A stretch of 64,000 nucleotides of DNA from Dendrobates tinctorius (lineage: Eukaryota). The notes beneath the pieces are model-generated. The model worked only from the letters and a program-made list of their open reading frames with translations, was not told the origin of the DNA and searched no databases. Numbering within the stretch: position 1 is the first letter of the stretch; each line of letters opens with the position of its first letter. Below, piece by piece: positions 1-64,000 of the stretch. The position numbers and the translations under genes were made by a program. The DNA lies in assembly GCF_039654945.1 (NCBI RefSeq), contig NW_027361802.1, forward strand, positions 17,236,001 through 17,300,000, in the 5' to 3' direction.

Positions 1-422
1 TCTTAAAGGGGCAGCCTGGGCAGCATTTCAAACCACTATTTGTACTTCCTTCAGGAAATACACATCTAGTTTTGGTATTGGAACCCTCCGTCGAAGTTGC
101 ACAGAAAAACTCCCTTTATAACGCCCACTAAAAGGGACATTGAATACGAGCCAAGAAGCTTAAATAGCAAAAAAATCCTAACATTCACACTGAATCAAAA
201 TACATTATGATGCATGGATCAAAGAGAGGGGCCACTTCCAGGACCTCAAAATATCATTTAGCCGTCTAAACCACCTCTTTCCTTCTCAAATGAGATGGGA
301 TAATATACGACCTCTATAATGAAGATTGGCTGGTTAAAGTGCCTGAAATAAGCCCAAGGGCATGATGGTAGAAGTGGAGCTCAGTGGAGGAAAGCAAAAG
401 CAGAAGTGAGCCCGACGCGTGT

Positions 423-1733
423 TGTGGTGCCCCTGTGGCTCAGTCGCCATAGAGGTACTGCACCTTCTCCTAAGGTGTAGTGCCCCACCACCTAGGTAAG
501 TTGGGAACTCCTTTCCACACTTCAACACCTGCATCCCACACACAGGATAGTTCAGCACTGACCACATTGCGGCTCATGCTTAGAGGATAGCAGAGCACCT
601 TTTGTAGTTCCTTGCTTCGTAACACGAGATGTGCTGGGAGGTGGGTGGAGTTAGATATAAAAGAGTGGGAAAGTTTAGAATTACAGATCAGTCTGGAGGT
701 CAGTCAGTCAGGAGAGTCTGAGGACGGATCCCTGGAAGAGGGATGGAGGAAGGAGTGCTGCAGCTGCCTCAGTGATCTGAGCCAGCTGGCACGGGAAAGG
801 AACAGAAGGAGAAAGACATAGAACTGCAACCTAAGCTTCCATAAGAGAGAGAAGGAACAGTGCGGAACGAAGGAGTAAGAGAACAGAGAGGAGTTGTTGG
901 TTGGAAGAGGAACCCTGCCTATAGGTTCTCAGCGCAAGGCCGGGGCCCGGTCCCTGAGGTTGTATGGACACTTATGGTTCTGCAGCAGACACCGGTGGAG
1001 TAGTTGGCTGTAAATGCACTACTCCCATCCAAGACTTGGGGCACAACAGCAACTGAATAGAGAGCCAGGACTCTGGAGAAAGGAGTCCCCAAGAGAGGCT
1101 ACAGCTGTCTGTCATACAAGTAGAGTTGTTAGGAACATCTGACAGGAGGAACTTCAGAGTACCACGGTACTGGAGCTCTTCACACTAAAAGGTGCAATAG
1201 AGGAGTCGTTCAGGAAAGGTACATGTTGGCGGAGTGTTGGAGAGGAGAAGCCTGACTTGCCCGGGAGGTTGATTGAGTCTCAGCCCCGGAGGACACGACA
1301 TGGAGGCAGGCACCAGTGTGTACCATGAACTGTGAGTAAAGCTTTGGAACTACAAGCCCTGGTGTCTTCCATTCAATTGTGCGTCAACACCGCCAGCCCT
1401 GCTACATCTGGGTACCAACATTCCTCACACCACCTGCGCCTATTCTCATCTATTGCCATTACACTGCCCTGGGGTTACAGCTTCACCTGTGGGGAGCTAT
1501 ACCATCTATGCTGCAACACACCATCAGCCCCACAGGATCTGCATGCAGCATTGGCTTAACATCTTGCTTGCCAAACACCACAGGTGGCGTCATGAACTAT
1601 TCCATTACACCATTACATTTCCACATTACTTGGGCACCCAGGGCCACGGACCGGGTCACTCCTGCTGTGACACATCCCACTGACACCGGCCCGGTACCGA
1701 GTACCCCACAGCCCTGCGATGGAGGGTGACCCA
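423..1733 (+). mobile_element. Solo LTR (Gypsy/ERV-like), inserted into a decayed PLE pseudo-LTR
   Basis: TG...CA ends; 5-bp TSD CGTGT at 418-422 and 1734-1738; TATA-like GATATAAAA ~653; AGTAAA ~1335; no coding capacity. Confidence 0.65.
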
Positions 1734-1848
1734 CGTGTCACCAGAAAAACTGGCTTTCTCAGGTGCAGCTCTGAATCACATATTTCAAAGATTTACACAG
1801 AATCCCTATGGTAAGAGCTCAGCGCAGAGCGCAGGATAAATGTGCACC

Positions 1849-2750
1849 GAAAACAGAGAAGGATAATGCCAGTGCACCATTGAAGTTTGCAGGAGTCCAA
1901 CGTGCACAAAATCACAAGCTGATCACTCATGTGTAGCAATTGCAGGAAAAGGAAGAAATGTTCCAGCTTCTGGAAAAATTTTCAGAGTAATCTTTAAAGC
2001 AAAGGAAATACAAAAAAAGAAAAGAATGAATGTTAAAATCCAAACAGATATAATAAACGAAGAAGGAAAGAGAAAATAAAAAATAAATAGGATAATGTGA
2101 AAACATAAGAAAAGGTCAAAAATGATAAGCTATTTCATTTCTCTGATTCAATCCCAAAGGGGAACGAATACCCAAATTAAAAATCCAGAACTCCTAACCT
2201 CACCATTAGTCGTCTTCGCATATCACCACTTAGAGTCAATCTAATACATTTTTCAAAGCCAAAAACCTTAAGGGATGAGAGATTGCCTCTATGTATGTTA
2301 AGAAAGTGTTTGTATGCAGAGGATATATACCTAATATTATTACCAGTAATATCATTAATATGTTCGTTAATACGAATTTTTAGTTTGCGAGATGCACATC
2401 CTATGGGCTGTACTGAGTCGAAAAAACTGGTTTGTTTGAATGTGTGATGATATTGTGACTGGGTTCCTTGGGAACAAGCAATGAAGATCTGTATTTTTAT
2501 CACAAATGGATTGTGCTCTTTTTAATACCCAGGTGGGATATCCCCGTTTAGCAAGTCTGTAATTTAATTGACTGCTTTGAAAACTGCAGTAAATGGGGTT
2601 ATTACAATTTATTTTGATACGAATGTGTTCATCAGTGGGATCTGCTTTAGATACACGTTTGGGATCACTACGCCTGTATTGTACGATGGTATTGCCTGAA
2701 AGTGGTTTTTTAAAAATCGAGGAGACAACAAATTCATCCACCATTATAAA
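1849..2750 (-). mobile_element. Inverted 5' arm of Penelope-like element PLE-1 (pLTR piece plus deleted RT-thumb/GIY-YIG piece)
   Basis: 1849-1995 is the reverse complement of ~2980-3127; ORF pieces 2177-2503 and 2367-2756 (RGYPTWVLKRA, IGCASRKLKIRINEH) match the plus-strand copy at ~6050-6760 and ~10533-10800. Confidence 0.8.
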
Positions 2751-3180
2751 ATTCATTCTTTTTTTTTGTATTTCCTTTCCATTTTATGTTTTTTTGTCTT
2801 TCACAGTGTGTTAGCGCTAATTAGGTAATTATGTCTCATGTGTGTTGCTTAATTGCACCTGTGCATTTAAGATTGGTGTTTGGTCACTTTCAAGTAAGCT
2901 TGATAAAAAACAACCGTGTTCGCAACACGTCGTTTGCTCCTGTTCCTGTCCACTATTTTTTTACTTGTTTTTGATGGAATAAAGATTACTCTGAAAATTT
3001 TACAAGAAGCTGGAACATTTCTTCCTTTTTCTGCAATTGCTACACATGAGTGGTTGGCTTGTGGTTCCGTGCACGCTGGACTCCTACAACTTCAACAGTG
3101 AGCTGGCATTATCCTTCTCTGTTTTCTACATTGAAACCAACTTGTGCCGTGCACACTGTAATTTGAATTTGGATTTTCAA

Positions 3181-6100
3181 ATGACTAATGGAACTCCAAC
3201 TAGTAGAGAGGAAAGAGCAGCAAACATGTTTGATAATGATTATGACACCTCTGTGCCTAACACCTCTTTAATGGACAATAAGTGTATTTTGGAGAAAATA
3301 ATGCTCAATGAAACTAAAATCTGGTGGGATCTAACCACTCTACATAAATATATCTCTAAAGATATGATACCTAGAGGGCTTAGAATCAAGACAATCCCAA
3401 CCACACACTATGATGAGGAATTTACCTCTCTGTGGAACCAGATTCTTTCCACCTGCTCCTTAAATCTTATGCGGCTTATAACCTAATATGAGGAAACAAA
3501 GTTGTCTGACTTGCAAAGAGACATAGAAATGACAAAAAAGACTCTGCAAAATTCTTTTTCTGCTGTCGAATTTGAAGATACATATAAAAATATACAAAAA
3601 ACCATCTCAAAACTCGAGGATAATATCATTGAAATGAAAAAAAAACACAAATTCCACAGAGATATTATTGATTATTGTTTGTGATGTGTATACATTTGGC
3701 ACAAGTAGGCTTCCTTTTTTTCCACACCTAAATCCATCCTGAAAAAAAGGAGGTATCAACATAACAGACCATCTAATCAACATGTCAGCTTTAGCTCTTC
3801 TGATCAAGATCATTCGGACTGCATTTCTAATGACAGACTCAGAAATTTTTTACAAGGGCACACGCCCGTTTAAACAATTTGTTAATTCCAAAGACAGGAA
3901 GAATGTTTTTTAAGAAATCCACGAGACGGGGCGAAAGGAAAAATAGGAGAACCTCAAGGTATCATTACCTGCCTATAGAGGAATCTTCAAGTCCAGAACA
4001 CAATGTATTGAATTTATTCACATCAGAGCAAATGACATTATTTTCTTATGTTCTTAGCTTTATCCCTGACCAAAATTTAAATTTATTTTCAACAATTTCT
4101 GATGTTAATCGTTTTGTATGTACTTTGACAATCAAACAACATTTTTGGTCTCATGTTTCAAATGATGATTTGCCTGAAAATGTTGCTACTTAATTTTAAA
4201 GAACAAATGTCTATTTTGTGTTTGGAAGATTTGAGTGAAAACATGTACATCATCAGGATATTCTTTCAGCACCTGCATTCATTACTAAAAATCTTTTTTT
4301 TTTTACCCATTTCAGTCCTGTGCAAGTTGCATGGATAGATTTCAGGACACAGTGGAGAGGGAATTAAAAAGTCTTTATGATGTAACCCGTAGCAACAATT
4401 CGGGACACAACCTCTCCCTGTCCTCGAAATCTGCGCTGTCTGAATTGTCTCTTATGGAAGATATTATATTTAAAATGTCTGACAAGGGGGTGTCGTGGTT
4501 ATAATGGGCAAAGTCCTTTATGCAACTCAAATCAACAGTATGTTGGAAGATTGTTCCACTTATTACAAATTGCTATCAGATCCCACTTCCAATTAATCTC
4601 AGCATACTGTGGTTTTGATCAATGAAGGGTTTGCTTTGGGGATTTTTACGAAACAACAGACCAATTACCTTATTGTAAAACATCCAGTCACCCACCATCT
4701 TACATGCATTGCCCAAAGTACATAAGGGAACCAATCAACCACCCATGCAACCCATTATAAATGGAATTGGTTCTGCAAATGAAATTTTGGGCTATTGGCT
4801 TGATTCTCTTTTACAGCTGTGACGTAGCGATCACTAAGCAGGTTGGGGTACACTCACTTGGCAGCAATATTTGAACATTAACATTTTCTACATTTATATA
4901 AGTCCATTTCTGGTTTATATACAACCATAAATCATCGTAGGCCATGTAAACATCACATAAATGACATACAGCCCATTCTCTTTAGTAGATACATCTGCTC
5001 ACTTGGCAGAAACGTATTTGACCTGTTAAACCATTTCAATTGCAGTTATGTCAGCACAGGTCAATAACTGACACCCATCAGTGCAAACAATTCCCCATGC
5101 TTTGGGTTACCCGCTTAACAGCTTTGCAGGCTTCACAGAGTGGCTTTATCTTGATCCTGTCACTAGTCCAGACCCTCATTAGCTCCCTGGACTTTCAGGG
5201 CTTCAGTCAGCTCCAGACTCACACATGGCCTTTCCCCCCCCAACATGTGATGCAACCAGGAAAAACATAGAAACCTTTCTGACATCACAGGAACACACCC
5301 CCTGGGAGGTATGTGGTTAACCAGCCCCACCCATCACTTTTTGGTTAACCCTTAAATCCATACCTAATCAAATATGCAGGTTTGTGGGACCACAAGATCC
5401 AGAAAATTATTCTGGATTTTAGATCGCAGCAGACCTCTGTTTGTGCGATACATACCTGTCTCTCACGATACAACTAGTTGGTACATCACACAGCCTTTAG
5501 CCCATCGTTCTCCTGGATATATTGAAAACTCCAATGATATTTTGGAAATATTTTCTAAAATGAAGTGGTCATCAAAATTCTGTTGAATAACATGTGATGT
5601 AGTTTGTCTTTATACTTCCATTCCACCACACATAGCATTCAAAGCACTGACTTTTCATCTCCATAAATACAGTAACTATGATCCAACCCTTCAAAATTAT
5701 ATAATTCAAGTCACTTCATTTCGTCTCATAACTACCTTTTATTTGATGGCTCGTACTATTTACAACATCGACTAGTGTCGATGGGGGTGAAATTCTCCCC
5801 TTCATTATCAAATCTGGTGATGTCTTATATGGAGGAAATGTTTTTGTACTCTCCTGGTAATCCATATTTGGAGTCCATTGAGTGGTATGGCAGATATATT
5901 GATGATACACTCCTTATTTGGGGTGGCAATGTGTCTGCCATACCAATCTTTGGCAAATACATAAATTCATATGAATTTATCCTTCAATTTACTATCAACC
6001 AAGATCCTTCCAGGATCACATTCCTAAACTTGGAGTTCACGGCTGTGATAGATGAATTTGTTGTCTCCTCTATTTTTAGAAAACCTCTTTTAGGCAAAGC

Positions 6101-6775
6101 CATCATGCACTATAGGAGTAGTCATCATAAACATGTAGCTAAAGCGGTTCCCATTGGTGAACACAATGGTATAAAAAAGGGATGACTCCATTGACTGCAG
6201 TTTTCAAAGCAGGCAGTTAAATTGCAGACTTGCTAAACAGGGTTATCCCTCTGGGTATTAAAAAGAGCACAATCCATTTGTGATAAAACATATCTTCATT
6301 ACTTGTTCCCAATCACATTCTATCACACATTCAAACAAACCAGTTTTTGCTACTTAGTACAGCCCACAATTTTCTAGCATTAAACAGATTGCACTAATAC
6401 ACTTACCTTTACTCTTTGTGGATGACATTCACAAACGTTCTGCAGTTGACGTTCTGTAGTTGCCAAAAAAGCACTTTCACTGACAAATCGACTTTCTCCC
6501 AGCTTTTTTTCAAGATACAAATCTGCAGGTACCTGGCTTAATTTTAGAGGCTTTTTCTGTTGTGGAGCCTGGCGCTGCAGAACCTGCAGCTTTGCGCGCC
6601 AGTATTCTTCCTTTTCTAATTCTGACAACAGCCAGAGTTTTAGCAATAAGCAAATCATTAATTGTAACACTGATCACATTGTTTATGCCATTGAATGTAC
6701 AGCCTGTAATAAGCTGTACATTGGATGTACATTTCGCAAGCTAAAAGTTCATATTAACGAACATGATAATGATAT
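3181..6775 (+). pseudogene. PLE-1 upstream ORF and RT/GIY-YIG ORF, multiply frameshifted
   Basis: ORF fragments 3037-3486, 3502-3684, 3879-4193 and 5775-6185 carry PLE motifs separated by stops and frameshifts. Confidence 0.8.
4818..5490. mobile_element. Solo LTR, 673 bp
   Basis: Ends TGTGACGTAGC...GGTACATCACA; 4-bp TSD CAGC (4814-4817, 5491-5494); splits the PLE RT (LLQ|PLAHRSP). Confidence 0.75.
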
Positions 6776-8890
6776 TCTCCTCCTCCTGGACCTGTTTTTT
6801 GCCTTTGAGACAGTGGACCATTCCCTATTACTACAGACCCTCTCTTGTCATAGCATCACTGACTTATCCTATCTTGGGTCTTGTCATACCTAACAGACTG
6901 GACATTCAGCATCTCCCACTCGCACACCACCTCCTCACCTCGCCCCATATCTGTTGAGTCCCACAAGATTCAGTCTTAGGGTCCCTGCTCTTCTCCATTT
7001 GTACCTTCTGCCTCGGACAGCTCATAGAATCTCATGGCTTTCAGTATCAACTCTGTGCTGATGACACACAGCTCTACCTCTCTGGACCAGATCTCACCTC
7101 CCTACTAACCAGAATCCCACAATGTCTGTTTGCTATTTCATCTTTCTTATCAGCTAGATTTCTAAAACTTAATACGGACAAAACAGAATTCATCATCTTT
7201 CCCCCATCTTACTCAACCTCCCCAATGGACCTATCCATTAAAGTAAATGGTTGCTCACTCTCCCCAGTCCCACAAGCTTGCTGCCTCGGGGTAATGCTTG
7301 ACACTGATCTCTCCTTCAAACTGTAGGGAAGGTGACCTGATGGACGGACGGCCTAGTCAGAGTGAAGAAGGAAAGGTTTGCACAGTGTAGGTAGGTGTCA
7401 GTTATTACAGTGGGGAAACAGCTAGGAAAGTGTAGTGGCCGTGCAGTACCTTGGGTTGACCATTAGATGGCAGGCAGGAGTGTGAGCAAAGGACTTGACA
7501 ACAGCTTAGGGCTTTAGAAACCGTTGGTCATGGGGGGCGGGGTTACAGTGACAGGGGACCGGGAGAGCTATAAATACTGAGGGAGGGTTCCAGAAGGTTC
7601 CAGTCCCCAGGGGGAGCTCCAGTGACAGGAGGACTGCAACAGTCTGTGCGTTGTGAGGAGAATCCAGACCAGGGGGACTGAGGAGAGAGAGCGTCAGGGG
7701 GGTGGTCCTGACAGGAAAGTACCGCAAAAAGGACGAGACAGAGGCGAAACATACCATGTGGAAGAAGACGTCTGACCAGTAAAATTACTGTTGGTGTACG
7801 GGCCTAAGGCGGCCACAGTGACGGACCTGTCAGCAGCGTCATCAAGTGAAGTAGGGACGGTATGTGCATGTATGTCCCTGGTGCTAAGGTACGGTGTGTA
7901 AAGCGGGCCTAGAAACGGAGGCCCATGAAAGTGAAGTGAATTGAAGTGAAGTGTGGTGTACTTCAGAGGCCGTCAGGCGGACAGCAAGCGAATAAACCTG
8001 GACCTGTTGTACCCGACATCTGCCTCCAATTATCTCTGTACGTCTCTGCGCGGTATAATGAGGGATCACCCCCCTAGTCCGGCCCACCGACCCTACAAAA
8101 CCACATATCCAAGCCCTTTCCACTTCAACTCAAAAATATTTCTCGGACTCGTACATTCCTCAACCAAGAATCTGCAAAAACTCTAGTTCATGCCTTCATC
8201 ATCCCCTGCCTTGACTACTGCAACCTCCTGCTCTGTAGTCTCCTCGCTAACACTCTTGCACTCCTTCAATCTATTCTAAACTCTGCTGCCTGACTATTCC
8301 ACCTGTCCGCCAGCTATTCCCCAACCTCCCCCCTTTGTCAATCCCTGCACTGACTCTCTATTACCCAAAAACTTCAGTTCAGAACTCTGACTATGGCATA
8401 CAAAGCCATACACAACCTGTGTCCTCCATACATCTGTGACCTCATCTCCCGGTACTTACCTGCGCACAACATCTGATCTTCACAAGATTTCCTTCTCTAC
8501 TCCACTCTTATCTTCCCACAATCGCATACAAGATTTCTCCCATGCTTCCAAGCTACTCTGGAACTCTCTACCACAACATATCAGACTCTCGCCTACCAAG
8601 GAAACCTTCAAAAAGAGCCTGAAGACCTACCTCTTCCGACAAATCTACAACCTGCAGTAACCACCGATCCACCAAAACACTGCATGACCAGCTCTACCCT
8701 CACCTACTGTATCCTCACCCATCCCTCATAGTTTGTGAGCCCTCGCAGGCAGGGTCGTCTCACCTACTGCATCAGTCATGACTTGTATTGCTTAAGATTA
8801 CTGTACTGTACTTGTTTTTTTTATGTATACCCCTCCTCACATATAAAGCACCATGGAAAAAATGGCGGTATAACAATAAATAATAATAAA
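6776..8890 (+). mobile_element. 5'-truncated L2 LINE (decayed RT and 3' end)
   Basis: RT remnants (LLLDL...TVDH; CADDTQLY ~7053); C-terminal LWNSLPQHIRLSP...FKKSLKTYLF; (TAA)-rich tail ~8872-8895. Confidence 0.8.
7322..8097 (+). mobile_element. Solo LTR, 776 bp, nested in L2
   Basis: Ends TGTAGGG...CCCTACA; 4-bp TSD AAAC (7318-7321, 8098-8101); TATAAATA ~7569; AATAAA ~7991. Confidence 0.8.
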
Positions 8891-8925
8891 AATAATATTA
8901 CTAGTAATAATCATAATAATAGGTA

Positions 8926-10530
8926 CAGTGGGGCAAAAAAGTATTTAGTCAGTCAGCAATAGTGCAAGTTCCACCACTTAAAAAGATGAGAGGCGTCTGT
9001 AATTTACATCATAGGTAGACCTCAACTATGGGAGACAAACTGAGAAAAAAAAATCCAGAAAATCACATTGTCTGTTTTTTTTTCATTTTATTTGCATATT
9101 ATGGTGGAAAATAAGTATTTGGTCAGAAACAAGCAATCAAGATTTCTGGCTCTCACAGACCTGTAACTTCTTCTTTAAGAGTCTCCTCTTTCCTCCACTC
9201 ATTACCTGTAGTAATGGCACCTGTTTAAACTTGTTATCACTATAAAAAGACACCTGTGCACACCCTCAAACAGTCTGACTCCAAACTCCACTATGGTGAA
9301 GACCAAAGAGCTGTCAAAGGACACCAGAAACAAAATTGTAGCCCTGCACCAGGCTGGGAAGACTGAATCTGCAATAGCCAACCAGCTTGGAGTGAAGAAA
9401 TCAACTGTGGGAGCAATAATTAGAAAATGGAAGACATACAAGACCACTGATAATCTCCCTCGATCTGGTGCTCCACGCAAAATCCCACCCCGTGGGGTCA
9501 GAATGATCACAAGAACGGTGAGCAAAAATCCCAGAACCACGCGGGGGGACCTAGTGAATGAACTGCAGAGAGCTGGGACCAATGTAACAAGGCCTACCAT
9601 AAGTAACACACTACGCCACCATGGACTCAGATCCTGCAGTGCCAGACGTGTCCCACTGCTTAAGCCTGTACATGTCCGGGCCCGTCTGAAGTTTGCTAGA
9701 GAGCATTTGGATGATCCAGAGGAGTTTTGGGAGAATGTCCTATGGTCTGATGAAACCAAACTGGAACTGTTTGGTAGAAACACAACTTGTCGTGTTTGGA
9801 GGAAAAAGAATACTGAGTTGCATCCATCAAACACCATACCTACTGTAAAGCATGGTGGTGGAAACATCATGCTTTGGGGCTGTTTCTCTGCAAAGGGGCC
9901 AGGACGACTGATCCGGGTACATGAAAGAATGAATGGGGCCATGTATCGTGAGATTTTGAGTGCAAACCTCCTTCCATCAGCAAGGGCATTGAAGATGAAA
10001 CGTGGCTGGGTCTTTCAACATGACAATGATCCAAAGCACACCGCCAGGGCAACGAAGGAGTGGCTTCGTAAGAAGCATTTCAAGGTCCTGGAGTGGCCTA
10101 GCCAGTCTCCAGATCTCAACCCCATAGAAAACCTTTGGAGGGAGTTGAAAGTCCGTGTTGCCAAGCGAAAAGCCAAAAACATCACTGCTCTAGAGGAGAT
10201 CTGCATGGAGGAATGGGCCAACATACCAACAACAGTGTGTGGCAACCTTGTGAAGACTTACAGAAAACGTTTGACCTCTGTCATTGCCAACAAAGGATAT
10301 ATCACAAAGTATTGAGATGAAATTTTGTTTCTGACCAAATACTTATTTTCCACCATAATATGCAAATAAAATGGAAAAAAAACAGACAATGTGATTTTCT
10401 GGATTTTTTTTTCTCAGTTTGTCTCCCATAGTTGAGGTCTACCTATGATGTAAATTACAGACGCCTCTCATCTTTTTAAGTGGTGGAACTTGCACTATTG
10501 CTGACTGACTAAATACTTTTTTGCCCCACG
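8926..10530 (+). mobile_element. Tc1-family DNA transposon with ~210-bp inverted repeats (copy A)
   Basis: TA TSD (8924-8925, 10531-10532); long TIR beginning CAGTGGGGCAAAAAAGTATTTAG; right tip reads CCCCACG rather than CCCCACTG. Confidence 0.97.
9293..10315 (+). CDS. Tc1 transposase, intact DD34E, 340 aa
   Basis: Paired-like HTH; GAPRK linker; [14 protein letters not shown] and [11 protein letters not shown], with 34 residues between the second D and the E. Confidence 0.95.
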
Positions 10531-12019
10531 TATATATCCTCTGCATCCAAACACTTTATTGACATACATAGAGGCAATCTCTCATTCCTCAAGGTTTTTT
10601 GTTTTGAAAAAATTATTAGATCGGCTCGAGGTGGTGATATGCGGAGACACTCTGGATTTTTAATTTGGGTACTCATTCCCCATTGGGGTTGAACCTGAGA
10701 AATGAAATAGCTTATCATTATAGAGACCTTAAATATTTTATTAAGTTTTCACATTATCCTATTTATTTTTTATTTATCTGTTTTCGTTTATTATATCAAT
10801 TTGGATATTAACCCCTTAGTGACAAAGCCAAATTTTAAAAATCTGACCAGTGTCACTTTATGTGGTAATAACTCTGGAACGCTTTGACAAAATGCATTTG
10901 ATTTGGAGATTGTTTTTTCGTGACACATTATACTTTATGGTCATTGTAAATTTAGGTTCACAAGTTTTGTGTTTATTTATAAAAATATCAGAAATTTGAC
11001 AAAAATGTAAAAAAATTAGCAATTTTCAAACTTTGAAAGATTATCCCTTTAATTCAGATAGTCATACCATAGCAAAACTTTAATAAATAATATTTCCCAC
11101 ATGTCTGCTCTACATCAGCACCATTTGAAAAATGTTATTTTATTTTGTTAGCATTTTAGGAGGTTGAAACTTGTAGCAGTAATTTTTCATTTTTTCATGG
11201 AAATTTACAAAATAATTTTTTTTAGGGACCTCTCCAGGTTTGAAGTGACTTTGGGGGTCGTATATAATGGAAAAATCCCAAAAATGATAGCATTCTAAAA
11301 ACAGCACCCCTTGACTTATTGAAAACTACTGCCAGGTAGTTTATTAACCCTTCCGGTGCTTTTCAGGAATTAATACAAAATGTCATGATAGGAATGAAAA
11401 AGTTGATTTTTACCACCTAAATGTTGCTGACTTTTGAACAGGTCAGTGTAGCCTGCAGACTCTAAGGATGCTATTTACTCATGAATTGCCATGGCAAACA
11501 TCAGGACCACACAATCATGATCTCAGAGTGCCAAATAGGATAAAGAGGGAGAAGCCACACTCTTTAAAACATTTATTTGATAAAGTCACTATTGACAGCA
11601 GCACTTAAGGGGTTAAACAGATATGGACGGTGACAACACTGATCGTGGCTGATGCAGCTAGTTGTCAGCTATAGTGCACAGCTGACAGAAGCTGGATGGT
11701 CACCTGTAGGAGGATGATATTCTCTTATGTCTCAGGTCGGTTAAAAGACGTAGAAAAATGAGGATGAATAAACTCATGGAGATCAACATCCAACACTGCG
11801 GAGACACCATCACATGTTTCTCAACGCGGTGATTCTAGAGCAATGCCCCCATCCCTTATGGGAAATATGTAAAAACACGCAAAACACAAGCCGCGGAGAC
11901 ACCATTACATGTTTCTCAACGCAAGCAATGACAAGCCAGGTCTTTCCCCGGGAAGGAACAACCACGGGAAGGGCAGTCTCCAATGAAGGAAACCACCTAT
12001 GCCAAAACATGGTATCATC

Positions 12020-12058
12020 CACAGACAGCTGTTTCGGGGTATTGCCCCTCATCAGTGA
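12020..12058 (-). ncRNA. Type I minimal hammerhead ribozyme (intact core)
   Basis: Minus strand reads CA-CTGATGA-GGGG-CAATA-CCCC-GAAA-CAGCT-GTC-TG: canonical core, 4-bp helix II, palindromic ACAGCTGT helix III, GUC cleavage triplet. Confidence 0.9.
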
Positions 12059-12458
12059 GGAGTAGGAAACTGGCCAGTAGGAGCAATGCCTAGTAGAAGA
12101 CTGTGAAAAAGGATGAATGAACTCATGGAGATCAACATCCAACACTGCAGAGACACCATCACATGTTACTCAACACAGTGATCTAGAGCAATGCCCCCAT
12201 CCCTCATAGGAAATGTGAAAAACATGCAAAACACAAGCCGCGGAGACACCATCACAAGTTTCTCAACGCAAGCAATTGTGTTTTGCATGTTTTCACATAT
12301 TTCCCATAAGGGATGGGGGCATTGCTCTAGAATCACTGCGTTGAGAAACATGTGATGGTGTCTCCGCAGTGTTGGATGTTGATCTCCATGAGTTCATTCA
12401 TCCTCATTTTTCACAGTCTTCTACTAGGCATTGCTCCTACTGGCCAGTTTCCTACTCG

Positions 12459-12497
12459 ACACTGATGAGGAGCAATAACCCGAAACAGCTGTCTGTG
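12459..12497 (+). ncRNA. Type I minimal hammerhead ribozyme (helix II damaged)
   Basis: CTGATGA-GGAGCAATAACCC-GAAACAGCTGTC; core intact, helix II mismatched relative to the 12020 copy. Confidence 0.8.
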
Positions 12498-12829
12498 GAT
12501 GGATACCATGTTTTGGCATAGGTGGTTTCCTTCATTGGAGACTGCCCTTCCCGTGGTTGTTCCCAGGGAAAAACCTGGCTAGTCATTGCTTGCGTTGAGA
12601 AACATGTTATGGTGTCTCCGCGGCTTGTGTTTTGCAAGTTAAAAGACGTATTGACGGTCATTAAGGTGTTAACATTCATTCTTTTCTTTTTTGTATTGCT
12701 TTTCCTTCCCTCATTTTATATATTTTTTTTTCCTTCACAGTGTGTTAGCTCTAATTTGGTAATTATGTCTCATGTGTGTTGTTTAATTGCACCTTTGTGT
12801 TTAATATTGGTGTTTGGTCACTTTCAAGT

Positions 12830-12869
12830 AAGCATGATAAAGAACAACAGTGTTCGAAACGCGTCGCTT
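12830..12869 (+). ncRNA. Hammerhead-like motif in the PLE-1 pLTR (a more degenerate paralog lies at 2896-2935)
   Basis: AAGC-(A/T)TGATAAA-GAACA-ACAG-TGTTC-GAAACGCGTC-GCTT; helix I AAGC/GCTT; palindromic ACGCGT. Confidence 0.65.
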
Positions 12870-14683
12870 GCTCCTGTTCCTGTCCAATATTTTTTAATTG
12901 TTTTTTGATGAAATAAAGATTACTCTAAAAATGTTACTAGAAGCTGGAACATTTCTTCCTTTTCCTGTAAATGTGCAACAAGCCTTATTGCAATCTTTGG
13001 CAGCCAGAATGAAAAAAATCAAAACATGTGAAGAATTGTTTTTATTTATTTTTTACGCCATTCATTGTGCGTTAGAAGTGATTAGGCAACTTTATTCTTT
13101 GGGTCAGTGAGATTAGAGAGATACCAAATTTATAATCGGGTATTTATGTTTGGCTGCTGTCACTAAAAGTTGCTTTTTAGTGCGAAAACTAGTTTTTGCA
13201 TCACATTTTGAAAGCTCTAATTTTTCCATATTTCAGCAGACAGAGTCATTTTATGACTAAAGATGACCGAACATTTCAATGTTCCGTTCAGATTACATTT
13301 GCTGAATTTGCAATATTCGACGATTAATTCATTGAATATTCGCCGAATATAACCGAACGCCATTCACCTCTATGGGAGGCAAAAACAAACGCATGCACAA
13401 CACCTTAAAACTGCCCCAAATGCTGCCAAAGCACATCAAATGAGGAACAGACACCAGGAAAATGGCCTTAATTCACCCACAGTACAGATTTTAGCATGGC
13501 ACTGCAGCAATCAGCCAGGCATGAGGTATCGGAGTCTTGGACAGCATTTACAGCTTTCAATTGAATGTCACAGTAAAACTAGGTGGGTGAGGGATCGGTG
13601 TAGGCCCCCTTTGCTGGGAGCCTTGATAACTCATTCAACACTTTTACCTGCTTTCAGTGTCATCAATTGCAATAAAGTAAAATTAGAATTGCAGGGACCG
13701 ACACCTTTCTCACTACAGACAACTCACCAGATGGAGACTGTAACGGGCAAAGGGGTGGAATCACTTTTCCGTTTCCCTCTGAAAGCCTGGAAGCGGTGTA
13801 ACTAGGTGGCCTACAAATCCCTACTTGCACAAGTGGCAGCAGGCGAAAACCGTGAAACAAAGAGGTACAAAGAGGTGGCACAAGGTGCTACTCCATGGCT
13901 GACCTACTTAGTGTAGCAGCTGACCCCCTACAGTGGGTAAGCTGCTAAGGCCCAAAGGAGGGGTAAAATATGCAGCCAGGAACAGTAGGGACTCTGGATT
14001 CACAGGTGCAGCTGGGACCGGCTGAGGAACAGAAAATCACTGGCAGGTGCAGGTTGGACCAGGTGTTAGACAAGTGGGTGCTGGCAGGTGCGATCTGGAC
14101 CAGCTGATAGACAAAAGAGCGCAAACAGGTACGAGCAGACTGGCAAAGGCAGGTAAGAGCAGAAGGGTCCAGGGTAGACAAGCATACAGATGGATCTAGG
14201 GATCCTGACAACTAGCAAGCATGCAAGGCAAACTAACAATGTGGCTCAGGCACCTCTATATTGGAGAAGCCTTTAATAGAAGGTGTCGCCCAGCTATACA
14301 CTGGGAGTACCTTATGTTGATGCATGAGGACCCTTTAATAGTGAGGGAGTGCACGAGTGTGCCCTCTAAGCATAGTTTCTAGTCCTACAACTAAACCTTG
14401 GAGGAAACCGACACATAGGGGGTGAGATGAGGAGGTGGTGTGTGAGGGGGAGACAGTGAATGTAATGTCTGTTAGGAATGTGGAGATCCAACAAAGGGCC
14501 TAGTCTGTAATGTCAACAGAACAGAAAATCTGTAGTAAGAGAGAATGGTCCACTGTGTCAAAGACAGGTCTAGGAGGAAGAGGAGGACAAACTCGCGTCA
14601 TTTTCATTTGGCGGTTAGTTGGTCATTGGTGACTTTAGTCAGGGCAGTGTCAGTGGAATTGTGCAGTCTGAAGTCAGATTGTA

Positions 14684-16097
14684 TTACGGCTATGGAGTAT
14701 TAGGAAAAAAATATGAGACGCTTAGCATATAACTTGGGCAAATTATATCTGCCCATCAACCAACATCAATGTGGCCTCAAAGTCTGATGGGTACCTACAC
14801 TGTGTGAATACCTTTCTAAGGCTAATGTCTGAACTCCTGAGTGAATGTGGACACCTCTGTCAGCAATGCCTGCATTTATGGGTAAGTAGGAACCTGCTGT
14901 AGTTAAAATCACCACCTGGTGGAGGGCGGAGAGCTCAGTCAGTAAGCTAATATACAAAAGACAAAAAACTGACTGGCACATCCAGACTAGTGTGAATAGG
15001 TGCATACCAGGAGGAGCTACCTCCATATACAATATACAAAATAAGGTTGCACTCTTTTATGCTAAAGCATGTCAATGTGGAATATATGAAATTTGAATAG
15101 CAATACGGCTATGGAGTATTAGAAAAAAATATGAGACGCTTAGCATATAACTTGGCCAAATTATTTTTGCGCATCAACCAACGTCAAGGTGGCCTCAAAG
15201 TCTGATGGGTACCTACACTGTGTGAATACCTCTCTAAGGCTGATGTCTGAATTCCTGGGTGAATGTGAACACCTCTGTCAGCAATGCTTGCATTTATGGG
15301 TAAGTAGGGACCTGCTGTGGTTAAAATCACCACCTGGTAGAGGGCGGAGTGCTCTGTGAGTAAACTAATATACAAAAGACAAAAAACTGACACAGGTATT
15401 CACACAGTGTAGGTACCCATCAGACTTTGAGGCCTCCTTGATGTTGGTTAATGGGCAGATATAATTTGGCCAAGTTATATGTTAAGCGTCTCATATTTTT
15501 TTCCTATTACTTCATAGCCGTATTGCTATTCAAATTTCATATAATCCACATTGACATGCTTTAGCATGGCAGAGTGCAACCTTATTTTGTATATTGTATA
15601 TTGAGGTAGCTCCTCCTGGTATGCACCTATTCACACTAGTCTGGATGTGCCAGTCAGTTTTTTGTCTTTTGTATATTAGCTTACTGACCGAGCACTCCGC
15701 CCTCCACCAGGTGGTGATTTTAACTACAGCAGGTCCCTACTTACCCATAAATGCAGGAATTGCTGACTGCTGACAGAAGTGTCCACATTCATCCAGGAAT
15801 TCAGACATCAGCTTTAGAGAGGAATTCACACAGTGTAGGTACCCATCAGACTTTGAGGCCACCTTGATGTTGGTTGATGGGCAGATATAATTTGGCCAAG
15901 TTATATGCTAAGCGTCTCATGTATTTTTTTCCTAATACTCCATAGCCGTATTGCCATTCAAATTTCATATATTCCACATTGACATGCTTTAGCATGATAG
16001 AGTGTAACCTTATTTTGTATATTGTATATTGAGGTAGCTCCTCCTTGTATGCACCTATTCACACTAGTTTGGATGTGTCAGTCAATTCGTTGTCTTT
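14684..16097. mobile_element. Retrozyme-like non-coding element, ~419-bp tandem unit, inverted arms, no canonical hammerhead
   Basis: 15-bp TSD TGAAGTCAGATTGTA (14669-14683, 16098-16112); unit repeats at 14685 and 15104; inversion ~15392; about 1.7 units per arm; inserted in an L2 fragment. Confidence 0.85.
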
Positions 16098-16314
16098 TGA
16101 AGTCAGATTGTACGCGGTCAAAGAGGGAGCAAGAGGAGAAGTGGGAGGAGAATTCAAAATGGACATGTTGTTGCAGTAGTTTGGTGGCATAGGGGAGAAA
16201 TGGTATGGGGCGATAGGTAAACACAGAGGATGGGTCAAGGGTAGGCTTTTTGAGGATGGATGTGATTGAAGTATCCAAGCAAGAAAAGTTTTTCCAGCAA
16301 GCGTTGAAGGAACA

Positions 16315-16500
16315 GTAGTAGATGTTTTTAGAAAAAAACTCAATATTTAATGAATCAAAAAAAAGTTACATGTATGGACAAAAATTTATCTCCTCACCCC
16401 TCTAAAACAAGGGGGTGAGGGGTTAACCTTTTTGCCTATACATGTAACTTTTTTGTATTCTTTAAATATTGAAGAGTTTTTTTCTAAAAACATCTACTAC
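16315..16500. repeat. ~185-bp imperfect palindrome (fold-back)
   Basis: GTAGTAGATGTTTTTAGAAAAAAACTC... mirrored by ...GAGTTTTTTTCTAAAAACATCTACTAC; centre near 16405. Confidence 0.8.
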
Positions 16501-16524
16501 ATGGATTCTAAGATTTGCTGGGCA

Positions 16525-18514
16525 GTTTATACTGAGTACACCGATACCTCATATGTGGTCATAAACCACTGATTGGGCGCACAGCAGAGCCCGGAAGGGA
16601 AGGAGCACCATTTGACTTTTTGAATGGAAAATTAGCTACAATCGTTAGCGGACACTCTTTCGCGTTTGGAGAGCCCCTGTGTGCCTAAACAGTGAAACCC
16701 CCCCACAAGTCACACCATTTTGGAAGCTAGACCCCTTAAGGAACTTATCTAGATGTGTGGTGAGCACTTTGAACCCCCAAGTGCTTCACAGAAGTTTATA
16801 AACGCAGAGCCATGCAATTAAAAAAATCATTTTTTTCCTCAAAAATGATTTTTTAGCCCGCTATTTTTATTTTTATAAATGGTAACAGGATAAATTGCTC
16901 CCCAAAAGCTGTTGTCCAGTTTGTCCTGAGTACGCTAGTATCCCATATGTGGGGGAACCATTGTTTGGGCACATGTCGAGGCTCGGAATGGAAATAGTGA
17001 CGTTTTGAAATGCAGACTTTGATGGAATGGTCTGCGGGCGTTGTTACGTTTGCAGAGCCCCTGATGTGCCTAAACAGTAGAAACCCCCCATAAGTGACCC
17101 CATTTTGGAAACTAGACCTCCCAAGGAGCTTATGTAGATGTCTGGTGAGCACTTTGAACCCCCAAGTGCTTCACAGAAGTTTATAACGCAGAGCTGTCAA
17201 AAAATAAAAAATCATTTTCCACAAAAATATTTTTTTTGCCCCCAATTTTTTATTTTCCCAAGGGTAACTGAAGAAATTAGACCCCCAAAGTTGTTGTGCA
17301 ATATTTCCTGAGCACGCTGATACCCCATATGTTGGGGTAAGCCACTGTTTGGGCACACGTCGGGGCTTGGAAGGGAGGGAGCACCGTTTGACTTTTTGAA
17401 CGCAAAATTGGCTGGAATCAATGGTGGCGCCATGTCGCGTTTGGAGACCTCCTGATGTGCCTAAACAGTGGAAACCCCTCAATTCTCAATCCAACCTTAA
17501 CCTCAACACACCCTAACCACAACCCTAACCCCAACACATCCTTAACCCTAATCCCAACCCTAACCATAACCCTAACCCCAACACACCCCTAACCCTAATC
17601 CCAAACCTAACCATAACCCTAACCACAAGCCAACCCTAATCCCAACCCTAACCCCAACACACCCCTTACCCTAATTTTAACCATCATTCAATCCCAACCC
17701 TAATTCCAACCCTAACCCTAATTCCAACCCTCACCCTAATTCCTACCCTAACCCTAATTCTAACCCTAACCCTAATTCTAACACTAACCCTAAAAGAAAA
17801 ATAAAAATAGAAAAAAAAATTTATTTTATTATTTGTCCCTACCTATGGAGGTGATTTACTATTTTTTTATTTTGATCGCTATGTTAGGATCTTTCACAGT
17901 GATCAAAATGAATGAATGGAATCTGCCATTTGGCAGATTCGACGTGCACACTGTGCATGCGACTGTCATTTTGGAGGATGGCGGTGCCCATGATCCGGGA
18001 CGACAGGACACCGGGAGGCACAGCGGGACTCGGAGGGTACCAGGGGGGAGGGGGGTGATCGTAAGGTGGGGGGAGTGGAGGGAAGGGGAGGGGGAGCAGA
18101 TGATGATGGCGGTGGCAGATTGCCGCTGTCACTCGGTGGCGGGGGCCGATCACCTCATCAGTCGTGGGGGGGTCGGTTTGGTGTCTCCAACCATGCCCGA
18201 TGCTATTTCAGCATCGGCCATTGATGGATTGCAATATTTCATCAAATTTCATTGATGAAATATTACTATCACTCTGATTGGCTGTTTCACTTTCAACAGC
18301 CAATCAGAGCGATCGTAGCCACAGGGGGCAAAGCCACCCCCCCTGGGGTGAAGCACAAAGAGTCCTGTATCTGCGGGTTGGGTGACCTTTCAGTGACCCC
18401 GGTAACCCAACCCGCAGGAATGCTATTTATGCTATGATGCCAACGTAGGCGCCATGGGTCATATTGGCCCAGATTTTCATGATGCCTACGTTGGTGTCAT
18501 GGGTCGGGAAGGGG
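16525..18514. mobile_element. Non-autonomous piggyBac-like element (left end not found) with internal ~385-bp repeats
   Basis: Right end GGGTCGGGAAGGGG followed by TTAA (18515-18518); block GAGCACTTTGAACCCCCAAGTGCTTCACAGAAG repeated at ~16762 and ~17147. Confidence 0.6.
17490..17793. repeat. Degenerate (CCCTAA)n-like hexamer tract inside the transposon
   Basis: CCCTAA interleaved with CCCCAA, TCCCAA, TTCCAA and CCATAA variants. Confidence 0.85.
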
Positions 18515-20252
18515 TTAAACAGCCATCACAGTGGTGAGCTGAAATCAAACATATTTTTTCCTTTAGTGATCGAGGGATGTTTCAATCAGGATGGAAGACT
18601 GTGTTAAAGTTTGGAATGAGGTGGGACTTTATTGTGTCAAGTTCACAGGTGGTGAGGCAAAGTATTCAGATGAGATGAGAGGAGAGGGAGGGGAACTGGT
18701 GGATGCAGTAAAGAATTAAAAGTACTGAATAGCTGTTTAGGGTTGTGAGACAGGTATGATATGAGGGATGAGAAGTCGGCTTGTTTTGCTGCAGTCAGAA
18801 TTTGTACAGCATTTTTATCCACAAAAAGTTATATTTTAGTTTCATCAGACCACAGGACATGTCTCCAAAAATTAAGTTATTTGTTCCTGTGTGTATTTGC
18901 AAACATTAATCTGGCTTTTTTTAAGTGTTTCTTTTGGAGTAATAGCTTCTTCCTGGCAGAGTGGCCTTTCAGCCCTTGTTGATACAGTACTTGTTTCACT
19001 GTGGATATTGACACAATCTTACCAGCTTCCACCATCATCTTCACAAAGTCTTTTTGTCATGGTCCAGTCCGGAGTTTATTTTCTGCTGTCTTCACTCCGG
19101 ACTGGTCATGCGGGAGTTAATCTCCTCAGCCTCGTTCTGGAGCTAGCTGGGCTATTTCAGTCTCTCACAGCCTGCTGACCAGTGTTAGTGATAGCTCAAG
19201 CTTCCAGTTTAGAGCCTCTGACCCTTGTACCTTGGTGTTCCTCCTGCCTTTGACTGATATTCACGTGTATGACCCGGACTGATTTCTGACCCCGTCTCTT
19301 GGTATTCGTCTCTGCTGTTACGTTCCCTCTCTGGCATCTGACTCCCCGGCTTGTACCCCAACCACGTATTTTGTCTCACGTTTTGGACCCCGTACTCATG
19401 TTCTGGCTTTCTGACTCTCGGCTTGGTATTTTGACTACGTGTATTGCTGCTCCTTCTGGTATGTCTGCTCCTGCTAGTTTCTGACTCGGTTCATCTGACT
19501 ATTCCCTCTCACTACCTGTGGCACCTGTGCTGTTGCTCAGGGTTGCTGCTCTTAGTGTGTAACCTCTCTTCCCTCACCAGCTCCCCCTGGTGGAGGTTTT
19601 ACTACATTATCACTAACCATAAACAGAGGAAACAGAATTCAAACTCACTATATATTTGAATAAATTATTAACATGTGTTTGACAATATATACTGTCTCAA
19701 AACTACGTTTGAACCAATCCCCCTCTGAATAAAAAGGATGGCAGACCATCCGGTATATATAAAAATAAAATGACTCGAAGATGGATGGAAATAAAATGCC
19801 ACAAGGTAAAAAATTAATCAAAAAAAATCTAAAATATATATATTTATATACCCAAATATATAAAATTAAAAAGGAATATATATAGTAGTAATAAATGATT
19901 CAGGAACACAATGCTTAATTATATAAAAAAAAGCCTTTGTTAAAATATTGGCACAGCATATAAGTGCATAATAAAAAGAAAGAAAAATACACAGCCACAT
20001 TAGCAATATATGTATGGAATAAGGAAAAACCAGTCCATAACATAAGGCTTAATTAATGAACTAGGTAAATAATCAAGTGACACAAAAAGCATTACCAAAT
20101 ATATAAAAGCAATATATGCTCAAAGTGCTATAGTGCAACTGTGCAACTGTGAAATCCCACTAGAGAATGTGCAACATAACCGCAATGAACAAAGTGCAGT
20201 GTATAAAATACCTGTAAGCCTATTTGCGCTGTGTGGAGTGTATTTAAACGCG

Positions 20253-20294
20253 CCCCGACGCACGTTTCGGAAATAAATCTACTTTATCAGGGGG
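20253..20294 (-). ncRNA. Hammerhead-like motif in the PLE-2 pLTR (degenerate)
   Basis: Minus strand: CCC-CTGATAAAG...CGAAACGTGCGTC-GGGG. Confidence 0.6.
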
Positions 20295-20775
20295 GTTAAT
20301 GATCTACAGTGCGTGTGAAAGGTTTATTTATAATGGAATCAATTACGGGCAAATAGCTCAGCAGCGCATGCGCCGTCATTACAACCCGGAAGTCACAAGG
20401 CGATACACATCATGTGACTAAATACTTCCGGGTATATTGAATGTCAGTCACTGTGAGACGCCGTTTCCATGTGAACCAGCGGCGTATTCAATAGCACGTG
20501 CATATAGCACAATGCCCATTATTTCTAATGAGGTTGATCACGGGCAGAGAACTTAACGGCGCATGCGTAGCCAATACAGCACGGAAGTCACAATGCGACA
20601 GGCGTCATGTGCAAAAGGACCCGTCGCCATGCGAACCACCGGTGATTAGATAACGCATGCGCACAGTTCAATGCCAATGACAACATCAGACTAATTGCAA
20701 TAAAAACGAGGGAAATAATATGTGGAAAATGGATATAACTCTATCAAATGTGAGGCATAATAAATCATACCCCAT

Positions 20776-20824
<49 letters not shown>

Positions 20825-21259
20825 GCCAAATATAAACAGTGCTGTAGTAATATAGAAAGTGTATATAATTAGTACATGTGACAACATATATACATTAATT
20901 ATAATATATAAATACACAATAATAGTCACATATATATATAACATAATAATAATTAGTTCCATAATTGCATGGAATTACATTAATTATGAATACAAAAGTG
21001 CACCCAGTGGGAAACAAGATAAATATGAAGTGCCACAAAAAATAAAAAAATATAATAAATTAAAAAAATAAATAATAATTACTAAATATATATATATATA
21101 TATATATATCTAAATAAGCCGAAATATAAACAGATAGAGGTTCTTCTTGCTTCCTCTTTCCACCAGAATAAGGATGAATATGATGGTCCTCACATAACCG
21201 CATCAGTCACACCATTGAAAAAAAAAAAAAAAATTTTTTAAATGCATGGAAAAAAGACT

Positions 21260-23353
21260 TTATAAAAAAGGAATAAACAAAACACTCTCATTAAGACCCA
21301 ATGGAGACACCGTACCTAGTGTCCATATCCATTGGGTCTCTAGTTGAGCAAGCAATTTACTGACATTTCCTCCTCTATCACCCCTGCACACCATATCAAT
21401 GCCAGATACCTTCAATAATGAAGAATCACAATTGTGATGTATTTTGAAATGTCTGGGCTGGGTTTTGAGTGAGGAAATGTCCTCAACATCAACAGCTGCC
21501 TTTATGCCTAATACATGCTCCCACACCCTCACCTTGAGCTGGCGAGTGGTAAGGCCAACGTAGATGAGGGGGCAGGGGCATGTGGCACAATAAATGACAG
21601 CTGTAGATGAGCAAGTTATGGATTTCTTGATGTCAAAAACACGAACATTATCAGAACTCATAAATGTACGTGCCCTGACAATATTAGGGCAGGCTATACA
21701 CTGTCCACACGGTTTACAACCCGTGGTTTGTTTGTGTTGTGCAATAAAGTTATTAGCTGGTTCCTGAACATAGTGACTTTTCACTAAACCATCAACTAAA
21801 TTAGGTGATCTCCGAAATGTAATATTCGGATGATCTCCAATATATTTTGAAAGAATGGGATCTGCCTTCAAGATTGGCCAAAATTTGTCCAAATTAAATC
21901 TAAGTTGTTCCTTTTGGCCATTGAAGCTAGTAATAAATCTAACTACTTCCTTAGAATTTGATTTATTTTTATTGTTATCATAAAGTACACTATGTCGAGA
22001 TAAATGTCTTGCTCTATTAAATGCCCTTTTTATGGAGTGTCGGCTATAACCTCGCTCCATAAATCTTTCTTTCAATAACTCTGCCTGTCTTAAAAAATCC
22101 ATTTCTGTGGAACAAATGTATCTTATGTGCAAAAATTGCCCAATTGGAATAGAGTTGATTAAATTACGAGGGTGAGAAGATGATGCATGAAGGAGAGAGT
22201 TAACTGCTGTTTGTTTCCTAAACAAATCAGTTTGTAAACAATCATTGCAATCCCTCATCACATGGACATCCAGAATATCAATGACCTCACAATTGAACTG
22301 AAAAGTAAGAGGCACATTGATGTCATTCAAATTTAGCATTCCGATAAATTTAGATAGCTTGTCGGTGGAATCCTGCCAAATAAAAAACACATCATCGATG
22401 TAGCGTGTCCAAAATGGAACACGCTCAATCGACTCATAATTACCAGATAGAAAGAGGTCCCTCTCCCACAGACCCAGGAACAGGTTGGCATAACATGGGG
22501 CAAAAGAAGCACCCATCACTGTTCCCTTGGTCTGTAGGAAGAAGGACCCCTTAAAAATAAAAAAATTGTGGCATAAAGCAAATTCTAATAAATTAATAAA
22601 AAACATAATAAATGAACGTGAGTAGGATGAATGTTGTAAAAAATATAATACAGCAGCGATTCCATCGGCATGTTTAATACTAGTATATAAGGACTCCACG
22701 TCACATGTAACTAACATGGAGTCCTTATCAATATGCATACCATCAATCTTTTTAAGAAAATCACTGGTGTCCCTGGTGTAAGATGGGAGGGATGAAACAA
22801 AAGGCTGCAAAATGAAATCGATGTATTTGTTAACATTTTCCAAGAAATGACCTCTCCCTGATATAATTGGTCTACCCGGTGGTATATCAATGTTTTTATG
22901 TATCTTGGGCAGCAGATAAAGGGTGGGAATGGTAGGCTCTTGGACTTGTAGGGCCAAAAAGAGATCATTTGTAATTATGCCATCATCTTTGGCATCCTGT
23001 AAGAATAATTTTAGCTCCACTTGAAATTTTGACAGAGGGTTGAATGTTAACATCTTATAACATTCAGGATTATTGAACTGACGGTATGCCTCTGTTTTAT
23101 ACATGTCTTTTGGCCATACCATTATATTCCCACCCTTATCTGCTTGCTTGTATACAATATCTTGTAGACCAGACAATCTCTTAAGGCTTGTTCTTTCTTT
23201 AAAGCTCAAATTATCCATATGTATTTTAGGTGAAATGCTATTTAATTCCCTACTAACTGTTTTGACAAATACCTCGACACTTGGACAAGTTGATAATGAA
23301 AGAAATTTGGTAGATGGTTTCTTAATAAACTGTGGAACCTCACCTTCCTTCAT
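21260..23353 (-). CDS. PLE-2 reverse transcriptase/GIY-YIG endonuclease (697 aa open; one in-frame stop ~23369 separates the N-terminal part)
   Basis: ADKGGN, LPKIHK, GRPIISG, DVESLYT, GTVMGASFAP, RYIDD, CKPCGQCIAC, VIYCATCPCPLIYVGLT; the Cys motif between RT and EN is of the Neptune type. Confidence 0.9.
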   Translation of the reverse strand: MKEGEVPQFIKKPSTKFLSLSTCPSVEVFVKTVSRELNSISPKIHMDNLSFKERTSLKRLSGLQDIVYKQADKGGNIMVWPKDMYKTEAYRQFNNPECYKMLTFNPLSKFQVELKLFLQDAKDDGIITNDLFLALQVQEPTIPTLYLLPKIHKNIDIPPGRPIISGRGHFLENVNKYIDFILQPFVSSLPSYTRDTSDFLKKIDGMHIDKDSMLVTCDVESLYTSIKHADGIAAVLYFLQHSSYSRSFIMFFINLLEFALCHNFFIFKGSFFLQTKGTVMGASFAPCYANLFLGLWERDLFLSGNYESIERVPFWTRYIDDVFFIWQDSTDKLSKFIGMLNLNDINVPLTFQFNCEVIDILDVHVMRDCNDCLQTDLFRKQTAVNSLLHASSSHPRNLINSIPIGQFLHIRYICSTEMDFLRQAELLKERFMERGYSRHSIKRAFNRARHLSRHSVLYDNNKNKSNSKEVVRFITSFNGQKEQLRFNLDKFWPILKADPILSKYIGDHPNITFRRSPNLVDGLVKSHYVQEPANNFIAQHKQTTGCKPCGQCIACPNIVRARTFMSSDNVRVFDIKKSITCSSTAVIYCATCPCPLIYVGLTTRQLKVRVWEHVLGIKAAVDVEDISSLKTQPRHFKIHHNCDSSLLKVSGIDMVCRGDRGGNVSKLLAQLETQWIWTLGTVSPLGLNESVLFIPFL

Positions 23354-23878
23354 GTTGTGTTCTCTTGACTACTGCTCCAAGTCAGCTAATGCCTCCTGTT
23401 CCGCCTCTGTTGGAAAAGAATCGAAGGTTTGTTTATCGTGAAAAATGCGTTTAAATAGTAACTTCCTAGCAAAAAGATGTAAATCTTTGACTGCCCTAAA
23501 ACAGTCAAATTTTGCCATGGGGCAAAACATTAATCCTTTACTTAAAATGCTAATTTCAATAGAAGAAAAGGTATGAGTGCTTAAATGAATTACCCTTAAC
23601 TGATTTGAATTTGATTCTGGAGAATAATTTCTTTTGTTAGGAAGAAAACGCAAATTCCTTTTTCTCTTAGGAGTAACCATGGAAGACATAGAGGCGGAAG
23701 AGGGCATTGTGAAGAGGGAAATAATGGGCATTGTGCTATATGCACATGCTATTGAATACGCCGCTGGTTCACATGGAAGCGGCATCTCACAGTGACTGAC
23801 ATTCAATATACCCGGAAGTATTTAGTCACATGATGTGTATCGCCTTGTGACTTCCGGGTTGTAATGACGGCGCATGCA

Positions 23879-26800
23879 CTGGATGGAAAATTGTGTTTTT
23901 ACTGCGGAGATCCTGGACATTGGAAAAAAGACTGCCCCTCCTGTCCTCTGACTAACAAGCGGCTGAGTCTGGGTGATAATCGTGGAGGTCACCCAGACTC
24001 TCAGGTACCTTTTTCTTCTTTTTCAAAGATACTGCTAAAGGTGGAACTTGGTGTCGAGAACGGCTTTTTCCATACTTCGGCTTTTGTAGACTGTGGGTCA
24101 TCCCTGAACCTGATTGACTCTAAGCTGGTGGCTCGCTGTAGATTAGGGACAGATAGGTTGGGGACTCCCTTAAAAATTGTGGCTATTGACTCTACACCTC
24201 TCACTAAGGATGGTCTCCATTTCATTTCTAAAGAATTCACCCTCAGGGTGGGGGCCCTACACCAGGAGTGCATGTCATGCTTTGCTTTGGATAACTTCCC
24301 TGCTGGCCTAGTGTTAGGGTTTCCCTGGTTGCAACGGCATAACCCGGTTATTGACTAGGGGTCCCGGGATATTGTTAAATGGGGACCTGATTGTTCTGAA
24401 AATTGTCTTGCTACTGTGTCTATGTCATCCGTCAGTCTGGAGGGTATTCCAGAGTACCTGAAGGATTTTGAGGATGTGTTCTCTGAAAAGGAGCCTGAGG
24501 TTCTACCACCACACTGCCCATTCGATTGTGCCGTGGATCTCTCTGGCCCTGAGCGGGCTGCTATGAAGGAGTATATCTCTGAGAGCCTCCGTAAAGGGCA
24601 TATACGACCATCTGTCTCTCCCGTGGCAGCGGGGCTCTTTTCTGTGAAAAAAAAGGATGGTGGTTTACGCCCATGCCCCGATTTTCGAGAACTGAATAAA
24701 ATAACCATAAGAAACGCTTACCCTGTCCCACTGATACCTGATTTGTACAATCAAATGTCGGGGGCCAGGTAGTTCTCTAAGTTGGACCTCGGGGGAGCAT
24801 ACAATCTCATCCGTATGCGGGAGGGGGATGAATGGAAAACTGCGTTTCTCACCTCTGAGGGTCTGTTTGAAAATTTGGTTATGCCCATTGGTTTGACTAC
24901 CGCACCAGTGGTATTCCAGAATTTCATTAACCATGTTTTTTCTGATTTTATTGGACGCTTAGTAGTTGTTTATCTTCACGATATACTCATATATTCTTCT
25001 GATAGACAAAGTCATATGGGTCATTTCATGCGGTTCTCCAGAGGCTCAGGGAGAACTCACTCTTTGCCAAATTGGAGAAATGTTCATTTTTTACTCAAGA
25101 ATTGTCCTTTCTAGGGGTCATCCTGTTCGCTGAAGGGTTTCGTATGGACCCTAGGAAGGTACAGGCCATTGTGGATTGGGTGCAACCCAGAGATCTCAAG
25201 GGTCTTCAGCGATTTCTGGGTTTTGCCAATTATTATAGAAAATTCATCAAGGGGTTCTCTCAAGTGGTCAAACCCCTCACTGATCTCACCTAAAGGGGGG
25301 CGGATCTCAAAAACTGGTCAGCTCCAGCTGTGGCGGCGTTTTCCTTGTTATAAGAACGTTTCATGACTGCTCCGATACTGGTGCAACCTGACTTGTCTAA
25401 ACCATTCATCATAGAAGTGGATGTCTCTGAGGTGGGAATGGGGGCTGTGCTGTCCCAGGGGCCCACCACATTAACTAACTTAACCCTGTGCCTTCTTTTC
25501 TAAAAAAATTTCCTCTGCTGAAAGGAATTATGATGTGGGTAACCGAGAGTTGTTGGCCATTAAATTGGCTTTTGAAGAATGGAGGCATTTTTTGGAGGGA
25601 GCTGTCCATCGTATCACTGTCATTACAGATCACAAGAACCTGTCTTACATCGAATCCGCCAAACGTTTGACTCCGAGTCAGGCAAGGTGGTCACTTTTTT
25701 TTTCCCAATTTCAGTTTTCCATCACTTTCAGACCAGGTTCCAAGAATGTGAAGGCGGATGCCTTGTCTCGCAGCCTAGATCCAGTATCGCCTCCTGAGCC
25801 TCCTTCCTCCATTCTTCAGCGCGGGGTGGTGGTGGCTGTGGTGTCCCCAAGATTGGAGCAGGAGATTCGTGAGGCCCAATCTCTTGCTCCTCCGTCCATA
25901 CCTGAAAATAAGCTCTTTGTGCCTGTCCAGTATCGGTTAAGGGTGCTTCGGGAGTTCCACGACTCAGCTCTGAGTGGGCATCCTTGAGTCTCGGCCACTC
26001 GTAAAGCCATCACTAGGCTGTTCTGGTGGCCCTCGTTGACTTCTGACGTCACTGGTTTTGTGTCCTCCTGTGAAACTTGTGCCCGCGCTAAAACCTCCCA
26101 CAACCGACCGGCCGGGGAGTTGGTGCCACTGCCAATTCCGGATAGACCGTGGACTCACCTGTCCATGGATTTTATCACCGATCTCCCACCCTCTAATGGC
26201 AAAACCGTGATCTGGGTAGTTGTGGCTAGGTTCAGTAAACAAGCACATTTTGTACCCTTAACAGGCCTTCCTAATGCTGAGACTCTATCTAAGCTATTCA
26301 TTGAGCATGTGATTCGGTTGCTTGGTGTGCCTGTCAGTGTTGTGTCTGATAGAGGGGTGCAATTCGTGGCAAAATTCTGGAGAGCTTTTTGTAAAAGGCT
26401 GGGCATCAGTCTGACCTTTTCATCGGCCTACCATCCCGAGACCAATGGTCAGACTGAAAGGACCAATCAGTCTTTGGAGCAGATCCTGCGGTGTCTTGTC
26501 ACATCCAAGTTAATTAAATTCACCGCACACTCAAACAGACTTTATGCAAATAGGTGTTCATTTTATTACATGTGGGAGCCAAACAGGAATATAGCACACA
26601 GTGAATGCGATATAAATAAAAGACATTTCGGCTCAGCCCGCAGGAGCGCTTCCTTCTCTCAGCACACATCAGCCATTTATCTTGGTATTTCCTCTTGAGA
26701 GATTCTCCTTTCCTTCTGCACCCTATACAAACCTCCAATATTGGAATAAGCAATAATATGATAAAGGCTCGAGCTGAGCCGAAACGTCTTTTATTTATAT

Positions 26801-27706
26801 CGCTTCCACTGTGTGCTATATTCCTGTTTGGCTCCCACATGTAATAAAATGAACACCTATTTGCATAAAGTCTGTTTGAGTGTGCGGTGAATTTAATTAA
26901 CTTGTAATTAGGACCTACTGGTCCGTTGCACCTGCACCTCGTCTATATTTGACTAGAGTGCACGCTAACTACCCAGTTTTCTTGTCACATCCAGACAGGA
27001 TGATTGGTGCTCTGTGATACCTATAGCGGAATTCGCCTTCAATAATCGTGTCAATCAGTCTACTGGTACTTCTCCTTTCTTCTGCAACTATGGGTTTCAC
27101 CCTCAATTTGGTGAATTCTCCAGACTAGATTCGGAGTGTCCAGGGGCTGATTCGGCCTTTTTGCGGTTGGAGGAGGTTTGGAGGGAGGTTCAGAGAAACA
27201 TTGGGGAGGCTCCGGGCAAATCTAAATTTTTTGCGGATAAACGATGCTCGGTGGGGCCGACTTATCAGGTGGGGGATAAGGTATGGTTATCCACCAAAAA
27301 CATAAGGCTGAGAATTCCCTCTGCTAAGTTGGGTCCCAAGTTTATTGATCCGTATGAGATTTTAGAGGTGATTAATCCTGTGGCCTTTCGCCTGCGCTTG
27401 CCTCCGTCATTACGGATTCCTAATGTGTTCCAGAAAGCGCTTCTGAAGCCGTCGGTGCCTTCCTCTGATGAGTCTCCCTCGCACCCGCCGCCTGTTATGG
27501 TAGATGGTCAGACCGAGTATGAGGTGGAACAGGTGGTGGATTCTCGCATGCTCCGTCGTTCACTTCAGTACTTGGTCCACTGGAAAGTATACGGTCCTGA
27601 GGATTGGTCATGGGTGCCAGCGCGTTCGGTCAATGCCGATCGGTTGGTCCGGGCCTTTCACGCTTGTCATCCAGGGAAGCCTGGGGGTCCAATGGCCCCC
27701 CATTGA
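23879..27706 (+). pseudogene. Gypsy gag-end/pol: CCHC knuckle, protease, RT, RNase H, integrase, chromodomain; disrupted
   Basis: CFYCGDPGHWKKDC; FVDCGS; YLHD (YLDD mutated); FLGFANYY; TDHKNL; MDFITDLP, SDRGVQF, GQTER; chromodomain YEVEQVVDSR...YLVHW. Confidence 0.92.
26508..26979. mobile_element. Short PLE-type non-autonomous insert (inverted arms, hammerhead-like motif) inside Gypsy integrase
   Basis: 14-bp TSD TCTTGTCACATCCA (26494-26507, 26980-26993); 26508-26640 is the reverse complement of ~26770-26903; TGATAAA-GGCTC-GAGCT-GAGCC-GAAACGTC at ~26759-26788. Confidence 0.85.
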
Positions 27707-29229
27707 GAGGGGGGTACTGTCACGGTCCAGTCCGGAGTTTATTTTCTGCTGTCTTCACTCCGGAGTGGTCATGCGGGAGTTAATCTCCTCAGCCTCGTTC
27801 TGGAGCTAGCTGGGCTATTTCAGTCTCTCACAGCCTGCTGACCAGTGTTAGTGATAGCTCAAGCTTCCAGTTTAGAGCCTCTGACCCTTGTACCTTCGTG
27901 TTCCTCCTGCCTTTGACTGATATTCACGTGTATGACCCGGACTGATTTCTGACCCCGTCTCTTGGTATTCGTCTCTGCTGTTACGTTCCCTCTCTGGCAT
28001 CTGACTCCCTGGCTTGTACCCCGACGACGTATTTCGTCTCACGTTTTGGACCCCATGCTCATGTTCTGGCTTTCTGACTCTCGGCTTGGTATTTTGACTA
28101 TGTGTATTGCTGCTCCTTCTGGTACGCCTGCTCCTACTAGTTTCTGACTCGGTTCGTCTGACTATTCTCTCTCGTTACCTGTGGCACCTGTGCTGTTGCT
28201 CAGGGTTGCTGCTCTTAGTGTGTAACCTCTCTTCCATCACCAGCTCCCCCTGATGGAGGTTTCACTACACTTTTGCTTTTGTTCTTGCTTTATATGCACA
28301 TGTGGGACGAAAGCATGTTCATCTCTGGCACACAGATCCTGTGGGGTATGATGGCTGGACATTCCCATTTTGTTTGTACTTGCGTATTATTGTTTGTACA
28401 GATGAGTGAGGCACTTTAAAGGCTCTTGAAATTGTACCCAAGGATTGTGCAAGTCCACAATTATTATCCTGATATCTTGGATGATTTCTTTAGCTTTTCC
28501 CATGATGCTACACAAAGAAGCAATGTGTTTCTGGTGTGCATTAAAATACATGCACAGGTGTGTCTCTAATTAACTCTGATCTTCCAAACTTCCAAACACA
28601 TGACATTATCATATGGGCAGTTCAGAATTCTTTATAGACATAGTAATGTTAGTGTATGTAAACTTTTGACTTAGCAGTAAGTAATAAAATGTCTTAAAAC
28701 ATTCCCTCTCTCTTTTTTCTGGCTTTTGGCAAGTATTAATAATTATGGTAATCCCAATTTACCTAAAACGGGAAAGGTTTATTCTGATTTCATGTCAGAT
28801 ATTGAGAAAAACAAGCATATGTGTCTTTTTATATAGTGTATGTAAACTTTTAGTTTCAACTGTATAAAATGTGTATATATAAATCACTTCAACGGGTCCA
28901 GAAAGCAATTTACGCAAAATGGCCGTCGTCCATCCTTGTCCTCGTCAAAGTTTTTTGTCGCACAGATGAAATAAAACAACTTTGATATCCTTCTCAACGT
29001 GGTGAGTGCAGCAAGCCTATCTTCTTTTTTCTATTGACTATAGTAATGTTCTTTCTTTGCTGAGCACCGAACACCAGTCGAATATGCTGTGTATACATTC
29101 AGTTTAATTAAAGGATCCGACATTAAATGCAAAGTGTGAATAAGACCATCTGATGCAGTTAACTTTTTTCTTTTTTTTGTTTTCAAAGAATATATATATT
29201 TATATATGTGTATATATATATATATATTA

Positions 29230-30141
29230 TAAGACAGCGAGTGTGTTAGGGGACACTCGATTCAGTCACACAGGAACGATTTCTCCATAACCAGTCCATG
29301 CGGTTTATTATCCACTCATAAACCATTGTAACATATAGTACATAATACAAGGCTTCCTTTCATTAGACAGACACTACACCCACCAGTTATCGTTTGACAA
29401 GTTCCTGGGATGTCCGTGTGCCGTATCAATGTCTCTACTCGCACAGCATAAACGATATTAGTTCACATTGTCTAATCACGCTGGACTTCACTTCGTCCAG
29501 TTACCGTGGGTGACCGCATCGTTCATATAAACCCATTTTATCTATAGTTACCTTCCTGGAGCTCCTGCTCCATACACTGACCTCCTGTCAGTCCTTGTTT
29601 CAGGGAAGCTGCCGAACTGGGATCAACGTCTCGGACAATGCCTTGTTCACCTGGCCACCTGACAGTTCTGGACCCTCAGTCGGACAGTAGCTCCCAAGCC
29701 CAGTTCCATCACCAACTCTGCCAGTCCATGGTCTCACCCCATGCCCTTCAGGAAGTCTGTTCCCTTCTGGGACCTTCCAACACATAGACATTTCAGGACC
29801 TTAGAACACAGACCATTCAGGTCCATACACTCCAACCATGTGACACAAACCATGGTAACATTATGTAGTTGTAGCCACCCCCATGTGTGGTTAGTAAGTC
29901 CCACCCAGCTCTCTGACTAACTCTGTAAACCCTCCTAGTAAACTAAACAAAACACTTGTGGAACTACAAGTCCCAGAGCAACAACATTTTGGGTTTACAG
30001 AGCAGACTTACTCTGTGACACATACCAGCTATATTTACAACAATGCCAGTCACTGTCCCATTATCACCATTACGCCTCCATGCGTATCCTGAGGAGCACA
30101 TATAGTGCCCCCTAGCTGTAACAGGGGTCACTGCCTCGCTA
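29230..30141 (-). mobile_element. LTR-like solo element in a (TA)n tract
   Basis: Degenerate inverted ends (TAAGACAGCGA / TCACTGCCTCGC); minus-strand AATAAA ~29304; flanked by TA repeats. Confidence 0.4.
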
Positions 30142-30176
30142 TATATATACAGTATATATATATATATATATATATA

Positions 30177-30670
30177 TAGTGGGTACGGAAACTATTCCGA
30201 AACCCTTTACATTTTCCACTCTTTGTTTCATTGCAGACATTTGGTAAACTCAAAAATGTTCATTTCTTTCTCATTAATGTACACTCTGCACCCCATCTTG
30301 ACTGAAAGGAAAAACTGAAATGTAGAAATTTTTACAAATTTATTAAAAAAGAAAAACTGAAATATCACATGGTCATAAGTATTCAGACTTTCATCCAGGA
30401 TATCTCGGTACTTGGCCGCATTCATGTTTCCTTCAATTGCAACCAGTCTTCCTATCCCTGCAACTGAAAACACCCCCATAGCAAGATAATGCCACCACCA
30501 TGTTTCACTGTTGGGATTGTGCTGGGCAGGGGATGAGCAGTGCCTGATTTCCTCCACACATACTGCTTTGAAATATCACCAAAAAGTGCTATCTTCATCT
30601 CATCAGACCAGATAATCTTTTTTCTCATTGTTTGGGAGTCCTTTATTTGTTTTTTAGCAAACTATAAGCA
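30177..30670 (-). mobile_element. Tc1-like relic (3' part)
   Basis: End AGTGGGTACGGAAACTATTC; transposase remnants GRLVAIEGNMNAAKYRDIL and WSDE. Confidence 0.7.
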
Positions 30671-30689
30671 GGAGATACTATTGAAGAGA

Positions 30690-30945
30690 AATAGCGCAAT
30701 AGTGCATTATCCAGTGTAGGTATATCAATTTAAAAATAATACACTCACCAAATGGAGCTTGTAATAAGCATGGAGGAGTCGCTGCTGCAGAAACCACAGA
30801 TCCATGAGGGACCGACGTAGAAGATGCAGGTTAGGAAAAAAGTGGTCAGACAATCCGCGCTGCGAATCACTATGAACAATTATTATTACAGAGGTCTTTA
30901 TTCGACGCGTTTTGAAGCTTCACAGAACTCCTTCCTCAGGAAAAA
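30690..30945 (-). mobile_element. PLE pLTR fragment with a degenerate hammerhead (30901-30942)
   Basis: Minus strand TTC-CTGAGGA-AGGAG...-AAAACGCGTC-GAA, followed by AATAAA. Confidence 0.55.
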
Positions 30946-30949
30946 ACCA

Positions 30950-31820
30950 CCTGAGGAGAATGGTGCCAGTAGATGAGATGCTGAGAGAAAGCCTAAGGCA
31001 GTAACAACAATAGATCTGGAAGGAAGAACAGGAACATGAAGCGCCATGGCAACCATGGCAAGGCAAGCCATTGCATGGGATATACCACCGACAGATAATG
31101 GAAGTGGCTGACATGGAGAAATTCTACAAATGGCTGGAGAAAGCTGGACTTCGAAACAGCATAGAGGCACTAATCCTAGCGGCACAAGTGCAAGCACCAA
31201 GTACAAGATCCATAGAAGCCGAAATCTACCACACAAGACAAGACCCAACGTGCCGACTATGCAAAGAAACCTCAGAAACAGTCCAACACATAGTGGCAGG
31301 ATGTAGAATGCAAGCAGGAACAGCGTATACTGAATGCCACAACCAAGTAATGGGAATTGTGCACAGGAACATCTGTGCAGCATATGGGCTAAGCCCCCTA
31401 AGTCCAGGTGGGAGACCCCAGAAAATGTGGTGGAAAATGTAAGGGCTAAAATCCTGTGGGACTTCAAGATCGAGACAGATAAGCAGGTGTTGTCTAACAA
31501 CCAGACATTGTCATAGTAGACAAGGATCAGAAGACAGCAATGGTAATAGATGTGGCAGTGCCAAGTCACAGCAACATCAGAAAGAAGGGATATGAGAAGC
31601 TGAAGAAATACCAGGGCCTCAAAGGAGAACTGGAGAAGATGTGGTAGGTGAAGGCAACAGTGATTCCAGTAGTGATAGGAGCACTTGGAGCAGTGACCCC
31701 TTAGTTGGAAGAATGGCTACAACAGATCCCAGGAGCCACATCTGTGCTCTCTGTCCAGAAAAGCGCAATACTGGGAACAACTAAGATCCTGCGCAGAACC
31801 CTCAAACTCTCAGGCCTGTA
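30950..31820 (+). mobile_element. 3' fragment of an R4/Dong-like non-LTR element with restriction-like endonuclease
   Basis: CRLCKETSETVQHIVAGC zinc motif, (R/C)HNQV, KILWDF, PDI, IDVAVP, KYQGL; frameshifted. Confidence 0.75.
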
Positions 31821-31826
31821 TATATA

Positions 31827-33000
31827 CAGGTGCCTCTCACAAAATTAGAATATCATCAAAAACTTAATTTATTTCAGTTCTTCACTACAAAAAGTGAGGC
31901 TCATATATTATATAGAGTCATTACAAACAGAGTGATCTATTTCAAGTGGTTATTTCTGTTAACCTCATCCCGACATTTGATGTACTATACCGTCCATGTG
32001 CCCTGGGCCTTAATGCCCATGGACGGTATAGTAAGTTAAACTCATATATTAGATAGAGTCTTTACAAACAGAGTGATCTGTTACAAGTGTTTATTTCTGA
32101 CAATGTTGGTGATTATGGCATATAGCCAATGAAAATTCAAAAGTCATTATCTCAGAAAATTATAATACTTTATAACACCAGCTTGAAAAAATGATTTTAA
32201 AATCTGAAATATTGGCCTACAGAAAAGTATGTATAGTAAATGCACTCAATACTTGGTCGGGGCTCCTTTGGCATCAATTACTGCATCAATGCAGCATGGC
32301 ATGGAGGTGAATAGCCTGTGGCACTGCTGAAGTGTTATGGAAGCCCAGGTTGCTTTGATAGCAGCCTTCAGCTTGTCTACATTGTTGAGTCTGGTGTCTC
32401 TCATCTTCCTCTTGACAATACCCCATAGACTGTATTTGGGGTTAAGGTCATGCGAGTGTGCTGGCCAATCGAGCACAGTGATATTGTTGTTTTTAAACCA
32501 GGTATTGGTCCTTTTGGCAGTGTGGACAGGTGCCAAGTCCTGCTAGAGAATGAAATTTCCAACTAAGAAGTTTGTCGGCAGAGGGATGCATGAAGTGCTC
32601 TAAACTTTCATGTTAGAGGGCAGAAGAATATTTAGAATTGAAAGTCCTCAATGGTTGATACATTTTAATGGCTAACTGAAAAGATGGGCACACATTTTAA
32701 GCTTTCTACTGGCTAACACGGTACAAAGATACATCTTTCCTGTATCATCATGTTAGAGGGCTGCGCTATCTTTAGTCTTGATAAAACACAGTGGACCTAC
32801 ACCAGCAGATGACATGGCTCCCCAAACCATCACTGATTGTGGAAACTTCACACTAGACCTCAAGCAGCTTGGATTGTCTGTCTCTCCACTCTTTCTCCAA
32901 ACTATGGGACCTTGATTGCCAAGGTCTAGAGTGAAGTGTCCACAATCAATGGGAGCCATGTCATCACAGCACAGTACAGTACAGTCCACGGGCACCTCAA
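31827..33000 (-). mobile_element. Tc1-like relic
   Basis: TA-CAGGTGCCTCTCACAAAATTAGAATATCATC end; ORF pieces SVMVWGAMS, VLDWPAHSHDLNP, AVIDAKGAPTKY. Confidence 0.75.
32622..32747. mobile_element. 126-bp PLE pLTR micro-insert with internal inversion
   Basis: 14-bp TSD TCATGTTAGAGGGC (32608-32621, 32748-32761); left part resembles the minus-strand pLTR at ~43020-43062; right part GGCTAACACGGTAC resembles the plus-strand pLTR at ~48442. Confidence 0.65.
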
Positions 33001-33529
33001 ATATCTGAGTATCATTACAAAAGGATCACCTTCACCCAAAGTGGTTAAGATCTGTTGAAATGGGTTTGTTTAATGCTCTGACAAATCTTTGTCCGGCCTT
33101 AAATCTAAGTCAGAAAAAATTTGGCTAATGGAGCAGATGATTTCCTAAACTCAACTCTGTGACTGATTAGAGCAGACCTCTGATACCCATGGAATAGAGT
33201 GTGTGAACAGCTCTGCAGAATGGCCCATCTGTTGTCCCCCACAGTCAGTTGGAAGCTTGTAGAGTTGTGATGTGGGGGAAAGGTTTATTGGGGTGCCACC
33301 AGGACTGTACTGTGTGTGACATTATGGTGGAGGAAGAAAAGCAGAGGCCACTTGATGCAGCACTTGCCATCTTCTGTAGCACAAGTTCTTTCTGGCCCTC
33401 ATCTTCATAGCATACCGTTGTATGGCTACCAAATAAAGGGAGCAGAGTTGCCCGTCCAGTAGCAAAAGTTGTAAAAATGCTGCACAAATTCTGACTGCAG
33501 CAAAACAAACTGACTTCTCATCCTTCACA

Positions 33530-35845
33530 CTGCTATTTTGGATCTAATCCTTATAAACAGGGAGGAAATGGTTGAGGAGGTAAAAGTGGCTGGGACCCTA
33601 GGAGGTAGCGACCATGCTATTTTAGAATTTTGGATAACTAGAGGCGGAAGACCTGTGAAGACTCAGACTTCAAGGTTAGATTTCAGAAAGGCAGATTTTA
33701 AGGGATTCAGAAAGAGAATTGGAGGGATCCAATGGCTGGATATCCTTAAAGACAAAAATGTCCAGGAAGGATGGGAAATCTTGAAAAATGAAATTCTCAA
33801 AGCACAGTTGTTAACAATTCCGAAAAGAGGGAAGAATAGGAAGCAGTTAAGGAAACCAGGATGGATGAACACAGAACTTAAGCACATGCTAAAAAGGAAG
33901 AAAAAAATGTTTATAAAATGGAAAGAGGGAGGCATATCTAAAGAAGAATATAATGCTGTCTGCAGAACCTGCAGGGCACAAATCAGATTAGCTAAAGCTG
34001 AAAATGAATTGAGGCTTGCAAGAGATGTCAAAAGCAATAATAAAGGATTTTGGGGATATGTCAAAAGTAAAAGAAAAGTCAAAGATGCCATAGGATTTTT
34101 ACAGGATGAAAATGATGAAATGGTAAGACAGGATGTTGAGAAGGCTGAACTTTTAAATTCCTATTTTGCATCTGTTTTCTCTCAGAAAGGAAATGTAACA
34201 TCAACTGTTATTCACTGTCCTATTAAGGGAATAGAAGAATCCAGGATATCTATAAACAGAAAGATAGTGAGGAAACACTTAGCTAGCCTAAATGAATTCA
34301 AGTCTCCAGGTCCAGATGAATTACACCCCAGAGTACTGAAGGAGATAGCAGAAGAAATTTTTGAACCCCTCTCTATAATCTTTGAAAATTCTTGGAGAAC
34401 AGGAGAAGTGCCAGAAGACTGGAGAAGAGCAAATGTTGTTCCTATCTTCAAAAAGGGGAAGAAGGTGGACCCAGGTAACTATAGGCCGGTGAGTCTGACT
34501 TCTATACCAGGAAAGATCTTTGAACAAATTATTAAACAACATGTATGTCAATACCTGGATAAGAATGAAGTGATTAAACAGAGTCAGCATGGGTTTGTAA
34601 CTAATAAGTCATGTCAGACTAACTTAATTTCCTTCTATGACGGTATCACTGATTGGGTGGATCAAGGAAATGCTGTAGATATAGTATATCTTGACTTCAG
34701 CAAAGCATTTGACAAAGTCTCTCATACAATCCTTATTGAAAAAATGATTAAGTATGGAATGGACAAGGCAACTGTTAGGTGGATTCATAACTGGCTTAGT
34801 GATCGGACCCAAAGAGTGGTCGTAAATGGCTGCACATCCAGTTGGAAGAATGTCTCAAGTGGGGTACCACAGGGCTCTGTCCTGGGCCCTGTATTGTTCA
34901 ACATCTTTATCAACGATTTAGATGAAGGAATTGAGGGTAAACTGATTAAATTTGCTGATGACACAAAGCTAGGAGGGATAGCTAATACTAGAGAAGAGAG
35001 AGAGAGGATTCAAAAAGATTTAAATAAACTGGAGAAGTGGGCAGCAACTAACAGAATGGTTTTTAACAGGGAGAAATGCAAAGTACTACATCTGGGCAAT
35101 AAAAATGGAAAAAGCATATATAGAATGGGAGGAATAGGGCTAAGTGACAGCACATGTGAAAAAGACTTGGGTATACTAATAGATCACAGACTGAATATGA
35201 GTCAACAGTGTGATGCAGCAGCAAAAAAGGCAAATGCAATTCTAGGATGTATTAACAGAAGCATACAGTCTAGATCACGTGAAGTCATTATTTCCCTCTA
35301 CTCCTCTTTGGTCAGACCTCATCTGGAATATTGTGTCCAGTTTTGGGCACCACATTTTAAAAAAGACATCAACAAACTGGAGCAAGTTCAGAAAAGAGCG
35401 ACCAGAATGGTGACCGGTCTGCAAACCCTGTCTTATGAGGAAAGGTTGCAGGATTTGGGAATGTTTAGTTTGCAAAAGCGAAGACTGAGAGGAGACTTAA
35501 TAGCTGTCTACAAATATCTAAAGGGCTGTCACATTGTAGAAGGATCAACTTTATTCTCATTTGCACAAGGAAAGACTAGAAGCAATGGGATGAAACTGAA
35601 TGGGAGGAGACACAGATTAGATATTAGAAAAAACTTTTTGACAGTTAGAGTGATCAATGAGTGGAACAGGCTGCCACGAGAAGTGGTGAGTTCTCCTTCA
35701 ATGGAAGTCTTCAAACAGAGGCTGGACAGACATCTGACTGGGATGATTTAGCGAATCCTGCTTTGAGCAGGGGGTTGGACCAGATGGCCCAGGAGGTCCC
35801 TTCCAACTCTACGATTCTATGATTCTATGATTCTATGATTCTATG
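33530..35845 (+). mobile_element. 5'-truncated CR1 LINE, young
   Basis: Uninterrupted ORF2; 3' UTR GGTCCCTTCCAAC then (ATTCTATG)4 at 35814-35845; flanks rejoin to the L2-like sequence seen uninterrupted at 18720-18815. Confidence 0.95.
33538..35751 (+). CDS. CR1 ORF2 (end of APE + RT), 5'-truncated, 737 aa open
   Basis: LDLIL...SDH (APE C-terminus), [47 protein letters not shown]. Confidence 0.92.
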   Translation: MDLILINREEMVEEVKVAGTLGGSDHAILEFWITRGGRPVKTQTSRLDFRKADFKGFRKRIGGIQWLDILKDKNVQEGWEILKNEILKAQLLTIPKRGKNRKQLRKPGWMNTELKHMLKRKKKMFIKWKEGGISKEEYNAVCRTCRAQIRLAKAENELRLARDVKSNNKGFWGYVKSKRKVKDAIGFLQDENDEMVRQDVEKAELLNSYFASVFSQKGNVTSTVIHCPIKGIEESRISINRKIVRKHLASLNEFKSPGPDELHPRVLKEIAEEIFEPLSIIFENSWRTGEVPEDWRRANVVPIFKKGKKVDPGNYRPVSLTSIPGKIFEQIIKQHVCQYLDKNEVIKQSQHGFVTNKSCQTNLISFYDGITDWVDQGNAVDIVYLDFSKAFDKVSHTILIEKMIKYGMDKATVRWIHNWLSDRTQRVVVNGCTSSWKNVSSGVPQGSVLGPVLFNIFINDLDEGIEGKLIKFADDTKLGGIANTREERERIQKDLNKLEKWAATNRMVFNREKCKVLHLGNKNGKSIYRMGGIGLSDSTCEKDLGILIDHRLNMSQQCDAAAKKANAILGCINRSIQSRSREVIISLYSSLVRPHLEYCVQFWAPHFKKDINKLEQVQKRATRMVTGLQTLSYEERLQDLGMFSLQKRRLRGDLIAVYKYLKGCHIVEGSTLFSFAQGKTRSNGMKLNGRRHRLDIRKNFLTVRVINEWNRLPREVVSSPSMEVFKQRLDRHLTGMI

Positions 35846-37803
35846 ATCATACCTGTCTCTCAACCCTAAACAGCTATTCAGTACTTCTTTCCTGCGTCCA
35901 ACAGTTCCCCCTCCCTCTACTCTCATTTGAATACTTTGCCTCACCACCTGTGAATGTGACACAATGACATCTCACCTCTTTCCAAACTTTACCACAGTCT
36001 TCATCACAAGTATAACCCACCTCTTCAATCTGTCACTAACAACAAGTGGCGTCTTCCATTCTGAATGAAACATACCTCGATCACACCTATCCTCAAAAAG
36101 CCAACCCTTGATCCATCCTCTGTGTCTTACTATCACCCTATATCATTTCTCCCATTTGCCACCAAACTACTGAAACAACATGTCCATTTTGAACTGTCCT
36201 CCCACCTCTCCTCTTGCTCCCTCTTTGACCGCATACAATCTGAATTCAGACAGCACCATTCCACTGAAACTGCCCTGACTACAGTCACCAACGACCTACT
36301 AACCCCCAAATAAAAGCGAAGCTAGTTTGTCATTCTCCTTCTTCTGGACCTTGCATCTGTCTTTGATACAATGGACCATTCCCCCTTACTGCAGATTTTC
36401 TGATCTGTTAACATTACTGACATGGCCCTTTGTTGGATCTCCTCATACCTAACAGACAGGACATTCAGTGTCTCCCACTCAGACACACTACTTCTTCATC
36501 TCACCCCTATGTATCAGTGTCCACCAAACTTCAGTTGTAGGATCTGGAACTATGCTTAGAGGACACACTCATCAGAGCTACTCCCAACCTATAGTTGAAC
36601 AACACCTTCTATTTAAGGCTTCTCCTCCAATATGGAGGTGCCTGAGCTACATTGTTAATTTGCCTTGCATGCTTGCTAGTTGTCAGGTTCCCCAGGTCCG
36701 TCTGTCTGCTTGGCGACCCGGTACCCATCTGCTATTACCAATCTGTGCCCGTCTGCTCGTACCTGTCTGCGCACTTCTGTCCAACAGCTGGTCCAGATCG
36801 TACTGGCCAGCACCCATTTGTCCTAACACCCCATCCAGACTGCACCTGCCAGTGCTTTTGTGTTCCTCAGTCTATCATATCTGCACCTGTGGTCCCAGAG
36901 TCCCTACAGTGCCTACCTGCATTTTTCATCCCTCCTTTGGGCTTTAGCAGCTGTAGGGGATCAACTGCCACATTCTGTAGGTCAGCCATGGAGTAGCACC
37001 TGGTATCACCTCTTTGTACATCCTTGTGTCGCAGTTTTTGCCTGCTGCCACTTGTCCGAGCAGGGATTTGGTTGGCCACTTAGTTACACCCCTTCCAGGC
37101 TTTCAGAGGGATACGGAACAGTGATTCAACCACATTGCCTGTTACAGCCTCCATCTGCTGGGTTGACTGTAGTGGAAGAGGTGTCAGTCCCCGCTGTACT
37201 AATTTTACTTTATTGCAATTGATGCCACTTTGTTGATGTCTGCCACTATTTTTTTTATATGGGTAGACTCCTGGTTGGGTCTCCTTCATGCATCTTGCCT
37301 GTAGCAGTAGGCCTCCGAGACTGTCAGGCCTCCACTTCCTTGCACTCAACTACCCATGTTACTATCCTTAAATTTTTCTGACAATGGTAGTCTACAAAAC
37401 TGATATTTGTGCAACCTGAGTGTGGCTCAGCATTAAAGCAGGTAGAATTGTTGCATGTGTTATCAGGGCTCCCAGCAAAGGGGCCCTACACTAATCCCTC
37501 ACCCACCTCAACTTACTGTGACGTTCATTGCAAAGCTGTAAATGCTGTTCAAGACCCTGATACCTCATGTCTGGCTGATTGCTACAGTTCCATGCTGAAA
37601 TTTGTGGGTGAACTGAAGCCACTTTCCTGGTGTCTGTCCCTCATTTGATGTGTTTTGGCAGCATTTGGGGCCATTATAAGGTGTTGTCCATGCGTTTGTT
37701 TTTGCCTCCCCTTGACTATAATGGTGTTCGGCTATGTCGGCGAATATTTGCAAATTTGGCTAACTTAATCCGAAACGAATATTGAAATATTCGCTCATCT
37801 CTA
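35846..37803 (+). mobile_element. Composite repeat copy B (L2 piece + LTR-like piece + hAT-like end)
   Basis: L2 RT remnant (KKPTLDP, HSTETAL) 35850-36520; same L2/LTR junction as at ~14380; terminal TTCGCTCATCTCTA. Confidence 0.6.
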
Positions 37804-38162
37804 ATTGTGACTAAAATATGGCTACAAAAGATTTTAAAATCATTGCATTCCTGTTTTCTTCATTTTTTACATGGTATTCCATCTTTTTTGGAATTGATGT
37901 CTGATATGACCATTGTCCTGTACTCAAGCATGGACTCCATAGCACTATTGCTGATCCTACACACTTCTCTTGGTCCTGCCTGGCACACATCCTTAATTTA
38001 AATGGGCAAAATTTTTAAGAAATATACCCTCTTACAGAAGGTTGCCTGGAAAGTGTTGCATCATTTCAACTGTTCTTACATGGCACTACTATGCATTACC
38101 ATCTTTGCAAAAACAGAGCAGTCTGCCAAAGCTCTGATTTTAGAAACCTTCGATGCTGCATA

Positions 38163-39768
38163 CAGTGGGGCAAAAAAGTATTTAGTCAGTCAGCAATAGT
38201 GCAAGTTCCACCACTTAAAAAGATGAGAGGCGTCTGTAATTTACATCATAGGTAGACCTCAACTATGGGAGACAAACTGAGAAAAAAAAATCCAGAAAAT
38301 CACATTGTCTGTTTTTTTTCATTTTATTTGCATATTATGGTGGAAAATAAGTATTTGGTCAGAAACAAAATTTCATCTCAATACTTTGTGATATATCCTT
38401 TGTTGGCAATGACAGAGGTCAAACGTTTTCTGTAAGTCTTCACAATGGTTGCCACACACTGTTGTTGGTATGTTGGCCCATTCCTCCATGCAGATCTCCT
38501 CTAGAGCAGTGATGTTTTTGGCTTTTCGCTTGGCAACACGGACTTTCAACTCCCTCCAAAGGTTGTCTATAGGGTTGAGATCTGGAGACTGGCTAGGCCA
38601 CTCCAGGACCTTGAAATGCTTCTTACGAAGCCACTCCTTCGTTGCCCTGGTGGTGTGCTTTGGATCATTGTCATGTTGAAAGACCCAGCCACGTTTCATC
38701 TTCAATGCCCTTGCTGATGGAAGGAGGTTTGCACTCAAAATCTCACGATACATGGCCCCATTCATTCTTTCATGTACCCGGATCAGTCGTCCTGGCCCCT
38801 TTGCAGAGAAACAGCCCCAAAGCATGATGTTTCCACCACCATGCTTTACAGTAGGTATGGTGTTTGATGGATGCAACTCAGTATTCTTTTTCCTCCAAAC
38901 ACGACAAGTTGTGTTTCTACCAAACAGTTCCAGTTTGGTTTCATCAGACCATAGGACATTCTCCCAAAACTCCTCTGGATCATCCAAATGCTCTCTAGCA
39001 AACTTCAGACGGGCCCGGACATGTACAGGCTTAAGCAGTGGGACACGTCTGGCACTGCAGGATTTGAGTCCATGGTGGCGTAGTGTGTTACTTATGGTAG
39101 GCCTTGTTACATTGGTCCCAGCTCTCTGCAGTTCATTCACTAGGTCCCCCCGCGTGGTTCTGGGATTTTTGCTCACCGTTCTTGTGATCATTCTGACCCC
39201 ACGGGGTGGGATTTTGCGTGGAGCACCAGATCGAGGGAGATTATCAGTGGTCTTGTATGTCTTCCATTTTCTAATTATTGCTCCCACAGTTGATTTCTTC
39301 ACTCCAAGCTGGTTGGCTATTGCAGATTCAGTCTTCCCAGCCTGGTGCAGGGCTACAATTTTGTTTCTGGTGTCCTTTGACAGCTCTTTGGTCTTCACCA
39401 TAGTGGAGTTTGGAGTCAGACTGTTTGAGGGTGTGCACAGGTGTCTTTTTATAGTGATAACAAGTTTAAACAGGTGCCATTACTACAGGTAATGAGTGGA
39501 GGAAAGAGGAGACTCTTAAAGAAGAAGTTACAGGTCTGTGAGAGCCAGAAATCTTGATTGCTTGTTTCTGACCAAATACTTATTTTCCACCATAATATGC
39601 AAATAAAATGAAAAAAAAACAGACAATGTGATTTTCTGGATTTTTTTTTCTCAGTTTGTCTCCCATAGTTGAGGTCTACCTATGATGTAAATTACAGACG
39701 CCTCTCATCTTTTTAAGTGGTGGAACTTGCACTATTGCTGACTGACTAAATACTTTTTTGCCCCACTG
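38163..39768 (-). mobile_element. Tc1-family transposon copy B, near-identical to 8926-10530, with both tips intact
   Basis: TA TSD (38161-38162, 39769-39770); CAGTGGGG...CCCCACTG ends. Confidence 0.97.
38373..39401 (-). pseudogene. Tc1 transposase with catalytic E>D and a +1 frameshift near the C-terminus
   Basis: PIDNLW versus PIENLW in copy A; 1-bp insertion ~38446 replaces LVKTYRKRL...TKY with an aberrant tail. Confidence 0.9.
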
Positions 39769-40512
39769 TATGTTAAGAGTGTCTGTATGAGAAGCTTGAA
39801 GCAATGATGGACTATATATATGGACTATATACTGTATATACATATAAAATGGACTATAAATGCAAAAGCCAAACTGAAGTGAAGGTTATGGTGGCAGCTG
39901 ATGTTGGTGGTGTGTCATCTATTGAAGAGGCTGCAAAATTTGTCAGTGGGGACAAGTGTGGACTTACCCTTTGTCTATGAAAAATCACAGTCCCACAAGA
40001 TCTATTTTGCATCCTGCAGAATTTGGAAGAGGAGTAGGTGAATGAATAGTGAAAAAACGCATAATTTTTGGATGTTTTGTAAAAAATTAAGACTTGTTCA
40101 TTTAGCAGAGAACAAAGCTCTTGACACTCCCCAAACATGGATAATGTTTGCACCACCCTTGTGAAAAAGCCATGACTTGTTCCATTTTCACTGTCTGTAT
40201 ATGCACAATAGAAAGTCAAGCTTAAAAAGGAATAGTTTTTGGACTGTTTTTACAAATAAGTAGTCCAAAAAGCCTAGTACAGCAGTGTGTAGTGAAAAAT
40301 GCTGTCGGTTACCACTGGTTACAATTCATTGTTCATTTTCAGATAAATAGAGGTCACTTGAATATTAACAATGTTGTGTTTACATTAATGAGTTCAACAT
40401 TTGTTCAATACACTCGTGTAAGACCTCAGTGTATACACATTTTAAGGGCAATTAGAGGCTTAGCAGTATTAAGAACAAATTCATTAAATGAAAATTGAAT
40501 TTTGGAAGGGAA

Positions 40513-41783
40513 TGTCATGGAGTGACTGACCGAGTGTGACATGACCCAACGGTTGGTCAGTCACCAAACAGCACAACACTCAAGGGAAAACCAGGGAAGC
40601 TATAACAACGGTTGGCCCTGTCGATAGGGAATGGGGAATGGACACTTCCTGAACTCTGAGCAGTAGGGAGATGTCATCAGGATCTTCATACACCAGCGCC
40701 AGAGCTGCAAAAAACTCGTATACCAACCGTAGAGATGGTGAACCCATCGGCAGGGAGAAGGCCGAGGTTTGCGGATCACCCTTAAGAAAGGATACAATGA
40801 TTCCCAACCGTTGTTCCACACTCCCTGATGAACGAGGTCGGAGCCTGAAATATAACTTGTAGGCTTCCTGAAAAAGCAAAAATGTATCTCTCCTTCCAGA
40901 AAACCTGTCATGGAGAGAGATTCTGGGTTCCGATAGAGACTGCAACTGAGCCGAGGCCCAGATCCCTGTGAACTGCTGCAGCTGCTCCACTACCTCACCA
41001 TGCAGCACCTTGAGCTCATCGGTGAGAGTCTGGAGCAGTTGGGCAAAGGCCTGCATCTGAGCCATGGCTCGCCAGAAAAAAAAAATATGGTCAGCGTTAA
41101 TATCAAGGAGTGACTGACTCAGTGTGACACAACCCAACAGTTGGTTGTTCAACAAACAGCACAACACTCAAGGGAACACCAGGGACTCTATAACAATAGT
41201 GGACCCTGTCGATAGGGAACAGGGGGATTGGACACCTCCTGCACTCACCTGAGGATGTGCCCTGATCTCACTATCGACCCTATATGAGTTCTTTCACCCC
41301 GTCGCTGAGCATGATTCCTAATCATTTACTTGCCCTGCTCTTATCCCTAAGCAGGGAGCTGGCAGGTGAGAGCACTGGTCCCACCGCTGCACTAATACAG
41401 CAAAAGGAATGGAAAGTCAGACACCAAAAGGGAAAACGTAACAAAAAATGCAACACTTAGCTTTCTGCTGCAAAGCACCACACAGCAGGATAAAGACACC
41501 TGATCAAAGTATTCAGCTGAAGCACCACTGCACCCATCCAGCTCCTTCCTCCAGTTTGGTCACTGTAGAAAACTCTAACACCGACAGTCAGCTGATGCAT
41601 CATGTGACCTCTTGAAGGATGGTGGGAGTGGTCATCACTCGCATCAGCAGGCCCAGCAGCAATGCAATTACACCAGTAGGCCAGTGGGGGGAAAACTGAC
41701 ATTAACCCCCAATGGCCTGAAAGGAAAAAATGTTTTAATTTGAGAAGCCAGATCTGCCACAGATCCAAAAATGGATCGTGACA
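40513..41783 (-). mobile_element. Internally deleted Gypsy element (5' LTR 41101-41783, gag start, ~140 bp of 3' LTR)
   Basis: 5-bp TSD GGGAA (40508-40512, 41784-41788); 40513-40655 repeats 41101-41245; gag fragment EPRISLHDRFSG...IIVSFLKG. Confidence 0.8.
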
Positions 41784-42644
41784 GGGAATTTCAGTGATGG
41801 CTGAAAATTCAACTTTCAAAAGATCTGATTGACTCTAAAACTGACCTATAGAATTACATTTTCAGATCACTTACACAATTAAATAAAAGTTGCAAAAGCA
41901 GAACTAGAGCAACATTAGTGGAATTATTGTTTTTTTCACCATTTCAACACTTTTTTCTAATTTTTCAGTACATTTCATGGTAAAGGTGTCACTCAAAAGG
42001 AAAACCTTTCCGGAAGAACAAAAACTCTCATATAGGTATGTTGGGAAAAGAAAAAAATATGGCTGTGGGAGGAAAAAAAAATTAAAGGTATATAAGATCA
42101 GTGGTGACATTTAAAAATGCCATTTGTGACAACCAAATAGTACATGAAAAATGATTAAAAAAAATTAAACAATGCAATGTTTTTATTTGGTTTCTTATAG
42201 CTTCATTTGGTAATAAAAGTTATGCAAGTAAATTATATGGATATTTATTATTTAACAGATTCACGTTCATTACACAGCTTCAGGGTTTCTTGTTTAACAA
42301 TTAAGTTAAAATGTCCATTTTAGATACAGTATATATTCAGCATATTGTACTACTGTACTGTATTTCCTATCTCTGTAGAGTGACTGAAGCCACTTATTTA
42401 CAGCATGGTAAGCATTTCTTGCTTTTTCCCCAGGGTCTGAATGTGCAGTGAACATTACATTACATATGAATTGCAAACAACAATGACATTTTCCTTCATG
42501 TAATAGGCTATAAATGTTAATACATTTAATGAGAGTTAATAATTATATTTCCAACTACACATAAAACAATGCCATTTTCAGTTACAGTGATATTGTATAC
42601 CACATTTTATTAGGCACATTTTTCTCAATACTATTTACCTACAT

Positions 42645-42804
42645 TGATCTTAGGTTTAAGTGTAATGTAATAGTAAAAAAAAATGTACTGCTCCTGTTTC
42701 TGTACCTTTACCCCTCAAATGTCTGATCTTAGGTTTAAGTGTAATGTAATAGTAAAAAAAAAATGTACTGCTCCTGTTTCTGTACCTTTACCCCTCAAAT
42801 GTCT
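42645..42804. repeat. Tandem duplication of ~79 bp
   Basis: TGATCTTAGGTTTAAGTG...CCCCTCAAATGTCT occurs twice, differing only in A-run length. Confidence 0.9.
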
Positions 42805-43052
42805 ATTCTGCATGATCTGAAATCTCATTCTCCCCAGGTATCAATATTGGACTTTTCTTTCCACTGACCATTCTGTTGACACATGTAGTAGGCACAGAAG
42901 CCATTGTGTAAGCATAATGTAATAATACACACAGTAACTAATAAAATGCTATTTTTCAGTTAGAATAGATGTAAATACTTATGTCCCCCCAAAAATTGAG
43001 AAAAGTATTCAAGGAGTAATACCTTTATTGGCTAACCAGAGAAATTATATTT

Positions 43053-43091
43053 ACAAGCTTTCAAGGCTCAGGATGCCCCTTCATCAGGCAT
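43053..43091 (-). ncRNA. Minimal hammerhead motif in the PLE-3 pLTR
   Basis: Minus strand ATGC-CTGATGA-AGGGGCATCCTGAGCCTT-GAAAGCTT-GT; palindromic AAGCTT helix III. Confidence 0.7.
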
Positions 43092-44207
43092 ACAGTATAC
43101 TGAGAAGACATGGCAACATTTATATAGGAATTATACAAGGATGAGATGCTTGAAAGATAGGCCAAGGAAATCAAATTAAGGTTTTGTTATACATGTAGAT
43201 GAAGAGGAAGTGTTCTATTAGACATCTGAAGATTCTCTTGTAAAGGTGTGAACTGGAAGTGTTCTGTCAGACATCAGGAGACCTTCTTGTGGAGGTGTGA
43301 ACTGTGTCCATGTAATGAGTCATGAATCCAGGTTTCAAATTCTGTCCTATTGTTAGAGATTGAAACATATGTATAAATTTGAACTCCCATATTTTCCTTT
43401 CTCTGTCACTATTGAAATGACCTTTCAGAATTATGACTTTTAGATCTACCACACTGTGTCCAGGTCTAGAGAAATGTATTCATACAGGTGTGTCCAACTC
43501 ATTTTTTATTGTGTGTCTATGCAGATTCATCCTTGTTTGAAGTTTTTGTTTAGTTTCTCCTATGTATGTCCCTGCATTGCACCTTGTACATTGTATCATG
43601 TACACGACATTGGAGGATGTACATGAATGTACATTTTCCTTAAGATGTTCATGTGGGGGTTGTATGTGACCACAAGAAGTACCCTGTTGTTGTCTTCTCT
43701 CAGCTTGTAATCCAGGAGGCTGTTTCTTGGGATCCTTGTAGCCCTGTGGATCTATTCATCTATTACCAATGGATTATACCCTTGCTGCAGGAATATATTC
43801 CTCAGTGATAGCAACTGTAGTTCCCTGTCTTTACTGTCTGAACAGATCCAAACATACCTAAGAGCTTGACTGTAGATGATTGATTTTTTTGTGTGTCTTG
43901 GATGAAAGCTGTTCCATCTAAAATATGCTGGACATCCTGTGGGCTTATGGTAAATTGATGTTTGTATGGCGTTGTCCTTGATGTATATGGTCATGTCCAG
44001 AAAATGTATTTGGAACTTTGAAAATTTGTAGGTGAGCTTGATGGTTGGGTGGTACTTGTTGAAGTTATTGTGGAAGGTGAGCAGATCATCTTGTGAGCAT
44101 GTGCAAATTATTAGCAGATCATCAATGTAGCGGAAGTATGCGAGAGGTTTAACAGAGCAAGATGACAAAAATTCCTCCTCCAGTTTCACCATAAATAAGT
44201 TAGCATA

Positions 44208-47200
44208 CACTGCGTGCAGAATTATTAGGCAAGTTGTATTTGAGAGGATTCTTTTTATTATTGAACAACAACTATGTTGTCAATCAACCCAAAAGACTCA
44301 TAAATATCAAAGCTTAATATTTTTGGAAGTTGGAGTGGGTTTTTTTTAGATTTGGCTATCTTAGGGGGATATCTGTTTCTTCAGGTAACTATTACTGTGC
44401 TGAATTTTTAGGCAACTTAATAAAAACCAAATATATACCCATCTCACTTGTTTATTTTCACCAGGTAAACCAATATAACAACACAAAATTTAGAAATAAA
44501 CATTTCAATCCCCTCATACCATGCACTGTTCTCCCTCCCCCAGTGCATCTAGCTCACTCTCTGATTTTGAACCAGTCACAGAAGAAGAAGTAAGCAGGCT
44601 CCTTGGATCTTCTTGCCCAACCACTTGCACCAGTGACCCATTTCCGTCACATCTACTCCAGCCCCTTTCCCCTGCTGTCACCCCTCACCTAACTAAAATA
44701 TTTAACCTCTCTCTTTCTTCTGGTATCTTTCCCTCCTCATTTAAGCATGCCGTCATACATCCACTACTTAAAAAACCATCCCTCGACCAAAACTGTGCCG
44801 CTAACTATAGACCTGTCTCTAATCTTCCCTTCATCTCTAAACTCCTGGAATGCCTGGCCCACTCCCGTCTTATCCGCTATCTCTTTGATAACCCTCTTCT
44901 CGACCCTCTCCAATCCGGTTTCCGCTCTTTACACTCTACTGAAACTGCACTCACTAAAGTCTCTAATGATCTACTAACAGCTAAATCAAATGGTCATTAC
45001 TCCATGCTAATTCTCTTGGATCTCTCTGCAGCATTCGACACTGTGGATCATCAGCTGCTCCTCACTATGCTCCATTCCATTGGCCTCAAGGACACCGTTC
45101 TCTCCTGGTTCTCCTCCTATCTCTCTGACAGCTCCTTTACTGTATCTTTTTCTGGCTCCTCCTCCTCTCACCTTCCCCTTACTGTTGGGGTTCCTCAAGG
45201 ATCAGTCCTAGGCCCCCTCCTATTCTCTTTGTATACTGCACCTATTGGTCAAACAATCAGTAGATTTGGTTTCCAGTACCATCTCTATGCTGATGACACC
45301 CAATTATACGCTTCTTCTCCTGACATCACGCCAGCCTTTCTAGAAAACACCGGCGATTGTCTAAACGCTGTGTCTAACATCATGTCCTCACTATATTTGA
45401 AACTGAACCTGTCAAAGACTGAACTCCTTGTGTTTCCTCCCGCTACTAATGTACCTATACCCGACATTGCCATTTCCGTGTGTGGTTCCACTATTACTCC
45501 CCAGCAACATGCCTGCTGTCTTGGGGTCATACTTGACTCCGAGCTCTCCTTTGTCCCCCACATATGATCACTGGCTCGCTCTTGTTATCTGCACCTCAAA
45601 AACATTTCTAGAATGCGACCTTTTCTTACTTTTGACTACGCAAAAACTCTGACTGTTTCTCTTATTCATTCTCATCTCGACTATTGTAACTCCCTTCTAA
45701 TCAGTCTCCCTCTTACCAAACTCTCCCCCCTCCAATCTGTCTTGAATGCTGCTGCCAGGATCATATTCCACGCCAATCGTTACACCGATGCCTCTACCTT
45801 GTGCCAGTCACTACACAGGCTACTCATCCACTCCAGAATCCAGTACAAACTTATTACCCTCACCCACAAAGCTCTTCATGGCTCAGCACCACCCTACATC
45901 TCCTCCCTTGTTTCAGTATACCATCCTACCCGCGCCCTCCGTTCTGCTGATGACCTGAGGTTAGCATCCTCAATAATCAGAACCTCCCACTCTCGTCTCC
46001 AAGACTTTACACGTGCTGCGCCAATTCTTTGGAATGCACTTCCCAGGTCAATACGAGTAGTCCCCAATCCCCACAATTTTAAGCGTTCCCTGAAAATGCA
46101 TTTATTTAGACTGGCCTATCGCCTCAACACATTAACCTAATCTATCCCTGTGTGGCACAGCCAAAAGTTTTACCATAACCAGGTTCCCCGCATCATGTTC
46201 CCACATGCTTTATGCATCCATTAGCCCTCTGTGTCTGTACTGTTACACACTTAACATTATGGTTGGTCCATACAATCAGGGCAACTGTTACCACCCACCT
46301 TTCGTGTCTCCCCTTTTTTCCTCATAGATTGTAAGCTTGCGAGCAGGGCCCTCATTCCTCTTGGTATTTGTTATAATCTATGTGATTATTGTTATGCTGT
46401 AATGTCTATTGTCTGTACAAGTCCCCTCTGTAATGTAAAGTGCTGCGTAATATGTCGGCGCTACAGAAATAAAATTTATTATTATTATTATTTCAACATT
46501 CAAAAACAAAAAAATCAGTGACTAATATAGCCACCTTTCTTTACTATGACACTCAAAAGCCTCCCATCCATTGATTCTATCAGTTGCTTGATCTGTTTAC
46601 GATCAACATTGCATGCAGCAGCCACCACAGCCTCCCAGACACTCTTCCGAGAGGTGTACTGTTTTCCCTCCCTGTAGATCTCACATTTTATGAGGAACCA
46701 CAGGTTCTCTATGGGGTTCAGATCAGGTGAACAAGGGGGCCATGTCATTATTTTTTCTTCTTTTAGAGCTTTTACTGGCCAGCCACGCTGTGGAGTATTT
46801 GGATGTATGTGATGGAGCATTGTCCTGCATGAAAATCATGCTTTTCTTGAACAATACTGACTTCTTCCTGTACCACTACTTGAAGAAGGTGTCTTCCAGA
46901 AACTGGCAGTAGGTCTGGGAGTTGAGCTTCACTCCATCCTCAACCCGAAAAGGTCCCACAAGTTCATCTTTGATGATACCAACCCATACCAGTACCCCAC
47001 CTCCACCTTGCTGGCATCTGAGTCGGAGTGGAGCTCTCTTCCCTATACTGATCCAGCCTTGGGCCCATCCATCTGGCCCATCTAGAGTCACTCTCATTTC
47101 ATCAGTCCATAAAAGCTTAGAAAAATCAGTCTTAAGATATTTCTTGGCCCAGTCTTGACATTTTATCTTATGTTTCTTGTTCAAAGGTGGTCATTTTTCA

Positions 47201-47746
47201 GCCTTCCTTACCTTGGCCATGTCCCTGAGTGTGGCACACCTTGTGCTTTTTGATACTCCAGTAACGTTGCAGCTCTGAAATATGGCAAAACTGGTGGCAA
47301 ATGGCATATTGGCAGCTTGATGCTTGATTTTCCTAAATTCATGGGCAGTTATTTTGCGCCTTTTTTATCAACATGCTTCAAGCGACCCTGTTGGCTATTT
47401 GCCATGAAACGCTTGATTGTTTGGTGATCACGCTTCAAAAGTTTGGAAATTTCAAGACTGCTGCATCCCTCTGCAAGACATCTCACAATATTTGACTTTT
47501 CAGAGTCAGTCAAATCTTTCTTCTGATCCATTTTGCCAAAGGAAAGGAAGTTGCCTAATTAAGCACACCTTATATAGGGTGTTGATGTCATTAGACCACA
47601 CCCCTCCTCATTACAGAGATGCAAATCACCTGATTTACATAATTGGCAGTTGGCTTTCAAGCCTATACAGCTTGCAGTAGGACAACATGTGTAAGAAGGA
47701 TGATATGATCAAAATACTCATTTTCCTAATAATTCTGCACACAGTG
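44208..47746 (-). mobile_element. Tc1-family DD37E (TRT-type) transposon, decayed, with nested L2
   Basis: TA TSD; TIR CACTGCGTGCAGAATTATTAGG / CCTAATAATTCTGCACACAGTG; WTDEMR, QDNAPSH...PDLNPIE with 37 residues once one frameshift is repaired. Confidence 0.85.
44505..46490 (+). mobile_element. 5'-truncated L2 LINE (RT 44521-45567, stop, then 45613-46140)
   Basis: [45 protein letters not shown]; 3' AATAAA and (TTA)n tail. Confidence 0.92.
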
Positions 47747-48312
47747 TATTGTGGGGACATTTTGCTTCCCATGGCGCTGCCCATAAACTGTTGGAATAAA
47801 TTGTTCCCAAAGGAAAAATAGTTGTGATGGAGCACAAAACTTATAAATTGCGGTGTTGGTTCTTTGGCTAGATTGTTTTTTGAAGGAAATATTTGCATGC
47901 TGCAATTCAATCCTATTGAGGAATTTTGGACTAGAGAGACTCTACATCCATGATGGCTAGCATCATGTCCTCTGGAAGTGGGCCCAGCGCTGACAATTTG
48001 CAAAGAATATCCGTGGATGACAGAGAAAGAAAAATTTGGGAATTCAAAATGATAAAGATGTTCAATTTCTAGGACTCAATTTAACACATGGATTCATGAC
48101 TCATTACATGGATACAATTCACACCTCCACCAGACGGACTCCAGATAACTAAGAACATCATTCCCATTGCCTCTCCATTTGTAAGAAAATGCCTAATTTG
48201 ATTTCCTTGGTTTATTTTTAGAAGGCATCACACCTCCCACCTCCTGAACAAATGTGCTACTGTAGTATCCCTTAAATGTTGTGCCTTTTTCTTATTAATC
48301 TATTTCTAATCA

Positions 48313-48350
48313 TGCTTGAAGAAGGAGCCTCTGTGCTGTGAAAGCTTGCA
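48313..48350 (+). ncRNA. Degenerate minimal hammerhead motif in the PLE-3 plus-arm pLTR
   Basis: TGC-TTGAAGA-AGGAGCCTCTGTGCTGT-GAAAGCTT-GCA, followed by CCAATAAAGG. Confidence 0.55.
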
Positions 48351-51300
48351 AACATACTTTTTCTGGATAGCCAATAAAGGTATCACTACTAGAATACTTT
48401 AGTCATCATTGGGCAGAAAGGTAGTCACATCGATTTTTCTGGCTAACACAGTACCACAATATAATTTGTTATTGTACCTCATGATAATGGAGGATACCCT
48501 AATGTACGGATTACAGATGGATTTGAAAAACCTCATGAAGAAACTGGCACAAATGAATAGCGACATCTTCTTTCTCTCCAGATGCAAGAAGGAAAACCTA
48601 ACCCCTAAAGGCTTCATGATAAGGAATCCAACAATGTATATCTACAATACCCATTTTTCACAGAAACTTTGCTACAGATTATGTGAGAGACTGTGGAATC
48701 ATCTAATTGGATTTTCTACCACAAGAAGAGGACCATCGAAAAAGAGATAAATTACCTACAGGACCGAATACAAGGATCGTGTTCATGTCTAATCAAGGAG
48801 ACATTACAGGAATTCTACAATAATTTACAACATCACCTCATCACTAAGAAAAAGAAACTGGACAGACTCAGAAAGAAAGCAGGTCTCAATGTAGCTAAAG
48901 GTAAGCCTGATTTACAAAATCATTTGAATACATTATTCTCTGTTGTGAACTTCTCACAATATGAGCCAAGCACAGCAGAGAAATGAATGTTCAATCAAAG
49001 GGACTAATTCTGTCCTACAAAACAGCTTGATACGGCTCAGTTCTGTAGTGATATCAAGGAATTCTTCCGCAGATTGCGGCTCAAAGAATTCTTTCATAAC
49101 CATGCAGATATCACATCACAAGACAATGTGAACGACACAGCAAAAAAAGAAAAAGAGGACAAACTCGACCCCGCAACCTGAGCACAACCAAACTCTGGAT
49201 CACTACATAGACTGTTTTCGTAAAAAAGTTAAATCTGACATTTTGGTCAGACACCATACAGTGCCACACAATATCTGTATGGAGGAAAGAAAAGCCATAC
49301 AATCCTTAAAAACCAACAGCAATATCGTCATCAAAATACACTCCACTTCAGGAAGATCCCACCACAAAATACACAGAGGAACTAACACATATCATCAAAG
49401 GATTTGATTCTACTTCATCCTCACTGCTGGAACTAATACCAGACAATCCTCGAACAGGTACCTTCTACATGTTGCCCAAAATATATAAAGAAGGTAACCC
49501 TGGGAGGCCTATCATCTCTGGTATTGGGACTTTAACTGAGGATATCTCAGGCTGGGTGGAGAACATTCTTAAACCCTTGGTGAGGCGCACACCCAGCTAT
49601 ATCCAGGACACCACAGATATTCTTTGCAAATTGTCAGCGCTGGGCCCACATCCAGGGGACACAATACTAGCCACTATGGATGTATAGTATCTCTATTCCA
49701 ACATTCCTCATGAGGATGGAATTGCAGCATGCAAATATTTCCTTCAATAGAACAATCTAGCCACAGAACCAACACTGCAATTTATCAGGTTTGTGTTTCT
49801 TCACAACTATTTTTCCTTTGGGAACAATTTATACCAACAGTGTATGGGCAACGCCATGGGAAGCAAAATGTCCCCACAATATGCTAACCTATTATGCGAA
49901 ACTAGAGGAGGAATTTTTTGGCATCTTGCTCTGTTAAAGCTCTTGCATAGTTCCGCTACATTGATGATCTGCTAATAATCTGTACAGGCTCAAAAGATTA
50001 TCTGCTCACCTTTCACAATAACTTCAACAATTACCACCCAACCATAAAGCTCACCCTCAAATTTTCAAAGTCCCAAATACATTTTCTGGACATGACCATA
50101 TACATCAAGGACAATGTTTGATGAACCTAATCGCTGTGCAACTGCTGAATCTGCATTACTGTCTTTACGCCAGGGTAAACGTTCTGTGATTGAGTATGCT
50201 ACTGAATTTAGGAGATTAGTGGTAGATGCTAATTGGGACAGTTATGCACTATTACCTATTTTTAAGAGAGGTCTGTCTAGGATTGTACAGAATGAATTAG
50301 CCGGCTCTGAGTCACCACAAGAGCTAGAAGCAATTCTACATTTTGTGCTCATAGCAGGCATTCACCTTACTGAACATAGGCAGGAGAAATTGGCTGCATT
50401 TAACCGCATGTCTAACTTTTCCCTTGCTCCCAAAGAGTCTGCAGGTAAAACATCTTGGGAGGTAGAGGAAGTGCCCATGCAAATTGATTCCGTGCAGAGG
50501 CGTGAGAGTAATGAGTACCGGGAACATCGCCTTCGAGAAAGTCTATGTTTCTACTGCGGCCAATCTGACCACTTTCTATTCAACTATCCTAAGTATCCCA
50601 AGCGGCCTAACAAAGTGCTGGCAGTGGTAGGGGAGTATGACAACTGTGATGATGAATCTGACATCTCTCAATGTAGCCTACTATTAATCGCTGTATTCCA
50701 TTCACTTTCTATGACTTCACCTCCCAGAGAGCTGAAGGAAAAGAACTCTCACTGTTCTCTCCTTATTAAGATCTTGTGTTCAGGATAATGGATTTCCAGT
50801 GCAGCTATGATTGACTTTGGTGAAGGGGGCAATTTTACGGATATCACATTTGCCAAAGAACATGGTATTGAGATTTAGCGAAGAGCCTCTCCGATTACCA
50901 TGGAAACAGAGGATGGGTCACCTTTAATCTCTGGGCCTTTGGATCAGGAGACTGTACCCCTGGAGATTTTGTTGGAGCCTAATCATCAGGAGCAACTCTC
51001 TTTATTGTTAATCTCTTCTCCTCATTTTCCTGTGATTTTAGGCATCCCTTGGTTGCATTCTCAGAACCCGACTATGAACTGGGAGACCAAGGAGATCATC
51101 TTTCCCACGAGGAGCAACTCAGCAATAACTGAAGCTGTCCCTGAATCCACGGATACAGAATCTCCTGTACAGTTATTTACTTTACCTTCAGCATACAAGG
51201 AATTCTCTAACATCTGTGACAAGAAGAAAACAGATCACCTCCTCCATTTAGGCATTATTACTGTCCCATTGAGCTGCTTCCTGAGGCAGCTGTTCATTTC

Positions 51301-52209
51301 GGTAATGTATACCCTTTAGCGGCACCTGAGCTTCAAGCCTTAAAGGAGTATATTAATGAAAATCTGGCCAAAGGCTTCATACGTCCTTCTTCCTCACCAG
51401 CAGGGGCACCTATATTTTTTGTAAAGAAGAAGGATGGGACCCTGAGACTCTGTGTTGACTATCAGGAACTCCTTGATTCCCAAATTATTGGAAAGAGACC
51501 GGTATGCTAAGGTTTCCTCTAAGCTGGATCTTTGTGGGGCTTATAATTTGGTGCAAATTTGTTCCAGTGATGGATGGAAGACAGCATTCAGATGTCGGTA
51601 TGGATACTTTGAATATTTTGTGATGCCCTTCGGGCTTTGTAATGCCCCTGCAATGTTTCAACATATTGCTAATTATATTTTCAGAGATTTATTGGACCAG
51701 TTTGTAATGATCTATTTGGACAATATTCTCATTTTTTCTGACTCCCTGCAGGAACATGAAGAACATGTCAAATCTGTTTTGAGTAGTGTTGAGCATTCCG
51801 ATACCGCAAGTATCGGGTATCGGCCGATATTAGCGGTATCGGAATTCCGATACTGACTTCCGATACTTTTGTCATATCGGATACCGGAATCGGAAGTTCC
51901 CATCATGCTATGAGCCTGCTTGCTTTGATTAAGCCAATGGGAATCCTCCGAAGTGTGGGCACATCCTGTTAGGCATGTAGGCATGTTAACTATTGGCATG
52001 GCTGTGATTGGCTGCCGAAATGATGTCATGATGCACTATAAAAGCCACCGTAGCCGCCATTTCTGGTTCACTCTGCTGTGAATTCAGTTAGGGACAGGCT
52101 GCTGTAGAAGACTGTGAGGGACAGTTAGAAATAGCGATTCCACCAAACATCTAGTGCTTTACCCAGGCTACATAAACCACCACTGTAGCCTTCTTTGCCC
52201 TAGCAGCAG

Positions 52210-52950
52210 TGTTCACAGCTGTCTGCAAGGGCTGTGTGAGTGCAGCTCACGCTGTGGAGTGGGTCCTGCAGCCACTTCAGGCTGTAGGCCACCCAGTGTG
52301 ATCACTGCTGCCTCATACATCTTTTAATTTTTGAGCTGCATTTTTTACATAATTTCAATCTAGTGTGCTTCCATCCGTATCCATATACGTTGGTTGCAAA
52401 CACTAGTAGTAGACAGCGGAGCCTTTCTGCAGCCTTTCAGTGCTAGTGTCCACTTTGCTGCACTGTTCACGGCTGTCTGAGAGGTCTCTGACTGTGTGTG
52501 AGTGCAGCTCACGCTGAGTAGTGTGTCCTGCAGCTACGTCTGGTTGTAGGACGCTCAGCGTGCGTCAGTGCCTCACACATATTTGTATTTGAGTGCAGCT
52601 CATTTTTTCTTCTATTAGTGTGCATCCATCCGTCTCCATCTACGGTGGTTGCAAACACTATATAGGAGTACACAGCGGAGCCTTTCTGCAGCCTGTCAGT
52701 GCCAGTGCCCACTTAGCTGCACTGTTCACGGCTGTCTGAGAGGTCTCTGACTGTGTGTGAGTGCAGCTCACGCTGAGTAGGGTGTCCTGCAGCTACGTCT
52801 GGTTGTAGGACGCTCAACGTGCGTCACTGCCTCACACATATTTGTCTTTGAGTGCAGCTCATTTTTTCTTCTCCTATTAGTGTGCATCCATCCGTATCCA
52901 TCAACATTGGTTGGTTGCAAACACTATATAGGAGTAGATAGAGGAGCCTT
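52210..52950. repeat. ~255-260-bp tandem repeats upstream of the hAT transposase (about 3 copies)
   Basis: TTCAC(A/G)GCTGTCTG...GAGTGCAGCTCACGCTG recurs at ~52212, ~52466 and ~52725. Confidence 0.8.
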
Positions 52951-53303
52951 TTTTCTGGCTTGTGCCCCAGCCAGATTAGTATTACCCAATTTTTTTGGAG
53001 CCTCATCTTTTGCATTGTAGGTTACCTGCCTGCATTGTAATAGCTCCAAAAAGTTGGTGATACTATCAGTTTCAATTCTTTGTTCACATACTTTGAGTTT
53101 GTTTCCAACAAAGAAACCACAAAAAAAGTTCACCAAACACTACATTTGGAACTTGTGTAGGCCACATCAGCTCCTATTAAAGTGTAGTCCACACACACAC
53201 TTCATAAAATTAGTGTTTCTTGTACCTGTAACCAGCTGTTCAGGAATAAGCACACTAAGGCCCCCCTTTGTACTTTTCTGCCTATCTTAAGCAGTCTGGC
53301 AAG

Positions 53304-56300
53304 ATGAAGAAGGCAGGGAGTAAGGCGCGTGGGCGTGGGCGTGGGCGTGGAGTTTCAGCAGGGAGAGGACGTGGGGATTCTGCAGGTAGAGGACGTGGGG
53401 ATTCTGGGCCTGCTGTGGGCACCAGTGGATCAGCATCCCCCAGTTTTAGCAGGCAACAGTCCTTTATGAGCAGCTTTGTAGGACCTCAACGTACCCCACT
53501 GCTGCGGGAGGAACAAATTGAAGCCGTTGTTGGATGGATGGCAGCTAACGCATCGACTTCAATTACTTCCGCATCCTCTCAGGACCAGAGCACCGAAGAG
53601 CAACCATCTGTCTCTTCACCACCTGCCAAAGTGCCCAGGCAGTCAGAGAGACATGGACAGGAGCCATCACAGTCTCTACTTCTGTTCTCGGAATCTGTTG
53701 GCTTGGAAAGAGGGGGCCAGCCAAGCAGCATTCCTGAATGTGAAGAAGAGGGAGTATGCAGTGATGCGCAACTTCTTTGTCCCTCTGAATCTGAAGAGGC
53801 GAGTGGGCCAGTGCCTATGGTCAGCACACCTCAGTACGCATCAGATGATGACGAGACTCAGTTGCCACTTTCTGGTGCGTACGGTGCTGGCGAGACAACC
53901 CCGGAGAAGCAGCTGTTTGAAGAGGGGAGGGAAGATGATGAGGTCCTTGACCCATCATGGCGTGAGGAACAGGAAGGTGGTGGGAGCAGCTCGGAGGAAG
54001 AGATTCCCCTACCGGCCAAAATAGGAGGCAGAGGGAGGGGGAAGACTTGGTTGCCTGTACCCTCCACTTCGGCACTCGTTAGGAGCATTCCTCATTCCAA
54101 AGGCAAAACGGGCACTCCAAAGACTTGCAGTGCGTGGTCCTTTTTTGACACAGTTGCAGATGACATTTGCTTTGTCAAATGCAAGCTGTGTCATCAGAAA
54201 GTCAAAAGAGGGAGAAATGTCAGCAACCTCAATACCACAAATATGTGGAAACATGTGCGCACAAAGCACGAGTTGGAGTTGCAGAGACACCCTGAAGACG
54301 TAGGCCAACGTACAGCACCACCTACCACCTCTTCAGTTCGTGTTGGGGCCTCTTCCTCCAGCTCACACACTGCTGGTTCGGCTTCCTCACAGGATCGCCA
54401 AGGAAGAACCTCTGCCACTGTTGTCCGGAGACCCTGTCAGATTCCACCCATAGCAGCACGTTCCCATCCATCACAGCCATCGGTAGCACAGGCATGGGAT
54501 AAAAGGCGCCCTTACTCGGCAAACCATCCCCGAGCACAGTCTCTGAATGCTGGCATTGCCAAACTTCTGGCAGTTGAAATGCTGTCATTCAGGCTGGTGG
54601 ACACTGACACCTTCCGGGACTTAATGGCATTGGCAGTCCCCCAATACAACGTGCCCAGCCACTGTTATTTCAGCAGGCGAGCCGTCCCTGCCCTGCAGAA
54701 ACATGTTGAGGGCAAAATAAAACATGCGCTACTAAACGCCGTTAGTAGCAAGGTCCACCTGACCACCGATGCGTGGACCAGTAACTATGGACAGGGACGA
54801 TACCTTTCCCTCACTGCCCACTGGGTCAATGTTGTGGAGCCGGGTACAGATCTGGAGAGTGGCGCTGTACGTGTTCTTCCAACGCCACAGATTGCAGGAC
54901 TTCAGTCTGTACACATAGACTCCTCCTCCTACTCAAGTTCCTCAGAAACAGCAGAGCAGGAGCCTGTTACGACCGATATGAGCACAGCCGTGGCCAAACG
55001 TCAACAGGCTGTACTCAAATTAATTTCTTTGGGGAATCGAAGCCACACAGCGCAGGGGCTCTGGAGTGCTATCAAGCAGGAGAGCGATGTGTGGTTTGGG
55101 CCAGCGAATCTCCAGCCGGGCTTGGTAGTGTGTGACAATGGCCGAAATCTGGTGGCAGCTCTTGGCCTAGGCAACCTCACACACATCCCATGTCTGGCAC
55201 ATGTGCTTAACTTGGTCGTGCAGAGCTTTCTGAGGGACTATCCGGATCTTGATGCACTGTTGCACAAGGTCCGCATAGAGTGCGCTCACTTGCGGCGTTC
55301 CAGCACGGCAAGATCGCGCCTCGCTGCTCTGCAGCGACGATTTGGCCTTCCGGAACATCGCATCATATGTGACCTACCCACCCAGTGGAATTCAACGTTA
55401 CATATGTTGGAGCGGTTGTGTGAGCAGCAGGCAGCAGTCATGGAGTACCAGCTGCATCAGGCACAAACAAGTCGCACTGTGCGCCGTTCACACTTCAGCA
55501 CCATTGAGTGGGCCTCTATGAAGGACATCTGCCTCGTTTTGCGTGCCTTCGATGAATCCACGCGGATGGCGAGTGCAGATGATGCACTAGTCAGCATGAC
55601 TGTCCCCCTTATCTGCCTGCTTCAAAAAACACTGCAAGCACTAAGGGATGAGGTTTCGGAAGAGGTGGAGGATGAGGAGTCCCAAATGCCATCTGCTTCT
55701 GGACAGTCTGCGCTACGTGTTTCCTCACAAAGGCCTAGGCAGGGGACACTTTGTGAGGAGGATGAGGAGGAGTCGATGGAGGAGGAAGACATCTCTCCAG
55801 AGGAGGGAGGTACACAAACCTCTACTCAGTATGTACAGCGAGGGTGGGGTGATGCAGAGCAGGCCGAGGTCACGCCTCAAACAGGGGAAAGCGGTTCTTT
55901 GGCAGTTGGGAGTCTGCAGCACATGGTTGATTTCATGCTGCAGTGCCTGAGAAACGACCGCCACATCGCCCACATTCTTGTCTCGGCTGATTATTGGGTG
56001 TACACCCTCCTAGATCCTCGCTACCGGGACAGCGTACAAAGGCTCATACCAACGTTGAACCGGGAGCGTAAACTGCGGGAGTACGAAGAGTCACTGGTGC
56101 AGTCCATAATGTTTTCCATTCCACCCGACAGCATTGTTGCTAGTGCTTTACAAAGCAGCTCTGTGCGTCGAGGCAGTGGAGGAAACTCTGCACAAAGAGG
56201 GAGCAGAGGCAGCGCCGCAGCACAAGGCAAGACCACTATGGCCCAAATGTGGCAAAGTTTTGTGTGTCCACCACAATTGTCTACACCATCAGCGACGCCT

Positions 56301-56621
56301 CGAGTCAGCAGGAGGCAACGCTTCCGTCAGATGGTGTCAGACTACATGTCTTGTCCTGTCGCTGTACTCCCAGATGGCTCTTCCCCCTTCAAGTTTTGGG
56401 TCTCTAAGCTGGATACATGGCCAGAGCTTAGCCAGTATGCATTGGAGGTGCTGGCTTGCCCTGCTGCCAGTGTATTATCGGAACGCGTCTTTAGTGCCGC
56501 AGGTGGTGTACTAACAGACCGTCGCACGCGACTATCTTCCGATAATGTTGACCGGCTGACTTTTCTGAAAATGAACAAGGCCTGGATCTCCAAAGACTTT
56601 GCCATTCCTCTTACAGACTAA
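53304..56621 (+). CDS. hAT transposase (BED zinc finger, DDE core, hATC domain), 1105 aa from the ATG at 53304
   Basis: N-terminal RG repeats; W..F...CKLC...H...H BED finger; LTTDAWTS, VCDNGRN, CLAHVLNL, TQWNST, SERVFSAAG; no stops. Confidence 0.93.
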   Translation: MKKAGSKARGRGRGRGVSAGRGRGDSAGRGRGDSGPAVGTSGSASPSFSRQQSFMSSFVGPQRTPLLREEQIEAVVGWMAANASTSITSASSQDQSTEEQPSVSSPPAKVPRQSERHGQEPSQSLLLFSESVGLERGGQPSSIPECEEEGVCSDAQLLCPSESEEASGPVPMVSTPQYASDDDETQLPLSGAYGAGETTPEKQLFEEGREDDEVLDPSWREEQEGGGSSSEEEIPLPAKIGGRGRGKTWLPVPSTSALVRSIPHSKGKTGTPKTCSAWSFFDTVADDICFVKCKLCHQKVKRGRNVSNLNTTNMWKHVRTKHELELQRHPEDVGQRTAPPTTSSVRVGASSSSSHTAGSASSQDRQGRTSATVVRRPCQIPPIAARSHPSQPSVAQAWDKRRPYSANHPRAQSLNAGIAKLLAVEMLSFRLVDTDTFRDLMALAVPQYNVPSHCYFSRRAVPALQKHVEGKIKHALLNAVSSKVHLTTDAWTSNYGQGRYLSLTAHWVNVVEPGTDLESGAVRVLPTPQIAGLQSVHIDSSSYSSSSETAEQEPVTTDMSTAVAKRQQAVLKLISLGNRSHTAQGLWSAIKQESDVWFGPANLQPGLVVCDNGRNLVAALGLGNLTHIPCLAHVLNLVVQSFLRDYPDLDALLHKVRIECAHLRRSSTARSRLAALQRRFGLPEHRIICDLPTQWNSTLHMLERLCEQQAAVMEYQLHQAQTSRTVRRSHFSTIEWASMKDICLVLRAFDESTRMASADDALVSMTVPLICLLQKTLQALRDEVSEEVEDEESQMPSASGQSALRVSSQRPRQGTLCEEDEEESMEEEDISPEEGGTQTSTQYVQRGWGDAEQAEVTPQTGESGSLAVGSLQHMVDFMLQCLRNDRHIAHILVSADYWVYTLLDPRYRDSVQRLIPTLNRERKLREYEESLVQSIMFSIPPDSIVASALQSSSVRRGSGGNSAQRGSRGSAAAQGKTTMAQMWQSFVCPPQLSTPSATPRVSRRQRFRQMVSDYMSCPVAVLPDGSSPFKFWVSKLDTWPELSQYALEVLACPAASVLSERVFSAAGGVLTDRRTRLSSDNVDRLTFLKMNKAWISKDFAIPLTD

Positions 56622-56659
56622 ATTAGTGGTTGGCAACTGTATCCAGGTCTGCTGGTGTG

Positions 56660-59600
56660 TTCATTTTTCTACCACCTGAACTATAATTCCTGTGCTTCAA
56701 CACAGCCAGTTGTCGCTCAGATGTGTCATCTGCACAGAGAAACACACTAGCTCTTGTGTTAGTGGGGTTCAGTAACGCCAGCTGATCCCCTGCTGTGTGG
56801 ACGGCAAAGTCACCAGCTCCATCAACATTCAAACCACTACTGATTTTTAACCGTGCCCAACTTAGGTCTCTGGCTCCACTGTCTCTACTATTTCCCCTGG
56901 CCTCCAACCCCGCCATCTACATCTCTGAAGTGGCGTCAGCACAATCTACACTTGTTCCTGTGTTCCTGTGGCTCAGTCCCATCAGTTTATCCCCTGATGT
57001 GTGTCCGGCAAAGTCTCCTGCTCTGTCCACATTCCCATAATCAGTAGTGGGAATGAGGACAGAGCTGGCGAACTTGCCGGACAAACATCAGGGGATCAAC
57101 TGACGGGACTGAGCACCAGTAACACAGGAACAAGTGTAGATTGTGCTGACGCCACTTCAGAGATGTAGCTGGCGGGGTTGGAGGCCAGGGTAAATAGTAG
57201 AGACAGTGGAGCCAGAGGCCTAAGTGGAGCATGGTTAGAATCAGTAGTAGTCAACAACCTCCATAAAAACCGCTGCCCATTGGCCTCTGCATGCGGCATG
57301 CGTAATCCTGGGCTCCAACAGCGTCAGTTGGTGTTCAGAAGTGTCGTCTCCACAGAGCCAAACACATTTGTTCAAGTGTTAGTGGGTTTCAGCACTGCCA
57401 GCTGTTCCCCTGCTGTGGAGATGGCAAGTCTCCTGCTGCCTTCACCTACCAAAAGCAACAGGCCCCAGCCTGCTCTTCGCCTAATCCTGGGCTCCAACAG
57501 CGTCAGTTGGTGTTCAGAAGTGTCGTCTCCACAGAGCCAAACACATTCGTTCAAGTGTTAGTGGGGTTCAGCACTGCCAGCTGTTCCCCTGCTGTGGAGA
57601 TGGCAAGTCTCCTGCTGCCTACACCAGCCAAAATCCAGTAGGCCCCAGCCTGCTCCACGCCTGATCCTGGGCTCCAACAGCGTCAGTTGGTGTTCAGAAG
57701 TGTCGTCTCCACAGAGCCAAACACACTCGTTCACGTGTTAGTGGGGTTCAGCACTGCCAGCTGTTCCCCTGCTGTGGAGATGGCAAGTCTCCTGCTGCCT
57801 ACACCAGCCAAAATCCAGTAGGCCCCAGCCTGCTCCACGCCTGATCCTGGGCTCCAACAGCGTCAGTTGGTGTTCAGAAGTGTCGTCTCCACAGAGCCAA
57901 ACACATTCGTTCAAGTGTTAGTGGGGTTCAGCACTGCCAGCTGTTCCCCTGCTGTGGAGATGGCAAGTCTCCTGCTGCCTACACCAGCCAAAATCCAGTA
58001 GGCCCCAGCCTGCTCCACGCCTGATCCTGGGCTCCAACAGCGTCAGTTGGTGTTCAGAAGTGTCATCTCCACAGAGCCAAACACATTCGTTCAAGTGTTA
58101 GTGGGGTTCAGCACTGCCAGCTGATCCCCTGCTGTGTGGATGGCAAAGTCTCCTGCTGCCTACACAGTCCTACTACTACTGATTTTTAACCGTGCTCCAC
58201 TTAGGCCTGTGGCTTCACTGATTTTCGTATTTCCCCTGTCCTCCAACCCCGCCAGTTACAGCTCCGAAGTGGCGTCTGCACAATCCACACTTGTTCCTGT
58301 GTTACAGGTGTTCAGTCCGGTCAGTTAATCCCCTGATGTGTGTCCGGCAATGTCGCCTGCTCTGTCCACATTCCCATAACTACTTATGGGAATGTGGACA
58401 GAGCAGGCGACATTGCCGGACACACATCAGGGGATTAACTGACCGGACTGAACACCTGGAACACAGGAACAAGTGTGGATTGTGCAGACGCCACTTCGGA
58501 ACTGTAACTGGCGGGGTTGGAGGACAGGGGAAATACGAAAATCAGTGAAGCCACAGGCCTAAGTGGAGCTTGGTTAAAATTAGTAGAAGTCTACAATCGA
58601 TCTTAAAATTTCTTCAATGCAGCCTCAGCCTGCTCCGTGCTTGTCCCTGGGCTTCAACACAGCCAGTTGTAGCTCGGAAGTGCCGTCCACACGGAAAGAG
58701 ACACTTGCTGCCGTGTCTCAGTGGGGTTCAGTAACGCCAGCTGTTCCCCTGCTGTTTGGATGGCAGTCTCTCCTGCTGTCTCCGCATTCCAAAGACAGTA
58801 GGCCTCAGCCTACACCCAGATTTTGGCTGGGCTTCAACACAGCCAGTTGTAGCTCGGAAGTGCCGTCCACACGGAAAGAGACACTTGCTGCCGTGTCTCA
58901 GTGGGGTTCAGTAACGTCAGCTGTTCCCCTGCTGTGTGGATGGCAGTCTCTCCTGCTGTCTCCGCATTCCAAAGACAGTAGGCCTCTGCCTACACCCTCC
59001 TATTTCCTGGGCTTCAACACAGCCAGTTGTAGCTCGGAAGTGCCGTCCACACGGAAAGAGACACTTGCTCCCGTGTCTCAGTGGGGTTCAGTAACGCCAG
59101 CTGTTCCCCTGCTGTGTGGATGGCAGTCTCTCCTGCTGTCTCCACATTCCAAAGACAGTAGGCCTCTGCCTACACCCTCCTATTTCCTGGGCTTCAACAC
59201 AGCCAGTTGTAGCTCGGAAGTGCCGTCCACACGGAAAGAGACACTTGCTGCCGTGTCTCAGTGGGGTTCAGTAACGCCAGCTGTTCCCCTGCTGTGTGGA
59301 TGGCAGTCTCTCCTGCTGTCTCCGCATTCCAAAGACAGTAGGCCTCTGCCTACACCCTCCTATTTCCTGGGCTTCAAAACAGCCAGTTGTAGCTCGGAAG
59401 TGCCGTCCACACGGAAAGAGACACTTGCTCCCGTGTCTCAGTGGGGTTCAGTAACGCTAGTTGATCCCCTGCTGTGTGGATGGCAGTCTCTCCTGCTGTC
59501 TCCGCATTCCAAAGACAGTAGGCCTCTGCCTACACCCTCCTATTTCCTGGGCTTCAACACAGCCAGTTGTAGCTCGGAAGTGCCGTCCACACGGAAAGAG

Positions 59601-60700
59601 ACACTTGCTCCCGTATCTCAGTGGGGTTCAGTAACGCTAGCTGATCCCCTGCTGTGTGGATGACAGTCTCTCCTGCTGTCTCCGCATTCCAAAGACAGTA
59701 GGGCTCTGCCTACATCCTCCTATTTCCTGGGCTTCAACACAGCCAGTTGTAGCTCGGAAGTGCCGTCCACACGGAAAGAGACACTTGCTCCTGTGTGTCA
59801 GTGGGGTTCAGTAACGCCAGCTGTTCCCCTGCTGTGTGGATGGCAGTCTCTCCTGCTGTCTCCGCATTCCAAAGACAGTAGGCCTCTGCCTACACCCTCC
59901 TATTTCCTGGGCTTCAACACAGCCAGTTGTAGCTCGGAAGTGCCGTCCACACGGAAAGAGACACTTGCTCCCGTGTCTCAGTGGGGTTCAGTAACGCTAG
60001 CTGATCCCCTGCTGTGTGGATGGCAAAGTCTCCTGCTGCCTACACAGTCCTACTACTACTGACTTTTAACCGTGCTCCAATTAGGCCTGTGGCTCCACTG
60101 TCTCTCGTATTTCCCCTGTCCTCCAACCCTGCCAGTTACAGCTCCGAAGTGGCGTCTGCACAATCCACACTTGTTCCTGTGTTACAGGTGTTCAGTCCAG
60201 TCAGTTAATCCCCTGATGTGTGTTCGGCAATGTCGCCTGCTCTGTCCACATTCCCATTCCGGACACACATCAGGGGATTAACTGACCGGACTGAACACCT
60301 GTAACACAGGAACAAGTGTGAATTGTGCAGACGCCACTTCGGAGCTGTAACTGGCGGGGTTGGAGGACAGGGGAAATACGAAAATCAGTGAAGCCACAGG
60401 CCTAAGTGGAGCTTGGTTAAAATTAGTAGAAGTCTACAACCGATCTTAAAATTTCTTCAATGCAGCCTCAGCCTGCTCCGTGCTTGTCCCTGGGCTTCAA
60501 CACAGCCAGTTGTTGCTCGGAAGTGCCGTCTTCACAGAGTAAAACACTAGCTCCTGTGTTTGTGGGGTTCAGTAACGTCAGCTGTTCCCCTGCTGTTTTG
60601 ATGGCAATCTGTCCTGCTGCCTCCCAATTGACAGCACATCAGGCCTCAGCCTGCTAAGTGCTTGTCCCTGGGCTCCAACATCACCAGTTGCTGCTCATAA
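56660..60700. repeat. Higher-order array inside hAT: three ~400-bp palindromes alternating with 180-bp tandem arrays
   Basis: Palindromes ~56837-57247, ~58177-58585 and ~60057-60427; 180-bp units at 57304, 57484, 57664, 57844, 58024 and from ~58646 to ~60040. Confidence 0.9.
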
Positions 60701-61000
60701 CTGACTTTGGCACAGGTACTCCCTCCTGCCCAGCTTGGTTCCAGCCCTGCCTGCTGTTTCCGGGAAGTGTCAATGTCAGTTTGCCACCCCAAGTTGCCAT
60801 GTCGTGTTGCGGTTGGGTTAGCCAAGGCTAGGGTGCCAGCAGTTTAGGTGCTTCCTATGTGGACTGCGGGTTCTGGTAAGAAAGGCTTGTTCCGTAGTGC
60901 CAGTAGGACAAGCACCCCCTGTAGGACTGTGTGATTCGGTAACTGCGGCCAGCTTGCGGCATGCCAACTTTGCTTTTCAGGGGTAACTTCAGCTGCCCCT

Positions 61001-61755
61001 CCGGGTTCCAGCACCGTCAGCTGGTTCTCGGCAGAGCCTTTGGCCTAGGTGCCTCCATCTCGGTATCCGAGTTCCGGCAACGTCTGCTGGTCCTTGGTAG
61101 TGCTTTGTAGCACAGGTACCTCCTGCTTAGTAACCGGGTTCCAGCACCGTCAGCTGGTCCTCGGTTGTGCCATTGGCTCTTATTCCTTCTGCTGCCCCTC
61201 CGGGTGCCAGCACTGTCAGCTGGTCCTCGCTATTTCCATTTGCTCTTGCAGCTTATGCTACCCATCCGGGTTCCAGCACCGTCAGCTGGTTCTCGGCAGA
61301 GCCTTTGGCCTAGGTGCCCTAATCTCGGTATCCGAGTACCGGCAACGTCTGCTGGTCCTTGGTAGTGCTTTGTAGCACAGGTACCTCCTGCTTTGTAAAA
61401 GGGTTCCAGCACCGTCAGCTGGTCCTCGGTTGTGCCATTGGCTCGTATTCCTTCTGCTGCCCCTCCGGGTGCCAGCACTGTCAGCTGGTCCTCGCTATTT
61501 CCATTTGCTCTTGCAGCTTATGCTACCCATCCGGGTTCCAGCACCGTCAGCTGGTTCTCGGCAAAGCCTTTGGCCTAGGTGCCTCCATCTCGGTATCCGA
61601 GTTCCGACAACGTCTGCTGGTCCTTGGTAGTGCTTTGTAGCACAGGTACCTCCTGCTTAGTAACCGGGTTCCAGCACCGTCAGCTGGTCCTCGGTAGTGC
61701 CATTGGCTCTTGTTCCTTCTGCTGCCCCTCCGGGTGCCAGTACCGTCAGCTGGTT
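61001..61755. repeat. 265-bp tandem repeat (about 2.8 copies) built from CCAGCAC(C/T)GTCAGCTGGT subunits
   Basis: Unit starts at 61001, 61266 and 61531. Confidence 0.9.
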
Positions 61756-62084
61756 CAAGAGGACAAAGAACAGGAAGACAACCACCAAGATGCAGAACAA
61801 CAAGAGAGAGAAGACAAAGAAGCATAAAAAAACAAAGCAGAAGAACATTAAGCATAAGACTAATACTCTGAGCAAATGATATTATCTTATTTATAAGCAG
61901 AAGAAGACTAAGCAGTGTATGGGGGTGAGTCCGTTCCTCCTCGTGGTGCCCCTGGAAAAGGCCTGCTGCTGCAGGCCAAACTGAACGCGGACAAATCCTG
62001 TTGTAAATCTTTTGTGACAGGCAGAACGGAAGGTGTAAACTTCTAACTTTTCTAGATAACAACTACAGGAATGCCTGACACAAA

Positions 62085-62340
62085 TAAGAATATGATGAAG
62101 AAGAATAGGAAGAAGATGAAGAAGTTGAATTTGTAGAATAATAATTGTTGAATAAGAAGAATATGAAGAATGTAAGAAAAGGAAGAAGAAGAATGTAAAA
62201 AAAGGAATAAGAAGAAGAATGTAAAAAAAGGAAGTAGAAGAATGTAAAAAAAGGAAGAAGAAGAAGAAGAAGAAGAATGTAAAAAAAGTAATAAGAAGAA
62301 GAAGAAGAAAGAAGAAGAAAGAAGAAAGAAGAAGAAGACA
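62085..62340. repeat. (GAA)n-rich low-complexity tract
   Basis: GAAGAA and GAATGTAAAAAAAG repeats. Confidence 0.9.
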
Positions 62341-64000
62341 TACATGTCTGGCAAAATATAAATGAGGCTAACATAGTCAATATCTTTGTAACTCCTAACG
62401 TCTTTAAAAAACAAGTTTAATTCCTGCTATTCCATTTGACTGGGCTAAACCTCTATGGCTTTAATGTCTCCTCCACCTCCCACAATACATTCTACATTAT
62501 TCTTAGTTGTTTTTCTTCATGTAGAATTAACCTACAAGGAAAGAAAGGGTTTTTTTTAATTCCGATATTTTGGCCCCATTGACTTGCATTGGTTCCCGGT
62601 ATCGGAATCGGCGATACCGATACTTTTTTTTTTTAAGATCGGCCGATCCATTCCGATCCGATATTTTCAAGTATCGGCTGGTATCGCTCAACTCTAGTTT
62701 TGAGACATCTGAAAGAGGACTATCTGTAAATTAAGCAGGAGAAATGTGAGTTCCATCAGTCTGAGATACAGTTTTTAGGTTATGTCATCTCTCGTAAGGT
62801 GCTGAACCTGGAATCTTGTAAGATTCAGGCTATCCTTGACTGGCCGGCACCTAAGAACTCTAAAGATGTCCAATGTTTTATCAGTTTTGCAAATTACTGT
62901 AGACATTTTATTCAAAATTTTTCTAAGATTGTCGGTCCCATTACTTCCTTGACAAAGAAGGAAAGGCTCTTTAAGTGGTCATCACAGGCTCAAGAAGCTT
63001 TTGATCAGCTTAAGACCTGTTTCACCTCAGCACCACTGTTGATCCACCCAGGCCCAGCACATCCTTTCATTGTTGAGGTGGATGCTTCTGATAATGCTTT
63101 GGGGGCTGTTCTCTCCCAAAACTGGAGAGAAGGGTCTGCTAAATCCTTGAGCTTTCTTTTCCCATAAACTTACCTCAGCAGGGAAATACTTTGATGTGGG
63201 AGAAAAGGAACTGCTGGCTATTATTGCAGCTTTCAAGTAATGGAAACATCATCTGCAAGGAGCCGCACAACAGATCACAGTGCTGACTGACCATCACAAT
63301 TTAGAGTTCCTTAGATCCGCTAGATTTCTTTCTCCTCGTCAGGCTCATTGGAGTTTATTTTTAAATCAATTTAATTTTGATATCTCTTACTGTCCAGGTT
63401 CTCTTAATGGAAAGGCTGATGCATTATCCTGAATCCATGCTTCGATTCCATACCTAGAGCCCCGTCCAAGACCATTTTATCTGATGCCAATTTCATCAGA
63501 GTTATCCATGATCAGGACTTGTGGAAGGAGTTCAAGTTGATGTATTTTTGGCCAATCCAACTGTTGATATCAATCTTGTCCTTAGGTGCAGCATGTGGTT
63601 CTGAGATTGACATATCTACGTCCTCGAGGCCCTTTGTCTGCAGATCCTCAGGTTGGTCCACGACTCCAAGTTGGCTGGTCACAGGGGCTACAGAAGACAC
63701 AAGAGATCCTAAGCTGATTTTTCTGGTGGCCAACTTGCCTGAAGGATACTAAGGATTATGTTCTTTCTTGCAAGATTTGTGCTGGTTACAAGGTTCCTTG
63801 TGTGTCTCCTATGGGTCTTCTTCACCCATTACCTGTTTCGTTCCACCCAGGGGGGTCTATCGCGATGGACTTCATTGTGAAGTTTGTTATGAATGAGTCA
63901 CCGTAGGAGGCAAAAACAGAAATACTAGCTAAGTCCAGAAAACCAGAGAAGTTGGCAGCTATCGGATTGCAGTCCCCTGAACCTATCAACAACAACTAGC

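What the first reader, a model, noticed from the sequence alone, without database searches (positions are those of the whole stretch)
14684..16097. Retrozyme-like 419-bp element with no hammerhead: candidate unrecognised self-cleaving or structured RNA
Seen in sequence: it has every architectural mark of the neighbouring HHR retrozyme (non-coding tandem unit of several hundred bp, inverted arms, 15-bp TSD). It also has AGAGTGC and TGCACC motifs like those in the 26508 insert. By the arm-polarity rule the sense strand is the plus strand of the right arm, and I find no CUGANGA...GAAA core there. Instead a ~110-nt block (15810-15918, present wholly or largely in four copies) has overlapping pairing options: CCCATCA 15842-48 with TGATGGG 15875-81; TTGGTT 15870-75 with GGCCAA 15894-99; AGTGTA 15832-37 with TATGCT 15904-09; AGGT 15837-40 with ACCT 15861-64. 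These suggest a pseudoknotted fold. The block also holds the palindrome TTGGCCAA, analogous to the dimerisation palindromes of minimal hammerheads. By eye it does not match hammerhead, HDV, twister, pistol, hatchet or hairpin consensus. Inference: tandem retro-mobilised RNAs need unit-length processing, so this may be a PLE-parasitic circular-RNA family using a new or highly divergent ribozyme. Caveat: the opposite strand has the partial look-alikes CTGATGG...GAATAC and AACGTCAAG.
Basis: partly seen in the sequence, partly recalled or inferred. Interest (0 to 1): 0.85.

Follow-up and report, generated by a model that had tools for sequence, protein, structure and literature searches.

The report
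Ribozyme-less Penelope-type tandem retroelement insertion
This is a real 1.4-kb jumping-gene insertion built from tandem and flipped copies of a ~420-base non-coding unit, most likely copied in by Penelope-type retrotransposon machinery; nothing measured here supports a hidden new self-cutting RNA in it.

Summary
The architecture is real. A perfect 15-bp target duplication brackets 14684-16097. The insert has two head-to-head arms, each about 1.7 tandem copies of a 418-426-nt non-coding unit. Contigs from four public runs show the host repeat without the insert.

There is no hammerhead on either strand. A core-motif search that finds both hammerheads of the neighbouring element finds none here, and Rfam gives no ribozyme at E<=10.

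The proposed new ribozyme has no support:
- The 110-nt block and the whole unit fold no better than shuffled sequence (z -0.9 to +0.9). The neighbouring hammerhead unit gives z -3.1.
- Among the four copies there are no compensatory changes, and 5 of 6 variable paired sites break their pair.

Published work shows that Penelope-like elements insert as partial tandems with a flipped 5'-truncated copy, extend both target strands, start reverse transcription inside the RNA, and still insert when the hammerhead is mutated.

Best reading: a non-autonomous, ribozyme-less passenger of Penelope-type machinery, belonging to an abundant repeat family. This scan already reported a comparable 542-bp family elsewhere in this genome (s1-389096). 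The finding is ordinary, with modest interest.

The parts
14669..14683 (.). Left copy of the 15-bp target-site duplication, TGAAGTCAGATTGTA
   Evidence: Exact repeat D8. Pattern search and chance expectation. Empty-site joints in four runs.
14684..14954 (-). Left arm, outer partial unit (5' 271 nt of the unit, antisense on +). Its sense 3' end (..CCATAGCCGTAA) abuts the left target duplication.
   Evidence: Alignment A1 row Lb; blastn.
14955..15372 (-). Left arm, full unit (418 nt)
   Evidence: Alignment A1 row La; nhmmer E 6.5e-157.
15373..15391 (-). Left arm inner tip: the last 19 nt of a unit (GTCAG..GTCTTTTG in sense). The junction with the right arm is at 15391|15392, uncertain by up to 2 nt.
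   Evidence: Alignment A1 row L_tip; sequence.
15392..15671 (+). Right arm, 5'-truncated unit (3' 280 nt of the unit, sense)
   Evidence: Alignment A1 row Ra.
15672..16097 (+). Right arm, full unit (426 nt, with a private 7-nt duplication). It ends ..GTCTTTTG against the right target duplication. This is the inferred start site of first-strand reverse transcription.
   Evidence: Alignment A1 row Rb; sequence.
16098..16112 (.). Right copy of the 15-bp target-site duplication
15810..15918 (+). It is part of the unit and shows no structural signal.
   Evidence: Fold z-scores -0.9 to +0.4 in four copies and both strands. Pair counts. RNAalifold covariation term +1.06.
15653..15688 (+). Short stem (GTCAGT 15653-58 with ACTGAC 15683-88) closing a 24-nt U-rich loop. 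The loop contains the unit position at which the insertion's 3' end lies (15671|15672). Candidate internal RT-initiation hairpin; inferred, not significant on its own.
   Evidence: Predicted in the sense fold of two copies. Sense z is only -0.1 and -0.7. One copy carries a disrupting change.

Best explanation
The insert is one retrotransposition product of a non-autonomous, non-coding tandem-repeat RNA, mobilised in trans by the reverse transcriptase/GIY-YIG endonuclease of a Penelope-like element (PLE). No ribozyme is involved.

Proposed steps:
1. A multi-unit transcript of a genomic array of the ~420-nt unit is bound by the PLE protein.
2. The target, which lies inside another abundant repeat, is nicked on both strands 15 bp apart.
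3. First-strand synthesis starts inside the RNA, just after ..GUCUUUUG in a U-rich loop, and copies about 1.7 units. This gives the right arm.
4. The other target strand primes a second cDNA at a different place in the repeat (..CCAUAGCCGUAA). This gives the flipped left arm.
5. The two 5' ends are joined in the middle, and gap repair creates the 15-bp duplication.

Under this reading the tandem layout exists because initiation is internal. Only a longer-than-unit RNA carries a whole unit upstream of a start site, so unit-length cleavage is not required.

Shown here: the insertion, its anatomy, the absence of a hammerhead and of any structural signal, the multi-copy family, and a PLE-type ORF nearby. 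Inferred: the PLE as the mobiliser, the order of events, and the role of the hairpin.
For: - Perfect 15-bp target duplication exactly at the ends of the repeated block.
- Empty-site joints in contigs of four runs from three coded organisms.
- Both arms have their sense 3' ends outward and their 5' ends at the centre.
- The outermost termini are not inverted copies of each other, so this is not a DNA transposon.
- There is no poly(A) tail.
- The neighbouring element 11754-12637 has the same layout and a 13-bp target duplication. It carries a genuine minimal type I hammerhead of the Penelope kind. Its 3' end also falls after a UUUUG(CA).
- ORF 21260-23353(-) is uninterrupted for 697 aa. It has an RT domain and a C-terminal ..IYVGLT..R..EH motif. 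Its nearest Atlas clusters carry RVT_1 + GIY-YIG + HTH_animal in chordates, score 0.98.
- The family is multi-copy in organisms A, B and C.
- Literature: PLE insertions are partial tandems, often with an adjacent inverted 5'-truncated copy, and non-autonomous Chlamys elements give head-to-tail multicopies (PMC8557442).
- Literature: a purified PLE protein cleaves and extends both strands, initiates internally in a stem-loop, and does not need the hammerhead (PMC11167929).
- Literature: vertebrate retrozymes are argued to be non-autonomous PLE derivatives (bioRxiv 10.64898/2026.07.22.740005).
Against: - No sequence similarity was found between the unit and the PLE in the window, or any other element there. 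The mobilising partner is therefore unidentified.
- The 30-40-bp 'tail' typical of many PLE insertions is not seen.
- The published RT start site is in an AC-rich loop, whereas here it is U-rich.
- The candidate hairpin is not statistically distinguishable from chance.
- Only one locus and four copies could be studied, because no further copies could be fetched.
- The vertebrate PLE clades described so far carry hammerheads in their pLTRs, so a hammerhead-less passenger is not the textbook case.
Confidence: 0.7

Rival explanations
1. The unit encodes an unrecognised or highly divergent self-cleaving ribozyme, in the 15810-15918 block or elsewhere. The ribozyme would process tandem transcripts to unit-length, circularisable RNA, making this a true retrozyme with a new catalytic motif.
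For: - The architecture is the same as hammerhead retrozymes.
- The block is well conserved among the four copies, 92% mean column identity.
- A 7-bp stem plus alternative pairings exist.
- Rfam models are insensitive to minimal motifs: the genuine neighbouring hammerhead reaches only 15.7 bits, E 4.9.
- Novel ribozymes cannot be excluded by computation.
Against: - The block is no more conserved than the rest of the unit (pairwise identity 92.6-94.6% overall).
- The block and unit fold like shuffled sequence on both strands, whereas the hammerhead neighbour gives z -3.07.
- MFE structures differ between copies.
- There are 0 compensatory changes, and 5 of 6 variable paired sites break the pair. 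The RNAalifold covariation term is positive.
- Family contig depth is lower over the block than around the unit junction (a weak measure).
- The premise that processing is needed is contradicted by PMC11167929 and PMC8557442.
Confidence: 0.04
2. The ~420-nt unit is not a free-standing element. It would be the pLTR/UTR portion of a longer autonomous PLE, whose hammerhead and ORF lie elsewhere in the full element. This locus would then be a heavily 5'-truncated tandem/inverted insertion of that PLE.
For: - PLE insertions are mostly 5'-truncated and often consist only of terminal repeats (PMC8557442).
- In organism C, contigs match only about 136 nt around the unit junction and then run on into unlike sequence (records 21 and 29). 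This is what a shared terminal module would look like.
Against: - Each arm reads through a complete unit straight into the next unit with no ORF sequence between. The template was therefore a tandem of the short unit itself.
- There is no similarity to the PLE present in the window.
- There is no hammerhead anywhere in the unit, whereas vertebrate PLE pLTRs carry one (PMC4209133 title and abstract).
Confidence: 0.12
3. This is a LINE-mediated retrocopy of a satellite or tandem-repeat transcript. The flipped arm would be made by L1-style twin priming, with no PLE involved.
For: - A 15-bp target duplication and a 5' inversion with 3' ends outward are also the marks of twin priming in L1-type insertions (established knowledge).
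- There is microhomology between the target and the unit at the left junction (repeat D7).
- LINE-type RT ORFs are present in the window.
Against: - There is no poly(A) or microsatellite tail at the 3' end.
- The identical layout occurs in the neighbour, which carries a Penelope-type minimal hammerhead.
- Other elements of this genome with this layout were noted by the scan.
- The arm positions do not fit a simple contiguous twin-priming geometry. If the arms overlapped on one RNA they should be near-identical, but they are 93-96% alike in every register.
Confidence: 0.12
4. This is a DNA-level foldback (FB-like) transposon, or a palindromic rearrangement of a satellite.
For: It has long inverted arms made of tandem subrepeats, with a target duplication.
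Against: - The two outermost termini are different unit positions, 147 columns apart, so there are no terminal inverted repeats for a transposase.
- The inverted-repeat registers are not symmetric about the element's centre.
- 15 bp is long for a DNA-transposon target duplication (established knowledge).
Confidence: 0.02

Closest known systems
Animal non-LTR retrozymes (type I hammerhead tandem repeats; Cervera & de la Pena 2020, PMC7229834; Li, Clavereau & Pollet 2026 preprint)
   Same: - Non-coding tandem units of a few hundred nt.
- Low GC.
- Long target duplications.
- Dispersed multi-copy family in an amphibian-type genome.
- Same insertion layout as the hammerhead element 3 kb upstream.
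   Different: - No hammerhead on either strand.
- The unit RNA shows no excess self-pairing (z about 0, against -3.1 for the neighbour).
- No evidence of circular RNA.
Penelope-like element insertion signature (pLTR partial tandem plus adjacent inverted 5'-truncated copy; PMC8557442, PMC11167929)
   Same: - Partial tandem.
- Head-to-head flipped copy.
- Target duplication.
- No poly(A).
- A 3' end at an internal, loop-located position of the repeat.
   Different: - No RT/EN ORF.
- No recognisable tail extension.
- No detectable similarity to the PLE in the window.
Non-autonomous Chlamys elements such as MRC1 of Chlamydomonas (PMC8557442)
   Same: Hammerhead-less, non-coding passengers of PLE machinery that form pLTRs and multicopy head-to-tail insertions.
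   Different: - The hosts are green algae, and those elements share 3' ends with known autonomous partners. Here the partner is unknown and the host is a vertebrate-type genome.
- Sequence relation was not tested.
L1 twin-priming 5' inversions
   Same: A flipped 5' segment with both 3' ends outward, a 15-bp target duplication, and microhomology at a junction.
   Different: No poly(A) tail. The template is tandem-repeat RNA. The companion elements carry Penelope-type hammerheads.

Membership tests
Animal non-LTR retrozyme | A type I hammerhead ribozyme in each repeat unit | tested here: not met
   The core-motif search, including versions with one core position relaxed, finds nothing in 14684-16097 on either strand, while the strict core motif finds both neighbour hammerheads. 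There is no Rfam hammerhead match at E<=10.
Animal non-LTR retrozyme | Non-coding tandem units of about 170-400+ nt with a target duplication | tested here: met
   Units of 418-426 nt, longest ORF 88 aa, 15-bp target duplication.
Animal non-LTR retrozyme | Unit-length circular RNA in vivo | not testable with these tools
   Only assembled contigs were available, and their RNA label is a guess. Contigs cannot show ends or circles.
Animal non-LTR retrozyme | Compact, highly self-paired unit RNA | tested here: not met
   Unit z +0.89, -0.32 and +0.79, against -3.07 for the neighbour.
PLE-mobilised non-autonomous element | Partial tandem plus adjacent inverted 5'-truncated copy, bracketed by one target duplication | tested here: met
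   Empty sites.
PLE-mobilised non-autonomous element | Sequence shared with the terminus of an autonomous PLE | tested here: inconclusive
   There is no similarity to the only PLE in the window. The rest of the genome could not be searched.
PLE-mobilised non-autonomous element | A 30-40-bp tail extension at one end | tested here: not met
   Both ends are plain unit sequence up to the target duplication. The tail is optional in published descriptions.
Known self-cleaving ribozyme families in Rfam 15 (hammerhead, HDV-like, twister, twister-sister, pistol, hatchet, hairpin, VS, hovlinc) | A covariance-model match | tested here: not met
   No match at gathering score in the window. In 14500-16300 at E<=10 the only hits are a long-hairpin microRNA model matching the inverted arms and a weak bacterial sRNA match (Prevotella-2, E 9.4), neither a ribozyme. 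Caveat: the models also miss the neighbour's minimal hammerhead.
Foldback / TIR DNA transposon | The two outermost termini are inverted copies of each other | tested here: not met
   The left end is unit column 281 and the right end is column 428.

The most novel reading that the evidence does not exclude
The unit, or its 110-nt block, is a new class of self-cleaving or protein-assisted ribozyme. It would replace the hammerhead in a Penelope-dependent circular-RNA family of frogs.
Probability: 0.03. Interest if true: 0.85.

Novelty: new member of a known kind. Interest (0 to 1): 0.2.

Why it matters
If the reading holds, the element is a natural case of a hammerhead-less passenger inserted with the full Penelope signature, right next to a hammerhead-bearing one. 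That supports the in vitro finding that the ribozyme is dispensable for insertion. It also suggests that the tandem organisation follows from internal initiation of reverse transcription, not from rolling-circle or self-cleavage steps.

The finding is also useful for repeat annotation. Such elements are easily misread as satellites or foldback transposons. It is not a new ribozyme candidate on present evidence.

Tried and rejected
- **Hammerhead on either strand.** Rejected by motif search with a positive control and by Rfam. It sits inside a GGTA..TACC hairpin, so it cannot form a hammerhead core.
- **Structured block or pseudoknot.** No energy signal, stems at chance level, no covariation.
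- **Getting more family copies for a real covariation test.** Two metagenome scans and one viral scan with conserved 22-mers found nothing. A protein search with the 88-aa ORF, meant to reach called ORFs on frog contigs, found nothing. A findings search by sequence was blank.
- **Relation to the neighbouring hammerhead unit, the 26508 insert or the nearby PLE.** None found by blastn or nhmmer.
- **tRNA-derived SINE.** No tRNA-like gene.
- **Snap-back hairpin cDNA.** Rejected because the arm registers are not symmetric about the centre and the arms start at different unit phases.
- **Rolling-circle template versus diverged genomic array.** Undecidable. The four copies are 92.6-94.6% alike in a star-like pattern. 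This fits either identical units that decayed about 3% each or already diverged source units. An intact 30 bp of target duplication is about 40% likely under the first option (my arithmetic).

Full report
**What is there.**
- The stretch 14684-16097 is bracketed by an exact 15-bp direct repeat, TGAAGTCAGATTGTA, at 14669-14683 and 16098-16112. Only 0.26 matches with up to two mismatches are expected by chance in the whole window.
- Between the repeats lie two arms of opposite orientation: 14684-15391 and 15392-16097.
- Aligned in one register (alignment A1), the arms resolve into four copies of a 418-426-nt unit. The right arm holds a 5'-truncated copy (15392-15671) followed by a full copy (15672-16097). 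The left arm, read on the minus strand, holds a 19-nt tip (15391-15373), a full copy (15372-14955) and a 271-nt partial copy (14954-14684).
- With the plus strand of the right arm taken as sense, both arms have their 3' ends against the target duplications and their 5' ends meeting at the centre.
- The two outer ends are different positions of the unit: column 428 (..GTCTTTTG) on the right and column 281 (..CCATAGCCGTAA) on the left. The element therefore has no terminal inverted repeats.
- The unit is non-coding (longest ORF 88 aa), is not tRNA-derived, and has no relative elsewhere in the window.

**The insertion is real.**
- Contigs from four public runs, covering three coded organisms, were laid on 14500-16300.
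- In all four runs, contigs join 14668/14669 directly to 16098/16099, skipping 1429 nt, with 14-15 letters fitting both sides. This is the flanking sequence with a single copy of the 15-mer and no insert.
- The flanks themselves belong to a much more abundant repeat, so these are empty sites in paralogous copies.
- Thousands of contigs match the insert at 80-99% identity. The unit therefore belongs to a multi-copy family shared by closely related species.
- All runs were assembled contigs, and the 'RNA' label of two of them is a guess. Nothing can be said about expression, RNA ends or circles.

**No known ribozyme.**
- Rfam 15 gives no match at gathering score anywhere in the window.
- In 14500-16300 at E<=10, the only hits are a long-hairpin microRNA model matching the inverted arms and a weak bacterial sRNA match (Prevotella-2, E 9.4); neither is a ribozyme.
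- Rfam is not sensitive to minimal Penelope-type hammerheads. The genuine one in the neighbour 11754-12637 scores only 15.7 bits.
- I therefore searched directly for the conserved core. CUGANGA followed by GAAA finds both hammerhead copies of the neighbour and nothing in this element. Versions with one core position relaxed also find nothing inside it.

**No sign of a new structured RNA.**
- The 109-nt block 15810-15918 and its three sister copies fold no better than dinucleotide shuffles on either strand (z +0.43 to -0.91). Their minimum-energy structures differ from copy to copy.
- Whole units give z +0.89, -0.32 and +0.79.
- A sliding 100-nt scan of the sense strand never goes below z -1.1.
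- As a control, the neighbouring hammerhead unit gives z -3.07, with 0 of 100 shuffles as stable.
However, a perfect stem of 7 bp or more arises in 13% of shuffles of the block, and the number of shorter stems is average.
- On the four copies there is no pair with changes on both sides. Of six paired positions that vary, five lose the pair and one goes G-C to G-U.
- RNAalifold's own consensus has a positive (penalising) covariation term.
- Four copies 93% alike give little power, so this is absence of support and not proof of absence.
- The block is no better conserved than the rest of the unit. Family contigs pile up more around the unit junction than over the block (a weak measure).

**What it most likely is.**
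- The layout is the published signature of Penelope-like element insertions: partial tandems, often with an inverted 5'-truncated copy next to them (PMC8557442).
- A purified Anolis PLE protein nicks and extends both target strands. It starts reverse transcription at internal sites in a stem-loop of the RNA rather than at its 3' end. It inserts equally well when its hammerhead is inactivated, and unprocessed RNA is the main template (PMC11167929).
- Hammerhead-less PLE clades exist, and non-autonomous Chlamys elements produce head-to-tail multicopies.
- Vertebrate retrozymes have been argued to be non-autonomous PLE derivatives (preprint 10.64898/2026.07.22.740005).
- Within the window, the hammerhead-bearing neighbour has exactly the same head-to-head layout with a 13-bp target duplication.
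- An uninterrupted 697-aa ORF at 21260-23353(-) has an RT domain and a GIY-YIG-like C-terminus. Its closest Atlas clusters carry RVT_1 plus GIY-YIG in chordates.
- I therefore read the element as a ribozyme-less, non-autonomous passenger of PLE machinery.

**Inferred mechanism.**
- The insertion's 3' end (15671|15672 in unit terms) falls in the 24-nt U-rich loop of a short stem, GTCAGT/ACTGAC.
- The neighbour's 3' end also follows UUUUG(CA) in a U-rich stretch.
- The left arm's inner tip begins at the 5' strand of that same stem.
- If initiation is internal, only a longer-than-unit transcript can pass on a full unit. This would explain the tandem organisation without any self-cleavage.
- The hairpin is not statistically significant on its own (sense z -0.1 and -0.7), and one copy carries a disrupting change.

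**Open points.**
- The mobilising partner is not identified. The nearby PLE shares no detectable sequence with the unit.
- A LINE-type twin-priming origin cannot be excluded. The lack of a poly(A) tail and the company of Penelope-type hammerhead elements with the same layout argue against it.
- The four copies are 92.6-94.6% alike in all pairings. This does not distinguish a rolling-circle-like template of identical units that later decayed from a transcript of an already diverged array.
- I could not obtain further family members for covariation analysis.

**Relation to earlier notes of this scan.**
- A follow-up report on another piece of this genome (s1-389096) describes a ribozyme-less Penelope-type tandem insertion with 542-bp units and a 15-bp target duplication. 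This kind of element has therefore been seen before in this genome.
- The neighbouring hammerhead element was noted as s1-383064, and I confirmed it.
I did not verify it.

**Verdict.** The ribozyme interpretation is unsupported and its premise is contradicted by published work. This is a new member of a known kind, of low to modest interest.

Noticed in passing
window 11754-12637: A hammerhead retrozyme-like insertion with a 13-bp target duplication (GTTAAAAGACGTA) and the same head-to-head arm layout. It holds two copies of a minimal type I hammerhead with a palindromic helix III loop (AGCU). Its unit RNA folds with z -3.07. Rfam models barely see the motif (15.7 bits, E 4.9).
   Followed up: partly
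window 21260-23353 (-), element about 20500-23900: [quoted passage not shown] Its closest Atlas clusters are chordate RT+GIY-YIG proteins (0.98). It is probably an intact or recent Penelope-like element. AT microsatellites lie in its 3' region, and inverted matching termini lie near 20520 and 23745.
   Followed up: partly
window 26509-26980: A 472-bp non-coding insert with a 13-bp target duplication (CTTGTCACATCCA) that interrupts an integrase-like reading frame of an LTR-type element. It has two inverted arms plus a unique 75-nt 3' tail ending ..CCCAGTTTT. The core-motif search finds no full hammerhead.
   Followed up: partly
window 16097, 12637 and 26980: The 3' ends of three unrelated inserts with this layout all fall at or just after a U4 tract: ..GTCTTTTG, ..GTGTTTTGCA and ..CCCAGTTTT. 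This may reflect a shared preference for the reverse-transcription start site.
   Followed up: no
window 14500-14683 and 16098-16268: The host sequence of the insertion is itself a very abundant repeat in all four runs laid. Its contig word depth is far higher than for the insert in most bins.
   Followed up: no
window 17492-17793: An interstitial degenerate telomere-like array, (CCCTAA)n-derived, with 12-76-nt higher-order periods.
   Followed up: no
window 9293-10315 (+), 38373-39401 (-), 53268-56621 (+), 33538-35751 (+), 44521-45567 (+): Two Tc1/Sleeping-Beauty-type transposase ORFs, one hAT transposase ORF with a BED finger, and two strong RVT_1 ORFs. The window is a dense patchwork of transposable elements.
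   Followed up: no
window 16314-16500 and 58341-58422: Near-perfect hairpin palindromes, MITE-like. The second one gives symmetric weak microRNA-model matches on both strands.
   Followed up: no
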